Shown here: in pieces, positions 1 to 64,000 of the stretch
Position numbering within the stretch: the first letter of the stretch is position 1
How the letters are laid out: each line of letters starts with the position of its first letter
Assembly: GCF_030028105.1 (NCBI RefSeq)
Contig: NC_092377.1
Location: 123,398,242-123,462,241, forward strand
Direction: 5' to 3'
Source of the DNA: Mobula birostris
Lineage: Eukaryota
Length of the DNA stretch: 64,000 bases
Notes under the pieces: model-generated
What the model saw: only the letters and a program-made list of their open reading frames with translations
What the model was told of the DNA's origin: nothing
Database searches by the model: none
Made by a program: the position numbers and the translations under genes

Positions 1-492
1 CACTGTAATTTCCTTTTCTCTACTGAAATATTGTTACTTCAGACTCTCCCCAGTATATGTATATCATCATCCAGTCTGTACAACATCACGCAGTGTATAC
101 GTCATCGCCAGCCCATACATCGTTCCCCGGTCTATAAAATATTGCATCGTTGTCGCATTTCACGAAGACCATGTCAGAGCCTCTGGAACACTACCAGCCT
201 ACCCGGCCAGTAATTCCACCTGTGCCCACCGCACATTCCCAGCTCTCGACACTGTTCTTTTTCTCCTTCTAAGTCTCTCAGCATACAGTGGATCGGGTTG
301 ACTGGATTCTTTTTCCACATATTCTGCTTATGTTCTTAGATCAATTCGTTTATTATTCACCAGTGCAAGAGATCCTTACGAATGACAGCTCAAAGCAGTA
401 CAAGCTATTGTGTTGGAATATGGCAATGTTAAGAAACAGGCAGGTGGAACTTTTAATAAACGTTTGGATTGATAATTCCCTAAAAGGGATAT

Positions 493-523
493 AATTCAAT
501 TCAATTCAATTCAATTCAATTCA
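493..523. repeat. (AATTC)n microsatellite, possibly the tail of a minus-strand LINE
   Basis: aattcaattcaattcaattcaattcaattca seen directly; the LINE-tail origin is inference. Confidence 0.8.
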
Positions 524-1639
524 GGTGTAACCATTAATGAATACTCATGCATGCAGCCAGATGAGACAGCGTTACTACCGGGTCAAGGTGAAAAGATATT
601 GCTGACAGTCACATAGAGTAAGCACACACAAGATGACAATCACGTAATAAGAGTTCCGGCACCCACCAACTCTTCCAACCCCCTCCCCGCCACCCACACC
701 ACACCTCTCGACACCGTGACCTGATGCACACAAGTAAGCCCATTTCTCGCCCCCACGCGCGACTCATGTTTGGCGAATCCATGTCTTTGAGGCCCTATCT
801 TTGCATATACAAGCACATATTGATAGTAAAAGCACAACCAGGCAAATACATAGGTATATAGTTCAGAACCCTCGATCCATTGGAATCCTTAATCGCCAAA
901 ATTGCATTACGCCGCCACCGGCAGAGAGCGACGGCTCGGACGCCTCTCCTCCAGCAGATTAAAAAAAAAACAATCGACCCCGGAGCTCGACGCTCGAGTC
1001 TACTAAATGCCACAAAAAAACCTGCAGTCGGCCACAAGAGAGCTTGTCTTCTGTCAAGCAAAACACTGAGAGGGCAACTCCGACTCCTTTCTGGACGAAC
1101 CCCGGTGAAGCACAAGGGCTTCGTCCCATCACGTGAGTGGCTACAAACAGGTGACAACGTCGCTTCAACCGAGGACTAGGCCCCCTCCATCCGGCCTCGT
1201 TCGCAGCCAAAAATCAGCGAATCGCCTTGCGGCGTACCAGATTAACAAAGTGCAAAGAGGTCTTACGATCAGAAGGAAAGGACCATGACGGACTCTCGCT
1301 AGTTGACTGTAAACCTCAATCGACTCGGTCCGTAGCACGTTGCGTATCTCCTTCATTATCCCTGCCAGCGAGTAACTCGATGATGATAGACCTGCAGTAC
1401 TTTGAGTTTTTAACGTATAGCAAGACCTTGCAATCATTAAACGGACGTTTAAACAGAATGGTAGCATTTTTTGTTGATCCCGTAAACGTCGCTGCAAATA
1501 GTCGCACGCCATCCTTCTGCAAGTAGTAATCCTACATACTACGGTAAGTAAGGGAAGAAATTGTTGTGGCGTTAATGCTGAACTCTGCATCCTCAGTCGC
1601 CACGGGATTACTCCAGAAGACTGAAGGATGTCAATAATT

Positions 1640-2940
1640 AACCAGTGAGTCTACGTCAGTAGTGAGAAACTAAAGGAGAGAGCTACTTCGGGACAGGGTT
1701 TCTGAGCATTTCGTAAAGCGTAGGCTGATTATGGATAGTCATCATTGCTTTGTGAGTGGCAGGTCGTGCCCAACGAACCTGATTGACATTTCCGAGGAAA
1801 TACTAAGCAACTTGAAGAAGGTAAGCTGGTGCATTTGCTGTATAAGGATTGAATATTCGATACTACTGAGGCGTTTGACAATGCTCCACGTGGAAGTATC
1901 ATCCTGGAGGTGATTAGGCATGGGATCCTTGATAATGTGGCACCCTGGATTCAGAATTGGCTTGCTCACAGAAGGCAGGTCAGTAACTAGTGGTGTTCCG
2001 CGAAATTTGTAAATGACTTTGATGTGGAAGTAGAAGAATGGGTTCGAAAATTTGCATATCACAGGTATGTTCGTGAATTTGTGGATAGTGCAGAAGTTGG
2101 CCGGAGTTTAAATGGAACATAGGCAGGGCGCAATCTGAGCTGAGAAGCGGTAGACGGAGCCCTATTCGAAACAAGTGTGAAATTATGTGTTTTTGAAATT
2201 CGATAGTGAAGGCAGGGTTAATTAAGAAGTCTTAACAGTGTGTATGAACAATGAGATCTCGGGGTGCCCATTCATATATCCCTCAAAGTTACTTTGCAAG
2301 CGGATGAGGTGGTAATGGAACCGTACGGTGTTCTCGCGCTCATTATTCGAAGGACGGAGTTCAAGAGCTATGAGGTAATATTGCATCTTGATAAAACTAC
2401 GGTTTGATCACAATTGCAGTATAGTGTTGAATTCTGCTATAAAATAGATGTGAAAATTTTAGACAGCGTGCAGAGATTTACTAGGTTGGTGCTTGGATTA
2501 ACGGACGAAATTTACGAGGAAAGATTAAGTGAACTTGTGCTTTGGCCGTCAAAGGAAAACGAGAGGCAACCTGTTAGATCTCTAGAAATTTATAAGAGTC
2601 ATATAGACAGCGGACAGTCGATGCCTGCTTGTCAAGGTGGAAATGGTTCATACAAGATGACGTTCTTTTAGAGCGAAAGGAGGGAGGAGATTAGCGGAAA
2701 TGTCGTTGATATTTATTTTAAATTGCAATAGTAGGTGCGTGCAAAGTACTGATAGGGGTAGTAGTAGAAGCTCGAATAGTAGGGTCATTTAAGGGATTTT
2801 GGTTGGGCACATGGGGGATCGATAAATGGAGGGTTGTGACCTGTGTAGGTGGGCAGATAGACTGATCGTAGAGTGGGTTAAACGTTTGGCAAATATCGTG
2901 GAACGTCGGGCTCGTGCTTAGTTGTACTGTTCTACGTTCA
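1640..2940 (+). mobile_element. Highly decayed CR1 LINE ORF2 (RT) 3' fragment
   Basis: Remnants such as SHHCFVSGRSCPTNLI (cf. SQHGFVKGKSCLTNLI in the intact CR1 of this window) and VQRFTRLV..YEERL; many stops and frameshifts. Confidence 0.7.
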
Positions 2941-3262
2941 ACGTTTTTTTTTATATTCAGTCCGTACGCCTTATTTTTCAAGCACATCCCTGCGCAACTA
3001 CGGACACTATTTACATTGTGCTCCCCCACCTCGTCCAAGCAGCGTGTCATTCAGACGTTTTATCTAATCGATATCTTTTGCTGCTCCATACCCAGCTGCT
3101 CCAACCTGTCCGCGATCCTTCTTTCATCAGGACCCAATAGACACCTTCTCCTCGATCAAATTTCATAACCTGCGGCCTCGTGTTCCCTCCAACAACTATC
3201 AGCCAAAATTGATAGCAAGAAAGGAGCTTAAGGAAGGGCTGAGGAGAGCAAGAAGGGGGCAT

Positions 3263-6200
3263 AGAAACATAAAAACATAGAAAACAGTTGCAAGAGTCGG
3301 CCATTCGGCCTTCGAGCCGGCACGGCCATTCAGCATGATCATGGCTGATCATCCAACTCAGAACCCTGTACCTGCCTTCCCCCCATACCCCCCGATCCAT
3401 TTATCCACAAGGGCCGTATCTAACTCCCTCTTAAATATGGCCAATGAACTGGCCTCAACAGTTTCCTGTGGCAGAGAATTCCACAGATTCACCACTCTCT
3501 GTGTGAAGAAGTTTTTCCTAATCTCGGTCCTAAAAGGCTTCCCTTTTATCCTCAAACTGTGACCCCTCGTTCTGGACTTCCCCACCATCGGGAACAATCT
3601 TCCTGCATCTAGCCTGTCAAATCTCTTTCGGATTTTATACGTTTCAATAAGACCCCCCTCAATCTTCTAAATTCCAACGAGTATAAGCCTAGCCGATCCA
3701 CCTTTTCAACATATGAAAGTCCTGCCATCCCAGGTATCAATCTGGTGAAACTTCTTTGTACTCCCTCTATGGCAAGAATGTCTTTCCTCCGGTTAGGGGA
3801 CCAAAACTGCACACAATCCTCCAGGCGTGGTCTCCCCAAGGCCTTGTACAACTGCAGTAGTATCTCCCTGCTCCTGTACTCGAATCACCTTGCTATGAAT
3901 GTCAGCATACCATTCGCCTTTATCACCGCCTGCTGTACCTGCAGGCCCACTTTCAATGTCTCGTTGCATCTCCCCTTTTCCTATTCGGCCACCATTCAGA
4001 AAATAATCTGTTTTCCTGTTTTTGCCACCAAAGTGGATAACCTCGCATTTATCCACATTAAATTGCATCTGTCATGAATTTGCCCACTCACCTAACCTAT
4101 CCAAGTCACCCTGCAACCTATTAGCATCCTCCTCACAGCTAACACTGCCGCCTAGCTTCGTGTCATCCGCAAACTTAGAGATGCTGCAGTTAATTCCCTC
4201 GTCTAAGTCATTAATATATATTGTAAACAACTGGGGTCCCAGCACTGAGCCTTGCGGTACCCCAATAGTCACTGCCTGCCATTCTGAAAAGGTCCCGTTT
4301 ATTCCTACTCTTTGCTTCCTGTCTGCCAACCTATTCTCTAACCACATCAATACCATAACACCAATACCGTGTGCTTTAAGTTTGCACACTAATCTCCTGT
4401 GTGGGACCTTGTCAAATGCCTTTTGAAAATCCAAATATACCGCATCCAGTGGTTGTCCCCTATTCACTCTACTAGTTACATCCTCAAAAAATTCTATGAG
4501 ATACGTTAGACATGATTTTCCTTTCACAAATCGATGCTGACTTTATCCGATGATTTCACCGCTTTCCAAATGTGCTGTTATCACATCTTTGATAGCTAAC
4601 TCTAGCATTTTCTCCACCACCGATGTTAGGCAACTGGTCTATAATTCTGCGGTTTCTCTCTCGCTCTTTTTTTTAAAAAGCGGGGTTACATTAGCCACCC
4701 TCCAATCCTCAGGAACTAGTCCAGAACATAAAGAGCTCTGAAATATTATCACTAATGCATCACTATTTCTTGGGCTACTTCCTTAAGCACTCTGGGATGC
4801 AGATCATCTGGCCCTAGGGTTTTATCTGCCTTTAATCCCTTCAATTTACCTAACAACACTTCCCTACTAACATGTATTTTCCTCAGTGCCTCCATCTCAC
4901 TAGACCCTCTGTCCCCTACTATTTCCGAAAGATTATTTATGTCCTCCTTAGTGAAGACAGAACCAAAGTACTTACTCAATTGGTCTGTCATGTCCTTGCT
5001 CCCCATAATCAATTCACCTGTTTCTGTCTGTAAGGGACCGACATTTGTCTTAACCAATCTTTTTCTTTTCACATATCTATAAAAACTTTTACAGTCAATT
5101 TGTATGTTCCCTGCCAGTTTTCTCTCATAATCTCGTTTTCCTTTTCCCAATTAAGCCCTTTGCCCTCCTCTGCTGGACTCTGAATTTCTCCCAGTCCTCA
5201 GGTGAGACTCTTTTTCTGTCTAATTTGTATGTTTCTTCTTTGGAATTGATACTATCCCTAATTTCCCTTGTCAGCCATGGGTGCACTACCTTCCCTGATT
5301 TGTTCTTTTGCCAAACTGGGATGAACAATTGTTGTAGTTCATCCATGCTTGCCATTGCATATCCACCGTCAACCCTTTAAGTATCATTTGCCAGTCTATC
5401 TTAGCTAATTCACGTCTCATACCTTCTATGTTACCCTTCTTTAAGTTCAGAACCTTTGTTGCTGAATTAACTATGTCACTGTCCATCTTACTGAAGAATT
5501 CCACTATATTATGGTCACTCTTACCCAAGGGGCCTCTCATGATAAGATTGCTTATTAACCCTTCCTCATTGCCCAATGTCCAATCTAGAATAGCCTGCTC
5601 TGTAGTTGGTTCCTCGACAAGTTGGTTCAAAATACCATCCCGTATACTTTCCAAGAACTCCTCTTCCTCATCACCCTTACCAATTTGTTTGACCCAATCT
5701 ATATGTAGATTGAAGTCACCCATTATAACTGCTGTTCCTTTATTGCATGCATTTCTAATTTCCTGTTTAATGCCATCCCCAATCTCACTACTACTGCTAG
5801 GTGGCCTGTGCGCAAATCCCACCAGCGTTTTCTGCCTCTTAATGTTATGCAGCTCTACCCATATACATTCCCCATCCTCCCGGCTAATGTCCTTCCTTTC
5901 TATTGCGTTAATCTCCTCCCTAACAAGCAATGCTACCCCACCACCTTTTCTTTCATGTCTATCCCTCCTGATTATTGAATAACCCTGAATGTTGAGCTCC
6001 CATCCTTAGTCACCCTGGAGCCATGTCCCTGTGATCCCAACTATACCATATTCATTAATAACAATCTGCACTTTTAATTCATCCACCTTATTACGAATGC
6101 TCCTTGCATTGACACACAAAGCCTTCAGGCTTGCTTTTACAACACTCTTGGCCCTTATACAATTATGTTGAAAAGTGGCCAATTTTGATTTTTGCCCTGG

Positions 6201-7581
6201 ATTTGCCGGCCTGCCTCTTTTACTTTTCTCCTTACTACCTTTTGCTTCCACCCTGATTATACACCCCTCTAACTCTTTGCACTCATTCCCATCCCTCTGT
6301 TGTGAACTAACCTCCTGTCTCCTTGTCTCTTTAATTTGATTCCCACCCCCCAATTATTCTAGTTTAAAGTCACCTCAGTAGACCTCGCAAATCTCCCCGC
6401 CAGGATATTGGTCCCCCTCGGATTCAAGTGTAACCCGTCCTTTTTGTACAGGTCACATCAGCGCCAAAAGAGGTCCCGATCTTCAAAAATTGAATCCCTG
6501 TCCCCTGCTCCAATCCCTCAGCCACGCAATTATCCTCCACCTCATTGCATTCTTACTCTCACTGTCGCGTAGCACAGTCAGTATTCCCGAGATTAGTACC
6601 TTTGCAGTCCTTTTTTTCTCAACTCCCTTCCTAGCTCCCTATATTCTCCTTTCAGGATCCCTTCCCTTTTCCGACCGATGTCATTAGTACCTATATGTAC
6701 CACGACCTCTGGCTCCTCACACTCCCACTTCAGGATAACTTGGACGCGATCAGAAATATCCCGGACCCTGGCACCAGGGAGGCAAACTACCATCCAGGTC
6801 TCTGGTCACTGAATCGCCGATCTGACCCCCTTACTATCGAGTCCCCTATTACTATTGTCCTCCTCTTCCTTTCCCTATCCTTCTGAGCTACAGGGCCGGA
6901 CTCTGTGCCGGAGGCACGACCACTGTCGCTTCCCCCAGGTAAGCTGTACCCCCCCCCCACAACAGTACTCAAACAGGAGTACCTACTGTCAAGGGGCACA
7001 GCCACCGGGGTACTCTCTGTTAGCTGACTCTTCCTCTTCCCCCTCCTAACCGTAACCCATTTGTCTGCACCTCCCGTGGCCCCGGTGTGACCACCTGCCT
7101 GTAACTCCTCTGTATCAACTCCTCACTCTCCATGACCAGACAAAGGTCATCGAGCTGCAGCTCCGGTTGCCTAACGCTGTCCCTTAGGAGCTGCATCTAG
7201 GCGCACCTGCCGCAGATGTGGACGTCCGCGATGCTTGAAGACTCCACGACCTCCCACATCCGGCACCGAGAAGAATAAACTGCCCTCGCACTCATACTGC
7301 CCCTCTCCTCAAATAACAACAAATAATGAATACCAAACCTTCCTTGCCTCGCCCGTTTCCGCCTAAGCCAGTTGAGCCGAAGCCCTTAAGCCTTCACTCG
7401 TCTCCCAGCTCACTCCGCCGCCCGAAAACTACGCTGCCCGCTGTATAAGGCTCTGTTCCTTTTAAATCTTCCGCGCTTCACTGCCCGACGTCACACGCCT
7501 GCGCAGCTCCGCCTCTCTGAACGCCGATGGGGAAAAAAAAAAACGGAAACTCAAAAATGGCTTTCTCTGCACTCCCGCTCC
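3263..7581 (-). mobile_element. Full-length CR1 LINE (ORF1 SGNH esterase + ORF2 EN/RT), disrupted
   Basis: (CATAGAAA)-type tail at 3260-3283; RT motifs YLDFQKAFDKV, GVPQGSVLGP, FADD; EN motifs GDFN, SDH; ORF1 GDSIVRG/HIGTND; 5'UTR matches the copy at ~57290. Confidence 0.95.
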
Positions 7582-10032
7582 GAGAAGGCCTTGGCGCGTA
7601 GGGTAAAGAAAATCCCCAAGGCATTCATCAATTATGTGAAGAACAAAACGTTGACAGGAGTAAAGATAGTACCGATTAGAGATAAAGGTGGCAAGATGTC
7701 CATGGAGGATGTGGAAGTGAGCGAGGTCCTCAATGAATAATTATCTTCAGTATTCACTAGTGAGAGGGAACTTGATGATAGTGACGACAATATGAGTGAG
7801 GTTGATTTTCTGGAGCATGTTGATTTTAAGGGAGAAGAGGTGTTGGAGTTGTCAAAATACATTAGGACGGATAAGTCCCCGGGGCCTGAGGGAATATTCC
7901 CCAGTCTGCTCCTCGTGGAGAGGGGAGAGATTGCTGAGCCTCTGCCTAGGATCTTTATGTCCTCGTTGTTCACGGGAATGGTACCGGAGGATTGGAGGGA
8001 GGCAATCGTCTCGCCCTTGTTAAAAAAAAAGGTAGTAGGGGTAGCCCGTGTAATTGTAGACCAGTGAGCCTTACGTCTGTGGTGGGAAAGCTGTTGGAAA
8101 AGATTCTTAGAGATAGGATCTATGGGCATTTAGAGAATCATGGTCTGATCAGGGACAGTCAGCATGGCTTTGTGAAGGGCAGATCGTGTCCAAAAGCCTG
8201 ATACAACTCTTTGAGGAGGTGACCAGGCATATAGATGAGGGTAGTGCAGTGGATGTGATATACAAGGATTTTAGTAAGGTATTTGACAAGCTACCACACG
8301 GGGGGCTTATTCAAAAAGTCAGAAGCCATGGGATCTAGAGAGGTTTGGCCAGGTAGATTCAGAATTGGCTTCCCTGCTGAAAGCAGAGAGTCGTAGTGGA
8401 GGGAGTGCTTTCGGATTGGAGGGTTGTGACTACTGGTTTCCCACAAGGATCGATTCTGCGACCTCTTCTTTTCGTGATTTTTATTAATGACCTGGATGTG
8501 GGGGTAGAAAGATGGGTTGGCAAGTTTGCAGACGACACGAAGGTTGGTGGTGTTATGGATAGTGTAGAGTATTGTCGAAGCTTGCAGGAAGACATTGATA
8601 GGATGCAGAAGTGGGTGAGAAGTGGCAGATGGAGTTGAACCCAGAGAAGTGTGAGGTGGTACACTTTGGAAGGATAAACTGCAGGGCATAGTACAAAATA
8701 AATGGCAGGATACATGGAAGTGTGGAGGCGCAGAGGGATCCTGGGGTCCATGTCCACAGATCGCTGAAAGTTGCCTCAGAGGTAGTCAAGAAAGCTTATG
8801 GAGTGTTAGCTTTCATAAGTCGAGGGATAGAGTTTAAGAGTTGTGATGTAATGATGCAGCTCTATAAAACTCCGGTTAGGCTACTCTGGGAGTATTGTGT
8901 CCAGTTCTGGTCGCCTCACTATAGGAAGGATGTGGAAGCATTGGAAAAGGTACAGGGGAGATTGCCAAGATGCTGCCTCGTTCAGAGAGTATGAATTATG
9001 ATCACAGTTTAAGGGAGCTAAGGCTTTACTCTTTGGAGAGAAGGAGGATGAGAGGAGACATGATAGAGGTGTACAAGATAATCAGAGGAATAGATAGAGT
9101 GGACAGCCAGCGCCTCTACCCCCGGGCACCACTTCTCAATACAGGAGGACATGGCTTTAAAGTAAGGGTGGATAGTTCAAGGGGGATATTAGAGGAAGGT
9201 TTTTCACTCAGAGAGTGGTTGGTGCGCGGAATGCACTGCCTGAGTCAGTGGTGGAGGCAGATACACTGGTGAAATTTAAAAGACTACTAAGACAGGTATA
9301 TAGAGGAATTTAAGGTGGTGGGGGGTTATATGTGTAACGTTCCGTTATATTGGCTCGTGTACGTCTAGTGGAAATCCAGCCCAGCACCCGCCTCAACGCT
9401 CCCCACAGGGTTGGTCGCCGCCCGAATCAATCACAAACATCAATCATCAGCCAGCACACCCAGTAAATTTTAACAAATACACTTTGTAGATATTACTAAT
9501 TCTATGACATTAATATACTTTTGATACAGAGAGGAAAGTAATGAAAAAAAAATGTGCCAGCACTTGTCAAAGTCCAAGTTCTTCGCGCGCTACGTTGGAG
9601 CTCAATTCGACCTCAGACGACCACCCGAATTCCGTCAACTCACGGTTCGAGACCACCCTGAGTGATCGACCGGAGCTTCTCCGCACGTCCGTGGTCCTCC
9701 TCGTCTCTCCTCTGACTCCCCGCCAAAACTCAGTCCACAGTCATATCATACAGCATGGTATCCGAAAACAAAACGATACATAACCACCCATTGGCTAATA
9801 GAAGGCTGCTATCTCAATTTAAAGAAAAAAAACGAACTGCTAGCGCAAACCCTCTTCAGCGTTAAAGCACAACAAAGCCGCATTCCCCAGATTAACATAA
9901 CAAAGTCGCCATTTTAAATGTAACAAAAGAAAGTCCCCGTACATATGGGAGGCAGGTTTTAAGGGTCGGCACAAAATTGTGGGCAGAAACGCCGGTACTG
10001 TGCTGCGTTTTTTATTTTCTATGTTCTATGTT
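7582..10032 (+). mobile_element. 5'-truncated CR1 of a second family; its 5' stub lies at ~3211-3262, split off by the nested CR1
   Basis: RT motifs SQHGFVKGRSC, GFPQGSIL, FADD, EYCVQFWSP; TTCTATG tail ~10017-10032; 3211-3262 + 7582 onward reads RKELKEGLRRARRGH-EKALA. Confidence 0.9.
9333..9943. mobile_element. Solo LTR (611 bp) inserted in the 3' end of a CR1
   Basis: Termini TGTAACG...CGTACA; 4-bp TSD TATG at 9329-9332 and 9944-9947; CR1 sequence resumes on both sides. Confidence 0.85.
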
Positions 10033-10179
10033 CTCCTTTCATACTCGTACTTCCCGTTCCTGACCCAATCCGCCAAACAATTGGCATCCCAACTCCAATC
10101 CATATATTCACTGCCAGAAGAGGGAAGCCTTTCTCCATTCGCCTCTTTAAACAGTCCATCTCTACTCTCTACCTTCAGT

Positions 10180-11330
10180 GGTAGGGGGGACGACAGATAG
10201 TGGAGAGTACCCCTGTTGCCGTCACCCCAACAATAACTAACCATTTTCAGGACTGTTGGGTGGGATGACGTACCTGCAGAAAGCAACAGCGGCTGTTCTT
10301 CTGACACCGAGTCTGGGTCTGCAGCTCAGGAGGGTAGGGAAACTGAAGAGCATAACAGCAGTTATATGGGACTCTACAGTCAGCGGGACAGATATGCGAT
10401 TCTGTGGACGCAAAATGGAAACACGAATGGTAGTTGGTTCCACGGGTGCCAGGTTCCTAGATGTTTCTGGACACGTTCGCAATATCCTGAAAAGGGAGGG
10501 TGAGCAGCCAAAAGTCGTGGTACATATTGGTTCCATTGACTTTGGAAAAAAAAGTGAGGAGGACCAGAAAATCGAAATTAGGGAGTTAGGAATGAAGCTG
10601 AGAAGCAGGATGTCAAGGGTTCTAATCTAGGAATTCCTGCCTCTGTCACGCGACAGTGGCGATAGCAATAGAATGAGGTGGCACATAAATGTGTGGCAAA
10701 TGAATCTGAGCAGCGGGAAGGGATTCAGATTTCTCGATAATTAAGAACTCCTCTGTTGCAGGGGTGGCATGCAAAGACGAATGGAATTCACTTGAATCCG
10801 AGGGGATCGACATTCTTGCGGGCAAATTTACAAGAACTGTTGAGAGTGATTTAAACTAATATGACAGGTTGATGAAACCAGGATGATGGAGCTGAGGATG
10901 AGCCAGCAGGTTTACAAGTAGATGATGGTTGTACCATGAATGTAAGGGAGGACAAGCCAACGATTTATTACAAATGCAGATGGAGGATAGAGTTAAACTG
11001 TATCGTAGAGGCAAAGTTCAAAACGGCGAAGAATGCAGGACTGAAAGAGCTGTATTTAAATATGCATACCAACGTACTCGTGGTGCAATGAAAGACTGGT
11101 CGCTATGACGTTGTGGGCAATGCTGTGTCGTGGCTGAAGGAAGTCCATACTCGGAAGCTGAACATCAATGGATATACTTAGTGTCGAAAGGACAGACAGG
11201 AAGACATTGTTGGCTGTGGGGCACTGTTAGTAAGAGATGGAATTACGTCTTGAGAAAGAGGTAACATAGGGTCAAAGAGTGCTGAATCTTTGTGGAGGAA
11301 GTAAAGAAACTGAATGGGCAAAATAAACTA
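10180..11330 (+). mobile_element. Decayed divergent CR1: ORF1 esterase C-terminus and start of ORF2 endonuclease
   Basis: VIWDSTVSG, VVVHIGSID, ILAGKFTRTVESDLN* then EN-like remnants. Confidence 0.8.
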
Positions 11331-13891
11331 TTTTGGAAGAACAGATTATCCAATCAGATAAATCACAATACAAGAAGACAGACAAATTCAGTAATCTGAC
11401 CCGTTGGCCCAGTGCTCATGTTCAAACACCGTTCCCAGGAATGTGGCACAGGATCTCCCACCACAAGTCAGCATCCACGAGCATGCCATTCTGCAATGCA
11501 GGGAGACACAAATGCACTCACTTCTGATTAGGCGCTGTGTATTCAGACGCAAAGAAAAAAAAACACTTCTAGAATTGCCCCTCTGAAATATGGGGATCGT
11601 ATACACAGAATAAAGTTCTCCACATTTCTGCCCCAATCAGCTCAAAATTAATGTGGTAGAGTCAAATAGGAGTTATTCCTAAAACAGATTGCTTTGGAAA
11701 AAAAGTTACAAATCACAAGAGACAATGCAACATGTCACAAATTAAGACACAAGAAAAACGTACCAGATTTTTTAAAGCACAACAAATAAATTAGCATACG
11801 GAAAACACAAGAAGCAAACCCAGGCGAGACTCCTCTTCTTTAAAAAAAAACTTCGTATGGAACTGCAAAATTTGATATAGACGGTAAATTCCCAATTGTG
11901 ATATAGCAGTAGCAAACTGTTCCGTGTGGTCACACCTCACATATTTCTCCACATTCAAATCATTCATACTCCATCAATATAACAGAGGTTTGCAAATTCA
12001 ATTACTTTCGCCCCAACCCCGCTCATATAACGATAATGAGGCGCGAAGGCGCTAAGCATCCACATGTTTTGCACTTCCGTCGAACGCCAAGAACCTTTGC
12101 CGGAATGTGAGGAATCTGGCAGCGAGCAAAGGGATCCTTAACGGGAGAGGATGCAGAATGAACCAGCTCCCTTAACGACTTCTATTTCTCTTATCCTTGC
12201 AGTTCTCCCTCCACCTGCTATCGAGGGAAGTGGTGGAAAGAACTCTGACTTACTCCTCCGGGACCCCAGCTTTCAGCAATGCTGAAAACAATTTTTGCGA
12301 GTCATGCAGCAACTCCCACTACCCATCTGCTTATCTAAATTCCGTACCTAATTACACACACACTCTTCTACATACCCTAAATCTTGTAATAATTGAATCA
12401 CTGTACTAACAGAAAGATTATCAGCTGGTGCTATTAATGATAGCGCTACCACATGCCCTATCATTCCACCCTCTGGCGCATAATTCCAGGTGCATAATTC
12501 TGTGATAAGAGTTCACTGGCGTACAACTTTAGTCCTTCCCTCTACTGTGCTCCTTTGGCTTGGAGTTTTAAATTGCTTTCAAGAAAAGAAGGATACCTGA
12601 GTTTAACCTCTGCTACTGTTCAAGTTCATAGTGATGCACTATGCCTAGGGAAAGGAGAAACAATCGTAATGGGACGTTGGGCTCCCTAAAGTCCATTTCG
12701 CTGTGAGACAGGATCACTCCTGTATCCCCTGCATCCTTACCGGCCAGACTCTCCAGGTTTCTCTCTATATCTATCCTTTAAACTCGCTAATTCATCAGCG
12801 GAAAACTCCTTTATCTATTTTGTCTCGAAGAGGCCTATTCTGCCATCACACACTTTCCTGATTCTCCTCTTCCCAATCTTAAGAGAAAAAAGGCACGGAC
12901 CAATGCCCCACATGGCTGGTACAGGAACGCGTGATCACTGCCCTTGTCCATACTGTTTAGGGTACGCAGGAGAGAAGGGAAGCATTTCGAGAAATAAACC
13001 GATTGTTTCACACTACCTTCTCTCCCTCAGTTTCATCATCCAGACGACCCCATCCCCCAGTCCCACAGTAGTATCATTGCCCACCCGCGTTAAAGCTCGA
13101 ACGTAACAGGTAGATCTGCTAATTAGGCGTTTTAGCAGCCTCTCATTATTGTATCTTCCTTAGCTGACAAATATCTCTGTGTTCTGACTTTCTAACCTTG
13201 CAGTCCAAGACTTAGCCATCAACAGTTGTTCTGTCAGAATGATACAGCGCTGATTTAGGTCCCTCTACCTCATTGTTAAGACACACAATCATTTTGTGCT
13301 GGGGCCTTCCTGTGGTGCAAACAACCAGAAACCCTGCCGCCGGAAATCTTCTCTCCTGGGAAAACCCAACGATTTAAGTATGGACTCAATGTGGTGTCCA
13401 ATTTTCACCCCGGTAAAGGTCTGACCAATCTACCAGCATCCGGTAAACCATCAGTAAGTTAGCGAGACTCCTAACGCCATCACTATTTTCCGTCCAACTC
13501 GAGACTCGACATCTCTAAAATTCGAACATATATTTGTTTCCCCCAAGTTACACAACATAAATCTTCAGCAAAGAGACACTTATTTATGAGTGCGCGGAGT
13601 ATATCTTCCCAATGGTTCAGGGAACAAAGGGAGAGAAAGCAAGTCTCCTGCAGTGATAGTTTATACACAGTTTCTTTCAAACTGGGCACTACGTATCCAA
13701 TCAATAGGAAGGGCAGTGGCAGAATCTAAACCAGCGGCAGAATCTAAACTAATCAGCTCCAGTTGATGAAGACATGTCAACCACTAGATGGGCAAACACG
13801 AGGAATTCTGCAGATGCTGGAACTTCAAGCAACGCATATCAAAGTTGCTGGTGAACACAGCAGGCCAGGCAGCATTTCTAGGAAGAGGTAC

Positions 13892-13928
13892 AGACGACGT
13901 TTCAGGCCGAGACTCTTCGTCAGGACTA
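13892..13928 (-). ncRNA. Minimal type I hammerhead ribozyme motif in PLE terminal repeat
   Basis: Minus strand AGTC-CTGACGA-AGAGTCTCGGCCT-GAAA-CGTC; stems partly mutated. Confidence 0.6.
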
Positions 13929-14216
13929 ACTGAAGAAAGAGTTTGAAAGAGATTTACAAGTGGGGCGGGGGAGATCCAAAATGATAGGAGAAGACAGGAG
14001 GGGGAAGTCTGGAGCCAAGAGCTGGACAGCTGATTGGCGAAAAGGATATGAGAGGATCATGGGACAGGATGCCCAGGGAGAAGGAAAAGGGGGAGTGGGG
14101 AAAACCCAGAGGATGGTCAAGGGGTATAGTAAGAGGGACAGATGGAGAAAAAAGAGAGTGAGAGAAAGAACGCGAGTATATAAATAACGGATGGGGTACG
14201 AGGGGGAGGTGGGGCA

Positions 14217-15434
14217 TTAGCAGAAGTTAGAGAAGTCAATGTTCATCCCATCAGGTTGGAGGCTACTCAGACGGAATATAAGGTGTTGTTCCTCCAACCT
14301 GAGTGTGGCTTCATCTTTACGGTAGAGGAGGCTGTGGATAGACATGTCAGAATGGGAATGGGCTGTGGAATTAAAATGTGTGGCCACTGGGAGATCCTGC
14401 TTTCTCTGGCGGACAGAGCGTAGGTGTTCAGCAAAACGATCTCCCAGATTGCGTCGGGTATCGCCAATATATAGAAGGCCACATCGGGAGCACAGGACGT
14501 AGTATATCACCCCAGCCGACTCATAGGTGAGGTATCGCCTTACCTGGAAGGACTGTCTGGGGCTCTGAATGGTGGTAAGGGAGGAAGTGTTAGGGCATGT
14601 GTAGCACATGTTCCCCTTACAAGGATAAGTGCCAGGAGGGAGATCAGCGGGGAGGGATGAGGGGACGAATGGACAAGGGAATCGCGTAGGGAGCGATCCT
14701 TCCAGAAAGCGGAAGGATGGAGTGAGAGCATATGTGAGTGAAATAGGGGAGATGCCTTTGAGAGCAGAGTTGATGGTGGAAGAAGGGAAGCCCCTTTCTT
14801 TAAAAAAGGAGGACATCTCTCTCGTCCTGGAATGAAGAGCCTCATCCTGAGAGCAGATGCAGCGGAGACGGAGGAATTGTGAGAAGGCGATGGCATTTTT
14901 GCAAATGACAGGGTGAGAAGAGCAATAGTCCAGATAGCTGAGAGAGTCAGTAGGCTTATAGTGGAGATCAGTAGATAAGCTGTCTCCAGAGATAGAGACA
15001 GGAAAATCTAGAAAGGGAAGGGTGGTTTCGGAAATGGACCAGGTAAACTTGAGGGCAGGGTGAAAGTTGGAGGCAAAGTTAATAAAGTCAACGAGCTCAG
15101 AATGCATGCAGGAAGCAGCGCCAATGCAGTCGTCAATGTAGCGAAGGGAAAGTGGGGGACAGATACCAGAATAGGTTCGGAACATAGATTGTTCCACAAA
15201 GCCAACAAAAAGGCAGGCATAGCTCGGACCCATGAGGATGCCCATAACTACATCTTTAGTTTGGAGGAAGTGGGTGGAGCCAAAGGAGAAATTATCAAGA
15301 GTGAGGACTAATTCCGCTAGACGGAGCAGAGTGGTGGTTGAGGGGAACTGATTAGGTCTGGAATCCAAAAAGAAGTGAAGAGCTTTGAGACCTTCCTGAT
15401 GGGGGATGGACGTATAGAGGGACTGGACATCCAT
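14217..15434 (-). pseudogene. Penelope-like RT + GIY-YIG endonuclease (C-terminal part of the ORF; upstream part frameshifted)
   Basis: MDVQSLYTSIPH, MGPSYA, RYIDD (RT); GVIYYVLCSRCGLLYIGDTRR..RFAEH (GIY-YIG). Confidence 0.92.
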
Positions 15435-16512
15435 TGTGAAAATAAAGCAGTGGGGGCCAAGGAAATTAAAATCATCGAAAAGTTTAAGAGCGTGAGAAGT
15501 GTCACGAACATAGGTAGGAAGGGATTGAACAAGGGGGGATAAAACCGTGTAGAGGTATGCAGAAACGAGTTCGGTGGGGCAGGAGCAAGCTGAGACAATA
15601 GGTCTGCCAGGGCAAGCAGGTTTGTGGATCTTGGGTAGGAGGTAGAAACGGGAAGTGCGGTGTGTGGGAACTATAAGGTTGGTAGCAGTACATGGGTGAT
15701 ACCCTGAGCGGATAAAGTCGGTGATGGTGTGGGAGACAATGGTTTGGTGCTCCTTAGTGGGGTCACGATCGAGGGGTAAATAAGAGGAGGTATCTGCGAG
15801 CTGTCGCTGTGCCTGGGCAAGATAGAGGTCAGTGAGCCAGACTACAACAGCACCCCTCTTATCGACGGGTTTTATAGTAAGGTTAGGATTAGTGCTGTGG
15901 GAGTGGAGAGCAGAGCGCTCGGAAGGAGTGAGGTTGAAATTGGAACAAGGTGTGGTGAAATCGAGACGGAGACGGTAGAAGAACAGTTCCGCGACATGAC
16001 GAACGCGGAACTCGCTGAGGTGTGGGCGAATGGGGACAAAGCTGAGGCCCTTCCTGAGGAATGAGCGTTCTGCCTCAGACAGTTGAAGGTCGTAGGGGAT
16101 GGTAAAGACCCGGCACGTATGAGAGCTGGGTACAGAGGGTGTGGGCTGAGGCTGGGGGTGTCAGTGGAGACGGGAGGGTTCGGGTGAGTGGAGGATGAAG
16201 CCTCTGAGGGCCCAGGAGCTGACGATGGGATCTGATAGAGACGGGGTTGCAGAGTAGTGGTGGGGGAAGGGGAGACGGGAGGCACAATAGCAGCACATAA
16301 AGACCCGGCCTGGAGTTCAAGGCGGGAGTCGCAGCTGGTGGTTGCGCAATCAGTTTCCTGGTGTTCACGGCCTTAGCTGGAGTCTGGGTTTTGAATATTT
16401 GCCAATCACCTGTCCAGCTCTTGGCTCCACCCCTCCCCCTCCTGTCTTCTCCCGTCATTTTCTCCCACACCACCTCCCACTTTTAAATCTCTTCCTAGCT
16501 CATTCTTCACAT

Positions 16513-16549
16513 TGTGCTGACGAAGGGTATCAGCCTGAAACGTCGACTG
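16513..16549 (+). ncRNA. Minimal hammerhead ribozyme motif (degenerate stems)
   Basis: CTGACGA-AGGGTATCAGCCT-GAAA-CGTC-GACT. Confidence 0.55.
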
Positions 16550-18520
16550 AACCACTTCCTAGAGATGCTGCCCGGCCTGCTGCGTCCACCAGCAACTTTT
16601 ATGTGTGTTGCTTGAATTTCCAGCATCTGCAGAATTCCTCGTGTTTGCCTTTTTAAATTCACTTCTGCGAAGCCTCTTCCGGTGATGCCTACACTGAAGA
16701 AGTTTAAATCTTCTCATCGACGGGAGTTCAGTGAAACCATCTCTCACTGCTCCCCATCTGTAATTTCCTCAGCTCTTCAACATGTCGAACACATTTTGAC
16801 TCAGACTCGCTATCACAGCCATATATCCTTTCTTGGAACGTGACTCCTTCACCAACTTACTCCAGTTAGATTTAGGATTCCTTTCCGAGCCTCTCAACAT
16901 GGACCTTCTGAAGATCCCAGGTACTCATAGTTTATTGTCTCTGCCTCTTGTCGCTTCTCCCGTCAAGCTTTGATGGCGACCCCCTCCACCATGAGGAGGT
17001 ATTGGTGCCCCTATCCCAGACACTTCCACACCTTCGGGACACTTTCTTCGCCGTCAGTAATGCTCCTTCCAGTTATTTCATCTTCCGTCGGATCCATGCC
17101 TGCAATCGCCGTTTTTTTTTTCACTTTCTCATGTGAAGCAAAGATCGCAAGATCCTACATCTGCAGACCCCAGAGCCTGCAGGCCCGGGCGCTAGCAGGC
17201 ATGAATTTGAGACTGCGACCCCTGCCATTGATGTCGCAGGCTACAACACCTCAGGGCATATTCAAAACTCGGACTCCAGCAAAGACCGTGGACACCTTCA
17301 AAGCGATTGCGTTACCACCAACTGCGACTCCAGCCTTGAAATCCAGGCCGGGTCTTTATGTGCTGCTATTGTGACTCCCGTCTCCACTTCCCCCACCACT
17401 ACTCTACAACCCCGTCTTCCTCAGATCCCATCGTCAGCTCCTGGGCCCTCAGAGGCTCCATCTTCCTCTCATCCCAAACCTCCCGTCTCAACTGACACCC
17501 TCAGCCTCCCCCCTCCCGCCTCTGATCCCAGCTCTCATCCGTGCCGGGTCTTTACCATCCCCTCCGACTTTCAAATGTCTGAGGCAGAACGATCTGTCCT
17601 CAGTAAGGACCTCACATTTGTCCCCCTTCGCCCACACCTCAGCGAGTTCCGCGTTCGCCTTGACGTGGAACTGTTCTTCCGCCGTCTCTGTCTCCGAGCC
17701 TACTTCTTCGGCAAGGACTCTTCCACCTCCACCGATGACCCCTTCTCCCGTCTTTAACCCTCCTCCTCTTCATGGACACCCCGTTTGGTCTTCTGCCTGC
17801 GCTGGATCTCTTTATTGCTAACTGCCGACGGGACATCAACCGTCTCGACTACACCACACCCTGTTCCAATTCAAACCTAACTCCCTCCTAATGTTCTGCT
17901 CTCCACTCCCTCGGCACTAATCCTAACCTTACGATAAACCCGCCGATAAGAGGAGTGCTGTTGTAGTCTGGCCCACTGACTTCCACCTTGCCGAGGCACA
18001 GCGATAACTCGCAGATAGCTCTGAACAACTCACTGAACGCCTACGCTCAGAGAAAGCAGGATCTCCCAGTGGCCGCACATTTTAATTCCACATCCCATTC
18101 CCATTCTGACAGGTCTATCCATGGTCACCACTACTGTAAAAATGAAGCCACACTCAGGTTGGAGGAACAACAACTTATATTCCGTCTGGGTAGCCTCCAA
18201 CCTGATGGCATGAGCATTGACTTCTCTGACCTCCGCTAATGCCCCTCCTCCCCCTCGTACCCCATCCGTTATTTATTTATTTATGTGCACACATTCTTAC
18301 TCTCACTTCGTCCATCTTACTATATCCGTTGCCTATCCTCTGGGTATCCGCCCTCCCCCTTTTCCTTCTCCCTGGGCCTCCTGTCCCATGATCCTGTCAT
18401 ATCCGTTTTGCCTATCACCTGTCCAGCTCTTGGCTCCATCCCTCCCCCTCCGGTTTCTGCTATCATTTTGGATCTCCCCCTCCCCTCCCACTTTTAAGTC
18501 TCTTACTAGCTCTTTTTTTT

Positions 18521-18560
18521 CAGTTCCTGATAAAGGGTCTCGGCCTGAAACGTCGACTGT
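18521..18560 (+). ncRNA. Hammerhead motif with mutated core (CTGATAA)
   Basis: CTGATAA-AGGGTCTCGGCCT-GAAA-CGTC-GACTG. Confidence 0.45.
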
Positions 18561-18634
18561 ACCTCTTCCTAGAGATGCTGCTTGGCCTGCTGCGTTCACC
18601 AGCAGCTTTGAAATGCGTTGCAACCACTAGATGG

Positions 18635-19211
18635 TGTCGTGGTTTCTCGTTTCTCACAAACGACAAGGAGACGCAGAAAACTCGTCAGGACGTTTTAAAT
18701 TTTAATTTGCAAATCAAAGCTGAGACAATCAGAACGCTAGTAGCTGACTGCCCGTCGTGGCTTCTACACAGCATTTTTATGGCAATTTTCCTATCTTAGC
18801 TACATTATCATATACAGTCTGCCTGTGATTACGTATCATCAATATATCCTCTCCCGACTGTCCACTACTGTTTTACTCCCCAACTTAATTATGTCCTAGT
18901 TTACATTTTAGACCATATGTCCTCTCGTCCATAACCAGTTATTTCTTAGTTAGTCTTGCGTTGACATACTGCCAAATATTCAATCACCTTACTCGCCACC
19001 GTTATCTTTCTACTTGGTTTCAGTCTAGTTCTCTTCATGAATTAATTGTGAACAGGTCAAAAGTCATGACTACATAGTGACTAACTTCTATTGAGCTAGC
19101 AGTGGTAACCTAGTGAATATAGAAAATACAGTGTGTGCATTTGAGTAGATACTGTTGAGTAAGTACAGTAATACATAGAAAATACAATGCATACATATGC
19201 ATTTTCCAATG
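18635..19211 (-). repeat. ERV 3' LTR
   Basis: Direct repeat of 27808-28385; about 12% mismatch by hand count over the first ~270 nt; adjacent to PPT. Confidence 0.93.
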
Positions 19212-19228
19212 TAACTTCCCCTTTGAGA
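19212..19228 (-). promoter_or_regulatory. ERV polypurine tract
   Basis: Minus strand TCTCAAAGGGGAAGTTA immediately before the 3' LTR. Confidence 0.75.
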
Positions 19229-19439
19229 CCCAAAGGATCTCATACAGAGAGAGAGAGGACTGAGATTCTATGCACAAAAGCTCAAATACAGCCCCGCATT
19301 TACTCCCAAATTTGGGTTAAACTATAGTTTCCTGCGCTTAGCACTCAAAGTATTCTCTCTATACCTCCCTAGGCCGCTGAGCCAAAAAACCGTTCCTTCG
19401 TATCTGAGACAGGGAAAAAGAGTCAAGAGTCTTCACAGT

Positions 19440-21110
19440 CTAATCCCCACATATTTCATCTCTCTCCTGTGCGTCTTGCATGGCTGGTAGACTGTACGAA
19501 TACATCATCGGTGCTTCTTTCTCCGTAGGGCTCGACCCAATAATTTCCAGGAGCATCGGAAACCGTTTCATTGCAGCATGCACTACAATCGAGTTGAGGC
19601 ATGGAAGAAAACAGCACAGAATGACCGCACAGCTTAGTAACACAATACCGATGGTTACTGCAATCTTGGTCAGCCATGCTCCCCATCCTCCTAGTTTACT
19701 ATTTATCCAGTCAAAGCACTGGTGTCCAAACCCTGCATTTTGTTTAACTTCCTTTCTTAGATTTTTCAGTTTATTCATTGCTCTGGTAAGCGATCCCTCC
19801 GGACGTATTATTCGGTATAAAAGTACAGAACTGTTCCCCAAACATTACACAAACCCCTCCTTTCTCTGCCAATAGCCAGTCTAGTACCTGTCTATTTTGC
19901 CACGCTACTCTACTGGTTGCATCTAGCTGCTGTCCCAAAGCCTCTAGTGCATCATCTGTGTAGTTAATGAATCTCTGCTGATTATAATATATATAATTTA
20001 TCCATTCAACATGTTTGCTAATCCCTATCACAGGTATTAGTGCTTCCCAGCCCGCAGCAATCTTATTTCTTGCCTTAAACTCGTTAGGTATCCCCTCGGC
20101 TCTCTTATATTGTCCATCCGAATCGTCAGGTCGGGCTCATATTTTCTCTTCCTCCGTTTTATTGTCTGTTGCCTCGAGGTGTCAAACTGTATTTCAGGGG
20201 ATACTGCAACTTCTTGAATCAGCATAACACGCGTTCATGTACCCGCCCAATTAAGGGGAAGCGTGGATCTCAGACCACCCCCCCCCCCCCCCCGTCCACA
20301 CAGCCACCAGGTATCTGCTAGCGGGATGGTCTGGGAGTTCAGTGCACCCTCGGGCAGAGGTGTACCTGCCTGGTATCCTCAGCCTGGGGTTACATCCCAA
20401 ATCTTAACACAGTTGCCGCTGAAATGCCCAACCGAGAGGCCACCCGTCCGCGTGAATCATTCATAACTCAAATGTTCCTGCATTTTAAGCTTTCCCAATG
20501 TGTGTGTCTGGCTCCTTTTATTTATAGCCCACGGTCTGCTGCAATTACAGTTAGGAGCAAACTTGTTTTGATCAAACTGCGAGGAAGCCTGGTGCAACAT
20601 ACACCAATAAGGGCACATTGGTGTGTTATCAATACATTGCTGAGATCAAGGATCCTTCCCGCTATAAATTCCCATACTGCAGGTCTTGACTACACTTGGA
20701 CACTGCCGCGCACCCTCCCCACTCCGCTCCTTTCGCCATTGCGTGCATGTGGAGAAGTTATAAGGCATGTGGGCTGGGTGTTGCACCGGACTTACCCTTG
20801 AGCATAGATAACAATTCTGTCTCTTCATCATCCCTGCTGTATAATTTGCCTATTGGTACCACATGTTCTGGTACCATGGCACGGAGGTAACCGTTGTGCT
20901 CCTCTTACTCCTTTCTCTCAGGTTTTGTGGGATCCTAGCAGTCCCATGCCACATCTGCCAAATTAATGGTCTCCAAATCTGCACAAGTGTATCTGAGTGT
21001 ATCATCCCGGGGTACGGGACTGGTCGCCCCCACGTCGTCCCCATTATCTGAAAGAGTTCTACCATCCATAACCCCATAGTTAGGGTCTTCAGGCCTGTTC
21101 TCAGGTCCAA
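19440..21110 (-). pseudogene. env: ERV env (gamma-type, frameshifted)
   Basis: SU CYLC (CxxC), WWLCG, basic cleavage site KRRKR, GIPNEFKARNKIAAGW, immunosuppressive domain QNRQVLDWLLAEKGGVC, CX6(F)C, TM IAVTIGIVLLSCAVILCCFLPCL. Confidence 0.9.
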
Positions 21111-21239
21111 AAATTCCCCTTATTACTTGGTCAAGTTCCTGCGGTTCAGTATCAGCTTCTTGTTGCTCTTGTCTGTCCCCTACTGTTTGTTCCTCTTCAC
21201 CACTTACCTCGGGTGGCACACCTGACTGTACCTGCGGGA

Positions 21240-22220
21240 TTGCTCTAGTGCAGTGACTGAGATGATACCAGGTGGAGCGTTCTTCGACTTGAACGGCGGT
21301 GGGTGATGCTTTGGTTACTGTAAAGGGCCCTTCCCTTCTGGGCTCGTTCCACTTTCTTCGAAACGCTCGCACGTAGACCTGATCGCCTGGCTTGATTGGT
21401 GCTTCCCCTTGATCGATCTCTGGCTCTTTCTCTTTTTCCTATGCATAAATAGACTTATGTATCATAGTTAATTACCGCATGTATTGTTTTAGTTCCAATT
21501 CCAATTGTTCCAAACTAGGCCCTTTATATGGTCCTCTCCACTGGGGCACTGGCATGGGCTTTCCGGTTAGCATTTCATGCGGTGTTAGGCACGTCATCCG
21601 ATTAGTTTGCATGCGGTAACACATTAATGCTAACGGTAGTGCATCGACCCAGTTGAGTTTAGTTACTGCACAGATTTTGTTTAGTTTGGTTTTTAAGGTA
21701 CCGTTAATTCGTTCCACCATACCCTGCGACTGAGGGTGATACACGCATCCAAATCTTTGCTTTCTTCTTAGTGCTTGCAGTACTAACTTGACCACATTTT
21801 GGATGAAAGCTGAACCATTGTCTGAGCTAATTTCTGTCTGTATCCAAACCTTGGGATCACTTCGTTTGTCAGGAATTTCACCACTATTCCTGCCCCTTGA
21901 TCTTTCGAGGTTACTGCGTCTACCCATCTGCTGAATCTGTCGATTAACACCAACCTGTATCTTTTCCCTCTTACTGTTTTTATCATGTCTACATAGTCAA
22001 ATACTAGGTGTTGAAATGGCCCTTCAGGTACGGGTATATGACATATTGGGGATGTAATTCCTTTCTGAACATTATTCTGCGCGCATACCTCGCACTGTGA
22101 CAATGCATGGTCTACTGAAGCCTGTAAATAAGGTGACCAAAATCCAACCTTTTTTTATTTTCCTTTTTACTTCCCCCCTGCACAATGATCCATCCCATGT
22201 GCTTCTGAGATCAGGATAAT
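21240..22220 (-). pseudogene. pol: ERV integrase (frameshifted)
   Basis: HGMDH...CEVC (HHCC), DYVDM, DRFSRW, SSDNGSAF, HPQSQGMVERINGTLK, EGPF motif. Confidence 0.92.
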
Positions 22221-22399
22221 CAGTAAAGGGGTGGGAGCTAACAGTAGGCCATCTTCCGTGGTCCATAGGCCTTCTGGGTTCTGCTTGGCCCCCCTTCGTC
22301 TCCACAGAGTTTGTTCTGCCAAAGTTGCCTTTCCCTGTATTTCAATCAGGTCCTCTACCATAGGTTCCGGCTCTAGACTTACCTGGGGTGCAATAACAG

Positions 22400-22900
22400 C
22401 GGATGTACACCCAGACGCTTTCCTGCCTGCTTCATCTGCAGCTTGATTTCCCTTTGTTACTGTATCGTTTCTTTTTTCTGTGCCTGGCATTTTACTATAG
22501 CCAGTGCTTTAGGTTTCATCAGTGCTTTTATTAGATCTAAAATCTGCTGACAGTGCTGTATGGGATCTCCACTGCTCTTTTTAAAAAAATCTCTGTTTCC
22601 GCACTGCCCCAAACAAATGACACCCTCCATGAGCATATGCTGAATCTGTATAGATATATACATTCTCTCCTTCCATCATTTCACACGCTGTCGTCAAACA
22701 TCTGAATTTCGCTAGCTGGGCGGAGCACGGTTGGGGACGCGCCTCTATTCTGATGACCTTGAAGTCTGCCTGATTCTGTTGCACTACTGAGAACCCTGTG
22801 TGATTCCCATTGTGATCCCTGTAACAAGAGCCATCCACGAACAGGACCTTTTTATCTTCGTCCTCTAATGATTCCGATCGTAAATCTGCTCTCAATTTAG
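22400..22900 (-). pseudogene. pol: ERV RNase H (frameshifted)
   Basis: VLFVDGSC, SAQLA, IYTDSAYA, GNQAAD. Confidence 0.9.
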
Positions 22901-23746
22901 CGAATGTCATTGTTTTCCCTACACAATCATGGGGCTCTCCTTCATACCCTAAAGATACATAATCAGCTATGTTACCGGTGGTGCATCTCTGTATAGTTTT
23001 ATCTGGAAATGTCAGTAGCATCTGATATGCTGCTATCCTGGCTGGTCTCAACACGAATTTCCCTCTTTCCAGTAATTCTGCTACCTTGTGGCGTGTGTAC
23101 AGAATCACAGGATAGCCCATGGTTATGGATGATGCCTTTTCATATGCAGAGTATAGTGCCGCGAATCCCTGATATCAAGGTTGGTACCCCTGAGCCACCT
23201 CATCCAGTTTCGCAATGTAGCATGCTACCGGTTGCTTTGCTTTACCTGTGCCAGTCTCCTGCATTAGAACTGCCGTGGCATAACGCTCCTGTCGGTTGGA
23301 TACGTGCAGATGAAAGGCCTTCTCGTCGTCAGGCAAAGCTAATGCTGGGGCTGACTGCAATTCCTGCTTTATAGTATTGAAAGCCACTTCCGCCTCGTCT
23401 TTCCACTGTAGACTACTCCTCAAGTTTATGTGTCCTGCTTCCTTCATTATTTTCCTTAGTGGCATTACAATTTCAGCATATTCCCCAATCCAATCTGAAC
23501 TATATCCTGTCAGTCCCAGAAACGTCATCACCTGTCTCACTGTCTGGGGCTTTGGAGCTTTATAGGCTTTATAGGCTCAATATAATCCGGCGCTACCACC
23601 CTCGCCCCCTTGGATATCACTCTACCTAGGAATTCTACCTGTTGCTTGCAAAATTGCAGCTTCTTTCTAGATACCTTATGCCCTCCACGCACCAGTCTCT
23701 CTAAAAGGGTTATGGTATCCTGTTCACACTGTTCCTCACTTTCGGA

Positions 23747-25078
23747 TCAAATCAACAAAACATCCAAATACTGTATCAATGTACTTTCCAACGATATGCT
23801 ATCTAGGTCCGCCTTTAACACTTTATTAAATACTTGTGGTGAATGTTTAAATCCTTGCGGCATTCTAGTGTAGGTATACGGGTTGTCTCTGTATGTAAAT
23901 GCAAATAGGTACTGACACTGATCTGCCAGGGAAACGCTGAAAAAAGCCGAACACAAATCAATCACTGAAAAATGGTCTGCCTCTGATGGAACATTAGTCA
24001 AGAGTGTGTGTGGGTTGGGAACTACCGCTGGCCAGTCCTCCACTACCTCATTCACCGCTCGCAAGTCATGCACCAGTCTCCATTTAGATTTATCCGCTTT
24101 AAGGACAGGTAACAGCGGGGTATTACATAGGCTGTCTGTCCTTCTGAGTACTCCTGCCTCCAGTATCCCCTGTATCGTTGGCGCTATTCCTTCTTCTGCC
24201 TCTGGTTTCAAGGGATATTGTGATCTCCTGGGTGGAACTGCTCCCTTTTTCAGCTTTAATTCTACTGGACTGGCTGTTCTTATTCTCCTTACATCCGTGT
24301 TATGTTGTGACCACAGAATAGATGGTAACCTATCCAGCCTGTTATCTCTCTGCTGGCCGTCCTTCTTTCCCAATAACGTTAAGTGTGGTCGGGGAATTAC
24401 TTCGACCTCCTTCGTTGTTCCTACCATATCTGTATCTACCTCTATTTTAAAATAGCTGTTGTCTCCCGATATCCACACCGGTGGCATAATTTTCCTCCAC
24501 GCCGCTGCGGTTCCAGCCTGCTTTACTGAGGGTCCTAGGTGTTTAGACTGATGTCCCTCATTTACCAGCAGCGTTATGTGGGGCTCAGCTTCCGGTATCC
24601 TGCACCATTTTTCCAGGAAATTATTCCACCTGACTTGCAGGTCTGCCCCTTGTCTCCTAGCTATTATAGCTTCTCCTCTTAGGTGCTGCCGGTTGCCTGC
24701 CTCCTTGTTCCATCTCTCCTCTAGCTCTTCGTTCTGAGTTTCGTCAAAAATCACTGTACAATGTAACTCAGATTTGGGCGCTACAGCCTGAGGCAATATA
24801 GCCTGCACGCCCTTTTTCCACTTTTCCCAGCTTTCCCAGATCTGATCTTCTATGTCTCCTATCCAAAAGACATTAGCTTTCTTGACTTCCAGCACTAGTA
24901 ATTGAGCATTTACTCTTTCCACACTCATCCCACTTCTGGTACATTCTAATTTTAATTCTAGTTTCAACAGGGTATATCTGCCTAGCAAATTCATCGGAGT
25001 TCCTTTAGACACTAATATCGGCAAAACTATTCCTTTGCTGCCCATCCTTAATCTCATTGGAGCTGTACATTGTGTCAA
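23747..25078 (-). pseudogene. pol: ERV pol segment: protease C-terminus + 2H phosphoesterase-like domain + RT palm
   Basis: NLLGR (PR); LHCTV and PHITL (2H motifs); QYPL, NTPLLPV, WRLVHDLR, IDLCSAFF, RMPQGF; catalytic YxDD reads YLDV followed by a stop. Confidence 0.9.
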
Positions 25079-25084
25079 CCGTGT

Positions 25085-25317
25085 GTGTGTGTGTATTTTT
25101 TATTTTTTTTTCCCCGAGAACCCTACAGTCTTAATAAATTTCCCTGACATGGGAAGGTGAAGGGCATACTGTGCCTGTACCAAGTATACGTGGCTCCAGT
25201 ATCTATTATCATTGGTGTCAGCTGCCCGTCTAACACAACCTGAACAATGGGTCCCTCTTCTGCCTCCGATGTTATCACTGGGTAGTGTCCCTTCCCACCT
25301 GAGTTCTCTGGGTACCC
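25085..25317 (-). pseudogene. pro: ERV aspartic protease N-terminal part
   Basis: MIIDTGATY at ~25186-25212, in frame with the gag stop; interrupted by a (GT)n/(T)n run at 25081-25111. Confidence 0.88.
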
Positions 25318-27573
25318 CTAATGTCTTGCATAGGGGTTCACGGGTCCGCTCGGGCCTGCGGGGACTGGTGCTTTTCTAGACTGTGGTTCCCATCTCATTG
25401 GTTCCCGCCGGTACGTGACGGCCCATGGCTTAAGTGGGCAGTCCCTTCTCATGTGTCCTGGCTGGTTACATCCCCAGCACAGTCTCTGTATCTCTCGTTC
25501 CCTTTGTTTCCTTAATTGCCCTTCCTGCCCATAACCTCTCTGCCCCCGTCCTTGGGATTTACAGTCCTGTCTGGGTTGCTGTTTAAATGTATCCTGTCCC
25601 TGTTAGGTCATTTGCGGAAAAGCTCCCCCAAAGACGTTTATTATTGGCACAGGGTTTTCTGGGCTCTGTCTTACGGCACGACCGGTCCCTCCATAGCATG
25701 GCATTCATTCATTTCAACGGCTGTGCTTAAATCGGTCACCACTGGCAGCATCTTCTTGCCGTTTTCTTTTTCCTTCTTTTTAAGTTCGTCAAGCTGCATT
25801 TGTATCAGCTTTCTCTGCACTTCTTCTTGCTGCTCAGTCAACTTTCGTTTGTCTTTCCGATATTTTTCGACAGCATGGACTACGTGGTCCCTGAATTCCT
25901 GTGGGGTCATTGACATCAGTCTAACCACTTCCTCAAGTTTAAACTTAACTTGGGGAGGCATCCCATCCAAAACATTATTTCGGAACATCACTGTCATAAA
26001 CGGGTTGCCTTCCACCTCTTGTTCAGTTTCCAGTCTCCACCTTTTCAACTGATTTTCCATATAGGCTGTTGGATTTTCAGTGCCTCCCACTGGATCCCCT
26101 TTCATGGCTTTGGGGTCCATTTTGGGCGGATAGAGCTCCCTGAGGCCCTCCATACCCTCTGCCTCACTGTGTGAAATTTGGCCCCGTCAATCACTGTGCT
26201 GTCCACATTCTGTATGCCAGCCACTTCCATCAGCTCTTGTAGTTTGGAGGTTCTCATCAGCCTTATCAGCAGCGCCTTCAAATCTCCCATAGCCAACATT
26301 CGTCCCGTGCACTCTTCCTCAAAGGCCCTAATCCACTTCCCTGCACCCTCATGTAGGCTGGGCAGGGTGTTTTACAACCCTTCCAGGTCCTGGAATCCCC
26401 AAGGAATATAATGTACATGTCCCAATCTCTTTACTAGCAACGACATCATTCTCCCTTTCCTTTCCCTCATATCCTGACTCTCCACCTCGCCTGACTCCCC
26501 ATTCCCCATCAGTTTCTGAGCACGTTTTTACTGGCTTTCGCATGATTCTTTCCGGGGTTTTCTTTCTCCCTTGGCCTCCTCGTGGAGTTCTTCCTTTTTG
26601 CCTTGAGCTAGCATTTGCTTGGGCCCATGTGAAATCCTCCGCTGTCATCTCCTAATCTCTTCCTCTGTTTCTAATATCTGCCTTTTCACTCTCTCTTTTT
26701 CCCCTTCCAGGCTTCTATCTCTTATCCTCTGCCTACACTCTCCTGCACCCTCTCTTTCGCTACTTAACTCTTGGTCTCCCGACAAGTCACCCTCTGCTCT
26801 GGCCTGTTCAGTTTCGTGCCCATATAACAAAGCTTTCTCGTCATCCCTTTTCGTTTTTAATTCCTGTAACCCTTTGATCTCCTCCTCTATTTCCCTTTTC
26901 TCCTGTTCTATCTTTGCCCTGTCTCCTTCTATTACCTTCCGTGGTTCCTCCTGCTCCTTTTTGTGATTCTTTCTTTCCTGCTCGGTATCCCAGACTTTAA
27001 TTTCTCAATTTAGATCCACACTTCCTGTTATCATCGGACACTGCTTAAAGGTTTCTTTCTCATAATAGGGATGAGGTTTTTCTACGTCTTTCAGGTCTGG
27101 GTACAGAGCCGAAGCCGACTCCCTGTTATGCTTTTCCTTTTCTTTATCAGACTGCTCCTTTCGTTTCTCGCTGACTTTTGTAATTACTATTAATATACTT
27201 CCCGTCTTTCTTAAACTTTCTCCCTCCATCCTAAAGAGTTTTAACACTTCCATTTCTTGTTCCCTTTTTTCCTCTCTTGTCTTAGATTTATCTTTGGGTT
27301 TGCGATTTTTAATTAGCGCTTTCATTTCCTCACATAAGCATACATCAAACGTTTCTTCTCTTGGCCATTTCGTGACCAGTTTTTTAGTTCTTTTAATTTG
27401 CACCTCGCCTTTCCCTGCCCGTTCAGACCTTCGTTTCGGTCGCAGCGGTATCCACAGGGACTTACCAACACCACGTGGAATTATCCTACTTATTACTACT
27501 TTATTCCAACTTCCCCTTACTGCCGTGCTCTTAATTAATCCTCTGAGTCTCCTTTTATCCCCAATTTTCCCAT
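25318..27573 (-). pseudogene. gag: ERV gag (disrupted)
   Basis: Probable MG start at 27573; capsid-like segment 25671-26400; zinc knuckle CWGCNQPGHMRRDC at ~25438-25479; TAG at 25320-25318. Confidence 0.85.
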
Positions 27574-27674
27574 ATGCTTTGAATCAGAGAGTCCCTTCGG
27601 CAGTTGCGTCACTCTTCTGAGCCTCGAGACCCCTAAAACCAACAGAATTGTTCGTCCGAATTATCGCAAAAAGC

Positions 27675-27683
27675 GCTCACCTT
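27675..27683 (-). promoter_or_regulatory. Putative ERV major splice donor
   Basis: AAG|GTGAGC in the leader between PBS and gag. Confidence 0.5.
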
Positions 27684-27785
27684 TTTTCTTTGGGTGCACC
27701 CTTAATTCTGTTAGCCCCGTGAGGGTGCCCTAGGGACCGGGAAGCGTCCCAATCTGCCGTTCCCTTCCTCGTGGGTCTCTATCCG

Positions 27786-27803
27786 ATCCTGTTCGTGACG
27801 CCA
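27786..27803 (-). promoter_or_regulatory. Primer binding site, tRNA-Ser (CGA-type)
   Basis: TGGCGTCACGAACAGGAT 4 nt after the 5' LTR; complementary to ...ATCCTGTTCGTGACG-CCA, recalled as the 3' end of a vertebrate tRNA-Ser(CGA). Confidence 0.8.
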
Positions 27804-27807
27804 ATTT

Positions 27808-28385
27808 TGCGGTGGTTTGTCGGTTCTCACAAACGACAAGGAGACGCAGAAAACTCATCAAGACGTTTTAATCTTCAATTTGCAAATCAAAGCTGAGACA
27901 ATCAGAAAGCTAGTAGCTGACTGTCCGTCGAGGCTTGTATACAGCATTTTCACAGCAATTTTCCTATCTTAGCTACATTTCATATCCAGTAGTTCTGTGA
28001 TTACATATCATCAATATATCCGCTCTCGATTTCCCACTATTGTTTTACTCCCCAACTTAATGATGTTCTAGTTTACATTTTAGACCATATGTCCTCTCAT
28101 CCCTAACTTCAGTTATTTCTTAATTAGCCTTGCGTTGACATACTGCCACATATTTCATCACCTTACTCGCCACCGTCATCTTTCTACTTAGTTTAATTCT
28201 AGTTGTGTTCATGAATTAATAGTGAACAGGTCAAAAATCATGGCTACATAGTGAATACCTTCTATTGAGCTGGCAGTGGACACATAGTGAATATAGAAAA
28301 TACAATGTGTGCATTTGAGAAAATACTATTGATTAAATACTGTAATACATAGAGAATACAATGCATTCATTTGCATTTTACAATA
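27808..28385 (-). repeat. ERV 5' LTR
   Basis: Direct repeat of 18635-19211, followed by PBS on the minus strand. Confidence 0.93.
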
Positions 28386-28401
28386 ATGGGAATGGTTTTA
28401 A

Positions 28402-29580
28402 CATAGAAACATAGAAAAATAGGTGTTGGAGTAGGCCATTCGGCCCTTCGAGCCTGCACCGCCATTTATTATGATCATGGCTGATCATCAAACTCAGAAC
28501 CCCGCCCCAGCCTTCCCTCCATACCCCCTGATCCCCGTAGCCACAAGGGCCATATCTAACTCCCTCTTAAATATAGCCAATGTACTGGCCTCAACTGCTT
28601 CCTGTGGCAGAGAATTCCACAGATTCACCACTCTCTGAGTGAAGAAGTTTTTCCTAATCTCGGTCCTAAAAGGCTTCCCCTTTATCCTCAAACTGTTACC
28701 CCTTGTTCTGGACTTCCCCAACATCGGGAACAATCTTCCTGCATCTAGCCTGTCCAATCCCTATAGGATTTTGTACGTTTCAATCAGATCCCCCCTCAAT
28801 CTTCTAAATTCCAACGAGTACATGCCCAGTTCATCCAGTCTTTCTTCATATGAAAGTCCGGCCATCCCAGGAATCAACCTGGTGAACCTTCTTTGTACTC
28901 CTTCTATGGCAAGGATGTCTTTCCTCAGATTAGGGGACCAAAACTGCACACAATACTCCAGGTGTAGTCTCACCAAGGCCTTGCACAACTGCAGTAGTAC
29001 CTCCCTGCTCCTGTACTCAAATTCTCTCGCTATAAATGCCAGCATACCATTCGCCTTTTTCACCGCCTGCTGTACCTGCATGCCCACTTTCAATGACTGG
29101 TGTATAATGACACCCAGGTCTCGTTGCACCTCCCCTTTTCCTAATCGGCCACTATTCAGATAATAATTGGTTTTCCTATTTTTGCTACCAAAGTGGATAA
29201 CTTCACATTTATCCACATTAAATTGCATCTGCCATGAATTTGCCCACTCACCCAACCTATCCAAGTCACTCTGCATCCTCTTAGCATCTTCCTCACAGCT
29301 AACACTGCCATCCAGCTTCGTGTCATCCGCAAATTTGGAGATGCTGCATTTAATTCTCTCATCCAAGTCATTAATATATATTGTAAACAACTGGGGTCCC
29401 AGCACTGAGCCTTGCGGTACCCCACTAGTCACCGCCTGCCATTCTGAAAAGGTCCCGTTTATTCCCACTCTTTGCTTCCTGTCTGCTAACCAATTCTCCA
29501 TCCACATCAATACCTTACCCCCAATACCATGTGCTTTAATCTCCTGTGTGGGACCTTGTATCTCCTGTGTGGGACCTTGT
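28402..29580 (-). mobile_element. 5'-truncated young CR1 (same family as 57290-61657)
   Basis: Protein nearly identical to the ORF2 C-terminus at ~60510-61554; CATAGAAA tail; 21-bp tandem duplication at the truncation point (29539-29580). Confidence 0.93.
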
Positions 29581-30029
29581 TTTATGTGAGAGGAGAAAGT
29601 ACGCAGGGGCACGAGTGTCAACTTCTTTATTCAAAGTGTGGAGAGAAACGGAACGAGCAGCCAGATGAAGTGGACGAGGTGTATATATTCACACCATTTA
29701 AAAGAAATTTGATTGAATACATGGGGACAGTGGTTTTAAAGAGATGTGCGCCAAATATATGCATATGGTATCAGGTTAAATTCACACCTCGGTCGACATG
29801 GAGCAGTTGGTCTGAAGGAGATGTTTTTATGCAGTATGACGTGTTGACTCTGTATTCTGGACCCAGTCAAACACTAATCAACATTCCATTGTCAGGAAAG
29901 GTGGCGCAGAGTTATTGTAAATCAACAAAAGACAGAAAGACCTGGCACTTTAGCATAAAGCAATGAGATGGAGTGGAGAAGCAATTGGATAACTACTGTG
30001 AGTTATGCATCAATGGCTTCCATGCAGCG

Positions 30030-31200
30030 GTAAAACAGTGGGTGATTAGTAGGAGGCAAAGAGTGGAAATAGAGGGAGCCTTGTCTGGTTGGCTGCCGAT
30101 GACTAATGGTATTCCATGTGGTGTGTGTTGAAACCGAATATTTTACGTCGTATGTCCAGACTTTGAATGATGGAATTGATTACTTTGTCGCAATCCTTGC
30201 AGACTATACGAAGATAAGTGCAGAGGCAGGTAGTGTTCAGGTAGGGGTGAGGCTACAGGAAGTCTTGGACAGATTAGGAGAACAGTGTAAAAACGTTGCA
30301 AATCGGATACTGTGTCGGGAAATGTATAGTCATGCCCTTTGGTAGAAGAAATGAAATGGTTGACTACTTTCTAAATGGAAAGATAAGACAAAACTCAGAG
30401 TAGTGTAAAGCAACACACATAAAAATTGCTGGTGAACGCAGCGGGCCAGGCAGCATCTCCAGGAAGAGGTACAGTTGTCGCTTCGTGCCGAGACCCTTCG
30501 TCAGACTCAGAGTAGTGTAGAGGGGTCCTGCGCAGGATTCCTTGAAGGTTAATTTTCAGGTTCAGTTTGTGGTGAGAAAGGTTATTTTTTTTTTCAGCAT
30601 CCATTACAAGAGGACTAGAATATAAAAGCAAAGATGTAATGTTGATACTTTATAAAGCACTGGTGGGGCCTCACCTAAAATATTTTGAACACTTTTGAGC
30701 CCCTTAATTAAGAAAGGATGTGCTGAAACTGGAAAGGGTACAAAGGAGGTTCACGAAAATGATTCAGGGCTTATGAAAACGTTTGATTGTTCTGGGCCTG
30801 TATTCACTAGAAATCAGAAGAATGGAGGGAAACTTCATTGATAGATACCGAATGGTGAAAGACCTTGAAAGAGTGGATGTTTCATCTAGTGGGAGAGTAT
30901 CAAACCAGAGGACACAGCCTCGGGATAGAGGGCGATCTGCTTTGAACAGAAGTGGTGTGAAATGCGGCAGCCAAAGAGTGGTGAATCTGGAAGTATTTGC
31001 CACAGGCAGCTGTGGAGAGCAAGTCTATGGAGACCTATATTTACGGAAGAGGTTGATAGCTACTTGATTGGTCAGCGAATAAAAGGATACACGAGGACGG
31101 CCTGAGATTGGGGTTGAGTAGAAAAAGAAAGTAATCAGCCATTTGGAAATGGCGAAGCAGAGTAGATTGCCTAATTCTGTTCCTATACCTTACAGTCATA
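30030..31200 (+). mobile_element. Decayed CR1 ORF2 3' fragment
   Basis: LYKALVGPHL, QRRFT, GLYSLE, QRVVNL remnants. Confidence 0.75.
30408..30504 (-). mobile_element. 97-bp PLE terminal-repeat insertion starting at the hammerhead core
   Basis: 15-bp TSD ACTCAGAGTAGTGTA (30393-30407, 30505-30519); minus strand begins CTGACGAAGGGTCTCGG. Confidence 0.85.
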
Positions 31201-32068
31201 TTGTTTACTTTAATTGTTCTGGAGGATAGGAAAATGCCGCAAATGTAGACGCAGATACTGAACGCTGCCCAGCCGGCTAACACAGAAAGAGTGTTCTTAT
31301 AGAAACAACGAGCGAATTAAAGTCGATGTCTAGTTTTTTTCATCAGCTCGAAATTTAACCAATCAACCAAATAGAAGCAATTCCATTTTTACTATTGTAT
31401 TTGTAGCAAAACGTTCCTCATTGCGATTTTCCATAATGCATTCCATGTCATCTGTGCATGTTCGAGAAACATTGGTATAAAAAGTAACGAATGCCTTTAT
31501 GTGTTTACCAACACAGTCCACACCTCACCTGGCAACGTAAATTGTGCACGAGATATTGTTAATTATGTCTCAGTAGCTAAAATAATAGTCAGGAGATTCT
31601 GGCAAATTTTAGGCACATTAATGTAGACAAATACCTCTGGCCCAACCTGATCAAGTGTGTTACCTGACTTTGAAGGAAGAGAGGAAATATGTTCCCGAGG
31701 TTATCTTCGTTTTATCTTGACCGCATGTAAAATGCTGGTAGACATGGGATTGCCTAATGTATCACTTGAACATGGCAAAGAATGATAATAATAATAATAA
31801 AAAAAAAAAACAAGACAGAGCGACCAAGGAGATTATGACTGAAAGGATCTACAGGGAAGGGAGATTTGGAAGGATGTGGAAATTTGCAGTGAGAATGCAG
31901 AAGAGTGTGGTTGAGAGGGATTAATAAATTAGTCATGATTCAATGGAAAAGCAGGCGCAATCGGCCGCTTGCTGTGATGTTTCTTCTATGTACAGACGCG
32001 AGAAACTCTGCAGATGCTTGAAATCCAAGCCACGCACACAAAATGTTTTTGAACTTTCAAAAGTTATG

Positions 32069-32301
32069 TCACAGGTCTGAAATCAAGATGCTATTATTTA
32101 TTCCGTTTACTTCCACGCTACAGGCAAAAACAAATAATTTGCACTTTATAGCTGCGATTTCACTCTTCTCTTCTTTCTGATGATGTCTCTGGTTTCTGTG
32201 AAGATTCGAAATGCTGATGGCGGCGTAAATCACTTTTCCCCATGGGATGAAATGTTTAATGTGTTTCCTCTGGTTTCGACAGTCCGATGCTAGTCTGGTC
32301 T
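32069..32301 (-). CDS. Siglec-like gene, putative last exon (ITIM)
   Basis: Acceptor ttgtttcag; phase-1 reading ..WGKVIYAAISISNL..EEKSEIAAIKCKL..DL*; ITIM VIYAAI; AATAAA at 32102-32097. Confidence 0.55.
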
Positions 32302-33137
32302 CTGAAACAATGATTGTACATTACAGATTATTCTGAGTAGAGTTTACGACTCCAACAGCATTCAAAAAGATTGCAGATAGTGCTCTCTGAAGCAGCAAAT
32401 AATCTGCTAGAGGATCTCCTTCACAACACAGAACTCTATTTGCAAGCTATTTCAACTTGTCTGCCTGCACCAGCTTGTCCTCATTAAGCTTCCTCCATTG
32501 TCCGATAATTTTCACATCAAATTGAAGGATCAACGACTAATGTTCCGCCGTGTAGTCTCCATCCAATGGAATGATCATTGAGTTTACCCATTTCGGTCGT
32601 TCCTTCTTTTCTTTGCCCCCACCCTCTCGTTCTGATCCTGCAGTCCCCCTATTTCTATTGTCCGCCCGATTCTCTCACAAACCAAACACCACCTAGCTCT
32701 ATTCATCCACCTTCATCCCTATCACCCTCCTTGTTGTATCAAACTACTCCACACGCAAGTTACCCCACCATCCGCCAATAGGATCCAAATGGTGTTCACT
32801 TCTCCCTTAATGGTTCCTCTTATCACCTCCTTTGCAACGCCATCTCTGGTGGCGGTTTGTGTTTCTGCTCATTCCACCCATCTGGTTAGATAGGAACTAG
32901 AATACCAGAACATATAGTGAAATAGTTGTGGATAAGCCCAGATACAAAGTCTAAATTCATTAGCCGAGTATTTTGCGAATAATGCTCTGAGCTGCGTATA
33001 TTTCAATGCAAAGGCATTGCAGAAGAGGTGAATGAGCTTAGGCCATGGATCAGCATGTGGAATTATGACATTGCAGTCATTAGTGAGCTTTGGTTACAGG
33101 AGGGGCAGGGCGGACGCTCAGTATTCTGGGGTTCTAT

Positions 33138-33640
33138 AAGCATATAACAATTACAACACGGAAACAGGCCATCTCGGCCCTTCCAGTCCGTGCCGAACCC
33201 TTACTCTAACCTAGTCCCACTGAACTGCACTCAGTCCATAACCCTCCATTCCTTTCCTGCCCATATAGCTGTCCAATTTAACTTTAAACGACAACATCGA
33301 ACTGGCCTCAACCACATCTGCTGGAAGCTCGTTCTACACAGCTACCACACTCCGAGTAAAGAAGCTCCCCCTCATGTTACCCCTAGATTTTGCCCTTTAA
33401 CTCTTAACTCATGTCATCTTGTTTGAAGCTCCCCCACTCTTAATGGAAAAAGCCTATCCACGTCAACTCTACCTATCCCCCTCATAAATTTAAAAACCTC
33501 CATCAAGTCCCCCCTCAACCTTCTACGTTCCATAGAATAAAGACCCAATTTGTTCAACCTTTCTCTGTAATTTAGGTGATGAAACCCAGGTAACATTCTA
33601 GTAAATCTTCTCTGTACTCTCTCTATTATGTTGACACCTT
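33138..33640 (-). mobile_element. CR1 3' fragment inside an older plus-strand CR1 EN remnant (~32980-33760)
   Basis: ERVQRRFTRMLPG..LGLYSMERRRLRGDL. Confidence 0.8.
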
Positions 33641-34519
33641 TCCGTTCTGTTGTTTTACAAGTCATGGAACGAGAAAGAATAAAGGGGGAGGGGCAGCATT
33701 ACTAGTTAGGGAAAGTATCACGGCCGTGCTCAGTCAGAACAGGCTGTAGAAATCATCTAGTAAGGAATGGGATTCTAAATTTTGAGCTGGGCGTTGGTAA
33801 CTAGGAGTAATAAGTACAACTGAATTGCATTCGTGACCATGTGTGTTGATCTTTCTCCATCTTCTCATCACCGCCAAAAATTTTCAGTTTGCCAATTTTA
33901 CAGGGACTAAACTTTTCTTGTTAAGCTTTTCTTAAAAAGAAGTCGAGATGGTCAGATTCCTCCACTATCTGAACTGGCAATTCATTCTCATAGAACCAGT
34001 TGTGTACCTATACTTTTTTTTCACTGGCTGTACTACCACGGCAATTAATTGGCCGGGATACATTTCGACTTTATTAATCAATAGATGTTCCTATCTATGC
34101 ATAGTGGCTTAGCATAGCGGAACACATCACTATATATTGATCAAGTCTGATCTTGATTTACAGACAAGGTCTTACGTATTATATTACGATTGATCCATTA
34201 GTAGAAATAGATTAATCCATAATAACCATCCGGAGCAAACAAACAAGAACAATATACTTCATATATACAACTGATTAAAACGCACATAAGATCCAGGAAT
34301 CTTGAAGCCGAAAACACCAGAAATATGCTGAAGTAAAAGACGAAATTGAAAGACGATGGAACATTGGAAATGACTGTGCTTGGCTGTGCTCGTACGTCAG
34401 GTTTTACGAGCATGAGCTATGAAAAATAATATGGGAATAACACAGGAAACCTACAGTAAAGTTAAAAAAACCCTTTGCGTGTTTGTCCGCAAAGCCGAAA
34501 AACGAATATGACGTTATAG

Positions 34520-36260
34520 ATTATAGGCCGAGAACAGTACAGTGGAGGAGCAGGCTATTTGGCCCGAAATGCTGTGACGAACCAGCTAAAAAGCAAATCA
34601 AATAAACAGAAACATTTATCCCTCTTCCCTGTACAGCGCCCATATCCTTCCATCTTCCTTCCAGCCATATGCCTGTCAAACGTCTCTTTAAAAACTCTAA
34701 TTTATTTGCCTCTACCTTCATAGAGTGCTGTGTATTCCAGGCTTCCAACACACTCTGAGTAACAAACATACTCCTCAAATCCGCCTTGAACCTACCCTCT
34801 CTCCCCTTCAATATATGCGTTCTGATATTAGGTATTTCAACCTTGGGGAAGTAGATCCTCCCTATCTATTTCGTGGTATTTCCTCTAATCGAGTGCTCTA
34901 GTTTTAGGGACACGTGAAGATCGGATCACATCTTGGGTAATATTTGTGCAGAAATTGAGAACATTCTACAGGGTTCACAAACTTTCCAGCACCACTATCT
35001 TTTGCGTTATGTTCCTTGCCAGTCTTCTACATTATCCACAACTCCACCAATCTTCGCAACTTTCCGAAGCTTACTAACACACCCACCTACATTTTCGTCC
35101 AGGTCATTCATGTACATCACAAACAGAGGTCCCAGCTCAGATCGCTGTGGAACACTTGCAACTCCTTCAACCACTACACTGTGTTTTCTATATGAAAGTC
35201 ATTCCTGCATCCAGACAGCCGATACTTCGCGGACCCCAGACCTCTTAATCTTCTCGATTAACCGCCAACAAGAGACTTTGACAAACGCCTAACTAAAATC
35301 CTTTTGAACAACATCCACTGTCCACCTCAACAATCTATCCCGTCGTTTTGATAAAATCTCAATCACGTTGGTAAAGCACGACATGCCATGCACAAAGCCA
35401 TACTAGTTCACCCTAATTAGGCCACGATTTTCCAAGTGCTCATATATCCTATCCCTAAGAATTTGTCCCAGTTATAACCCTACAGCTGAAACGAGACTCA
35501 CCGCTCTATAGTCCCCAGGATTTTCCTTTCTTAGATAGAGTCACAATATTCTCTGCTCGGCAGTCCTCCAGGACCTCGCTCGTGACTAGAAAGGCCAGGA
35601 AGATACTGCTCAAGGCACCGGCAATCTTGTCTCTTACCTCCTTCATTAACTTAGGGTAAATTCCATCAGCCCTGGGGAGATCCCCTTTAACGCTCATGGG
35701 AAGGTCCAACACTTCCTCCTTGTTGACCTGAAAAAACACCCTGACGTATTTACACACTCAACACTGATGTCCTGATCATCCATAATGTTTTCTTGAAAGA
35801 AGTACTTGAAAGAATACTGAAAGAAGTACTCATTAAGTACACTTTCTCAAAATCCAAGCAAATATTCTCCCCTTTATCGTTAAGGGGTTGCATCCTAGCC
35901 TTAGCTGTCATCTTGTTCTTGATGTATGCACATCATGCCTTGGGATTCACCTTAATCCCGCTTGCCACTGATTCTCTTCTTTCGCTCTTTTCTGAATTGT
36001 TTATAATCCTCATCAGTTTATAATCCTTATGAATTTCGTTTGAGAATTTTAAGTTTTTTTTTTACGCAGAGAGTGGTGAGTGCATGGAATGGAGTGCCGG
36101 CGGCTGCGGTGGAGGCGGAAACGATAGGGTCTTTTAAGGGACTCCTGGATGGATACATGGAGGTTAGAAAAATAGAGGGCTATGGGTAAGCCTAGGTAGT
36201 TCTAAGGTAAGAACATTTTCGGCACAGCTTTGTGCAGTAGGTTTTCTATGTTTCTATGTT
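34520..36260. mobile_element. Decayed CR1 fragments (minus ~34520-36000; plus 3' end ~36060-36260)
   Basis: ADGIYPKLMKEV, FVTQSVLEAWN; TTCTATG tail at ~36245-36260. Confidence 0.7.
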
Positions 36261-36484
36261 CCTACGATCCAAACTTCGGAATCTTTGCATAGTTTTCCTT
36301 TTTACTTCCTGTCAAAATTCATCACCGCTCTGCATATATAAGGCTGCCTCTTATCATTCCATCCCCGTCTTTCCATCGAACAGGTATATTACACTCCTGT
36401 ACTCTGTGCAATTGATCTTTAAACACCCTACACATGTCTGATGTGGACGTGCCAGAAAAAAAACATATATATATTCCTAATTAA

Positions 36485-36711
36485 CGTAAACAAGAGGAAT
36501 TATGCAGATGCTGGAAATTGAAGCAACACACATCAAAGTTGCGTGTGAACGCAGCAGGCCAGGCAGCATCTCTGGGAAGAGGTACAGTCGACATTTCGGG
36601 CCGAGACCCTTCGTCCGAATCGACGAAGGGTCTCGGCCCGAAACATCGACTGCACTTCTTCCCAGAGATGCTGCCTGGCCTGCTGTGTTCACCGGCAACT
36701 TTGATATGTGT
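36485..36711. mobile_element. Palindromic mini-element made of two inverted PLE terminal repeats
   Basis: ~90-bp arms 36525-36615 / 36622-36712; 13-bp TSD TATTCCTAATTAA (36472-36484, 36712-36724). Confidence 0.88.
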
Positions 36712-36869
36712 TATTCCTAATTAAGTCATCTTAATTCTTTCTTAGTACTTGTCATCACACAAGGCTGTTCTCGGAATAGCAGCTTTTAATTCAACTCCAG
36801 TCTGAGTTCCATATTTCTGATCTCGTTCCTCGAAGCAGGATCGCTGTACAAGCCTTGAAACGTGCCTAC

Positions 36870-36940
36870 CCGGTGCCATTTTAACAATTCCTTTGTCAAC
36901 TCCTCTGTAAACATCGGCTGTCTTCATTTCCACAGAATAC
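36870..36940 (-). CDS. Siglec-like gene, putative cytoplasmic exon 6
   Basis: Phase-2 acceptor tatatag (weak) gives (R)YSVEMKTADVYRGVDKGIVKMAP; donor G|GTAGGC phase 1; if unspliced the frame runs to TAA at 36742. Confidence 0.45.
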
Positions 36941-37043
36941 CTATATAATTTCCCCGGAGGTTTCCGGTTGTCAATTGCATGATCGACTGTTTATTAATTT
37001 CAGTCGTTCTTTTATCTCAAATTCAATGTGGTAACGCACAAAC

Positions 37044-37134
37044 CTGTGGGTATACAGAGCCGTTAAGATCACGATTATAATCAATGCGGCCGTTCCTGCT
37101 GCAACGACAATGTCCCTCAGCAGCGATCCTGAAA
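37044..37134 (-). CDS. Siglec-like gene, transmembrane exon 5
   Basis: Phase-1 acceptor taacag (in-frame alternative 6 nt downstream); VSGSLLRD-IVVAAGTAALIIIVILTALY-THR; donor AG|GTTTGT. Confidence 0.75.
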
Positions 37135-37983
37135 CTGTTACAATAAAGAGTATTTAAGTTCAATCGCAATTCACAATTCCAAAGCACTTTGGCATACCAT
37201 ACAAGAAGAACTCAGCGGGCAAGGCAACGTCGTTAGAAAGGAATAAACAGTCGATGTTTCGGGCCAAGGCTGTTCATCGGGACCTGCCCAAAGGTGTCCT
37301 CCAGCATTGTGCACGCATTACTCTGAATTTTGCAGTATCTAAAGTATCTTTTGTGTTACCACTATCCCAGTCACGACTACAAAAAATGAGCACAACTAAC
37401 ACTAATACAAAGTTTTGAACGGACCCTGAACCAAATGGAAGGAGGTTCGCACAAGTGGATTTCTTTGCGGAAACATCCAACCTCCAAACATGTGTTTTTT
37501 TTTTTTTTTTCAAACCATGTGATTAAAAGCCTTTTTGTAACGACAGGTATCTTCCAATGACAATTTAGAATTTGTTTCTTACGTTCTGGTGTTTGAACGC
37601 ACAGCGCTGTTAATTAAGAGTGTTACACTACTCGGGCATTTTAATTATTTTTGTGTGTGCAACTAAGAAAAACAAAATTCAATGCAGCAGAGATCAATTA
37701 AAGATGAAAATCGATACGGGAATCCTCAAATAAAGTCGCTGGTTCTCAGCCAAAAGAAGACATAGCGTCATTGTTGTTATGCAATGTGGATAAGAGTTTG
37801 AGAGCATTTCAAACAAAATACAAGTTAGAGTATATGGCGTGCGAGATATTTGCAGAGGATAAGAGGGAAAGAGAGTGAGAGAGCGGCAGGGGGAGAGAAA
37901 AAGAGAGACAGAGACGATCGCCCAGGTTCAGTATTGCTGACCTTTGATTCTGTGTTAGGCAACAATTACACCTCAGTCCTTAC

Positions 37984-38271
37984 CTGATGATTCGTGGTGG
38001 AATGTTCCGTTACTGGTACCGTGTACGTTCACCGCAACACAGGAGATGAGTTGCACGGCACCAGCCTGGTGACTCAATATCAGTGAGCCCTGCGTGACGA
38101 ATTTCTCCAGCATGAAGCCGGTGACACGGAAACGTTTGCTCTGCCCGTATAGAGCCTTCCCATTGACTCTCCAGGTGATGGTTGCTGCTGGTTTGGCTTT
38201 CACCTTACACGTACAGTTGATCCAACTCTCAAAGCTTGTGCAGGTCGGGCCAGACACATTCTCGGGTGGAT
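37984..38271 (-). CDS. Siglec-like gene, exon 4, membrane-proximal Ig domain (MAG domain-5-like CxC pattern)
   Basis: ttctttag|..G|GTAAGG, 288 nt phase 1-1; YPPENVSGPTC..INCTCKVKAKPAATITW..ISCVAVNVHG. Confidence 0.88.
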
Positions 38272-39254
38272 CTAAAGAATTAAGTCATTTGTACAGATAT
38301 CTTGCGACATGCAGCTCATGAAATAAAGTGGATTGAGATTTCATCCTCCAGTGCCTGTCTCACTAACCCTCTCTCCACTCTCTAATTTATATTGAATCTA
38401 TACCGTCTACTCTTACAGAGTTTCAGCAAGAAACGTTGAAAATTCTTGCACGAACTTCACCACCCACGCCCCTCTCCTTCTCACCTCACTGATTTACCTG
38501 GACCAGCTGTGTAAGCTCCCCATGACGAATCTAATACCAGACCAAAAGCATTTTAATATCGTGAATGGACTGAAGCATCGGAATATCTTCCTTGTGCTAG
38601 GCAAGGTCTTATTATCTCGGGGAACTAAGAAACATTGATCCGAGTCCAATATGAGCTCAGCAGTAACCATTAATTTACATTAATTGGCTTGATATTTATT
38701 TATCTTTTTTTTCACTCTTCAAACTCTACCCCTCACCAACCCCAACAAAAGTAGGTAGAATTTGCAGTGTATAATTAACCAAGAGAGAGGTTGCAATGTC
38801 ATTAAGTACTTCAGATTATTTACTAGTGGGGAATGGGACAGGATAGATCTACCCAAGTAACTGTCCACTGCATATGTCTGAGATTCAATGACTAAGATTT
38901 AATTTTAATATGGTTTCATTCAGGAGGCACACTGAACCTGGGTTCAGTTGTGTCCTCGTGTGATCATGGTGTGGATCTCTCACGTTCCCTTTAAAAGATT
39001 TATTTTAGTTAGTGCGAAAAATGGTGATAACAAGAAGGGCTGGAAGCCAGAGAACATTATTCAAATTGAATCCGTGGAGGCGCATGCCGATCGCAAAGGC
39101 ATTCTTCATGACAATGTGTCAAGAAAATTGCATCTACGTTTTGCTGCAGAAGTATAGGTGACAATTTAAGTGAAAGACTGCTGGCAACGATGGTGTGGAA
39201 GCAGTGTACGTGTTCCATTTATTGTTATAATATCACGGTGTTATCCAGCATGGT

Positions 39255-39550
39255 GTGGGCACGTGGCCAAATGTTTAAGGCATTGAACTAGTGATCTGAA
39301 GGTCGTGAGTTCGAGCCGCAGTCGAGGCAACGTGTTATGTCCTTGGGCAAGGCGCTTACCTAAACAGTGCTCTGCGACGACACTGGTGCAAAGCTGTATC
39401 GGCACTTGCCCTTCCTTTGGACAACATTGGTGTCGTGGAGAGGGGAGACTTGCAGCATGGGCATCTGCTGGTCTTCCATACAACCTTGTCCAATTAGCGA
39501 AGATTTTCCAGGCGCAGATCCATGGTCTCGCAAGACGAACTGATGCTTAT
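39255..39550 (+). mobile_element. tRNA-derived CORE-like SINE
   Basis: A box TGGCCAAATGTTTAAGG, B box GAGTTCGAGCC, CORE-like GTCCTTGGGCAAGGCGCTTACC. Confidence 0.75.
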
Positions 39551-41199
39551 ATCCAGCACGGAAAAGGGACCCTTGGTCTTACTCACTCATGCTGAACAAT
39601 CTGTTGCCCTGAGTCACACTCGTTTGCCCTCGTTTAGTCCAAAACACTCTATACCTTTCATATCCATGAAACAACCAAATATCTATTAATTGTACTCGCT
39701 TCAACGACACCCTCCAGCAACATGTTGCCGAAACCCTCTATTATTTGCGTAAAGAATGTTGCCCTTCGTGTCCGCATTAAATCTGGCTACTCAGGCGTCA
39801 CGCTGAGAAAGGGATCTGCGAAGCTCCGCTCTGTCAATAGACATCGGAGTTTTATGCACCCCCACTACTCCGCTTTAGATAAAACAGAACCGTCCATCTA
39901 GACTCTCCACGTGTCGAGTCCCGTGAATCGTGCGTGCACACTCCTTAAATTAATCAGATGTTCCCTGCAATATGGCGAACAGAATTGCCCACAATTAAGC
40001 AAATTTATCAAATTGCCTCCTGTGCATTCAAAAATTAAGTAACTTGATATTCGCCAGAGGGGCTTTATGTGCAAGAGACCTCAGAAAATCCGTTTGCAAG
40101 CCTATGGCAAGGAGATGTCAATCTGTCGTTGGGTCTTAAGAAAATGTGGTCGGTGTGTGGGGGAAAAAAATACTGCGGTCAGAACCCAGTCACGACAATG
40201 TAGGCAAACTGGGTGGGCACGGGGCAATTGGTCCGGTTCTGATTCACTGCATTTTTTCATTGCTAATGCTTGATTTTGGAGCACTCATCGGCTAATGTGC
40301 CTACACTGGTACAAAAAAAAAAAAATTAATGGCAGTGGCAAAGCCCAAGAGCAGTCCAGTACATAACAATCTTCAGGTTAATTGTAGCAGCTCAACAATA
40401 GGTCCATTCAGTCGCGAAATCAGTGTAGGCATTAATTTGTGACTGACACGCTACACGTAACCTTTTAAAAGGTATTATCAGAAACCATGGAAACACCTGT
40501 GCGACCCCGATAGACCCTCCACGTAAATCAGATTAATGTACCAGAGCAAGCTGCTGGGCAGAACAATACATGGTCCACTCCGATATCTGAATTTAAACCT
40601 TACCCCGCAATCATCACTTCGTACTGTATATTCTCGCCCCCTTAAAACATAAAACCATAAAAGTATTAAACTCTACCCCTCACTCACCCCAACAAAACCA
40701 GCTAGAATTTGCAGTGTATAATTAAGCCAGAGGGAGGCTGCAATGTCATTAAGTACTTCTGATCATTCACTAGTAGGGAATGGGACAGGATAGATCTACC
40801 CAGATAACTGTCTACTGCATATATCTGAGTTTCAATGACTATGATTAAATTTTAGTATGGTTTCATGCAGGAGGCACACAGAACCTGGGTTAAGTTGTGT
40901 CCTCGTGTGATCATTGTGTGGATCTCTCGCGTTCCCTTTGAAATTTTATTCTAGTTAGTGAGGAAAATGGTGATAACAAGAAGGGCGGGAAGCCAAAAAC
41001 CATTATTCATATTGAATCCGTGGAGGCGTATGGTGATCGCAAGGGCGTTCTTCATGACAATGTATCAAGAAAATTGCATCTACGCTTTGCTGCAGAAGTA
41101 TAGGTGACAATTTCAGTGAAAGACAGTTGGCAACGATGGTGTGGAAGCTGTGTACGTGTTCCATTTATTGTTATAATGGAATGGTGTTATCCAGCATGG

Positions 41200-41495
41200 T
41201 GTGGGCACGTGGCCAAATGTTTAAGGCATTGAACTAGTGATCTGAAGGTCGTGAGGTCGAGTCCCAGGCGAGTCAGCCTGTTGTGTTCTTGAGCAAGGCA
41301 CTTACCCACGCAGTGCTCTGCGACGACACTGGCGCCAAGCTGTACCCTCCCTTGCCCTTCCCTTGGACAACAATAGTGTTGTGGAGAGGGGAGACTTGCA
41401 GCATGGGCAACTGCCGGTCTTCCATACAACCTTGTCCAATTACTGAAGATTTTCCAGACGCAGATCCGTGGTCTCGCAAGACGAACTGATGCTTA
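41200..41495 (+). mobile_element. tRNA-derived CORE-like SINE (duplicated copy)
   Basis: Paralog of 39255-39550 inside the tandem duplication. Confidence 0.75.
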
Positions 41496-42706
41496 TATCC
41501 AGCACGGAAAAGGGGCCCTTGCTCTTACTCACTCATGCTGAACAATCTGTTGCCCTGAGTCACACTCATTTGCCCTCGTTTAGTTCAAAACGCTCTATAG
41601 CATTCATATCCATGAAACAACCAAATATCTATTAATTGTACTCGCTTCAACGACTCCCTCAAGAAACATTTTGCCGAAACCCTCTATTACTTGCGTAAAG
41701 AATGTTGCACTTCGTGTCCGCATTAAATCTGGTCCCTCAGGGTTCACGCTGAGAAAGGGATCTGTGAAGATCTGCTCTGTCAATAGACATCGGAGTCTTA
41801 TGCACCCCCACTACTCCGCTTTAGATAAAACAGAACCGTCCATCTAGACTCTCCACGTGTCGAGTCCCGTGAATCGTGCTTGCACACTCCTTAAATTAAT
41901 CAGATGTTCCCTGCAATATGGCGAAGAGAATTGCCCACAATGAAGCAATTTTATCAAATTGCCTCCTGTGCATTCAAAAATTAAGTAACTTGATATTCGC
42001 CAGAGGGGCTTTATGTGCAAGAGACCTCAGAAAATCCGTTTGCAAGCCTATGGCAAGGAGATGTCAATCTGTCGTTGGGTCTTAAGAAAACGTGGTGGGT
42101 GTGTGGGGGAAAAAAAATACTGCGGTCAGAACCCAGTCACGACAATGTATGCAAACTGGGCGGGCACGGGGCAATTGGTCTGGTTCTGATTCATTGCATT
42201 GTTTCATTGCTAATGCTTGATTTTGGAGCACTCATCGGCTAATGTGCCTACACTGGTACAAAATAAAAATAATTAAGGGCAGTGGCAAAGCCCAAGAGCA
42301 GTCCAGTACATAACAGTCTTCAGGTCAATTGTAGAAGCTCAACAATAGGCCCATTCAGTCGCGAAATCACTGTAGGCATTAATTTGTGACTGATAGTCTA
42401 CTCGTAACCTTTTAAAAGGTATTGTCAGAAACCATGGAAACACCTGTGCGACCCCGATAGACCCTCCACGTCAATCAGATTAATGTACCAGAGCAAGCTT
42501 CTGGGCAGAACAATACATGGTCCACTCCGATATCTGAATGTAAACCTTACCCCTCAATCATCACTTTGGACTGTATATCCTCGCCCCTTTAAACCATAAG
42601 ACCATAAAAGTATTAAGGAACCATGAAGGAAGTAATTATTATTTAAGGAAAGCAACGGGTGAATTCATGTTCACCATTATTGACTATAGCTTTGGGAAAC
42701 ACTCAC

Positions 42707-43009
42707 AGTGGACATCCAGCGTAAAATATGCCGTATTTCTCCGGCTGGTACCATCCGTTGTAACTTCACAACCAATACGTTTACTGTCATGCTTCGGTGA
42801 AGGAGTGAATGTGAATTTAGTGGAGATATTCTGAGGACTCTGAATAGTCTCGCCGTTTTCTTTTGAACCTTGAATTATTGCCATCAGTTCTTCGTCGAGA
42901 ATCCATTTTAGCCTGAATTGGGCGGATGGACAACTGTGATTTAGTGAGCAGGTCAGGTAGCTCATTCGCCCAGCGACGACGTCTTGAGGAACTGATATCT
43001 GTGGTTCAG
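42707..43009 (-). CDS. Siglec-like gene, exon 3, C2-set Ig domain 2
   Basis: ttaacag|..T|GTGAGT, 303 nt phase 1-1; EPQISVP..LTCSLNHSCP..W..FTPSPKHDSKRIGC..TLDVH, including the extra HSCP Cys typical of Siglec domain 2. Confidence 0.9.
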
Positions 43010-43257
43010 CTGTTAATAAAGGTAATTGATATATCATGAAATACTTTTTTTGTATGTTTTTATTGAAGTTGATCATCAAACAAACATTTCAATAGGATGT
43101 ACTTCAGATACTGTGCGTAAATATCATACAATCATATTTGTCAAATATTTTTAATTCAAAAATAAAATAATTGGAATATTCTTGTCTCACTCCCCGGTAG
43201 GACAGATTTGCACCGTCAATATTAAGTCAATGTAATAAAATTGCAATTGCGTGTTAG

Positions 43258-43950
43258 AACCATAGAACATTACAGCACAAAAAACAGGACATTCGGCCCT
43301 ACGACTCTGTGCCGAAAATTTATTCCGCTAGTCCCATTGACCTGCACCCAGTCCATAACCCTCCAGACCTCTCCCATCCATGTACTTATCCGATTTATCC
43401 TTAAAACTTAAGGGTGAGGCCGCATTTACCACTTCAGATGGCAGCTCGTTTCACACTCCCACTACAATCTGAGTGAAGAAGTTCCCCCTAATGTTCCCTC
43501 TAAACCTTTCCCCTTTCACCCTAAAGCCATGTCCTCTCCTATTTATCTCTGTCAATCGAAGTGGAAAAAGCCTATTCGCATTTACTCTGTCTATACCCCT
43601 CATAATTTTGGAAACCTCTATCAAATCTCCCCTCATTCTTTTACGCTCCAAGGAATAAAGTTCTAACCTGTTCAATCTTTCCCTGTAACTCAACTCCTGA
43701 AGACGCGGCAACATCCTAGTAAATCTTCTCTGCACTCTTTCAATCTTACTGATATCCTTCCTACAGATAGGTGTCCAGAACTGCACACAATACTCCAAAT
43801 TTGGCCTCACCAATGTCTGATACAAACTCACCATAACATCCTAACTCCTATACCCAGTACAATGATTTATGAATACCAGGATGCCAAAAGCTTTCTTTAC
43901 AACCCTGCCTAACTGTGACGCCACTTTCAGGGAATTATGTATCTGAACTC
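43258..43950 (-). mobile_element. CR1 3' fragment
   Basis: LYQTLVRPNLEYCVQFW..ERVQRRFTRMLP..RGHGFRV. Confidence 0.88.
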
Positions 43951-44139
43951 CCAGATCCCTTTGTTCCTCGGTATTTTCAGCATTTCCCGGCGGCCAGATC
44001 AAGTCCCAATTTAACAGCAATGGCAAATAAAAATAAGAAAAGGACAAGCGGAGCCGCAATTATTGCAGTAGTCTAGTCTTAGAGTGGTGAGGATTTGGCT
44101 CCCGAGTTTCAACAATAAGAGGTCTCTAAGAACATTGTT

Positions 44140-46460
44140 ATAGCAGTGCTAATGGTTTCAGAGGCTGTTTTATCTATTTTTTGTTTGTTTGTTATTCAGC
44201 TCTCTGGGGGATGTCCAGCTTCCCGGGTAGTCAGACCTGCACCAAATGCACCGAGCTGTAGCTACTCATAGCAAGTCTCAAGAAGTTAGAGCGGCAGCAC
44301 GACGACCTTCGCCTCATACGGGAAACAGAGGAGGCCATAGTTATGAGCCACAGTTTATGGAGATAATCACGTGTAAGTTGCAAAATGCAGCTAAATGTGT
44401 GACTGTCCGGAGAGGGAAAAGAACTGGGCAGCCAGTTCAGTGTGTCCCTGCGGACGTTCCTTTCAATATTCAGTATAATGCTTTGGATAATGTTTGGGGA
44501 ACAATCTATCCTAGAGGAGCTGCAGCGACAGGTTCTCCGGCTCTAAGCCTGAAGTGGCTCAGAAGGTAAAGGAGAGAGGGTAATTACGGAAGTGGTAAGA
44601 GATTCCACAGTTAAAGGAATAGACAGGAGATCCTGAGGAAGATAAGCACACCCGGATGAGCTGCCTCCCAAGTGCCAGTTTCAAGGATTTTGCGGTCATG
44701 TCCACGACATTGTAATGGAGATAAATAGTGTCTTAGTGAATATTGGCACCATTGCCATAAGTAGGAAAATGGAGGAGGTTATGAAGTGGGAATGCAGGGA
44801 ACTTGGAAGAAAGCTGAAAAGCAAGGCCTGATGGACAGCAATCTCTGGTTTCTGTCTTTCCCACACACCAGTAAGGGTAGAAATGGGCTGAAATTTCATA
44901 GGGAATGCACAGCAAAGAAAATGGTGAAGGAGCCACCTGATTTTCGATCATTGGGATCTCTTCTGAGGAATGTATTACCTGGACAAAAGGGACATGTTAC
45001 GCCTCAACCCGAAGTGGATCAATATGCTTGCTGGCATGTTGGTTAGAACAGTTAAGCATGTGATGGGAAGCTTAGTGGCAGTGCTGAGAATGGGGCATCT
45101 GGTGTTCAAATAGATGCAGTGTTCTTTATGAGTCTGTGAGGACCGGCAGGCATATCAAAAATGCAAAATTGCAATCAGTTGGTTATCCTGCTGTGTAGCA
45201 CAGGGTCAAAATCGTTAAGGAGACTAACACAGGTCTGAAGGGGTTATATCTGAAGGCACACAATGTATAGAATAAGGTAGATTATCTTGCAGGGCATCGG
45301 ACATTGCCTTGTATGACGCTGTGGCATCACTGAAGCGTGGCTGAAATAGGATTATATTTATCAGTTTAAAGTCCAAAGAACACATCGTATGGAAAAAAAT
45401 AGGCAATTGACTAAGGGTAGGCTTGGCTCCGTTGGTAAAATATGAAAAAGAAATATTTTGGAAGAGGTGACAAGGGAGCAGAAGAAGCAGAATTCTTGGT
45501 GTTAGTGTTAAGAAATTTCAAAGTTAAAAGACCCTGGTGCGAGTTGTGTGCAGCCTTCCGAGCAGTAGCTAAGATGTGGTCTAAAAATTACAACGGAGGA
45601 CAGAGAAGGCATAGCAGAAGGACAAGGTTTCGAACTCATGGAGGGTTTCAATGTGTAGGTAGATTGAGAAGATTAGGTTGCTGATTTATCCGAAGATAGA
45701 AATTTTCGAGAATAACTTTGAAATGGGCTTTTCGAACAGCTTCTTATTGAATCCACTCGTGAATATATATTCTGGATTGAGTACTGTGTCGTAAACGGAT
45801 TTAATTAGGGAACTTGCGTTAATGAACCCAGTAGGAGACAGTGACCATCATATACAAATGAAAAATTCGCATTGATTTCGAGAGTACAAGATAATACAAA
45901 CAAGAATATAATTTTGGTGATTTATTGTAATGTTGAGGTATTACTGGGAGTATTTTTAGCAGTTTTTGTCCCCTATCTTGGAAAGGATGTGCTGACATTA
46001 GAGACGGATCAAAGTAGGTTCACGAAAATTATTGCAGTAATAAAAGGCTTATCATATGAGGAACGTTTGATAGCTGTGGACCTGTATTCGCTGGTATACA
46101 AAAGAATAGGTTGGGGTCTCATTGAAACATATCGAATGTTGAAAGGCCTAGATAGAGTGAACGTGCAGAGAATGTCTGTGAAAGTGGGCGATTCTAATAC
46201 CAGAGGGCATAACCTCAGAATAGAGGGACGCACCTTTCCAACGCAAGTAACGAGGAATTTCTTTAGTTAGAGTCTGGTAAATCCGTGGAATTCGGTACCA
46301 CAGGCGGATGAGCTGGCCAGGTTATTAGAAGTATTTAAGGCGGAGGTGATGTGCTCTGGATTAGTCATGTTGTAAAAGGGAAATGGATCGATCTTAATGA
46401 AATGGCTGAGCAGACTCGATGGGCCTAAAGGCCTAATTCGCCTTGTAAATCCTATGGACT
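44140..46460 (+). mobile_element. Decayed, internally deleted CR1 (ORF1, EN and RT-end remnants)
   Basis: CTKCT/DDLRLIRE-like ORF1 remnants; LGKDVLTLE..GLSYEERL..RGHNLRI. Confidence 0.7.
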
Positions 46461-46693
46461 TCTCGTCCCCAAACGTTAATGACACGGACTTGTGCCCATT
46501 CAATATTTATTGTTGGGATGTTTTAATCACTAAATGGTTGTCTGAGAACGTAAAATATTAATAAAGATTGGCCGCGAATGCACATCATCAGACATTCGAA
46601 CGACATGTTTTAGCAGAGAGGCATCAATTCATTAATGTTTCCAGATCAACTTCTGTGTGTCTATTTCTTTCTCCTGTGCGTGTATGTGTGATT

Positions 46694-46706
46694 GAGAGAG
46701 AGAGAG

Positions 46707-46750
<44 letters not shown>
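46694..46750. repeat. (GA)n microsatellite
   Basis: Seen directly. Confidence 0.95.
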
Positions 46751-46755
<5 letters not shown>

Positions 46756-46790
46756 AAAAACAAGTGTCTTACTAGCTCTTCTTTCAGTTA

Positions 46791-46824
46791 GTCCTGACGA
46801 AGGGTCTCGGCCCGAAACGTCGAC
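46791..46824 (+). ncRNA. Minimal type I hammerhead ribozyme, best-preserved copy, in a PLE terminal fragment (~46768-46889)
   Basis: GTC-CTGACGA-A-GGGTC TC GGCCC-GAAA-CG-TC^GAC. Confidence 0.72.
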
Positions 46825-47686
46825 AGTACCTCTTCCTAGAGATGTTCTCTGGCCTGCTACGTTTACCAGCAACTTTTATGTGTGTTGCAGGTTATAACTA
46901 TACGCTCTTCCATTTAGCAAAGTGCTGATTTTATGGAAATGTACAACATTTTGAAGACTTCTAACAGCTTAACGGTTAGCCTGGCTCTGTTTGCAGAAAC
47001 AGGAGTCACATACTGAAAATTACAGTTTAACATTCGGGACCAAAAGCAGGAAGTTGTTCGTGCATTGATCGTGGGTAACATTTGAATTCACTAAGGGCTC
47101 CTGCGGAACAGAAAGAGAGTGAGTTGAAACGTACAGAACAGTGGAAGAAACTTATGGCGACATCATTAGATGCATTTAATGTTGGAAATTTCACATTGAG
47201 AAAGTTGAGAGAAGTATAGCCTCCGCGGACCCCTTTATGAAGAAATCCGGTCAGTGGTTCGGTTTTTAATCTTATCCGAGAATATTTATGGAAGGCATAG
47301 ATATTCTGCATGTGGCATAGCAACGTTATTAGCTGCAGTGACATGAACGTACAAATCATATGCTGACTGATATTTTGCAGGGACAACATTACCTTGGGCG
47401 TGTAGGTTGTGCTAGAACACAGTGAGTTGGGGAATAGAATAGATTAGAACATGAGATTAGATTATGAGGAATACAATAGATGCCTGGCTATAATAGATGT
47501 TATCATATCAACAATAAATCGGGGTCACCAGCTAACAAACATTCGGATAGCTGTAGGAGCAAAACCAAAGGTTGGAGAAGAAACACGGGAGACGATATAC
47601 ATCGATATAAATAATGCGTATATACATAATACGTATCTGTAAAACGTCAATATAAACTAGAAACGCAGATCTAGAAGAAAACTTAC

Positions 47687-48055
47687 TTATAACAGAAACT
47701 GTGACGCAGCCATGCTCATTTCCTTTCGTTAGCCCACTTAGGTTTTCCAAGGTCACCCTGAAGCAATAGACGCCTTTGTCAGCAAAGCTGACGCCTTTAA
47801 TCCGTAAGGAACATTCATTCTGAGCTAGGTTGCCAGTGAATTCTGCTCGTCGTTCATAAATAGAGGATATTTTTCCTTTCTTGTAGATAATAAAAACTTC
47901 TTTCTCTAGAGGATCAGATCCCCCTTTTAACCACATACCGTGTGGGTTATAGAGTCCCTTCCTCTGGTCAAATGTGCACTGGAACTCCATACAGCTACCG
48001 TACACAGCCCAGAGTGTCCGCGGAACATTCACAGAAAGTGACGTGGTCTGTACAA
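47687..48055 (-). CDS. Siglec-like gene, exon 2, V-set Ig domain with essential Arg
   Basis: ttgtttcag|..A|GTAAGT, 369 nt phase 1-1; GSCMEFQCTF, W, ECSLRI, DKGVYCFRV (Arg codon 47759-47757). Confidence 0.92.
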
Positions 48056-49008
48056 CTGAAACAAAACAATCAATCAAGTATCCATACAATGAGGTGAAAG
48101 TATGATTGATGGTACTTGACCCGGACAAATACACCGGACTGACTTGCAAATTAAATACAATCGACCGAAATAGTGCTGTAGAGCAACGGGCCCTAGAGCT
48201 GTGGTACATTGTCCTTTGGAAGTGGAGACCAACGCAGAGCAGGTTGTAAGGATGTTTTTTGTCACGCATTATCTACCATGGCATTACCTACAGGTGTTGC
48301 GGTGTCATGTTACAGCTAAGAACATATTGCTGAGTCTACACTTCTAGATCTCTATGCATTTCTGGGCGACCTACGAAAGGAAAGATAGCAACAAGTGATT
48401 AAAAAAAAAATCGGAAAGGGTTTCGCGAAGACTCAACCGGAGTTGAAGTACTTATGTGCTAAGGAAAGATCAGATAGCCTGGCTATACAGAGACGCGTGA
48501 GTGATGACATTCTAGATGTTTGCAAAATCACGGATTTCTGCCATAAGTTTAATGGCCATAGTCTCTTTCTAGGTGTAGTAGAGTGTGAAGCGAAAAAGGA
48601 TCATTGGTTTAAATAGAGAGGAGAAAGATTTCAAAAGGAATTGAAAGTCAACATTGACACAGAGGGTGGTGGGTTTGTGGTTCGGGCTGTCAGAGACGTG
48701 GAAGGTGTAGATACAATCACGGCCTTTAAATAAACAGGACAGATGCGCAGATCAGAAAGGAATAGAGAGAAATGGGCCTAACGCGGACAACTGGACTAGC
48801 TCCAGGAGAGTACATTAGTCATGGAAGATTAGTCGGCATGGAAGAGCTATGCTGGAGGGCCTGGCTCCACGCTGTATATCCGTCTGTCTCTTCCTGACAT
48901 ATCATACTTATATTAAATTGTGTTGTTAAATCTCGAGCACACAACAACTTGGTGTGCAATAGGAATAATTTATCCAGGGCTGCATTAGCAATATTTTAAA
49001 ATGCATAC

Positions 49009-49051
49009 CTGTAGCATGAAACAGAATGGAAATCAGCTGAGCAAATGCCAT
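49009..49051 (-). CDS. Siglec-like gene, first coding exon, signal peptide
   Basis: Kozak ACAACCATGG; MAFAQLISILFHAT then G|GTATGC phase 1, matching exon 2. Confidence 0.8.
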
Positions 49052-50489
49052 GGTTGTAGTAGCTGGATACTGAAATTTAAAAACAAAACCTGCAATTCCA
49101 CAATGGAGCCGCTTTTATGCACTTAAACGTCTCTTTAGCGCTTGTACCAGCTGTTTGCCGAACGGTCGCTATACTTCAGGAGATCAAACTTTGTTGCTTG
49201 CATTCACACCGCCTCTGTCTGCGCTTGCAATACCACTTCACCATCAAAGAACAGAAGCGTAAGAACTTACCGGAAGTAAAATTAGGTTAAACCTCCCCAG
49301 AATGGCCCACCGCAATCACGAAATGCAATAGGCCAGTCTGGTGTCCGACCACAGCCGCGCACTGTCCCAAAATTGTAGATTATTATCTCTAGAGACAGTG
49401 GACTTCTATAAGCGGGAATGAACTTCTCGCAACCCGTGTTATTTGCGTGCGATGAATGTTGGCGTTTGTCGTGTAGGCACTTTCTCCGGAAATCATTATT
49501 CCCCGCCTTCGATTTGCTCTCGCCTCGAAATGTCAAGAGTACGAGGACTGTTTCAGTAAATATGTTGACCAGCGTCATCATGCTTCCTGTAAAATGACCG
49601 CAGTAAGTTGCGTCCACACCCAGACGACAGGACAGCTGTCTATCCAAATGCCACGAGGAAGGTCACCTGGGAAGAGTCAACATTTCTGCAAAGGAAAGTA
49701 GCAATAAGTCATGTATTACAGACCAGTGTGAGTCATATTATTTATGAGAGGTCTTTGGAGAGGATATTGAGGGATGACACACGTGTTTCTTTCAGGTTAT
49801 TAAGTGCGACTTTTTGAAGATATTAGATGTTTTAAAAACATGATTAAGATTTTTGAAGGATGCTTTACGTGGCATGTGACCTGTACGCTATCTTCATAAC
49901 TTTCCTTCAACTGACCACTAGACATCTTGATGTATAATCAGCTCAATTATTCTAACTCCCTTTTGAGCAAAGGAACATATGCTACTCTCAAGTCCTCCGA
50001 GATACCGCTGTTCCTGGTGAAGACACAAATATCTTTCTCCATGCTTCAGCAATCACCTCACGCGTACTTTAATGTTTAACTTCTAAATCTTCCTAAATCG
50101 CTGTATCTCAGAACTATTGCCCCATATTCTGCGTGCCGAACTACAAATCCGCATAGACCTATGTACTTCTGCCCGCACCATATCTTCCATACCTCTGCCA
50201 TCGGCGTACCTATACAAATATTTCTTAGACATTTGGAATCGAACCAGCGTCCACTGACAGCTCGTGCGAAGCTCTTCCCACTCTCTGGGTGAATTAGTTC
50301 CATCACATGTTCACTGTAATCATCTCATATTTCACTATTAACCCATATACTCTAGTTCAGGTTTCACACAATCCCAGTGAAAAAGTGTTTACATTTACAC
50401 TACCTTTGCCTCTCATATTTTGTACACTTATATCAAATTTCCCCTTTCTCTTATCCTCTGTGAAATAAAGTCTCAAAAAAAAAACATAA

Positions 50490-50930
50490 ACCAATCTTCC
50501 GTCCCCCTGGACTCACTTTACACCTCACGCTGTCGGAGCTTTGCTGCCAGGATAATCAAGGGCACGACCCACCCAGCCAACACACTTTTCGTCCCTCTTC
50601 CCTCCGGGAGAAGGCTCAGGACCTTGAAGACTCGAACCGCCAGATTTGGGAACAGCTTCTTTCCAACTGTGATAAGACTGCTGAACGGATCCTGACCAGC
50701 ATCTGCACCCTACCCTCCAAATGTCCGGACCTGCCTCTCGTTCTTCCTTTTTTTTTCACTACCTTACTGTCCATTTTCTATTTTCGATTTATGATTTATA
50801 ATTTAATTTTTTACTATTTACTATCGGTTTGTACACCAGGAAGGGGAAGCGCAGAATCAAATATCGCTGTGATGATGGTACGTTCTAGTATCAATTGTTT
50901 GCCGACAATAAAGTATAAAGAATAAAGTAG
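50490..50930 (+). mobile_element. Rex1/Babar LINE 3' end
   Basis: HPANTLFVPLPSGRRLRTLKTRTARFGNSFFPTVIRLLN then 3'UTR and AATAAAGTAT-type tail. Confidence 0.8.
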
Positions 50931-51239
50931 TCAACCTTCCCCTGTAAATGAGGTCCTAAGGTCCTGGCATCACCCTTGTATTTTTTTCCGCCGTCTTTCA
51001 TTCTTACTGATACTTTTCCGATAGGTGGGTACAACATTAAAATTAGGTCTCAGCAACGCTTTATAAAGCTTCACCACAACCTCCCAGCGTCACGACTGTC
51101 GGTGTGCTGAAGGCTTTCCTTACGGATTATCTTTCTGTGATGCCACCTTAAAAGATATTATGAATCTGATTCTCAGATTCCTCTGCTCTACTGCAGTCCG
51201 CAGTGCCCTACCACGCACCGTGTAACAATATTATGTAGC

Positions 51240-51495
51240 CCCATGGAAGTCTGGAAACTGGAACGAAGCTATTACAGCTCGATGTGTTCTGGAGTTCGAA
51301 GTTCAATCCCGGTGCTGTTCTGTAAGGAATCTCGGTATTCTCCCACTGTCCAAAGACGCACCGGTATGTTAATTGGTAATGGTAAATTGTCATGCAATTC
51401 GTTTAGAGTTAATCACGATTGCCAACGGTTTCTGGAGGAGCATAGCTTGACAGGCTGGAAGGGCCTACTCCACGCTGTATCGCTGAATAATAAAT
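51240..51495 (+). mobile_element. HE1-like V-SINE (degenerate)
   Basis: B box GTTCAATCCC; V-domain-like CCCACTGTCCAAAGAC..TTAATTGGTAATGGTAAATTGTC; CR1-like tail. Confidence 0.6.
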
Positions 51496-51596
51496 AAAGA
51501 CAAACCTTCCTTGGTCCTTCCAAATTGCAACAGCTGACACTTTTCTGCATTAAATACTATCTGCCATTTATCAACCCGGTTTTGTGCCTAGTACTG

Positions 51597-51890
51597 TTGG
51601 CGTGTGGCCAAGTGGTTAAGGCGTCGGTCCAGTGATCTGAAGGTTGCAAGCTCGAGCTTCAGCTGAGGCAGCGTGTTCTGTCCTTGAGCAAGGCACTTAA
51701 CCACACATTGTTCTGCGACGACACCGGTGCCAAGCTGTATCGGCCCTAGTGCCCTTCCTTTGGACAACATCGGTGGCGTGGAGAGGGGAGACTTACAGAA
51801 TGGGCAACGGTCGGTCTTCCATACAACCTTGCCCTGGAAACCTTCCAAGGCGCAAATCCATGGTATCACGAGACGAATGGATGCCTATGT
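51597..51890 (+). mobile_element. tRNA-derived CORE-like SINE
   Basis: TGGCCAAGTGGTTAAGG A box; TGTCCTTGAGCAAGGCACTTAACC; same family as 39255. Confidence 0.78.
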
Positions 51891-54796
51891 GTGCCTGGTC
51901 CAGATCCCACTGCAGAAAAGGCATAGTCTCTTCGGTATATAAAAAAAAACAAGCAAACTACACAACCTATTTCTCATCATACCTCTGCTTTACCACTGGC
52001 TCAAAATACAACTGTTCCTCAGTGGAACTTTTATCTCACTAGTTGTAAACTTTTTTATCATGTAAGGATAAACAGCTTAGAGATTATCCTTGACCTTTGA
52101 CCCTGCTTGATAAGAAATTTTATATCCCCGCTGACCCATCCTGGTCGCTTATTTGAACATTTCCCTGAATCTTTACATTCCAAAGAGCCGAGTTCGAAGT
52201 TATCCTTCATTAAAATTTACTGCACGTTATGACTCTTCTGGAATAAATTTAGAAACTCTCGGGACATCTATAGTTCCCTTTACCCTTTAGCCTTATCCTT
52301 CTTGAAACACGCTGCTCCTGAACACTCGTCAGCTCGTCTTTTCATGGCGCCCTCATTTCGGGCGTGAACATCTGTGATACCAGCTACTCCCAATCAGCTG
52401 AGCCTCTCATACTTTGTTTTTATTTGCTGTACATAATTTAGTGCAGGAAGATATAGTTTTATCTTGAGTCATAATGGAGAAAATCTTTCGAAGGTGATTT
52501 CAGCAGGAGAGCAAGCAGTGCTGACCTTAATGTGTTGTACTGTGGACAATATAAATCTCGTTACCTTAAGCATGTCATTCTTGCTATGCAGGGAGCGAAC
52601 CAAACGTTTGGGTGGCATTACGGAATAAAGATTTTGTCGGTTTCCGCTCAATTTTAAGAGAAGTTCTCATGTAAACGTGTAGATTCCAAAACGAAATACA
52701 AGGAAGACCCTCCTGATTATTACAGTTATGAACCATGGATTATAGCCTCGGAAGAGAACTGAGATGGGGAAAATTTCTTCACCACTGGTTCTCAGCCCAG
52801 AAGGCAGTGAGCACAGGGTGTTAAATATATTCCATCTGGATGCATTTATTACTGTTAAAGAAGACAACGTGTCCTGGAAATGCAGAGCCCATGCCAACAA
52901 AGGTGCTAACTGAGCTAGGCCCAACAGCTTCCTCCCCTCCGTCACCAGATTTCTCAATGAATATTGGTACAGTGATATACCTCAATATTTCCCTTTTTGA
53001 TTTGTTTTCTATTTCCACTGCTTATATAGAAATACGTAATACTAATTATGAACGTTCAGTTTTTATTATGTATTGTAATGCATTGCTGCCACAAGAAAGA
53101 AGATTTTACGACGTCAACCTGGAACTAATTCTAAGTTTTCTGAGAGACATCTGAAACGACCAATGGTGATTCAGCGTCTATTTGTCGGGGAACTCATTTC
53201 AAGAGCCTCAGGGTAACGTTGAATTTTCATAAAACTCTGGTTAGCCATTTGGATTACTGTACTCAATACTCTTTGGCTTTATATATGCAGGATGTCGAAA
53301 CTTTACAGAGAGTGCGAGGAGATTTACAGGATGCTCCCTGGATTGGGGGCTGCCGTCGGTCAGAGTTGGCTGTGGGTATTATCTACTAGCTATCCAGAGA
53401 CGCAAGCCTGGGCAGTACAATTTGGAGAGCAAACTATTTCCACGTAGCCAGCCTCCATCCGCAGCCCCTACGCATTGATGAACCCAAAGAACAGCAAAGA
53501 CTGATACTGGTTTGGTTCTAGCAGTGTCGCAGGAGTAGCCATTTAGTGTTGAACTCGTCAGGGACTCCAGCACCGGATTTTCCCTCGGAGTTCATTCCCA
53601 AAGCATTCCCCATGTGTGGGCATAGCTGCAAGGCAGCGGAGGTTTGAGATTAGTTTTCCCTCTGCTGGATGAGCTGCTAACCACAGCTGACGAGACACAC
53701 CTTCCGGAAGCGACTGGTTTTCAGGAGCCAGCAACCCTTCTGTCTGTGGAAATGGTTTTAACGGGCTTAGTAGCGAAGCCACAGGTGAAAGCCAGGTGCG
53801 GGACATGGTTGGCAGAGGCTATTTGAGGCTCACGCCATTGGAAATGTTTAACAGTTTGTGGGCTTGACCCCATTGCCATTCCCCGCTGAAACAATCTTAA
53901 GAGAACTGAATTAGAGAGCATATTTCATTAGGACAAGTCGATCGAAGTAGGGCTTTCTTCTTTTTTCAGTAAAGGAGGATGCGAGGCGACTTGATAGAGG
54001 TATATAAGATAATAACAGGTTTTGATCGTGCGGCGCGCAGTGCGTTTATCTCTGGTGCATCAATGCCTAATAACAGATGGCATACCCTTCAGGTGATTGG
54101 AGGAAAACGTAGCAGAGTGCCGCGGTGAGTGTTTTTTTTTCTAAAGCACAGCTGGTGAAAATTGCAAGGAACACGTAACTGTGGTGGTGGTAGCCACAGA
54201 TAAACGACGCCCTTGAAGGACGCAGACAGGCAGACGTATTAACGAGGAATGAAGGGCTATGTTGAGGTAAGTTTAAAAAAATGGAACAATAGCATGGAAC
54301 GAAGAGCTTCTTCCGCACAGTACTATTTTGTTCTATATACTGACTGTTTACTGATAGTTAGCGAGCAAAAGTTCTTTGGCACAGTGTAATTTACCTATCA
54401 GTAAATACATGTTGTTATGCCATGTTACTGATCTACAAGACGTTGTTAAGTTCTCATTTGATTACTGTGTTCAATGTTTTTCACCTTGTTGGAAGAAGTT
54501 AAGCTGGAAAATCTTCCGAAAATGTTTACACGGATGCTTCTAGATCTCGTTAGGTGGAAGTATAAGGAACTATAAGGCAGACTGGGTCTTTATTCCTTGG
54601 AGCAGAGGAGACAGTAGACTAATCTTATAGTGTTGCATAAAATCATCAGTGGCGTTGGAAGGAATCTGTTCCCTGGGTTAGGGGTTTGAGCTGACAGGCG
54701 ACAAAATTAAAAGGAGCCCGAGGAGTAATTTGTTCAGGCAAAGAATTGTGAATACATGTGACGAGCTGTCGGGGGAAAGTTTGAGTTATGTAGATA

Positions 54797-55665
54797 CAGT
54801 GGCATGCAAAAGTTTGGGCACCCCTGGTCAAAATTTCTGTTCCTATGAATAGCGAAGCGAGTAAAAGATGAACTGATTTCCAAAAGGCATAAAGTTGAAG
54901 ATGACACATTTCTTGAATATTTTAAGCAAGAAAACTTTGTTTTTTTTTATTATTTCCATCTTTTGCATTTAAAAAGAAGTAACAAAAACTGAAAAGGGCC
55001 TGAAGCAAAAGTTTCGGCACCCTGCATGGCAGTATTTAGCAACACCCCCTTTGGCAAGTATCACATTTTGTAAACCCTTTTTGCAGCCAGCTAAGAGTCT
55101 TTCAATTCTTGTTTGTGGGATTTTCTCCCATTCTTCCTTGCAAAAGCCTTCTAGTTCTGTGAGATTCTTGGGTCGTCTTGCATGCACTGCTCTTTTGAGC
55201 TCAATCCAGAGATTTTCGATGATGTTTAGGTCAGGGGCTCTGAGCGTCATGGCAAAACCTTCAGCATGCGCCTCTTGAGGTAGTCTATTGTGGATTTTGA
55301 GGTGTGTTTAGGTTCATTATCCTGTTATAGACGCCATCCTCCTTTCATCTTTGGCTTATTTACAGACGGTGTGATGTTTGCTTCCAGAATTTGCTGGTAT
55401 TTAATTGAATTCATTCTTCCCTCTACCAGTAGATGATCCCCGTGCCACTGGCTGCAACACAAGCCCAAGGCATGATCGATCAACCCCCACGCTTAACAGT
55501 TGGAGAAGGGTACTGTTCGTGAAATTTTTCACCCTTTTTTCTCCAAACATGCCTTTTCTCATTGCGACCAAAATGTTCTATTCAAAAGGGGTCAAAAGAA
55601 CATCTAAAAAAGTCTGATGCATTTTGGAAACAAGTCCGGTGGACAGATGAAGTTGAAGTAGAATA
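54797..55665 (-). mobile_element. Tc1/mariner transposon 3' half (IR/DR type)
   Basis: TA|CAGTGGCATGCAAAAGTTTGGGCACCC terminus, inner repeat at ~55005-55024; PDLNIIENLW..EEWEKIP..AKGG; WTDE segment inverted at ~55583-55665. Confidence 0.88.
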
Positions 55666-57050
55666 TTTCTCCCCATTTTGCCTGCTATTTTTTTCAACAG
55701 AGAATTGCGAGAGCCAGCTCTCCCTCGGAGTTTTTGGATGTGGGTGTCAAATGAAAGCGTCCTCTCCAGTGTCACGCCCACTTAAACTGGAGTCGGGTGA
55801 TGTTCGTGCTTCTTCCCACACCAGAAGATCTTGAGTTTCTGAGCTGCTTCTCGATTCCTTAGGTGGAATGCACACACTTGACTTTTTGATAGAATTGGGT
55901 TCAGTGACCATTTTTCATAAAACTGTTTCATTGCTTCGAAGACTGCTGAAAGTCGTACTTTAACTTCTTGGAAAGAATTAGCTTGTGCTGCTATGCATAG
56001 GTCGTCTGCATAGATAAACCTGCGTGTGTTAGGAAAGGTTGGTTGGTCATTTGTGTAAACATTAAATAGTAGAGGTGCCAAATACTCCCCGTGGTAGTCC
56101 CTTCTTTTGTGGATGCCACCTATTCTTAATTCCTTTCATTTCTACACAAAATCTGCGATTTTCTAGGAGACCAATTATTACTTTGACTGTGGTTTCGTTC
56201 TTTAACATTTTAGATAATTTCTGTAGAAGTCCTCTGTGATTCACAATGTCGTATGCTGTTGTTAAGTCAACGAATACTGTCCCTGTAAATTGTCGCATTT
56301 GAATGCCATCCTGAATATACGAGGTTAATTTCAGGACTTGACGGCAGCAAGAGTGTACTGGCCTGAACCCGGCTTGGTCTGCTGTTAGAAGACCTTAGAC
56401 TTAGGGGGATATTCTTTTCAGTATGGATCTCTCGTAGAATTCATAGAGGATGGTGCAGAGCAAGGAAATCCGTCATACTTTTTTTTTAGGAATTTTGGGC
56501 TCTTTATTGGGGTTTAGGAGAGCAACAACTTTGGCTGTTCACTTTTTAGGTAACTTTAATGATCTTAGGCCACAGTTAATAAGAGACAGAAGCCAGTGGA
56601 GTGCTTTACGTCCAAGATGCTTCAGGAATTCATTAAGAATCCCATCTATGCCAGCAGCTTTGTTGGATTTTAGCTGTGATACCTTATCCTTTAATTCTTC
56701 TAGGGTGAGAGGTCGGAAGTTGTTATTCCCATTTGAGAGAGCTGACTCCATCTCGTGATGTTGATTTTACTTTTGCCTCCGTTCCTTGTTATTTGCTCGA
56801 CCATTTAGTATTAGTTGGTGGGAAACGTGATACGCACCAGACATGATGATCCAGTGGGTGGTAAAATGGTAAATCCTTCGCCCACTGAAAATCATGAAAA
56901 TCGTTAGTGTTTGACGTTGAAGAGGAAATAATCCAGGTTCCTCTAAACGCTTCGTTTTGGTAATAATCCCCATTCCAGGCACCCTCTATGTTAACGTCCA
57001 CTCTATCTTCGTCAAAATATTTACATGCTGTCTGTAATACCGGAATTGTG
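55666..57050 (-). mobile_element. Vingi/Ingi-like LINE RT fragment
   Basis: KAAGIDGILNEFLKH, FVDLTTAYDIVNH, IYADD, SQVCAFHLRNREA, GVTLERTLSF..RNSLLKK. Confidence 0.72.
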
Positions 57051-57583
57051 CGTACTGTTCCAAGCTAACCTATCATATATATTAAGCTACTGCAATGTGA
57101 CTCTTAGCTCAGTTGTTTGAGCAATGAAGGCGGAAATGCCACACACAAAGATTTGTAAATACGAATCCTGCTTAGAGGACTCTGACTATGTACTGAATAT
57201 ATCCCGTTTAGGTTTTGTATGTAGGTTTTGACTCTGACTATGTACTGAATATATCCCGTTTAGGTTTTGTATGCTTCGAAGAAGGAGTCTGAGAGTCTGA
57301 GTGGGAGTGCCGAGAAAGACATTTTTAAAATTTTCGTTATTTTTTTCTCCAACGGCGTTCTGAGAGGCGGGACTGCGCAGGCGTGTGACGTCGGGCTGTG
57401 CAGCGCGGCAGATTTAAAAGGAACAGAGCCTCATAGAGCGGGCAGCGTAGTTTGCGGGCTGTGGAGTGAGCCGGGAGCAGACTGAAGACTTAAGGGCTTC
57501 GGCTCAACAGGCTTAGGCGGAAACAGGCGAGGCGAGGGAGGTTTGGCATTCATTTTCTGTTGTTATTTGAGGAGAGGGGCAGT

Positions 57584-58516
57584 ATGAGTGTGAGGGCAGT
57601 TTGCTGCTCTCAGTGCCTGATGTGGGAGGCCCTGGAGCCTACAAGCCTCCCGGACGTCTACATCTGCGCCAAGTGCATCGAGATGCAGCTCCTTAGGGAC
57701 CGCGTTACGGAACTGGAGCTACAGCTCGATGACCTTCGTCTGGTCAGGGAGAGTGAGGAGGTGATAGAGAGGAGCTGCAGGCAGGTGGTCACGCCGGGAC
57801 CACGGGAGGCAGACAAGTGGGTCACGGTTAGGAGGGGGAAGGGGAAAGGTCAGGTAATAGGGAGTACCCCGGTGGCTGTGCCCCTTAACAACAGGTACTC
57901 CTGTTTGAGTACTGTTGGGGACAGCTTACCCGGGAGAAGCGACAGTGGCCGTGCCTCCGGCACAGAGTCCGGCCCTGTAGCTCAGAAGGGTAGGGCAAGG
58001 AACAGGAGGGCAGTTGTGATAGGGGACTCGATAGTAAGGGGGTCAGATAGGCGATTCTGTGGACGCAGTCCAGAGACCCGGATGGTAGTTTGCCTCCCTG
58101 GTGCCAGGGTCCGGGATATTTCTGATCGTGTCCAAGATATCCTGAAGTGGGAGGTTGAGGAGCCAGAGGTCGTGGTACATATAGGTACCAATGACATAGG
58201 TAGGAAAAGGGATGAGGTCCTGAAAGGAGAATATAGGGAGCTAGGAAGGGAGTTGAGAAAAAGGACCGCAAAGGTAGTAATCTCGGGATTACTGCCTGTG
58301 CCACGCGACAGTGAGAGTAGGAATGCGATGAGGTGGAGGATAAATGCGTGGCTGAGGGATTGGAGCAGGGGGCAGGGATTCAAGTTTTTGGATCATTGGG
58401 ACCTCTTTTGGCGCAGACGTGACCTGTACAAAAAGGACAGGTTGCACTTGAATCCTAGGAGGACCAATATCCTGGCAGGGAGATTAGCGGGGGCTACTGA
58501 GGTGACTTTAAACTAG
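57584..58516 (+). CDS. CR1 ORF1p: zinc finger/leucine zipper + SGNH esterase
   Basis: ATG at 57584; CSQC..CAKC; coiled coil; GDSIVRG, GA, HIGTND, DRLH. Confidence 0.9.
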   Translation: MSVRAVCCSQCLMWEALEPTSLPDVYICAKCIEMQLLRDRVTELELQLDDLRLVRESEEVIERSCRQVVTPGPREADKWVTVRRGKGKGQVIGSTPVAVPLNNRYSCLSTVGDSLPGRSDSGRASGTESGPVAQKGRARNRRAVVIGDSIVRGSDRRFCGRSPETRMVVCLPGARVRDISDRVQDILKWEVEEPEVVVHIGTNDIGRKRDEVLKGEYRELGRELRKRTAKVVISGLLPVPRDSESRNAMRWRINAWLRDWSRGQGFKFLDHWDLFWRRRDLYKKDRLHLNPRRTNILAGRLAGATEVTLN

Positions 58517-61500
58517 AATGGTTGGGGGGTGGGAATCAAATTAAAGAGGCTAGGCGTGAGGAGGTTAGTTCACTACAGGGGGATGGGAACCAGTGCAGAG
58601 AGGCAGAGAGGTGTAAAGTGAGGGTAGAAACAAAAAGTACTATGGAGAAAAGTAAAAGTGGCAGGCCGACAAATCCAGGGCAAGCATTAAAAAGGGCCAC
58701 TTTTCAGCATAATTGTATAAGGGCTAAGAGAGTTGTAAAAGAGCGCCTGAAGGCTTTGTGTGTCAATGCAAGGAGCATTCGTAATAAGGTGGATGAATTG
58801 AAAGTGCAGATTGTTATTAATGATTATGATATAGTTGGGATCACAGAGACATGGCTCCAGGGTGACCAGAGATGGGAGCTCAACGTTCAGGGATATTCAA
58901 TATTCAGGAGGGATAGACATGAAGGAAGGGGAGGTGGGGTGGCGTTTCTGGTTTAAGAAGAGATTAACACAATAGAAAGGAAGGACATAAGCCGGGAAGA
59001 TGTGGAATCGATATGGGTAGAGCTGCGTAACACTAAGGGGCAGAAGACGCTGGTGGGAGTTGTGTACAGGCCACCTAACAGTAGTAGTGAGGTCGGAGAT
59101 GGTATTAAACAGGAAATTAGAAATGTGTGCAATAAAGGAACAGCAGTTATAATGGGTGACTTCAATCTACATGTAGATTGGGTGAACCAAATTGGTAAAG
59201 GTGCTGAGGAAGAGGATTTCTTGGAATGTATGCGGAATGGTTTTTTGAACCAACATGTCGAGGAACCGACCAGAGAGCAGGCTATTCTGGACTGGGTTTT
59301 GAGCAATGAGGAAGGGTTAATTAGCGATCTTGTCGTGAGAGGCCCCTTGGGTAAGAGTGACCATAATATGGTGGATTTCTTCATTAAGATGGAGAGTGAC
59401 ATAGTTAATTCAGAAACAAAGGTTCTGAACTTAAAGAGGGGTAACTTTGAAGGTATGAGACGTGAATTAGCTAAGATAGACTGGCAAATGACACTTAAAG
59501 GATTGACGGTGGATATGCAATGGCAAGCATTTAAAGGTTGCATGGATGAACTGCAACAAATGTTCATCCCAGTTTGGCAAAAGAATAAATCAAGGAAGGT
59601 AGTGCACCCGTGGCTGACAAGAGAAATTAGGGATAGTATCAATTCCAAAGAAGCAGTATACAAATTAGCCAGAGAAAGTGGCTCACCTGAGGACTGGGAG
59701 AAATTCAGAGTTCAGCAGAGGAGGACAAAGGGCTTAATTAGGAAGGGGAAAAAAGATTATGAGAGAAAACTGGCAGGCAACATAAAAACGGACCGTAAAA
59801 GCTTTTATAGGTATGTAAAAAGGAAAAGACTGGTAAAGACAAATGTAGGTCCCCTGCAGGCAGAAACAGGTGAGTTGATTATGGGGAGCAAGGACATGGC
59901 AGACCAATTGAATAAATACTTTGGTTCTGTCTTCACTAAGGAGGACATAAATAATCTTCCGGAAATAGTAGGGGACAGAGGGTCCGGTGAGATGGAGGAA
60001 CTGAGCGAAATACATGTTAGTAGGGAAGTGGTGTTAGGTAAATTGAAGGGATTGAAGGCAGATAAATCCCCAGGGCCAGATGGTCTGCATCCCAGGGTGC
60101 TTAAGGAAGTAGCCCAAGAAATAGTGGATGTATTAGTGATAATTTTTCAAAACTCGTTAGATTCTGGACTAGTTCCTGAGGATTGGAGGGTGGCTAATGT
60201 AACTCCCCTTTTTAAAAAAGGAGGGAGAGAGAAACCGGGGAATTATAGACATGTTAGCCTAACGTCGGTGGTGGGGAAACTGCTGGAGTCAGTTATCAAG
60301 GATGTGATAACAGCACATTTGGAAAGTGGTGAAATGATTGGACAAAGTCAGCATGGATTTGTGAAAGGAAAATCATGTCTGACGAATCTCATAGAATTTT
60401 TTGAGGATGTAACTAGTAGAGTGGATAGGGGAGAACCAGTGGATGTGGTATATTTGGATTTTCAGAAGGCTTTTGACAAGGTCCCACACAGGAGATTAGT
60501 GTGCAAACTTAAAGCACACGGTATTGGGGGTAAGGTATTGGTGTGGGTGGAGAGTTGGTTAGCAGACAGGAAGCAAAGAGTGGGAATAAACGGGACCTTT
60601 TCAGAATGGCAGGCGGTGACTAGTGGGGTACCGCAAGGCTCAGTGCTGGGACCCCAGTTGTTTACAATATATATTAATGACTTGGATGAGGGAATTAAAT
60701 GCAGCATCTCCAAGTTTGCGGATGACACGAAGCTGGGTGGCAGTGTTAGCTGTGAGGAGGATGCTAAGAGGATGCAGGGTGACTTGGATAGGTTGGGTGA
60801 GTGGGCAAATTCATGGCAGATGCAATTTAATCTGGATAAATGTGAAGTTATCCACTTTGGTGGCAAAAATAGGAAAACAGATTATTATCTGAATGGTGGC
60901 CGATTAGGAAAAGGGGAGGTGCAACGTGACCTGGGTGTCATTATACACCAGTCATTGAAAGTGGGCATGCAGGTACAGCAGGCGGTGAAAAAGGCGAATG
61001 GTATGCTGGCATTTATAGCGAGAGGATTTGAGTACAGGAGCAGGGAGGTACTACTGCAGTTGTACAAGGCCTTGGTGAGACCGCACCTGGAGTATTGTGT
61101 GCAGTTTTGGTCCCCTAATCTGAGAAAAGACATCCTTGCCATAGAGGGAGTACAGAGAAGGTTCACCAGATTGATTCCTGGGATGGCAGGACTTTCATAT
61201 GAAGAAAGAATGGATGAACTGGGCTTGTACTCGTTGGAATTTAGAAGATTGAGGGGGGATCTGATTGAAACGTATAAGATCCTTAAGGGATTGGACAGGC
61301 TAGATGTAGGAAGATTGTTCCCGATGTTGGGGAAGTCCAGAACGAGGGGTCACAGTTTGAGGATAGAGGGGAAGCCTTTTAGGACCGAGATTAGGAAAAA
61401 CTTCTTCACACAGAGAGTGGTGAATCTGTGGAATTCTCTGCCACAGGAAACAGTTGAGGCCAGTTCATTGGCTATATTTAAGAGGGAGTTAGATATGGCC

Positions 61501-61554
61501 CTTGTGGCTACGGGGGTCAGGGGGTCTGGGGGGAAGGCTGGGGCGGTGTTCTGA
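58507..61554 (+). pseudogene. CR1 ORF2p: APE endonuclease + RT, with a single premature TAA at 58954-58956
   Basis: ORFs 58522-58956 and 59002-61554 are in one frame; NARSI, ITETW, GDFN, SDH, FADD all present. Confidence 0.92.
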
Positions 61555-62054
61555 GTTGGATGATCAGCCATGATCATAATAAATGGCGGTGCAGGCTCGA
61601 AGGGCCTAATGGCCTACTCCTGCACCTATTTTCTATGTTTCTATGTTTCTATGTTTCTTCCTGAGCTCCAGTCCGATTAAGCTCTGAAAATCACAACTCT
61701 CCAGGTAACGAAAGCATTCAGTTTCAGGAAATTTCCTGATAGTTCGTCAAAATACACACATAACAGTGAATGAATTCGGCAAGTTCGGCAGCGTTTGTGG
61801 AAATAGGATGTCGACATTTCTAGCCAAGGACTTTCAGCAGTAGTGCAAACGAAAGGGAGAAGTAAGAATAAGAAGGTGGTACAGAGGTAGGAGGACAAGC
61901 TAGAAGGTGATAGGACAACGCAGGTGGATGAGTTAGGAGGGATGAAGTAAGAAGCTGGGAGAAGATATAAAGAAAAGGTAAAGGTCTAGAGAAGAAGGAA
62001 TTTGATACGAGAGGAAATGGTCCTGCACCTATGTTCTATGTTTCTATGTTTCGA

Positions 62055-63265
62055 TAACTACCTCTTTTATACCCCTTCCCACTCTGCCACATGCAAAAAT
62101 GCCATTCTCTACTCCCAGTACCTCCGTCTCCGCCGCATCTGCACCCATTATGAGGTTTTTCGTTTCAGGACATCTCAAATGTCCTCTTTCTTTAAGGATC
62201 GTGGTTTCCCTTCTGCCGTCTTCAATGATGCCCTCACCCGCATGACGTATATTTCCCGCACTTCGGCCCTCACCGCATTCTGCAGCCACCACAACGGGGA
62301 CAGAGTTTCCCTTGTCCTCACCTACCACACCACCAGCCTCCGGATCCAGCACATTATCCTCCGCAACTTCCGCCACCTTCAACAGCACCCCACCACTAAG
62401 GACATCTTTCCCTCTCCACCACTCTGAGCTTCCCGCAGCGATCGATCCCTCCGCGAGACCCTGATCCAGAATTCCCTCCCCACGGATCTCCCACCCAGCA
62501 CTTATCCCTGTAAGCGTAAGTGCTACACCTGTCCCTACGTCTCCTCTTTTGCCACCATTCAGGAACACAAACAGTCCTTCCAGGTGAGGCAACACTTCAC
62601 TTGTCAGTTTGTTGGGGTCATCTATTGCATCCGGTGCTCCCGGTGCAGCCTCCTCTACATCGGCGAAACCCGACGCAGATTAGGTGACAGCTTCGTCGAG
62701 CACCTCCGCTCCGTCCGCCACAACAGACAGGATCTCCCGGTTGCCGCCCACTTCAACTCTGCTTCCCATTCCCATTCGGATATGTCCTTACATGGCCTCC
62801 TCTGCTGCCATGATGAGGCTAAACTCAGGTTGGAGGAGCAACACCTCATATACCGTCTATGTAGACTCCAGCCTCTTGGTATGAACATAGAATTCCCCAA
62901 CTTCCGGTAATTCCCTCCCCGTCCCTTCCCCTATCCCTATTTCACTCTGCCTCCTCCCCCAGCTACCTATCACCTCTCTCATGGTTCCGCCTCCTTCTAC
63001 TACCCATTGTCTTTTCCCTTATTCCTTCTTTACCTTTTCTGCCTATCACCTCCCTGCTTCCCCACCACACCCCTTTTTCTTTCCCCTTACTGGTTTTTCA
63101 CCTGGATCCTACCAGCCTTTTCCTTCCTACCCTCCCCCCACCTTCTTTATAGGGCCTCTGCCCTTTCTCTCTTCAGTTCTGACGAAGGGTTCCAGCCCGA
63201 AACGTTGACTGATCGTTTCCACGGATGCTGCCCGACCTGCTGCGTTCCCCCAGCGTATTGTGACT
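62055..63265 (+). mobile_element. 5'-truncated Penelope-like element (second family)
   Basis: GVIYCIRCSRCSLLYIGETRRRLGD..EH GIY-YIG (62584-62910), pyrimidine-rich 3'UTR, terminal repeat. Confidence 0.9.
63173..63212 (+). ncRNA. Minimal hammerhead ribozyme motif (second PLE family)
   Basis: TCAGTT-CTGACGA-A-GGGTT CC AGCCC-GAAA-CG-TT^GACTGA. Confidence 0.68.
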
Positions 63266-63521
63266 GAAGTGTTCTTTTGTCTTTATGCTGTAGTTCTTTT
63301 GCCGGGGTACTGACTCATTAGCTGCTGGACCTTCCAGACACAGGTCTGTTTTGAATATAATCAATTGAAACGCCTTAACTGCATGCAACTCTCCAAAAAC
63401 GTATCTCCATTTAAGTAGTCATGTGACTTCGAAATCCAAATGTCTACATCCGTGATGATTTGGTATGTCATATTAAAGAGGAGTGAATACTTATGCAATC
63501 AATTATTTTGTGTTTTATATC

Positions 63522-64000
63522 TGTAATTGAAACACCCTGGTTTCATTGCCTGCGGAAGTCTCAGGAAGACAACCTCCGACCCCGCCAAACTCGCGAGACT
63601 GAGGCAGGCTCGATCCCACCCCAAGTCCCGGTCTGTGCATTGGCTGTGCAGTTTGCTACCCTGTTGCAATTTAAAGCCACAAATTAAGAGAGAGAGTATA
63701 CTGCAAAAGTTTAAAGGAATTATATTTATGAAACTTAACTAGAAGGTTAGTAAAGAATAACAAAAAGAAAAGCGGCCATTCTACATAAATTGAAACACAC
63801 AATCGACTGCATCATTCCTCAGGACAATCACACAACATGCAAGGAAACCGATCCCAGATGATACCCCTACAATGAAACACCCTGTTTACTTTGGCTGCGT
63901 AAGTCCAGGGAAGACAACCTCCGGCCCCACCAAACTCGTCAGATTGGGGCACACTCGATCCCACCCAAAATCTCGATTTGTACGGATGCTGTGTCATTTG
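63522..64000. repeat. Probable LTR-like element with ~100-bp internal direct repeat, running off the window
   Basis: Starts TGTAA; 63529-63630 repeats imperfectly at ~63875-63975. Confidence 0.45.

Follow-up and report, generated by a model that had tools for sequence, protein, structure and literature searches.

We propose that CR1 retrotransposons make their copying enzyme by programmed -1 frameshifting, as an ORF1p-ORF2p fusion, and we put the probability of this reading at roughly 0.8. The enzyme is likely to be a fused protein because a slippery heptamer of the coronavirus type ends ORF1 across rays, birds and an annelid-type family. The heptamer, its wobble T, the choice of TTA and AAC codons and the -1 register are all kept amid diverged synonymous sites, the signature that tandem -1 slippage would be expected to leave. 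The starting point is a stretch of 64,000 nucleotides from the ray Mobula birostris (NC_092377.1), the whole of which is called the window below, and in which the following features were delimited.

57296..61657, + strand: full-length but broken copy of a CR1-type LINE, with a single in-frame stop in its ORF2
57584..58516, + strand: ORF1, 310 aa, with a Cys-rich N-terminus, an SGNH esterase and the C-terminal end ...EVTLN*
58507..58513, + strand: slippery heptamer U_UUA_AAC, in X_XXY_YYZ phase
58514..58516, + strand: ORF1 stop TAG, abutting the heptamer and becoming CTA G.. in the -1 frame
58513..58758, + strand: linker that stays open in the -1 frame between the slip site and CVNARS, the first endonuclease motif
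58524..58533, + strand: candidate stimulator, the G-tract G6-T-G3 that starts 10 nt past the heptamer
58578..58587, + strand: second G motif, not conserved, lying 54 nt (18 codons) downstream of the first
58642..58644, + strand: sole in-frame ATG ahead of the endonuclease motif; this allele is in the minority, most of the depth having AAG
58507..61554, + strand: ORF2 frame, coding for an AP-type endonuclease and a reverse transcriptase, with an interrupting stop at 58954-58956
61630..61657, + strand: 3' tail of three octamer repeats and one partial repeat
6359..6368, - strand: heptamer and TAG of the sister copy
10850..10859, + strand: heptamer and TAA of a decayed, divergent CR1 copy (71% DNA identity)

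The plus-strand copy is 88.9% identical, over 4374 columns, to its minus-strand sister at 7583-3260. It is counted as broken because of the in-frame stop, which splits the ORF2 frame into open segments at 58501-58956 and 58957-61554; no target-site duplication of at least 7 nt was found in its scanned flanks. ORF1 is an SGNH esterase (Pfam PF13472, E 9e-16) that matches the ORF1-encoded protein of PDB entry 4c1b_A (E 2e-26), its top protein match being a Mobula protein (93%), and the ORF2 frame carries PF14529 (E 1e-9) and PF00078 (E 1e-32). Canonical CR1 LINEs end in short tandem repeats, not poly(A), and such repeats are found here together with an esterase ORF1 and an ORF2 made of AP-type endonuclease and reverse transcriptase. 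In a tree of esterases, the window ORF1 clusters with those of sharks, birds and reptiles, separate from a teleost clade, and the part of the published consensus set that was covered labels similar junctions CR1, and one of them Crack (PMC13343379 supplement). A fourth ORF1 relic, at 44214-45044, is without a heptamer, its junction being decayed or deleted.

On re-reading, ORF1 does end ACT TTA AAC TAG (58505-58516) with the heptamer in phase, and the -1 reading, FKLEWLGGGNQ, is the ORF2 frame, as a preliminary description of this DNA had stated. The motif TTTAAACTAR occurs three times in the window for 0.38 occurrences expected (none of 100 shuffles gave three), and each time at the end of a CR1 ORF1. 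The minus-strand site bears out the claim that the sister copy has the same heptamer and stop; the site at 10850-10859, also put forward in the description, backs the heptamer but not the register, because this copy is decayed and has many stops in its -1 frame. The only ATG upstream of the endonuclease motif is indeed AAG in the sister copy, and AAG also replaces it in 59% of the depth of X1, ~100% of that of X5, 64% of that of X13 and in the single contig of X9. A single run labeled 'RNA?' that aligned to the element is probably DNA. No variants at 3% or more fall within 58507-58542, an observation given little weight because two further variant-free stretches, 30 and 44 nt long, lie at the ends.

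The question then arises as to whether the heptamer is conserved across divergent CR1 families. Metagenome loci were gathered with a seed that is independent of the junction (V[CV]CLPGA[RG][VI], located about 140 codons upstream of it). Among the 30 loci obtained, 16 end short of the junction and were excluded; in the 14 others, the heptamer is TTTAAAC in 11, TTTAAAT, still canonical, in one, decayed in one and deleted in one. Heptamer-bearing loci include bird-type and annelid-type families, whose ORF1s are only 24 to 37% identical to each other and to that of the ray element. Conservation across families, as claimed in the preliminary description, is therefore supported, and it extends to the wobble T that opens the heptamer: it is kept in 15 of 15 junctions of our per-position table (drawn from a table of 16 that omits L014, whose junction is deleted; L005, which ends 5 nt past the stop, was left out of the count), and over all 16 junctions it closes a codon for T, D, C, A, Y or S. 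Further upstream in ORF1, third positions agree in only 4 to 11 of the 15 junctions. TAG or TAA occupies the stop position in 12 of 16 junctions.

Codon choice points the same way. Six intact ORF1s all end in TTA and AAC, while a single codon is used at just one of the 15 other invariant esterase residues; in the background, 12 of 119 codons for Leu are TTA and 14 of 30 for Asn are AAC. The predicted excess of synonymous-site conservation at the heptamer is thus observed.

The published consensus sequences (PMC13343379 supplement) gave a further, partial sample, with motif-led counts, in which species names are inferred from row codes and most full-length junctions fall outside the count because coverage of each consensus stops at nucleotide 400. 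TTTAAACTAR has 20 matches in this set, 17 of them at CR1-type junctions, whereas six synonymous variants of it total 14 counted matches, spread over 13 rows and all away from junctions. The same junction was found in consensus sequences of crocodilians, coelacanth, chimaera, sharks and others. Scans of genome contigs and plasmids yielded no CR1 junction DNA, nor did viral contigs, where one weak locus without heptamer (L001) was the only find and a further scan gave none. Motif matches at 62 loci of viral contigs encode neither CR1 ORF1 nor ORF2, and were treated as chance.

The C-termini of ORF1 proteins were compared as well. Once esterases are clustered at 70% identity, 44 of 70 clusters end in one of the 16 dipeptides that a canonical heptamer can encode, against a background of 154/2030 (7.6%); the remaining 26 comprise some broken copies and some real exceptions (ECRG*). 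In a search at 50% identity, using a profile without the terminus, 64 of 94 complete termini are LN. Residues having no codon that ends in T (K, Q, E, M or W) precede LN in only one of these 64, and Glu precedes LN in two clusters. A clade that contains crab proteins terminates in Q-G-N*, S-G-N* or S-K-N*, which would be compatible with the heptamers G_GGA_AAC and A_AAA_AAC. This apparent heptamer switch stays at the protein level for crustaceans, as the contig, viral and plasmid scans returned no CR1 junction DNA.

Downstream of the heptamer, 9 of the 11 junctions in which the endonuclease motif could be located have it in the -1 frame, through linkers of 36 to 88 codons that are stop-free in 8 of the 9; the two out-of-register junctions (L021 and L027) are both decayed. 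Three features that one looks for in a frameshift signal are found: an in-phase heptamer at the overlap, an open -1 ORF without a conserved start of its own, and synonymous-site conservation beyond the needs of the protein. A conserved stop-start of the UAAUG type is not, and it is absent from the window family.

The main alternative concerns the way ORF2 translation begins. In coupled termination-reinitiation, translation would restart on the adjacent -1 codon (AUG or, as in L1, any codon) and produce a separate ORF2p, the heptamer and the G-tract then being cis elements of reinitiation. We hold this to be improbable, but it stays a rival because several families carry an in-frame AUG at or just past the stop. 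This AUG lies two nt past the stop in 5 of 16 junctions (L002, L003, L006, L009 and L028), and overlaps the stop as UAAUG in 3 of the 17 published junctions (ScyCan_CR1-1a, SquAca_CR1-17a and SquAca_CR1-6c), an arrangement that is the junction of SART1, influenza B and CHV1 (PMC2699510). A conserved ORF2 AUG, which the preliminary description had set against frameshifting, is thus a property of some subfamilies and not of CR1 as a whole. Moreover, L1 ORF2 is functional with non-AUG codons (PMC1965478), and Haas et al. 1997 refer in their title to 'two closely spaced' ORFs. However, 11 of 16 junctions are without any AUG near the stop, and there is none before the endonuclease motif in the sister copy or in the annelid-type L004, where the first Met comes within the endonuclease domain. 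Reinitiation also leaves unexplained why the seven bases match a tandem-slip motif exactly, why T stays at the wobble position under six different residues, and why the heptamer apparently switches; and while CHV1 coupling tolerates changes in spacing (PMC2699510), the register of CR1 is fixed.

For frameshifting, the stimulator is the weakest step of the proposal. The preliminary description had reported a G-rich motif present twice, of which only the first holds up: 14-15 of the 15 junctions carry G at offsets +17 to +21, a G5 run exactly 10 nt downstream. The second contains an A in the sister copy and has a G>A change at 58579 in half of the X5 depth; the junctions of other families align onto this second copy, which is likely an in-frame duplication. 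No conserved stem-loop was detected at the canonical spacing of 5-9 nt: RNAalifold predicts 0 pairs over seven bird-type junctions, and single folds reach z < -2 in 1 of 10 (L002, with a structure that begins far downstream), so that a conserved downstream hairpin was rejected, pseudoknots being outside these fold models. A universal G-quadruplex was also rejected: predictions gave a two-tier quadruplex for no more than 3 of 10 junctions, and just one G run is present in the annelid-type families. A scan for duplexes between the G-tract and the element, run without a shuffle control, gave no standout or consistent long-range partner. By analogy, the stimulator is most likely an unpaired G-tract that would sit at the mRNA entry channel of the ribosome, bound by a protein or forming a weak quadruplex, and aided by the adjacent stop.

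A G-tract conserved in sequence without structure would also fit an RNA or DNA element unrelated to translation (packaging, ORF1p binding, transcription, or a preferred site of template switching), with ORF2 started from variable downstream Met or near-cognate codons, and a second TTTAAACTAR is present in the 5' region, upstream of ORF1, in the SquAca_CR1-3 and -18 consensus sequences. We consider this very improbable: it predicts neither the codon phase, nor the stop abutting the heptamer, nor open linkers that vary by whole codons, and it does not accommodate the Met-less stretch of L004. As for a need of the esterase for C-terminal Leu-Asn, combined with common descent of DNA that has not diverged, in the last helix no residue other than the terminal Asn is invariant (among rows selected for complete ends), but this explanation is already largely refuted and has a negligible chance of being right, since synonymous sites elsewhere in ORF1 have diverged (the same codon for the same residue in 7/37 to 23/45 cases, pairwise among three deep lineages), none of 7 clusters of the teleost esterase clade has LN or another compatible dipeptide, and the wobble T and the G-tract are left unexplained.

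We therefore favor programmed frameshifting, and the Gag-Pol-like fusion suggested in the preliminary description is supported by the conserved heptamer, the codon choice, the register and the lack of a universal AUG, from which frameshifting and fusion are both inferred. The tRNA-Leu on UUA in the P site and the tRNA-Asn on AAC in the A site would re-pair on UUU AAA. The majority of ribosomes would not slip and would stop at UAG, releasing the 310-aa ORF1p, while a minority would continue as ...T-L-N-L-E-W-L-G..., giving, from an intact copy, a product of ~1,320 aa. The frequency of slipping would set the ORF1p:ORF2p ratio, and the enzyme would be tied to the ORF1p particle in the fashion of Gag-Pol. 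A more ambitious version, which we advance only tentatively and judge rather doubtful in its entirety, is that this is an ancient frameshift of esterase-ORF1 CR1 elements throughout bilaterians (sharks, rays, birds, reptiles, coelacanth, annelids and decapods), producing a Gag-Pol-like fusion. Its stimulator would then be no RNA fold; the G-tract that lies 10 nt downstream would act in single-stranded form and probably through a bound protein, which might be ORF1p.

Among the interspersed repeats of the chicken genome, CR1 ranks first in abundance (11.8%), and in most vertebrates the CR1 group dominates the retrotransposons (PMC13343379). If true, frameshifting would answer, for CR1, the open question of how LINE ORF2 is translated, and would reveal that a LINE employs a Gag-Pol strategy like that of retroviruses. 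The N-terminus of CR1 ORF2p would shift, affecting annotation, the calling of intact copies and the design of retrotransposition assays, and a very short candidate cassette (heptamer, stop, 7 nt, G5), unusual in its stimulator, would become available. If the G-tract does act through a protein, one of the commonest vertebrate retrotransposons would contain a non-viral, protein-switched frameshift. Our literature search found no report of frameshifting in CR1; early CR1 papers (Haas 1997, 2001; Kajikawa 1997; Kapitonov and Jurka 2003) and Repbase/Dfam notes were outside its coverage and may mention one.

Canonical vertebrate CR1 LINEs described recently (PMC13343379) share with the window element the esterase ORF1, the APE and reverse transcriptase ORF2 and the junction itself. 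The junction signal is unremarked there: the main text, in the portions covered, mentions no overlap, start codon, translation or frameshift, and no frameshift mention was found in the covered part of the supplement. The LINEs tested to date, SART1 and human L1, translate ORF2 by reinitiation, L1 tolerating a non-AUG start (PMC2881922, PMC2699510, PMC1965478), in agreement with the preliminary statement that studied LINEs mostly reinitiate. Like CR1, they have a bicistronic RNA; their ORF2 depends on ORF1 translation, and a few CR1 families share UAAUG. In contrast to their separate ORF2p, the CR1 junction conserves a slip motif and not a start codon. Dictyostelium TRE5-A and TRE3-A (PMC5911963) are APE-type LINEs with a stated requirement for a -1 frameshift to reach ORF2; they belong to the L1 clade, live in another host kingdom and have no esterase. 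Penelope-like elements, also of non-LTR type, have an optional frameshift, with a pseudoknot, between ORF1 and the reverse transcriptase (PMC8557442); they are of another class, with a GIY-YIG endonuclease, and that frameshift was not extended to CR1 in the parts of the source covered.

Further parallels are viral. U_UUA_AAC is the SARS-CoV-2 frameshift site, so that the heptamer is, as the preliminary description stated, the coronavirus one, and in coronavirus ORF1a/1b, too, a polymerase lies downstream in the -1 frame (PMC8915115). Coronaviruses place a pseudoknot after a short spacer, whereas CR1 has an immediate stop and a G-tract at 10 nt, with no conserved structure found. In the nsp2 frameshift of PRRSV, PCBP and nsp1beta act on a C-rich motif without any structure (PMC8915115). 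As in CR1, it is a short sequence motif, and not a structure, that lies downstream of the slip site; the PRRSV motif is C-rich with known proteins, while that of CR1 is G-rich and, by analogy, a candidate for protein binding.

The CR1 LINE of the window carries, at its ORF1/ORF2 junction, a TTTAAAC heptamer that is, with a probability of about 0.8 judging from the sequence, a programmed -1 frameshift site. The element and its first frame are:

About 57296-61657, plus strand: CR1 LINE, octamer repeats at its end; a sister copy on the minus strand is 88.9% identical
57584-58516, plus strand: ORF1, encoding an SGNH esterase; its best match is a Mobula protein (93%), which makes a ray the likely host

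ORF1 ends in ACT TTA AAC TAG (58505-58516), with T TTA AAC at 58507-58513. As the preliminary description had it, the -1 frame from the heptamer is that of ORF2: it translates as FKLEWLGGGNQ, has the endonuclease motif CVNARS 84 codons on and encodes the reverse transcriptase; in this copy it is interrupted by an in-frame stop at 58954-58956. That description had also placed the heptamer plus a stop at two further sites, in the minus-strand copy and in a divergent family, and indeed TTTAAACTAR occurs three times in the window (58507-58516, 6359-6368 in the sister copy and 10850-10859 in the divergent copy, which is decayed), versus 0.38 expected, always at a CR1 ORF1 end. A fourth, old ORF1 relic (44214-45044, plus strand) is without heptamer, its junction being decayed or deleted. 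The G motif is found twice in the window CR1, at 58524 and 58578, 54 nt apart; when junctions from further ray CR1 families are aligned, they fall on the second copy, which suggests an in-frame duplication in the linker of the window family.

Conservation of the heptamer and of the -1 register across CR1 families, a prediction of the same description, was found in metagenome DNA. A scan with the seed V[CV]CLPGA[RG][VI], a motif well upstream of the junction, yielded 30 loci, 14 of which run beyond the ORF1 end. Of these, 11 have an exact TTTAAAC there; the others are L013, with TTTAAAT, L012, which is decayed, and L014, from which the junction is deleted. Most are bird-type, judged by similarity to the ORF1 of the swift Chaetura, and L004, L013 and L021 form one family whose nearest named proteins (86-88%) come from the tubeworm Ridgeia. 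With the three window junctions included, heptamer bases 1-6 are conserved in 14-15 of 15 junctions and base 7 in 13; none of the 15 has lost the wobble T, which ends the codons of several different residues, and upstream ORF1 third positions agree in 4-11. Five G's, 10 nt past the heptamer (offsets +17 to +21), are kept in 14-15. Where the endonuclease motif was found (11 junctions), it lies in the -1 frame in nine, eight of them stop-free, with linkers of 36 to 88 codons, and out of frame in L021 and L027.

Published consensus sequences (PMC13343379, supplement Table 2, first 400 nt of each) contain 20 matches to TTTAAACTAR: 17 ORF1/ORF2-type junctions, two shark 5' regions and one AT-rich L2. 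The 17 come, with row codes as we interpret them, from alligator, crocodile, coelacanth, chimaera, bowfin, bullfrog, a teleost, stingray, sawfish, catshark and dogfish; in a lizard row, TGA follows the heptamer. None of six synonymous heptamer variants matched at any junction within these 400 nt. Five G's stand at identical spacing in 6 of the 17, the others being gappy, shifted or without them. In the 5' region of SquAca_CR1-3 and SquAca_CR1-18, ahead of ORF1, TTTAAACTAR occurs a second time, with GG before it.

ORF1 homologues of sharks, rays, chimaera, birds, lizards and turtles share an LN ending. Using a profile without the terminus, 110 of 150 representatives reach the profile end, and 94 have a tail of 8-35 residues. 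LN is the terminus in 64 of these 94; the residue before it lacks a T-ending codon in one of the 64, compared with 3 to 20 at nine upstream positions, the representatives being partly redundant. When 285 complete esterases were clustered at 70%, 44 of the 70 clusters had a terminal dipeptide that a canonical heptamer could encode, versus a background of 7.6%; in the teleost clade none of seven did. Exceptions include ECRG and VVGR, and E precedes LN in two clusters. In a clade with snow-crab proteins the termini are QGN, SGN or SKN, which at the protein level would fit G GGA AAC and A AAA AAC; GN is preceded by Q in five clusters and by S in one, and Q never precedes LN. Crab-type ORF1s (P0354, P0408, P0336, P0412, P0341) have QGN, SKN, GFFR or GFLG ends, or an internal SKN near the end, protein termini hinting at several alternative slippery heptamers within one clade. 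One shark-type homologue (P0022, 60% identical) is labeled Pseudomonas aeruginosa SGNH hydrolase at NCBI, likely through host contamination of an assembly.

The heptamer U UUA AAC allows P- and A-site tRNAs to re-pair one base back. The majority of ribosomes would terminate ORF1p at the stop, while a minority would slip and produce, via the linker, a fusion protein of some 1,320 aa; the pause would likely be supplied by the G-tract (58524-58533) near the mRNA entry channel. At the nucleotide level the junction shows three defining features of a -1 frameshift signal. Junction folds revealed no conserved RNA structure downstream of the heptamer, and prediction gave a two-tier quadruplex for 3 of 10 junctions, so that the canonical second element is missing or unusual. 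In PRRSV, a short protein-bound motif can stand in for RNA structure at a frameshift site (PMC8915115).

Alternatively, ribosomes may reinitiate at the ORF1 stop, which we consider unlikely. An in-frame AUG lies two nt past the stop in 5 of 16 junctions, UAAUG, the SART1 coupling pentamer (PMC2699510), is present in 3 of the 17 published junctions (first 400 nt), and human L1 ORF2 tolerates non-AUG starts (PMC1965478); reinitiation therefore remains a live rival, and some CR1 subfamilies may use both processes. A conserved ORF2 AUG, which the preliminary description held to speak against frameshifting, is thus found in part of the junctions and is absent from the window family. There, the codon of the sole Met ahead of the endonuclease motif (58642-58644) reads AAG in the sister copy, as had been noted, and among contigs of four sequencing runs aligned to 58430-58690 this T>A allele makes up 59% of depth in X1, 64% in X13 (same sample as X1), about 100% in X5 and the one contig of X9. 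L004 has no Met ahead of the motif. A non-translational role of the motif is far less probable. Protein constraint on the ORF1 terminus can practically be dismissed: in six intact ORF1s, with 24-37% identity between the ray, bird-type and annelid-type lineages, the last two codons are TTA and AAC in every case (TTA being 12 of 119 Leu codons), whereas a single codon is used throughout for just one of 15 invariant esterase residues, so that the constraint, visible at synonymous sites as anticipated, bears on nucleic acid and not on protein.

Other elements surround the CR1. ORF fragments on the minus strand (19440-27583), interrupted many times, include gag-like, reverse transcriptase/RNase H and integrase parts and, at 19771-20136, a transmembrane piece of envelope-like character; together they resemble a disrupted retrovirus- or gypsy-like element. 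Judged by eye, pieces at 14217-16160 (minus), 17137-17757 (minus) and 61990-62910 (plus) look Penelope-type, with a reverse transcriptase followed by a GIY-YIG-like domain; the last starts about 330 nt past the CR1 tail, with which it has a 35-nt match in common. Exon-like frames on the minus strand (37973-38284, 42684-43088, 47532-48272) resemble, by eye, immunoglobulin domains, and probably belong to a host gene in whose region the elements sit.

The junction observation is real. No description of CR1 frameshifting was found in the literature searched, and the first publications on CR1 or the notes in Repbase may mention one; the portions of the Atkins 2016 review consulted make no mention of CR1. 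Among non-LTR elements frameshifting has precedents, since Dictyostelium TRE5-A/TRE3-A (PMC5911963) and some Penelope-like elements (PMC8557442) are described as having a -1 frameshift. In its predicted mode of action, the CR1 junction resembles a retroviral or coronaviral -1 site.
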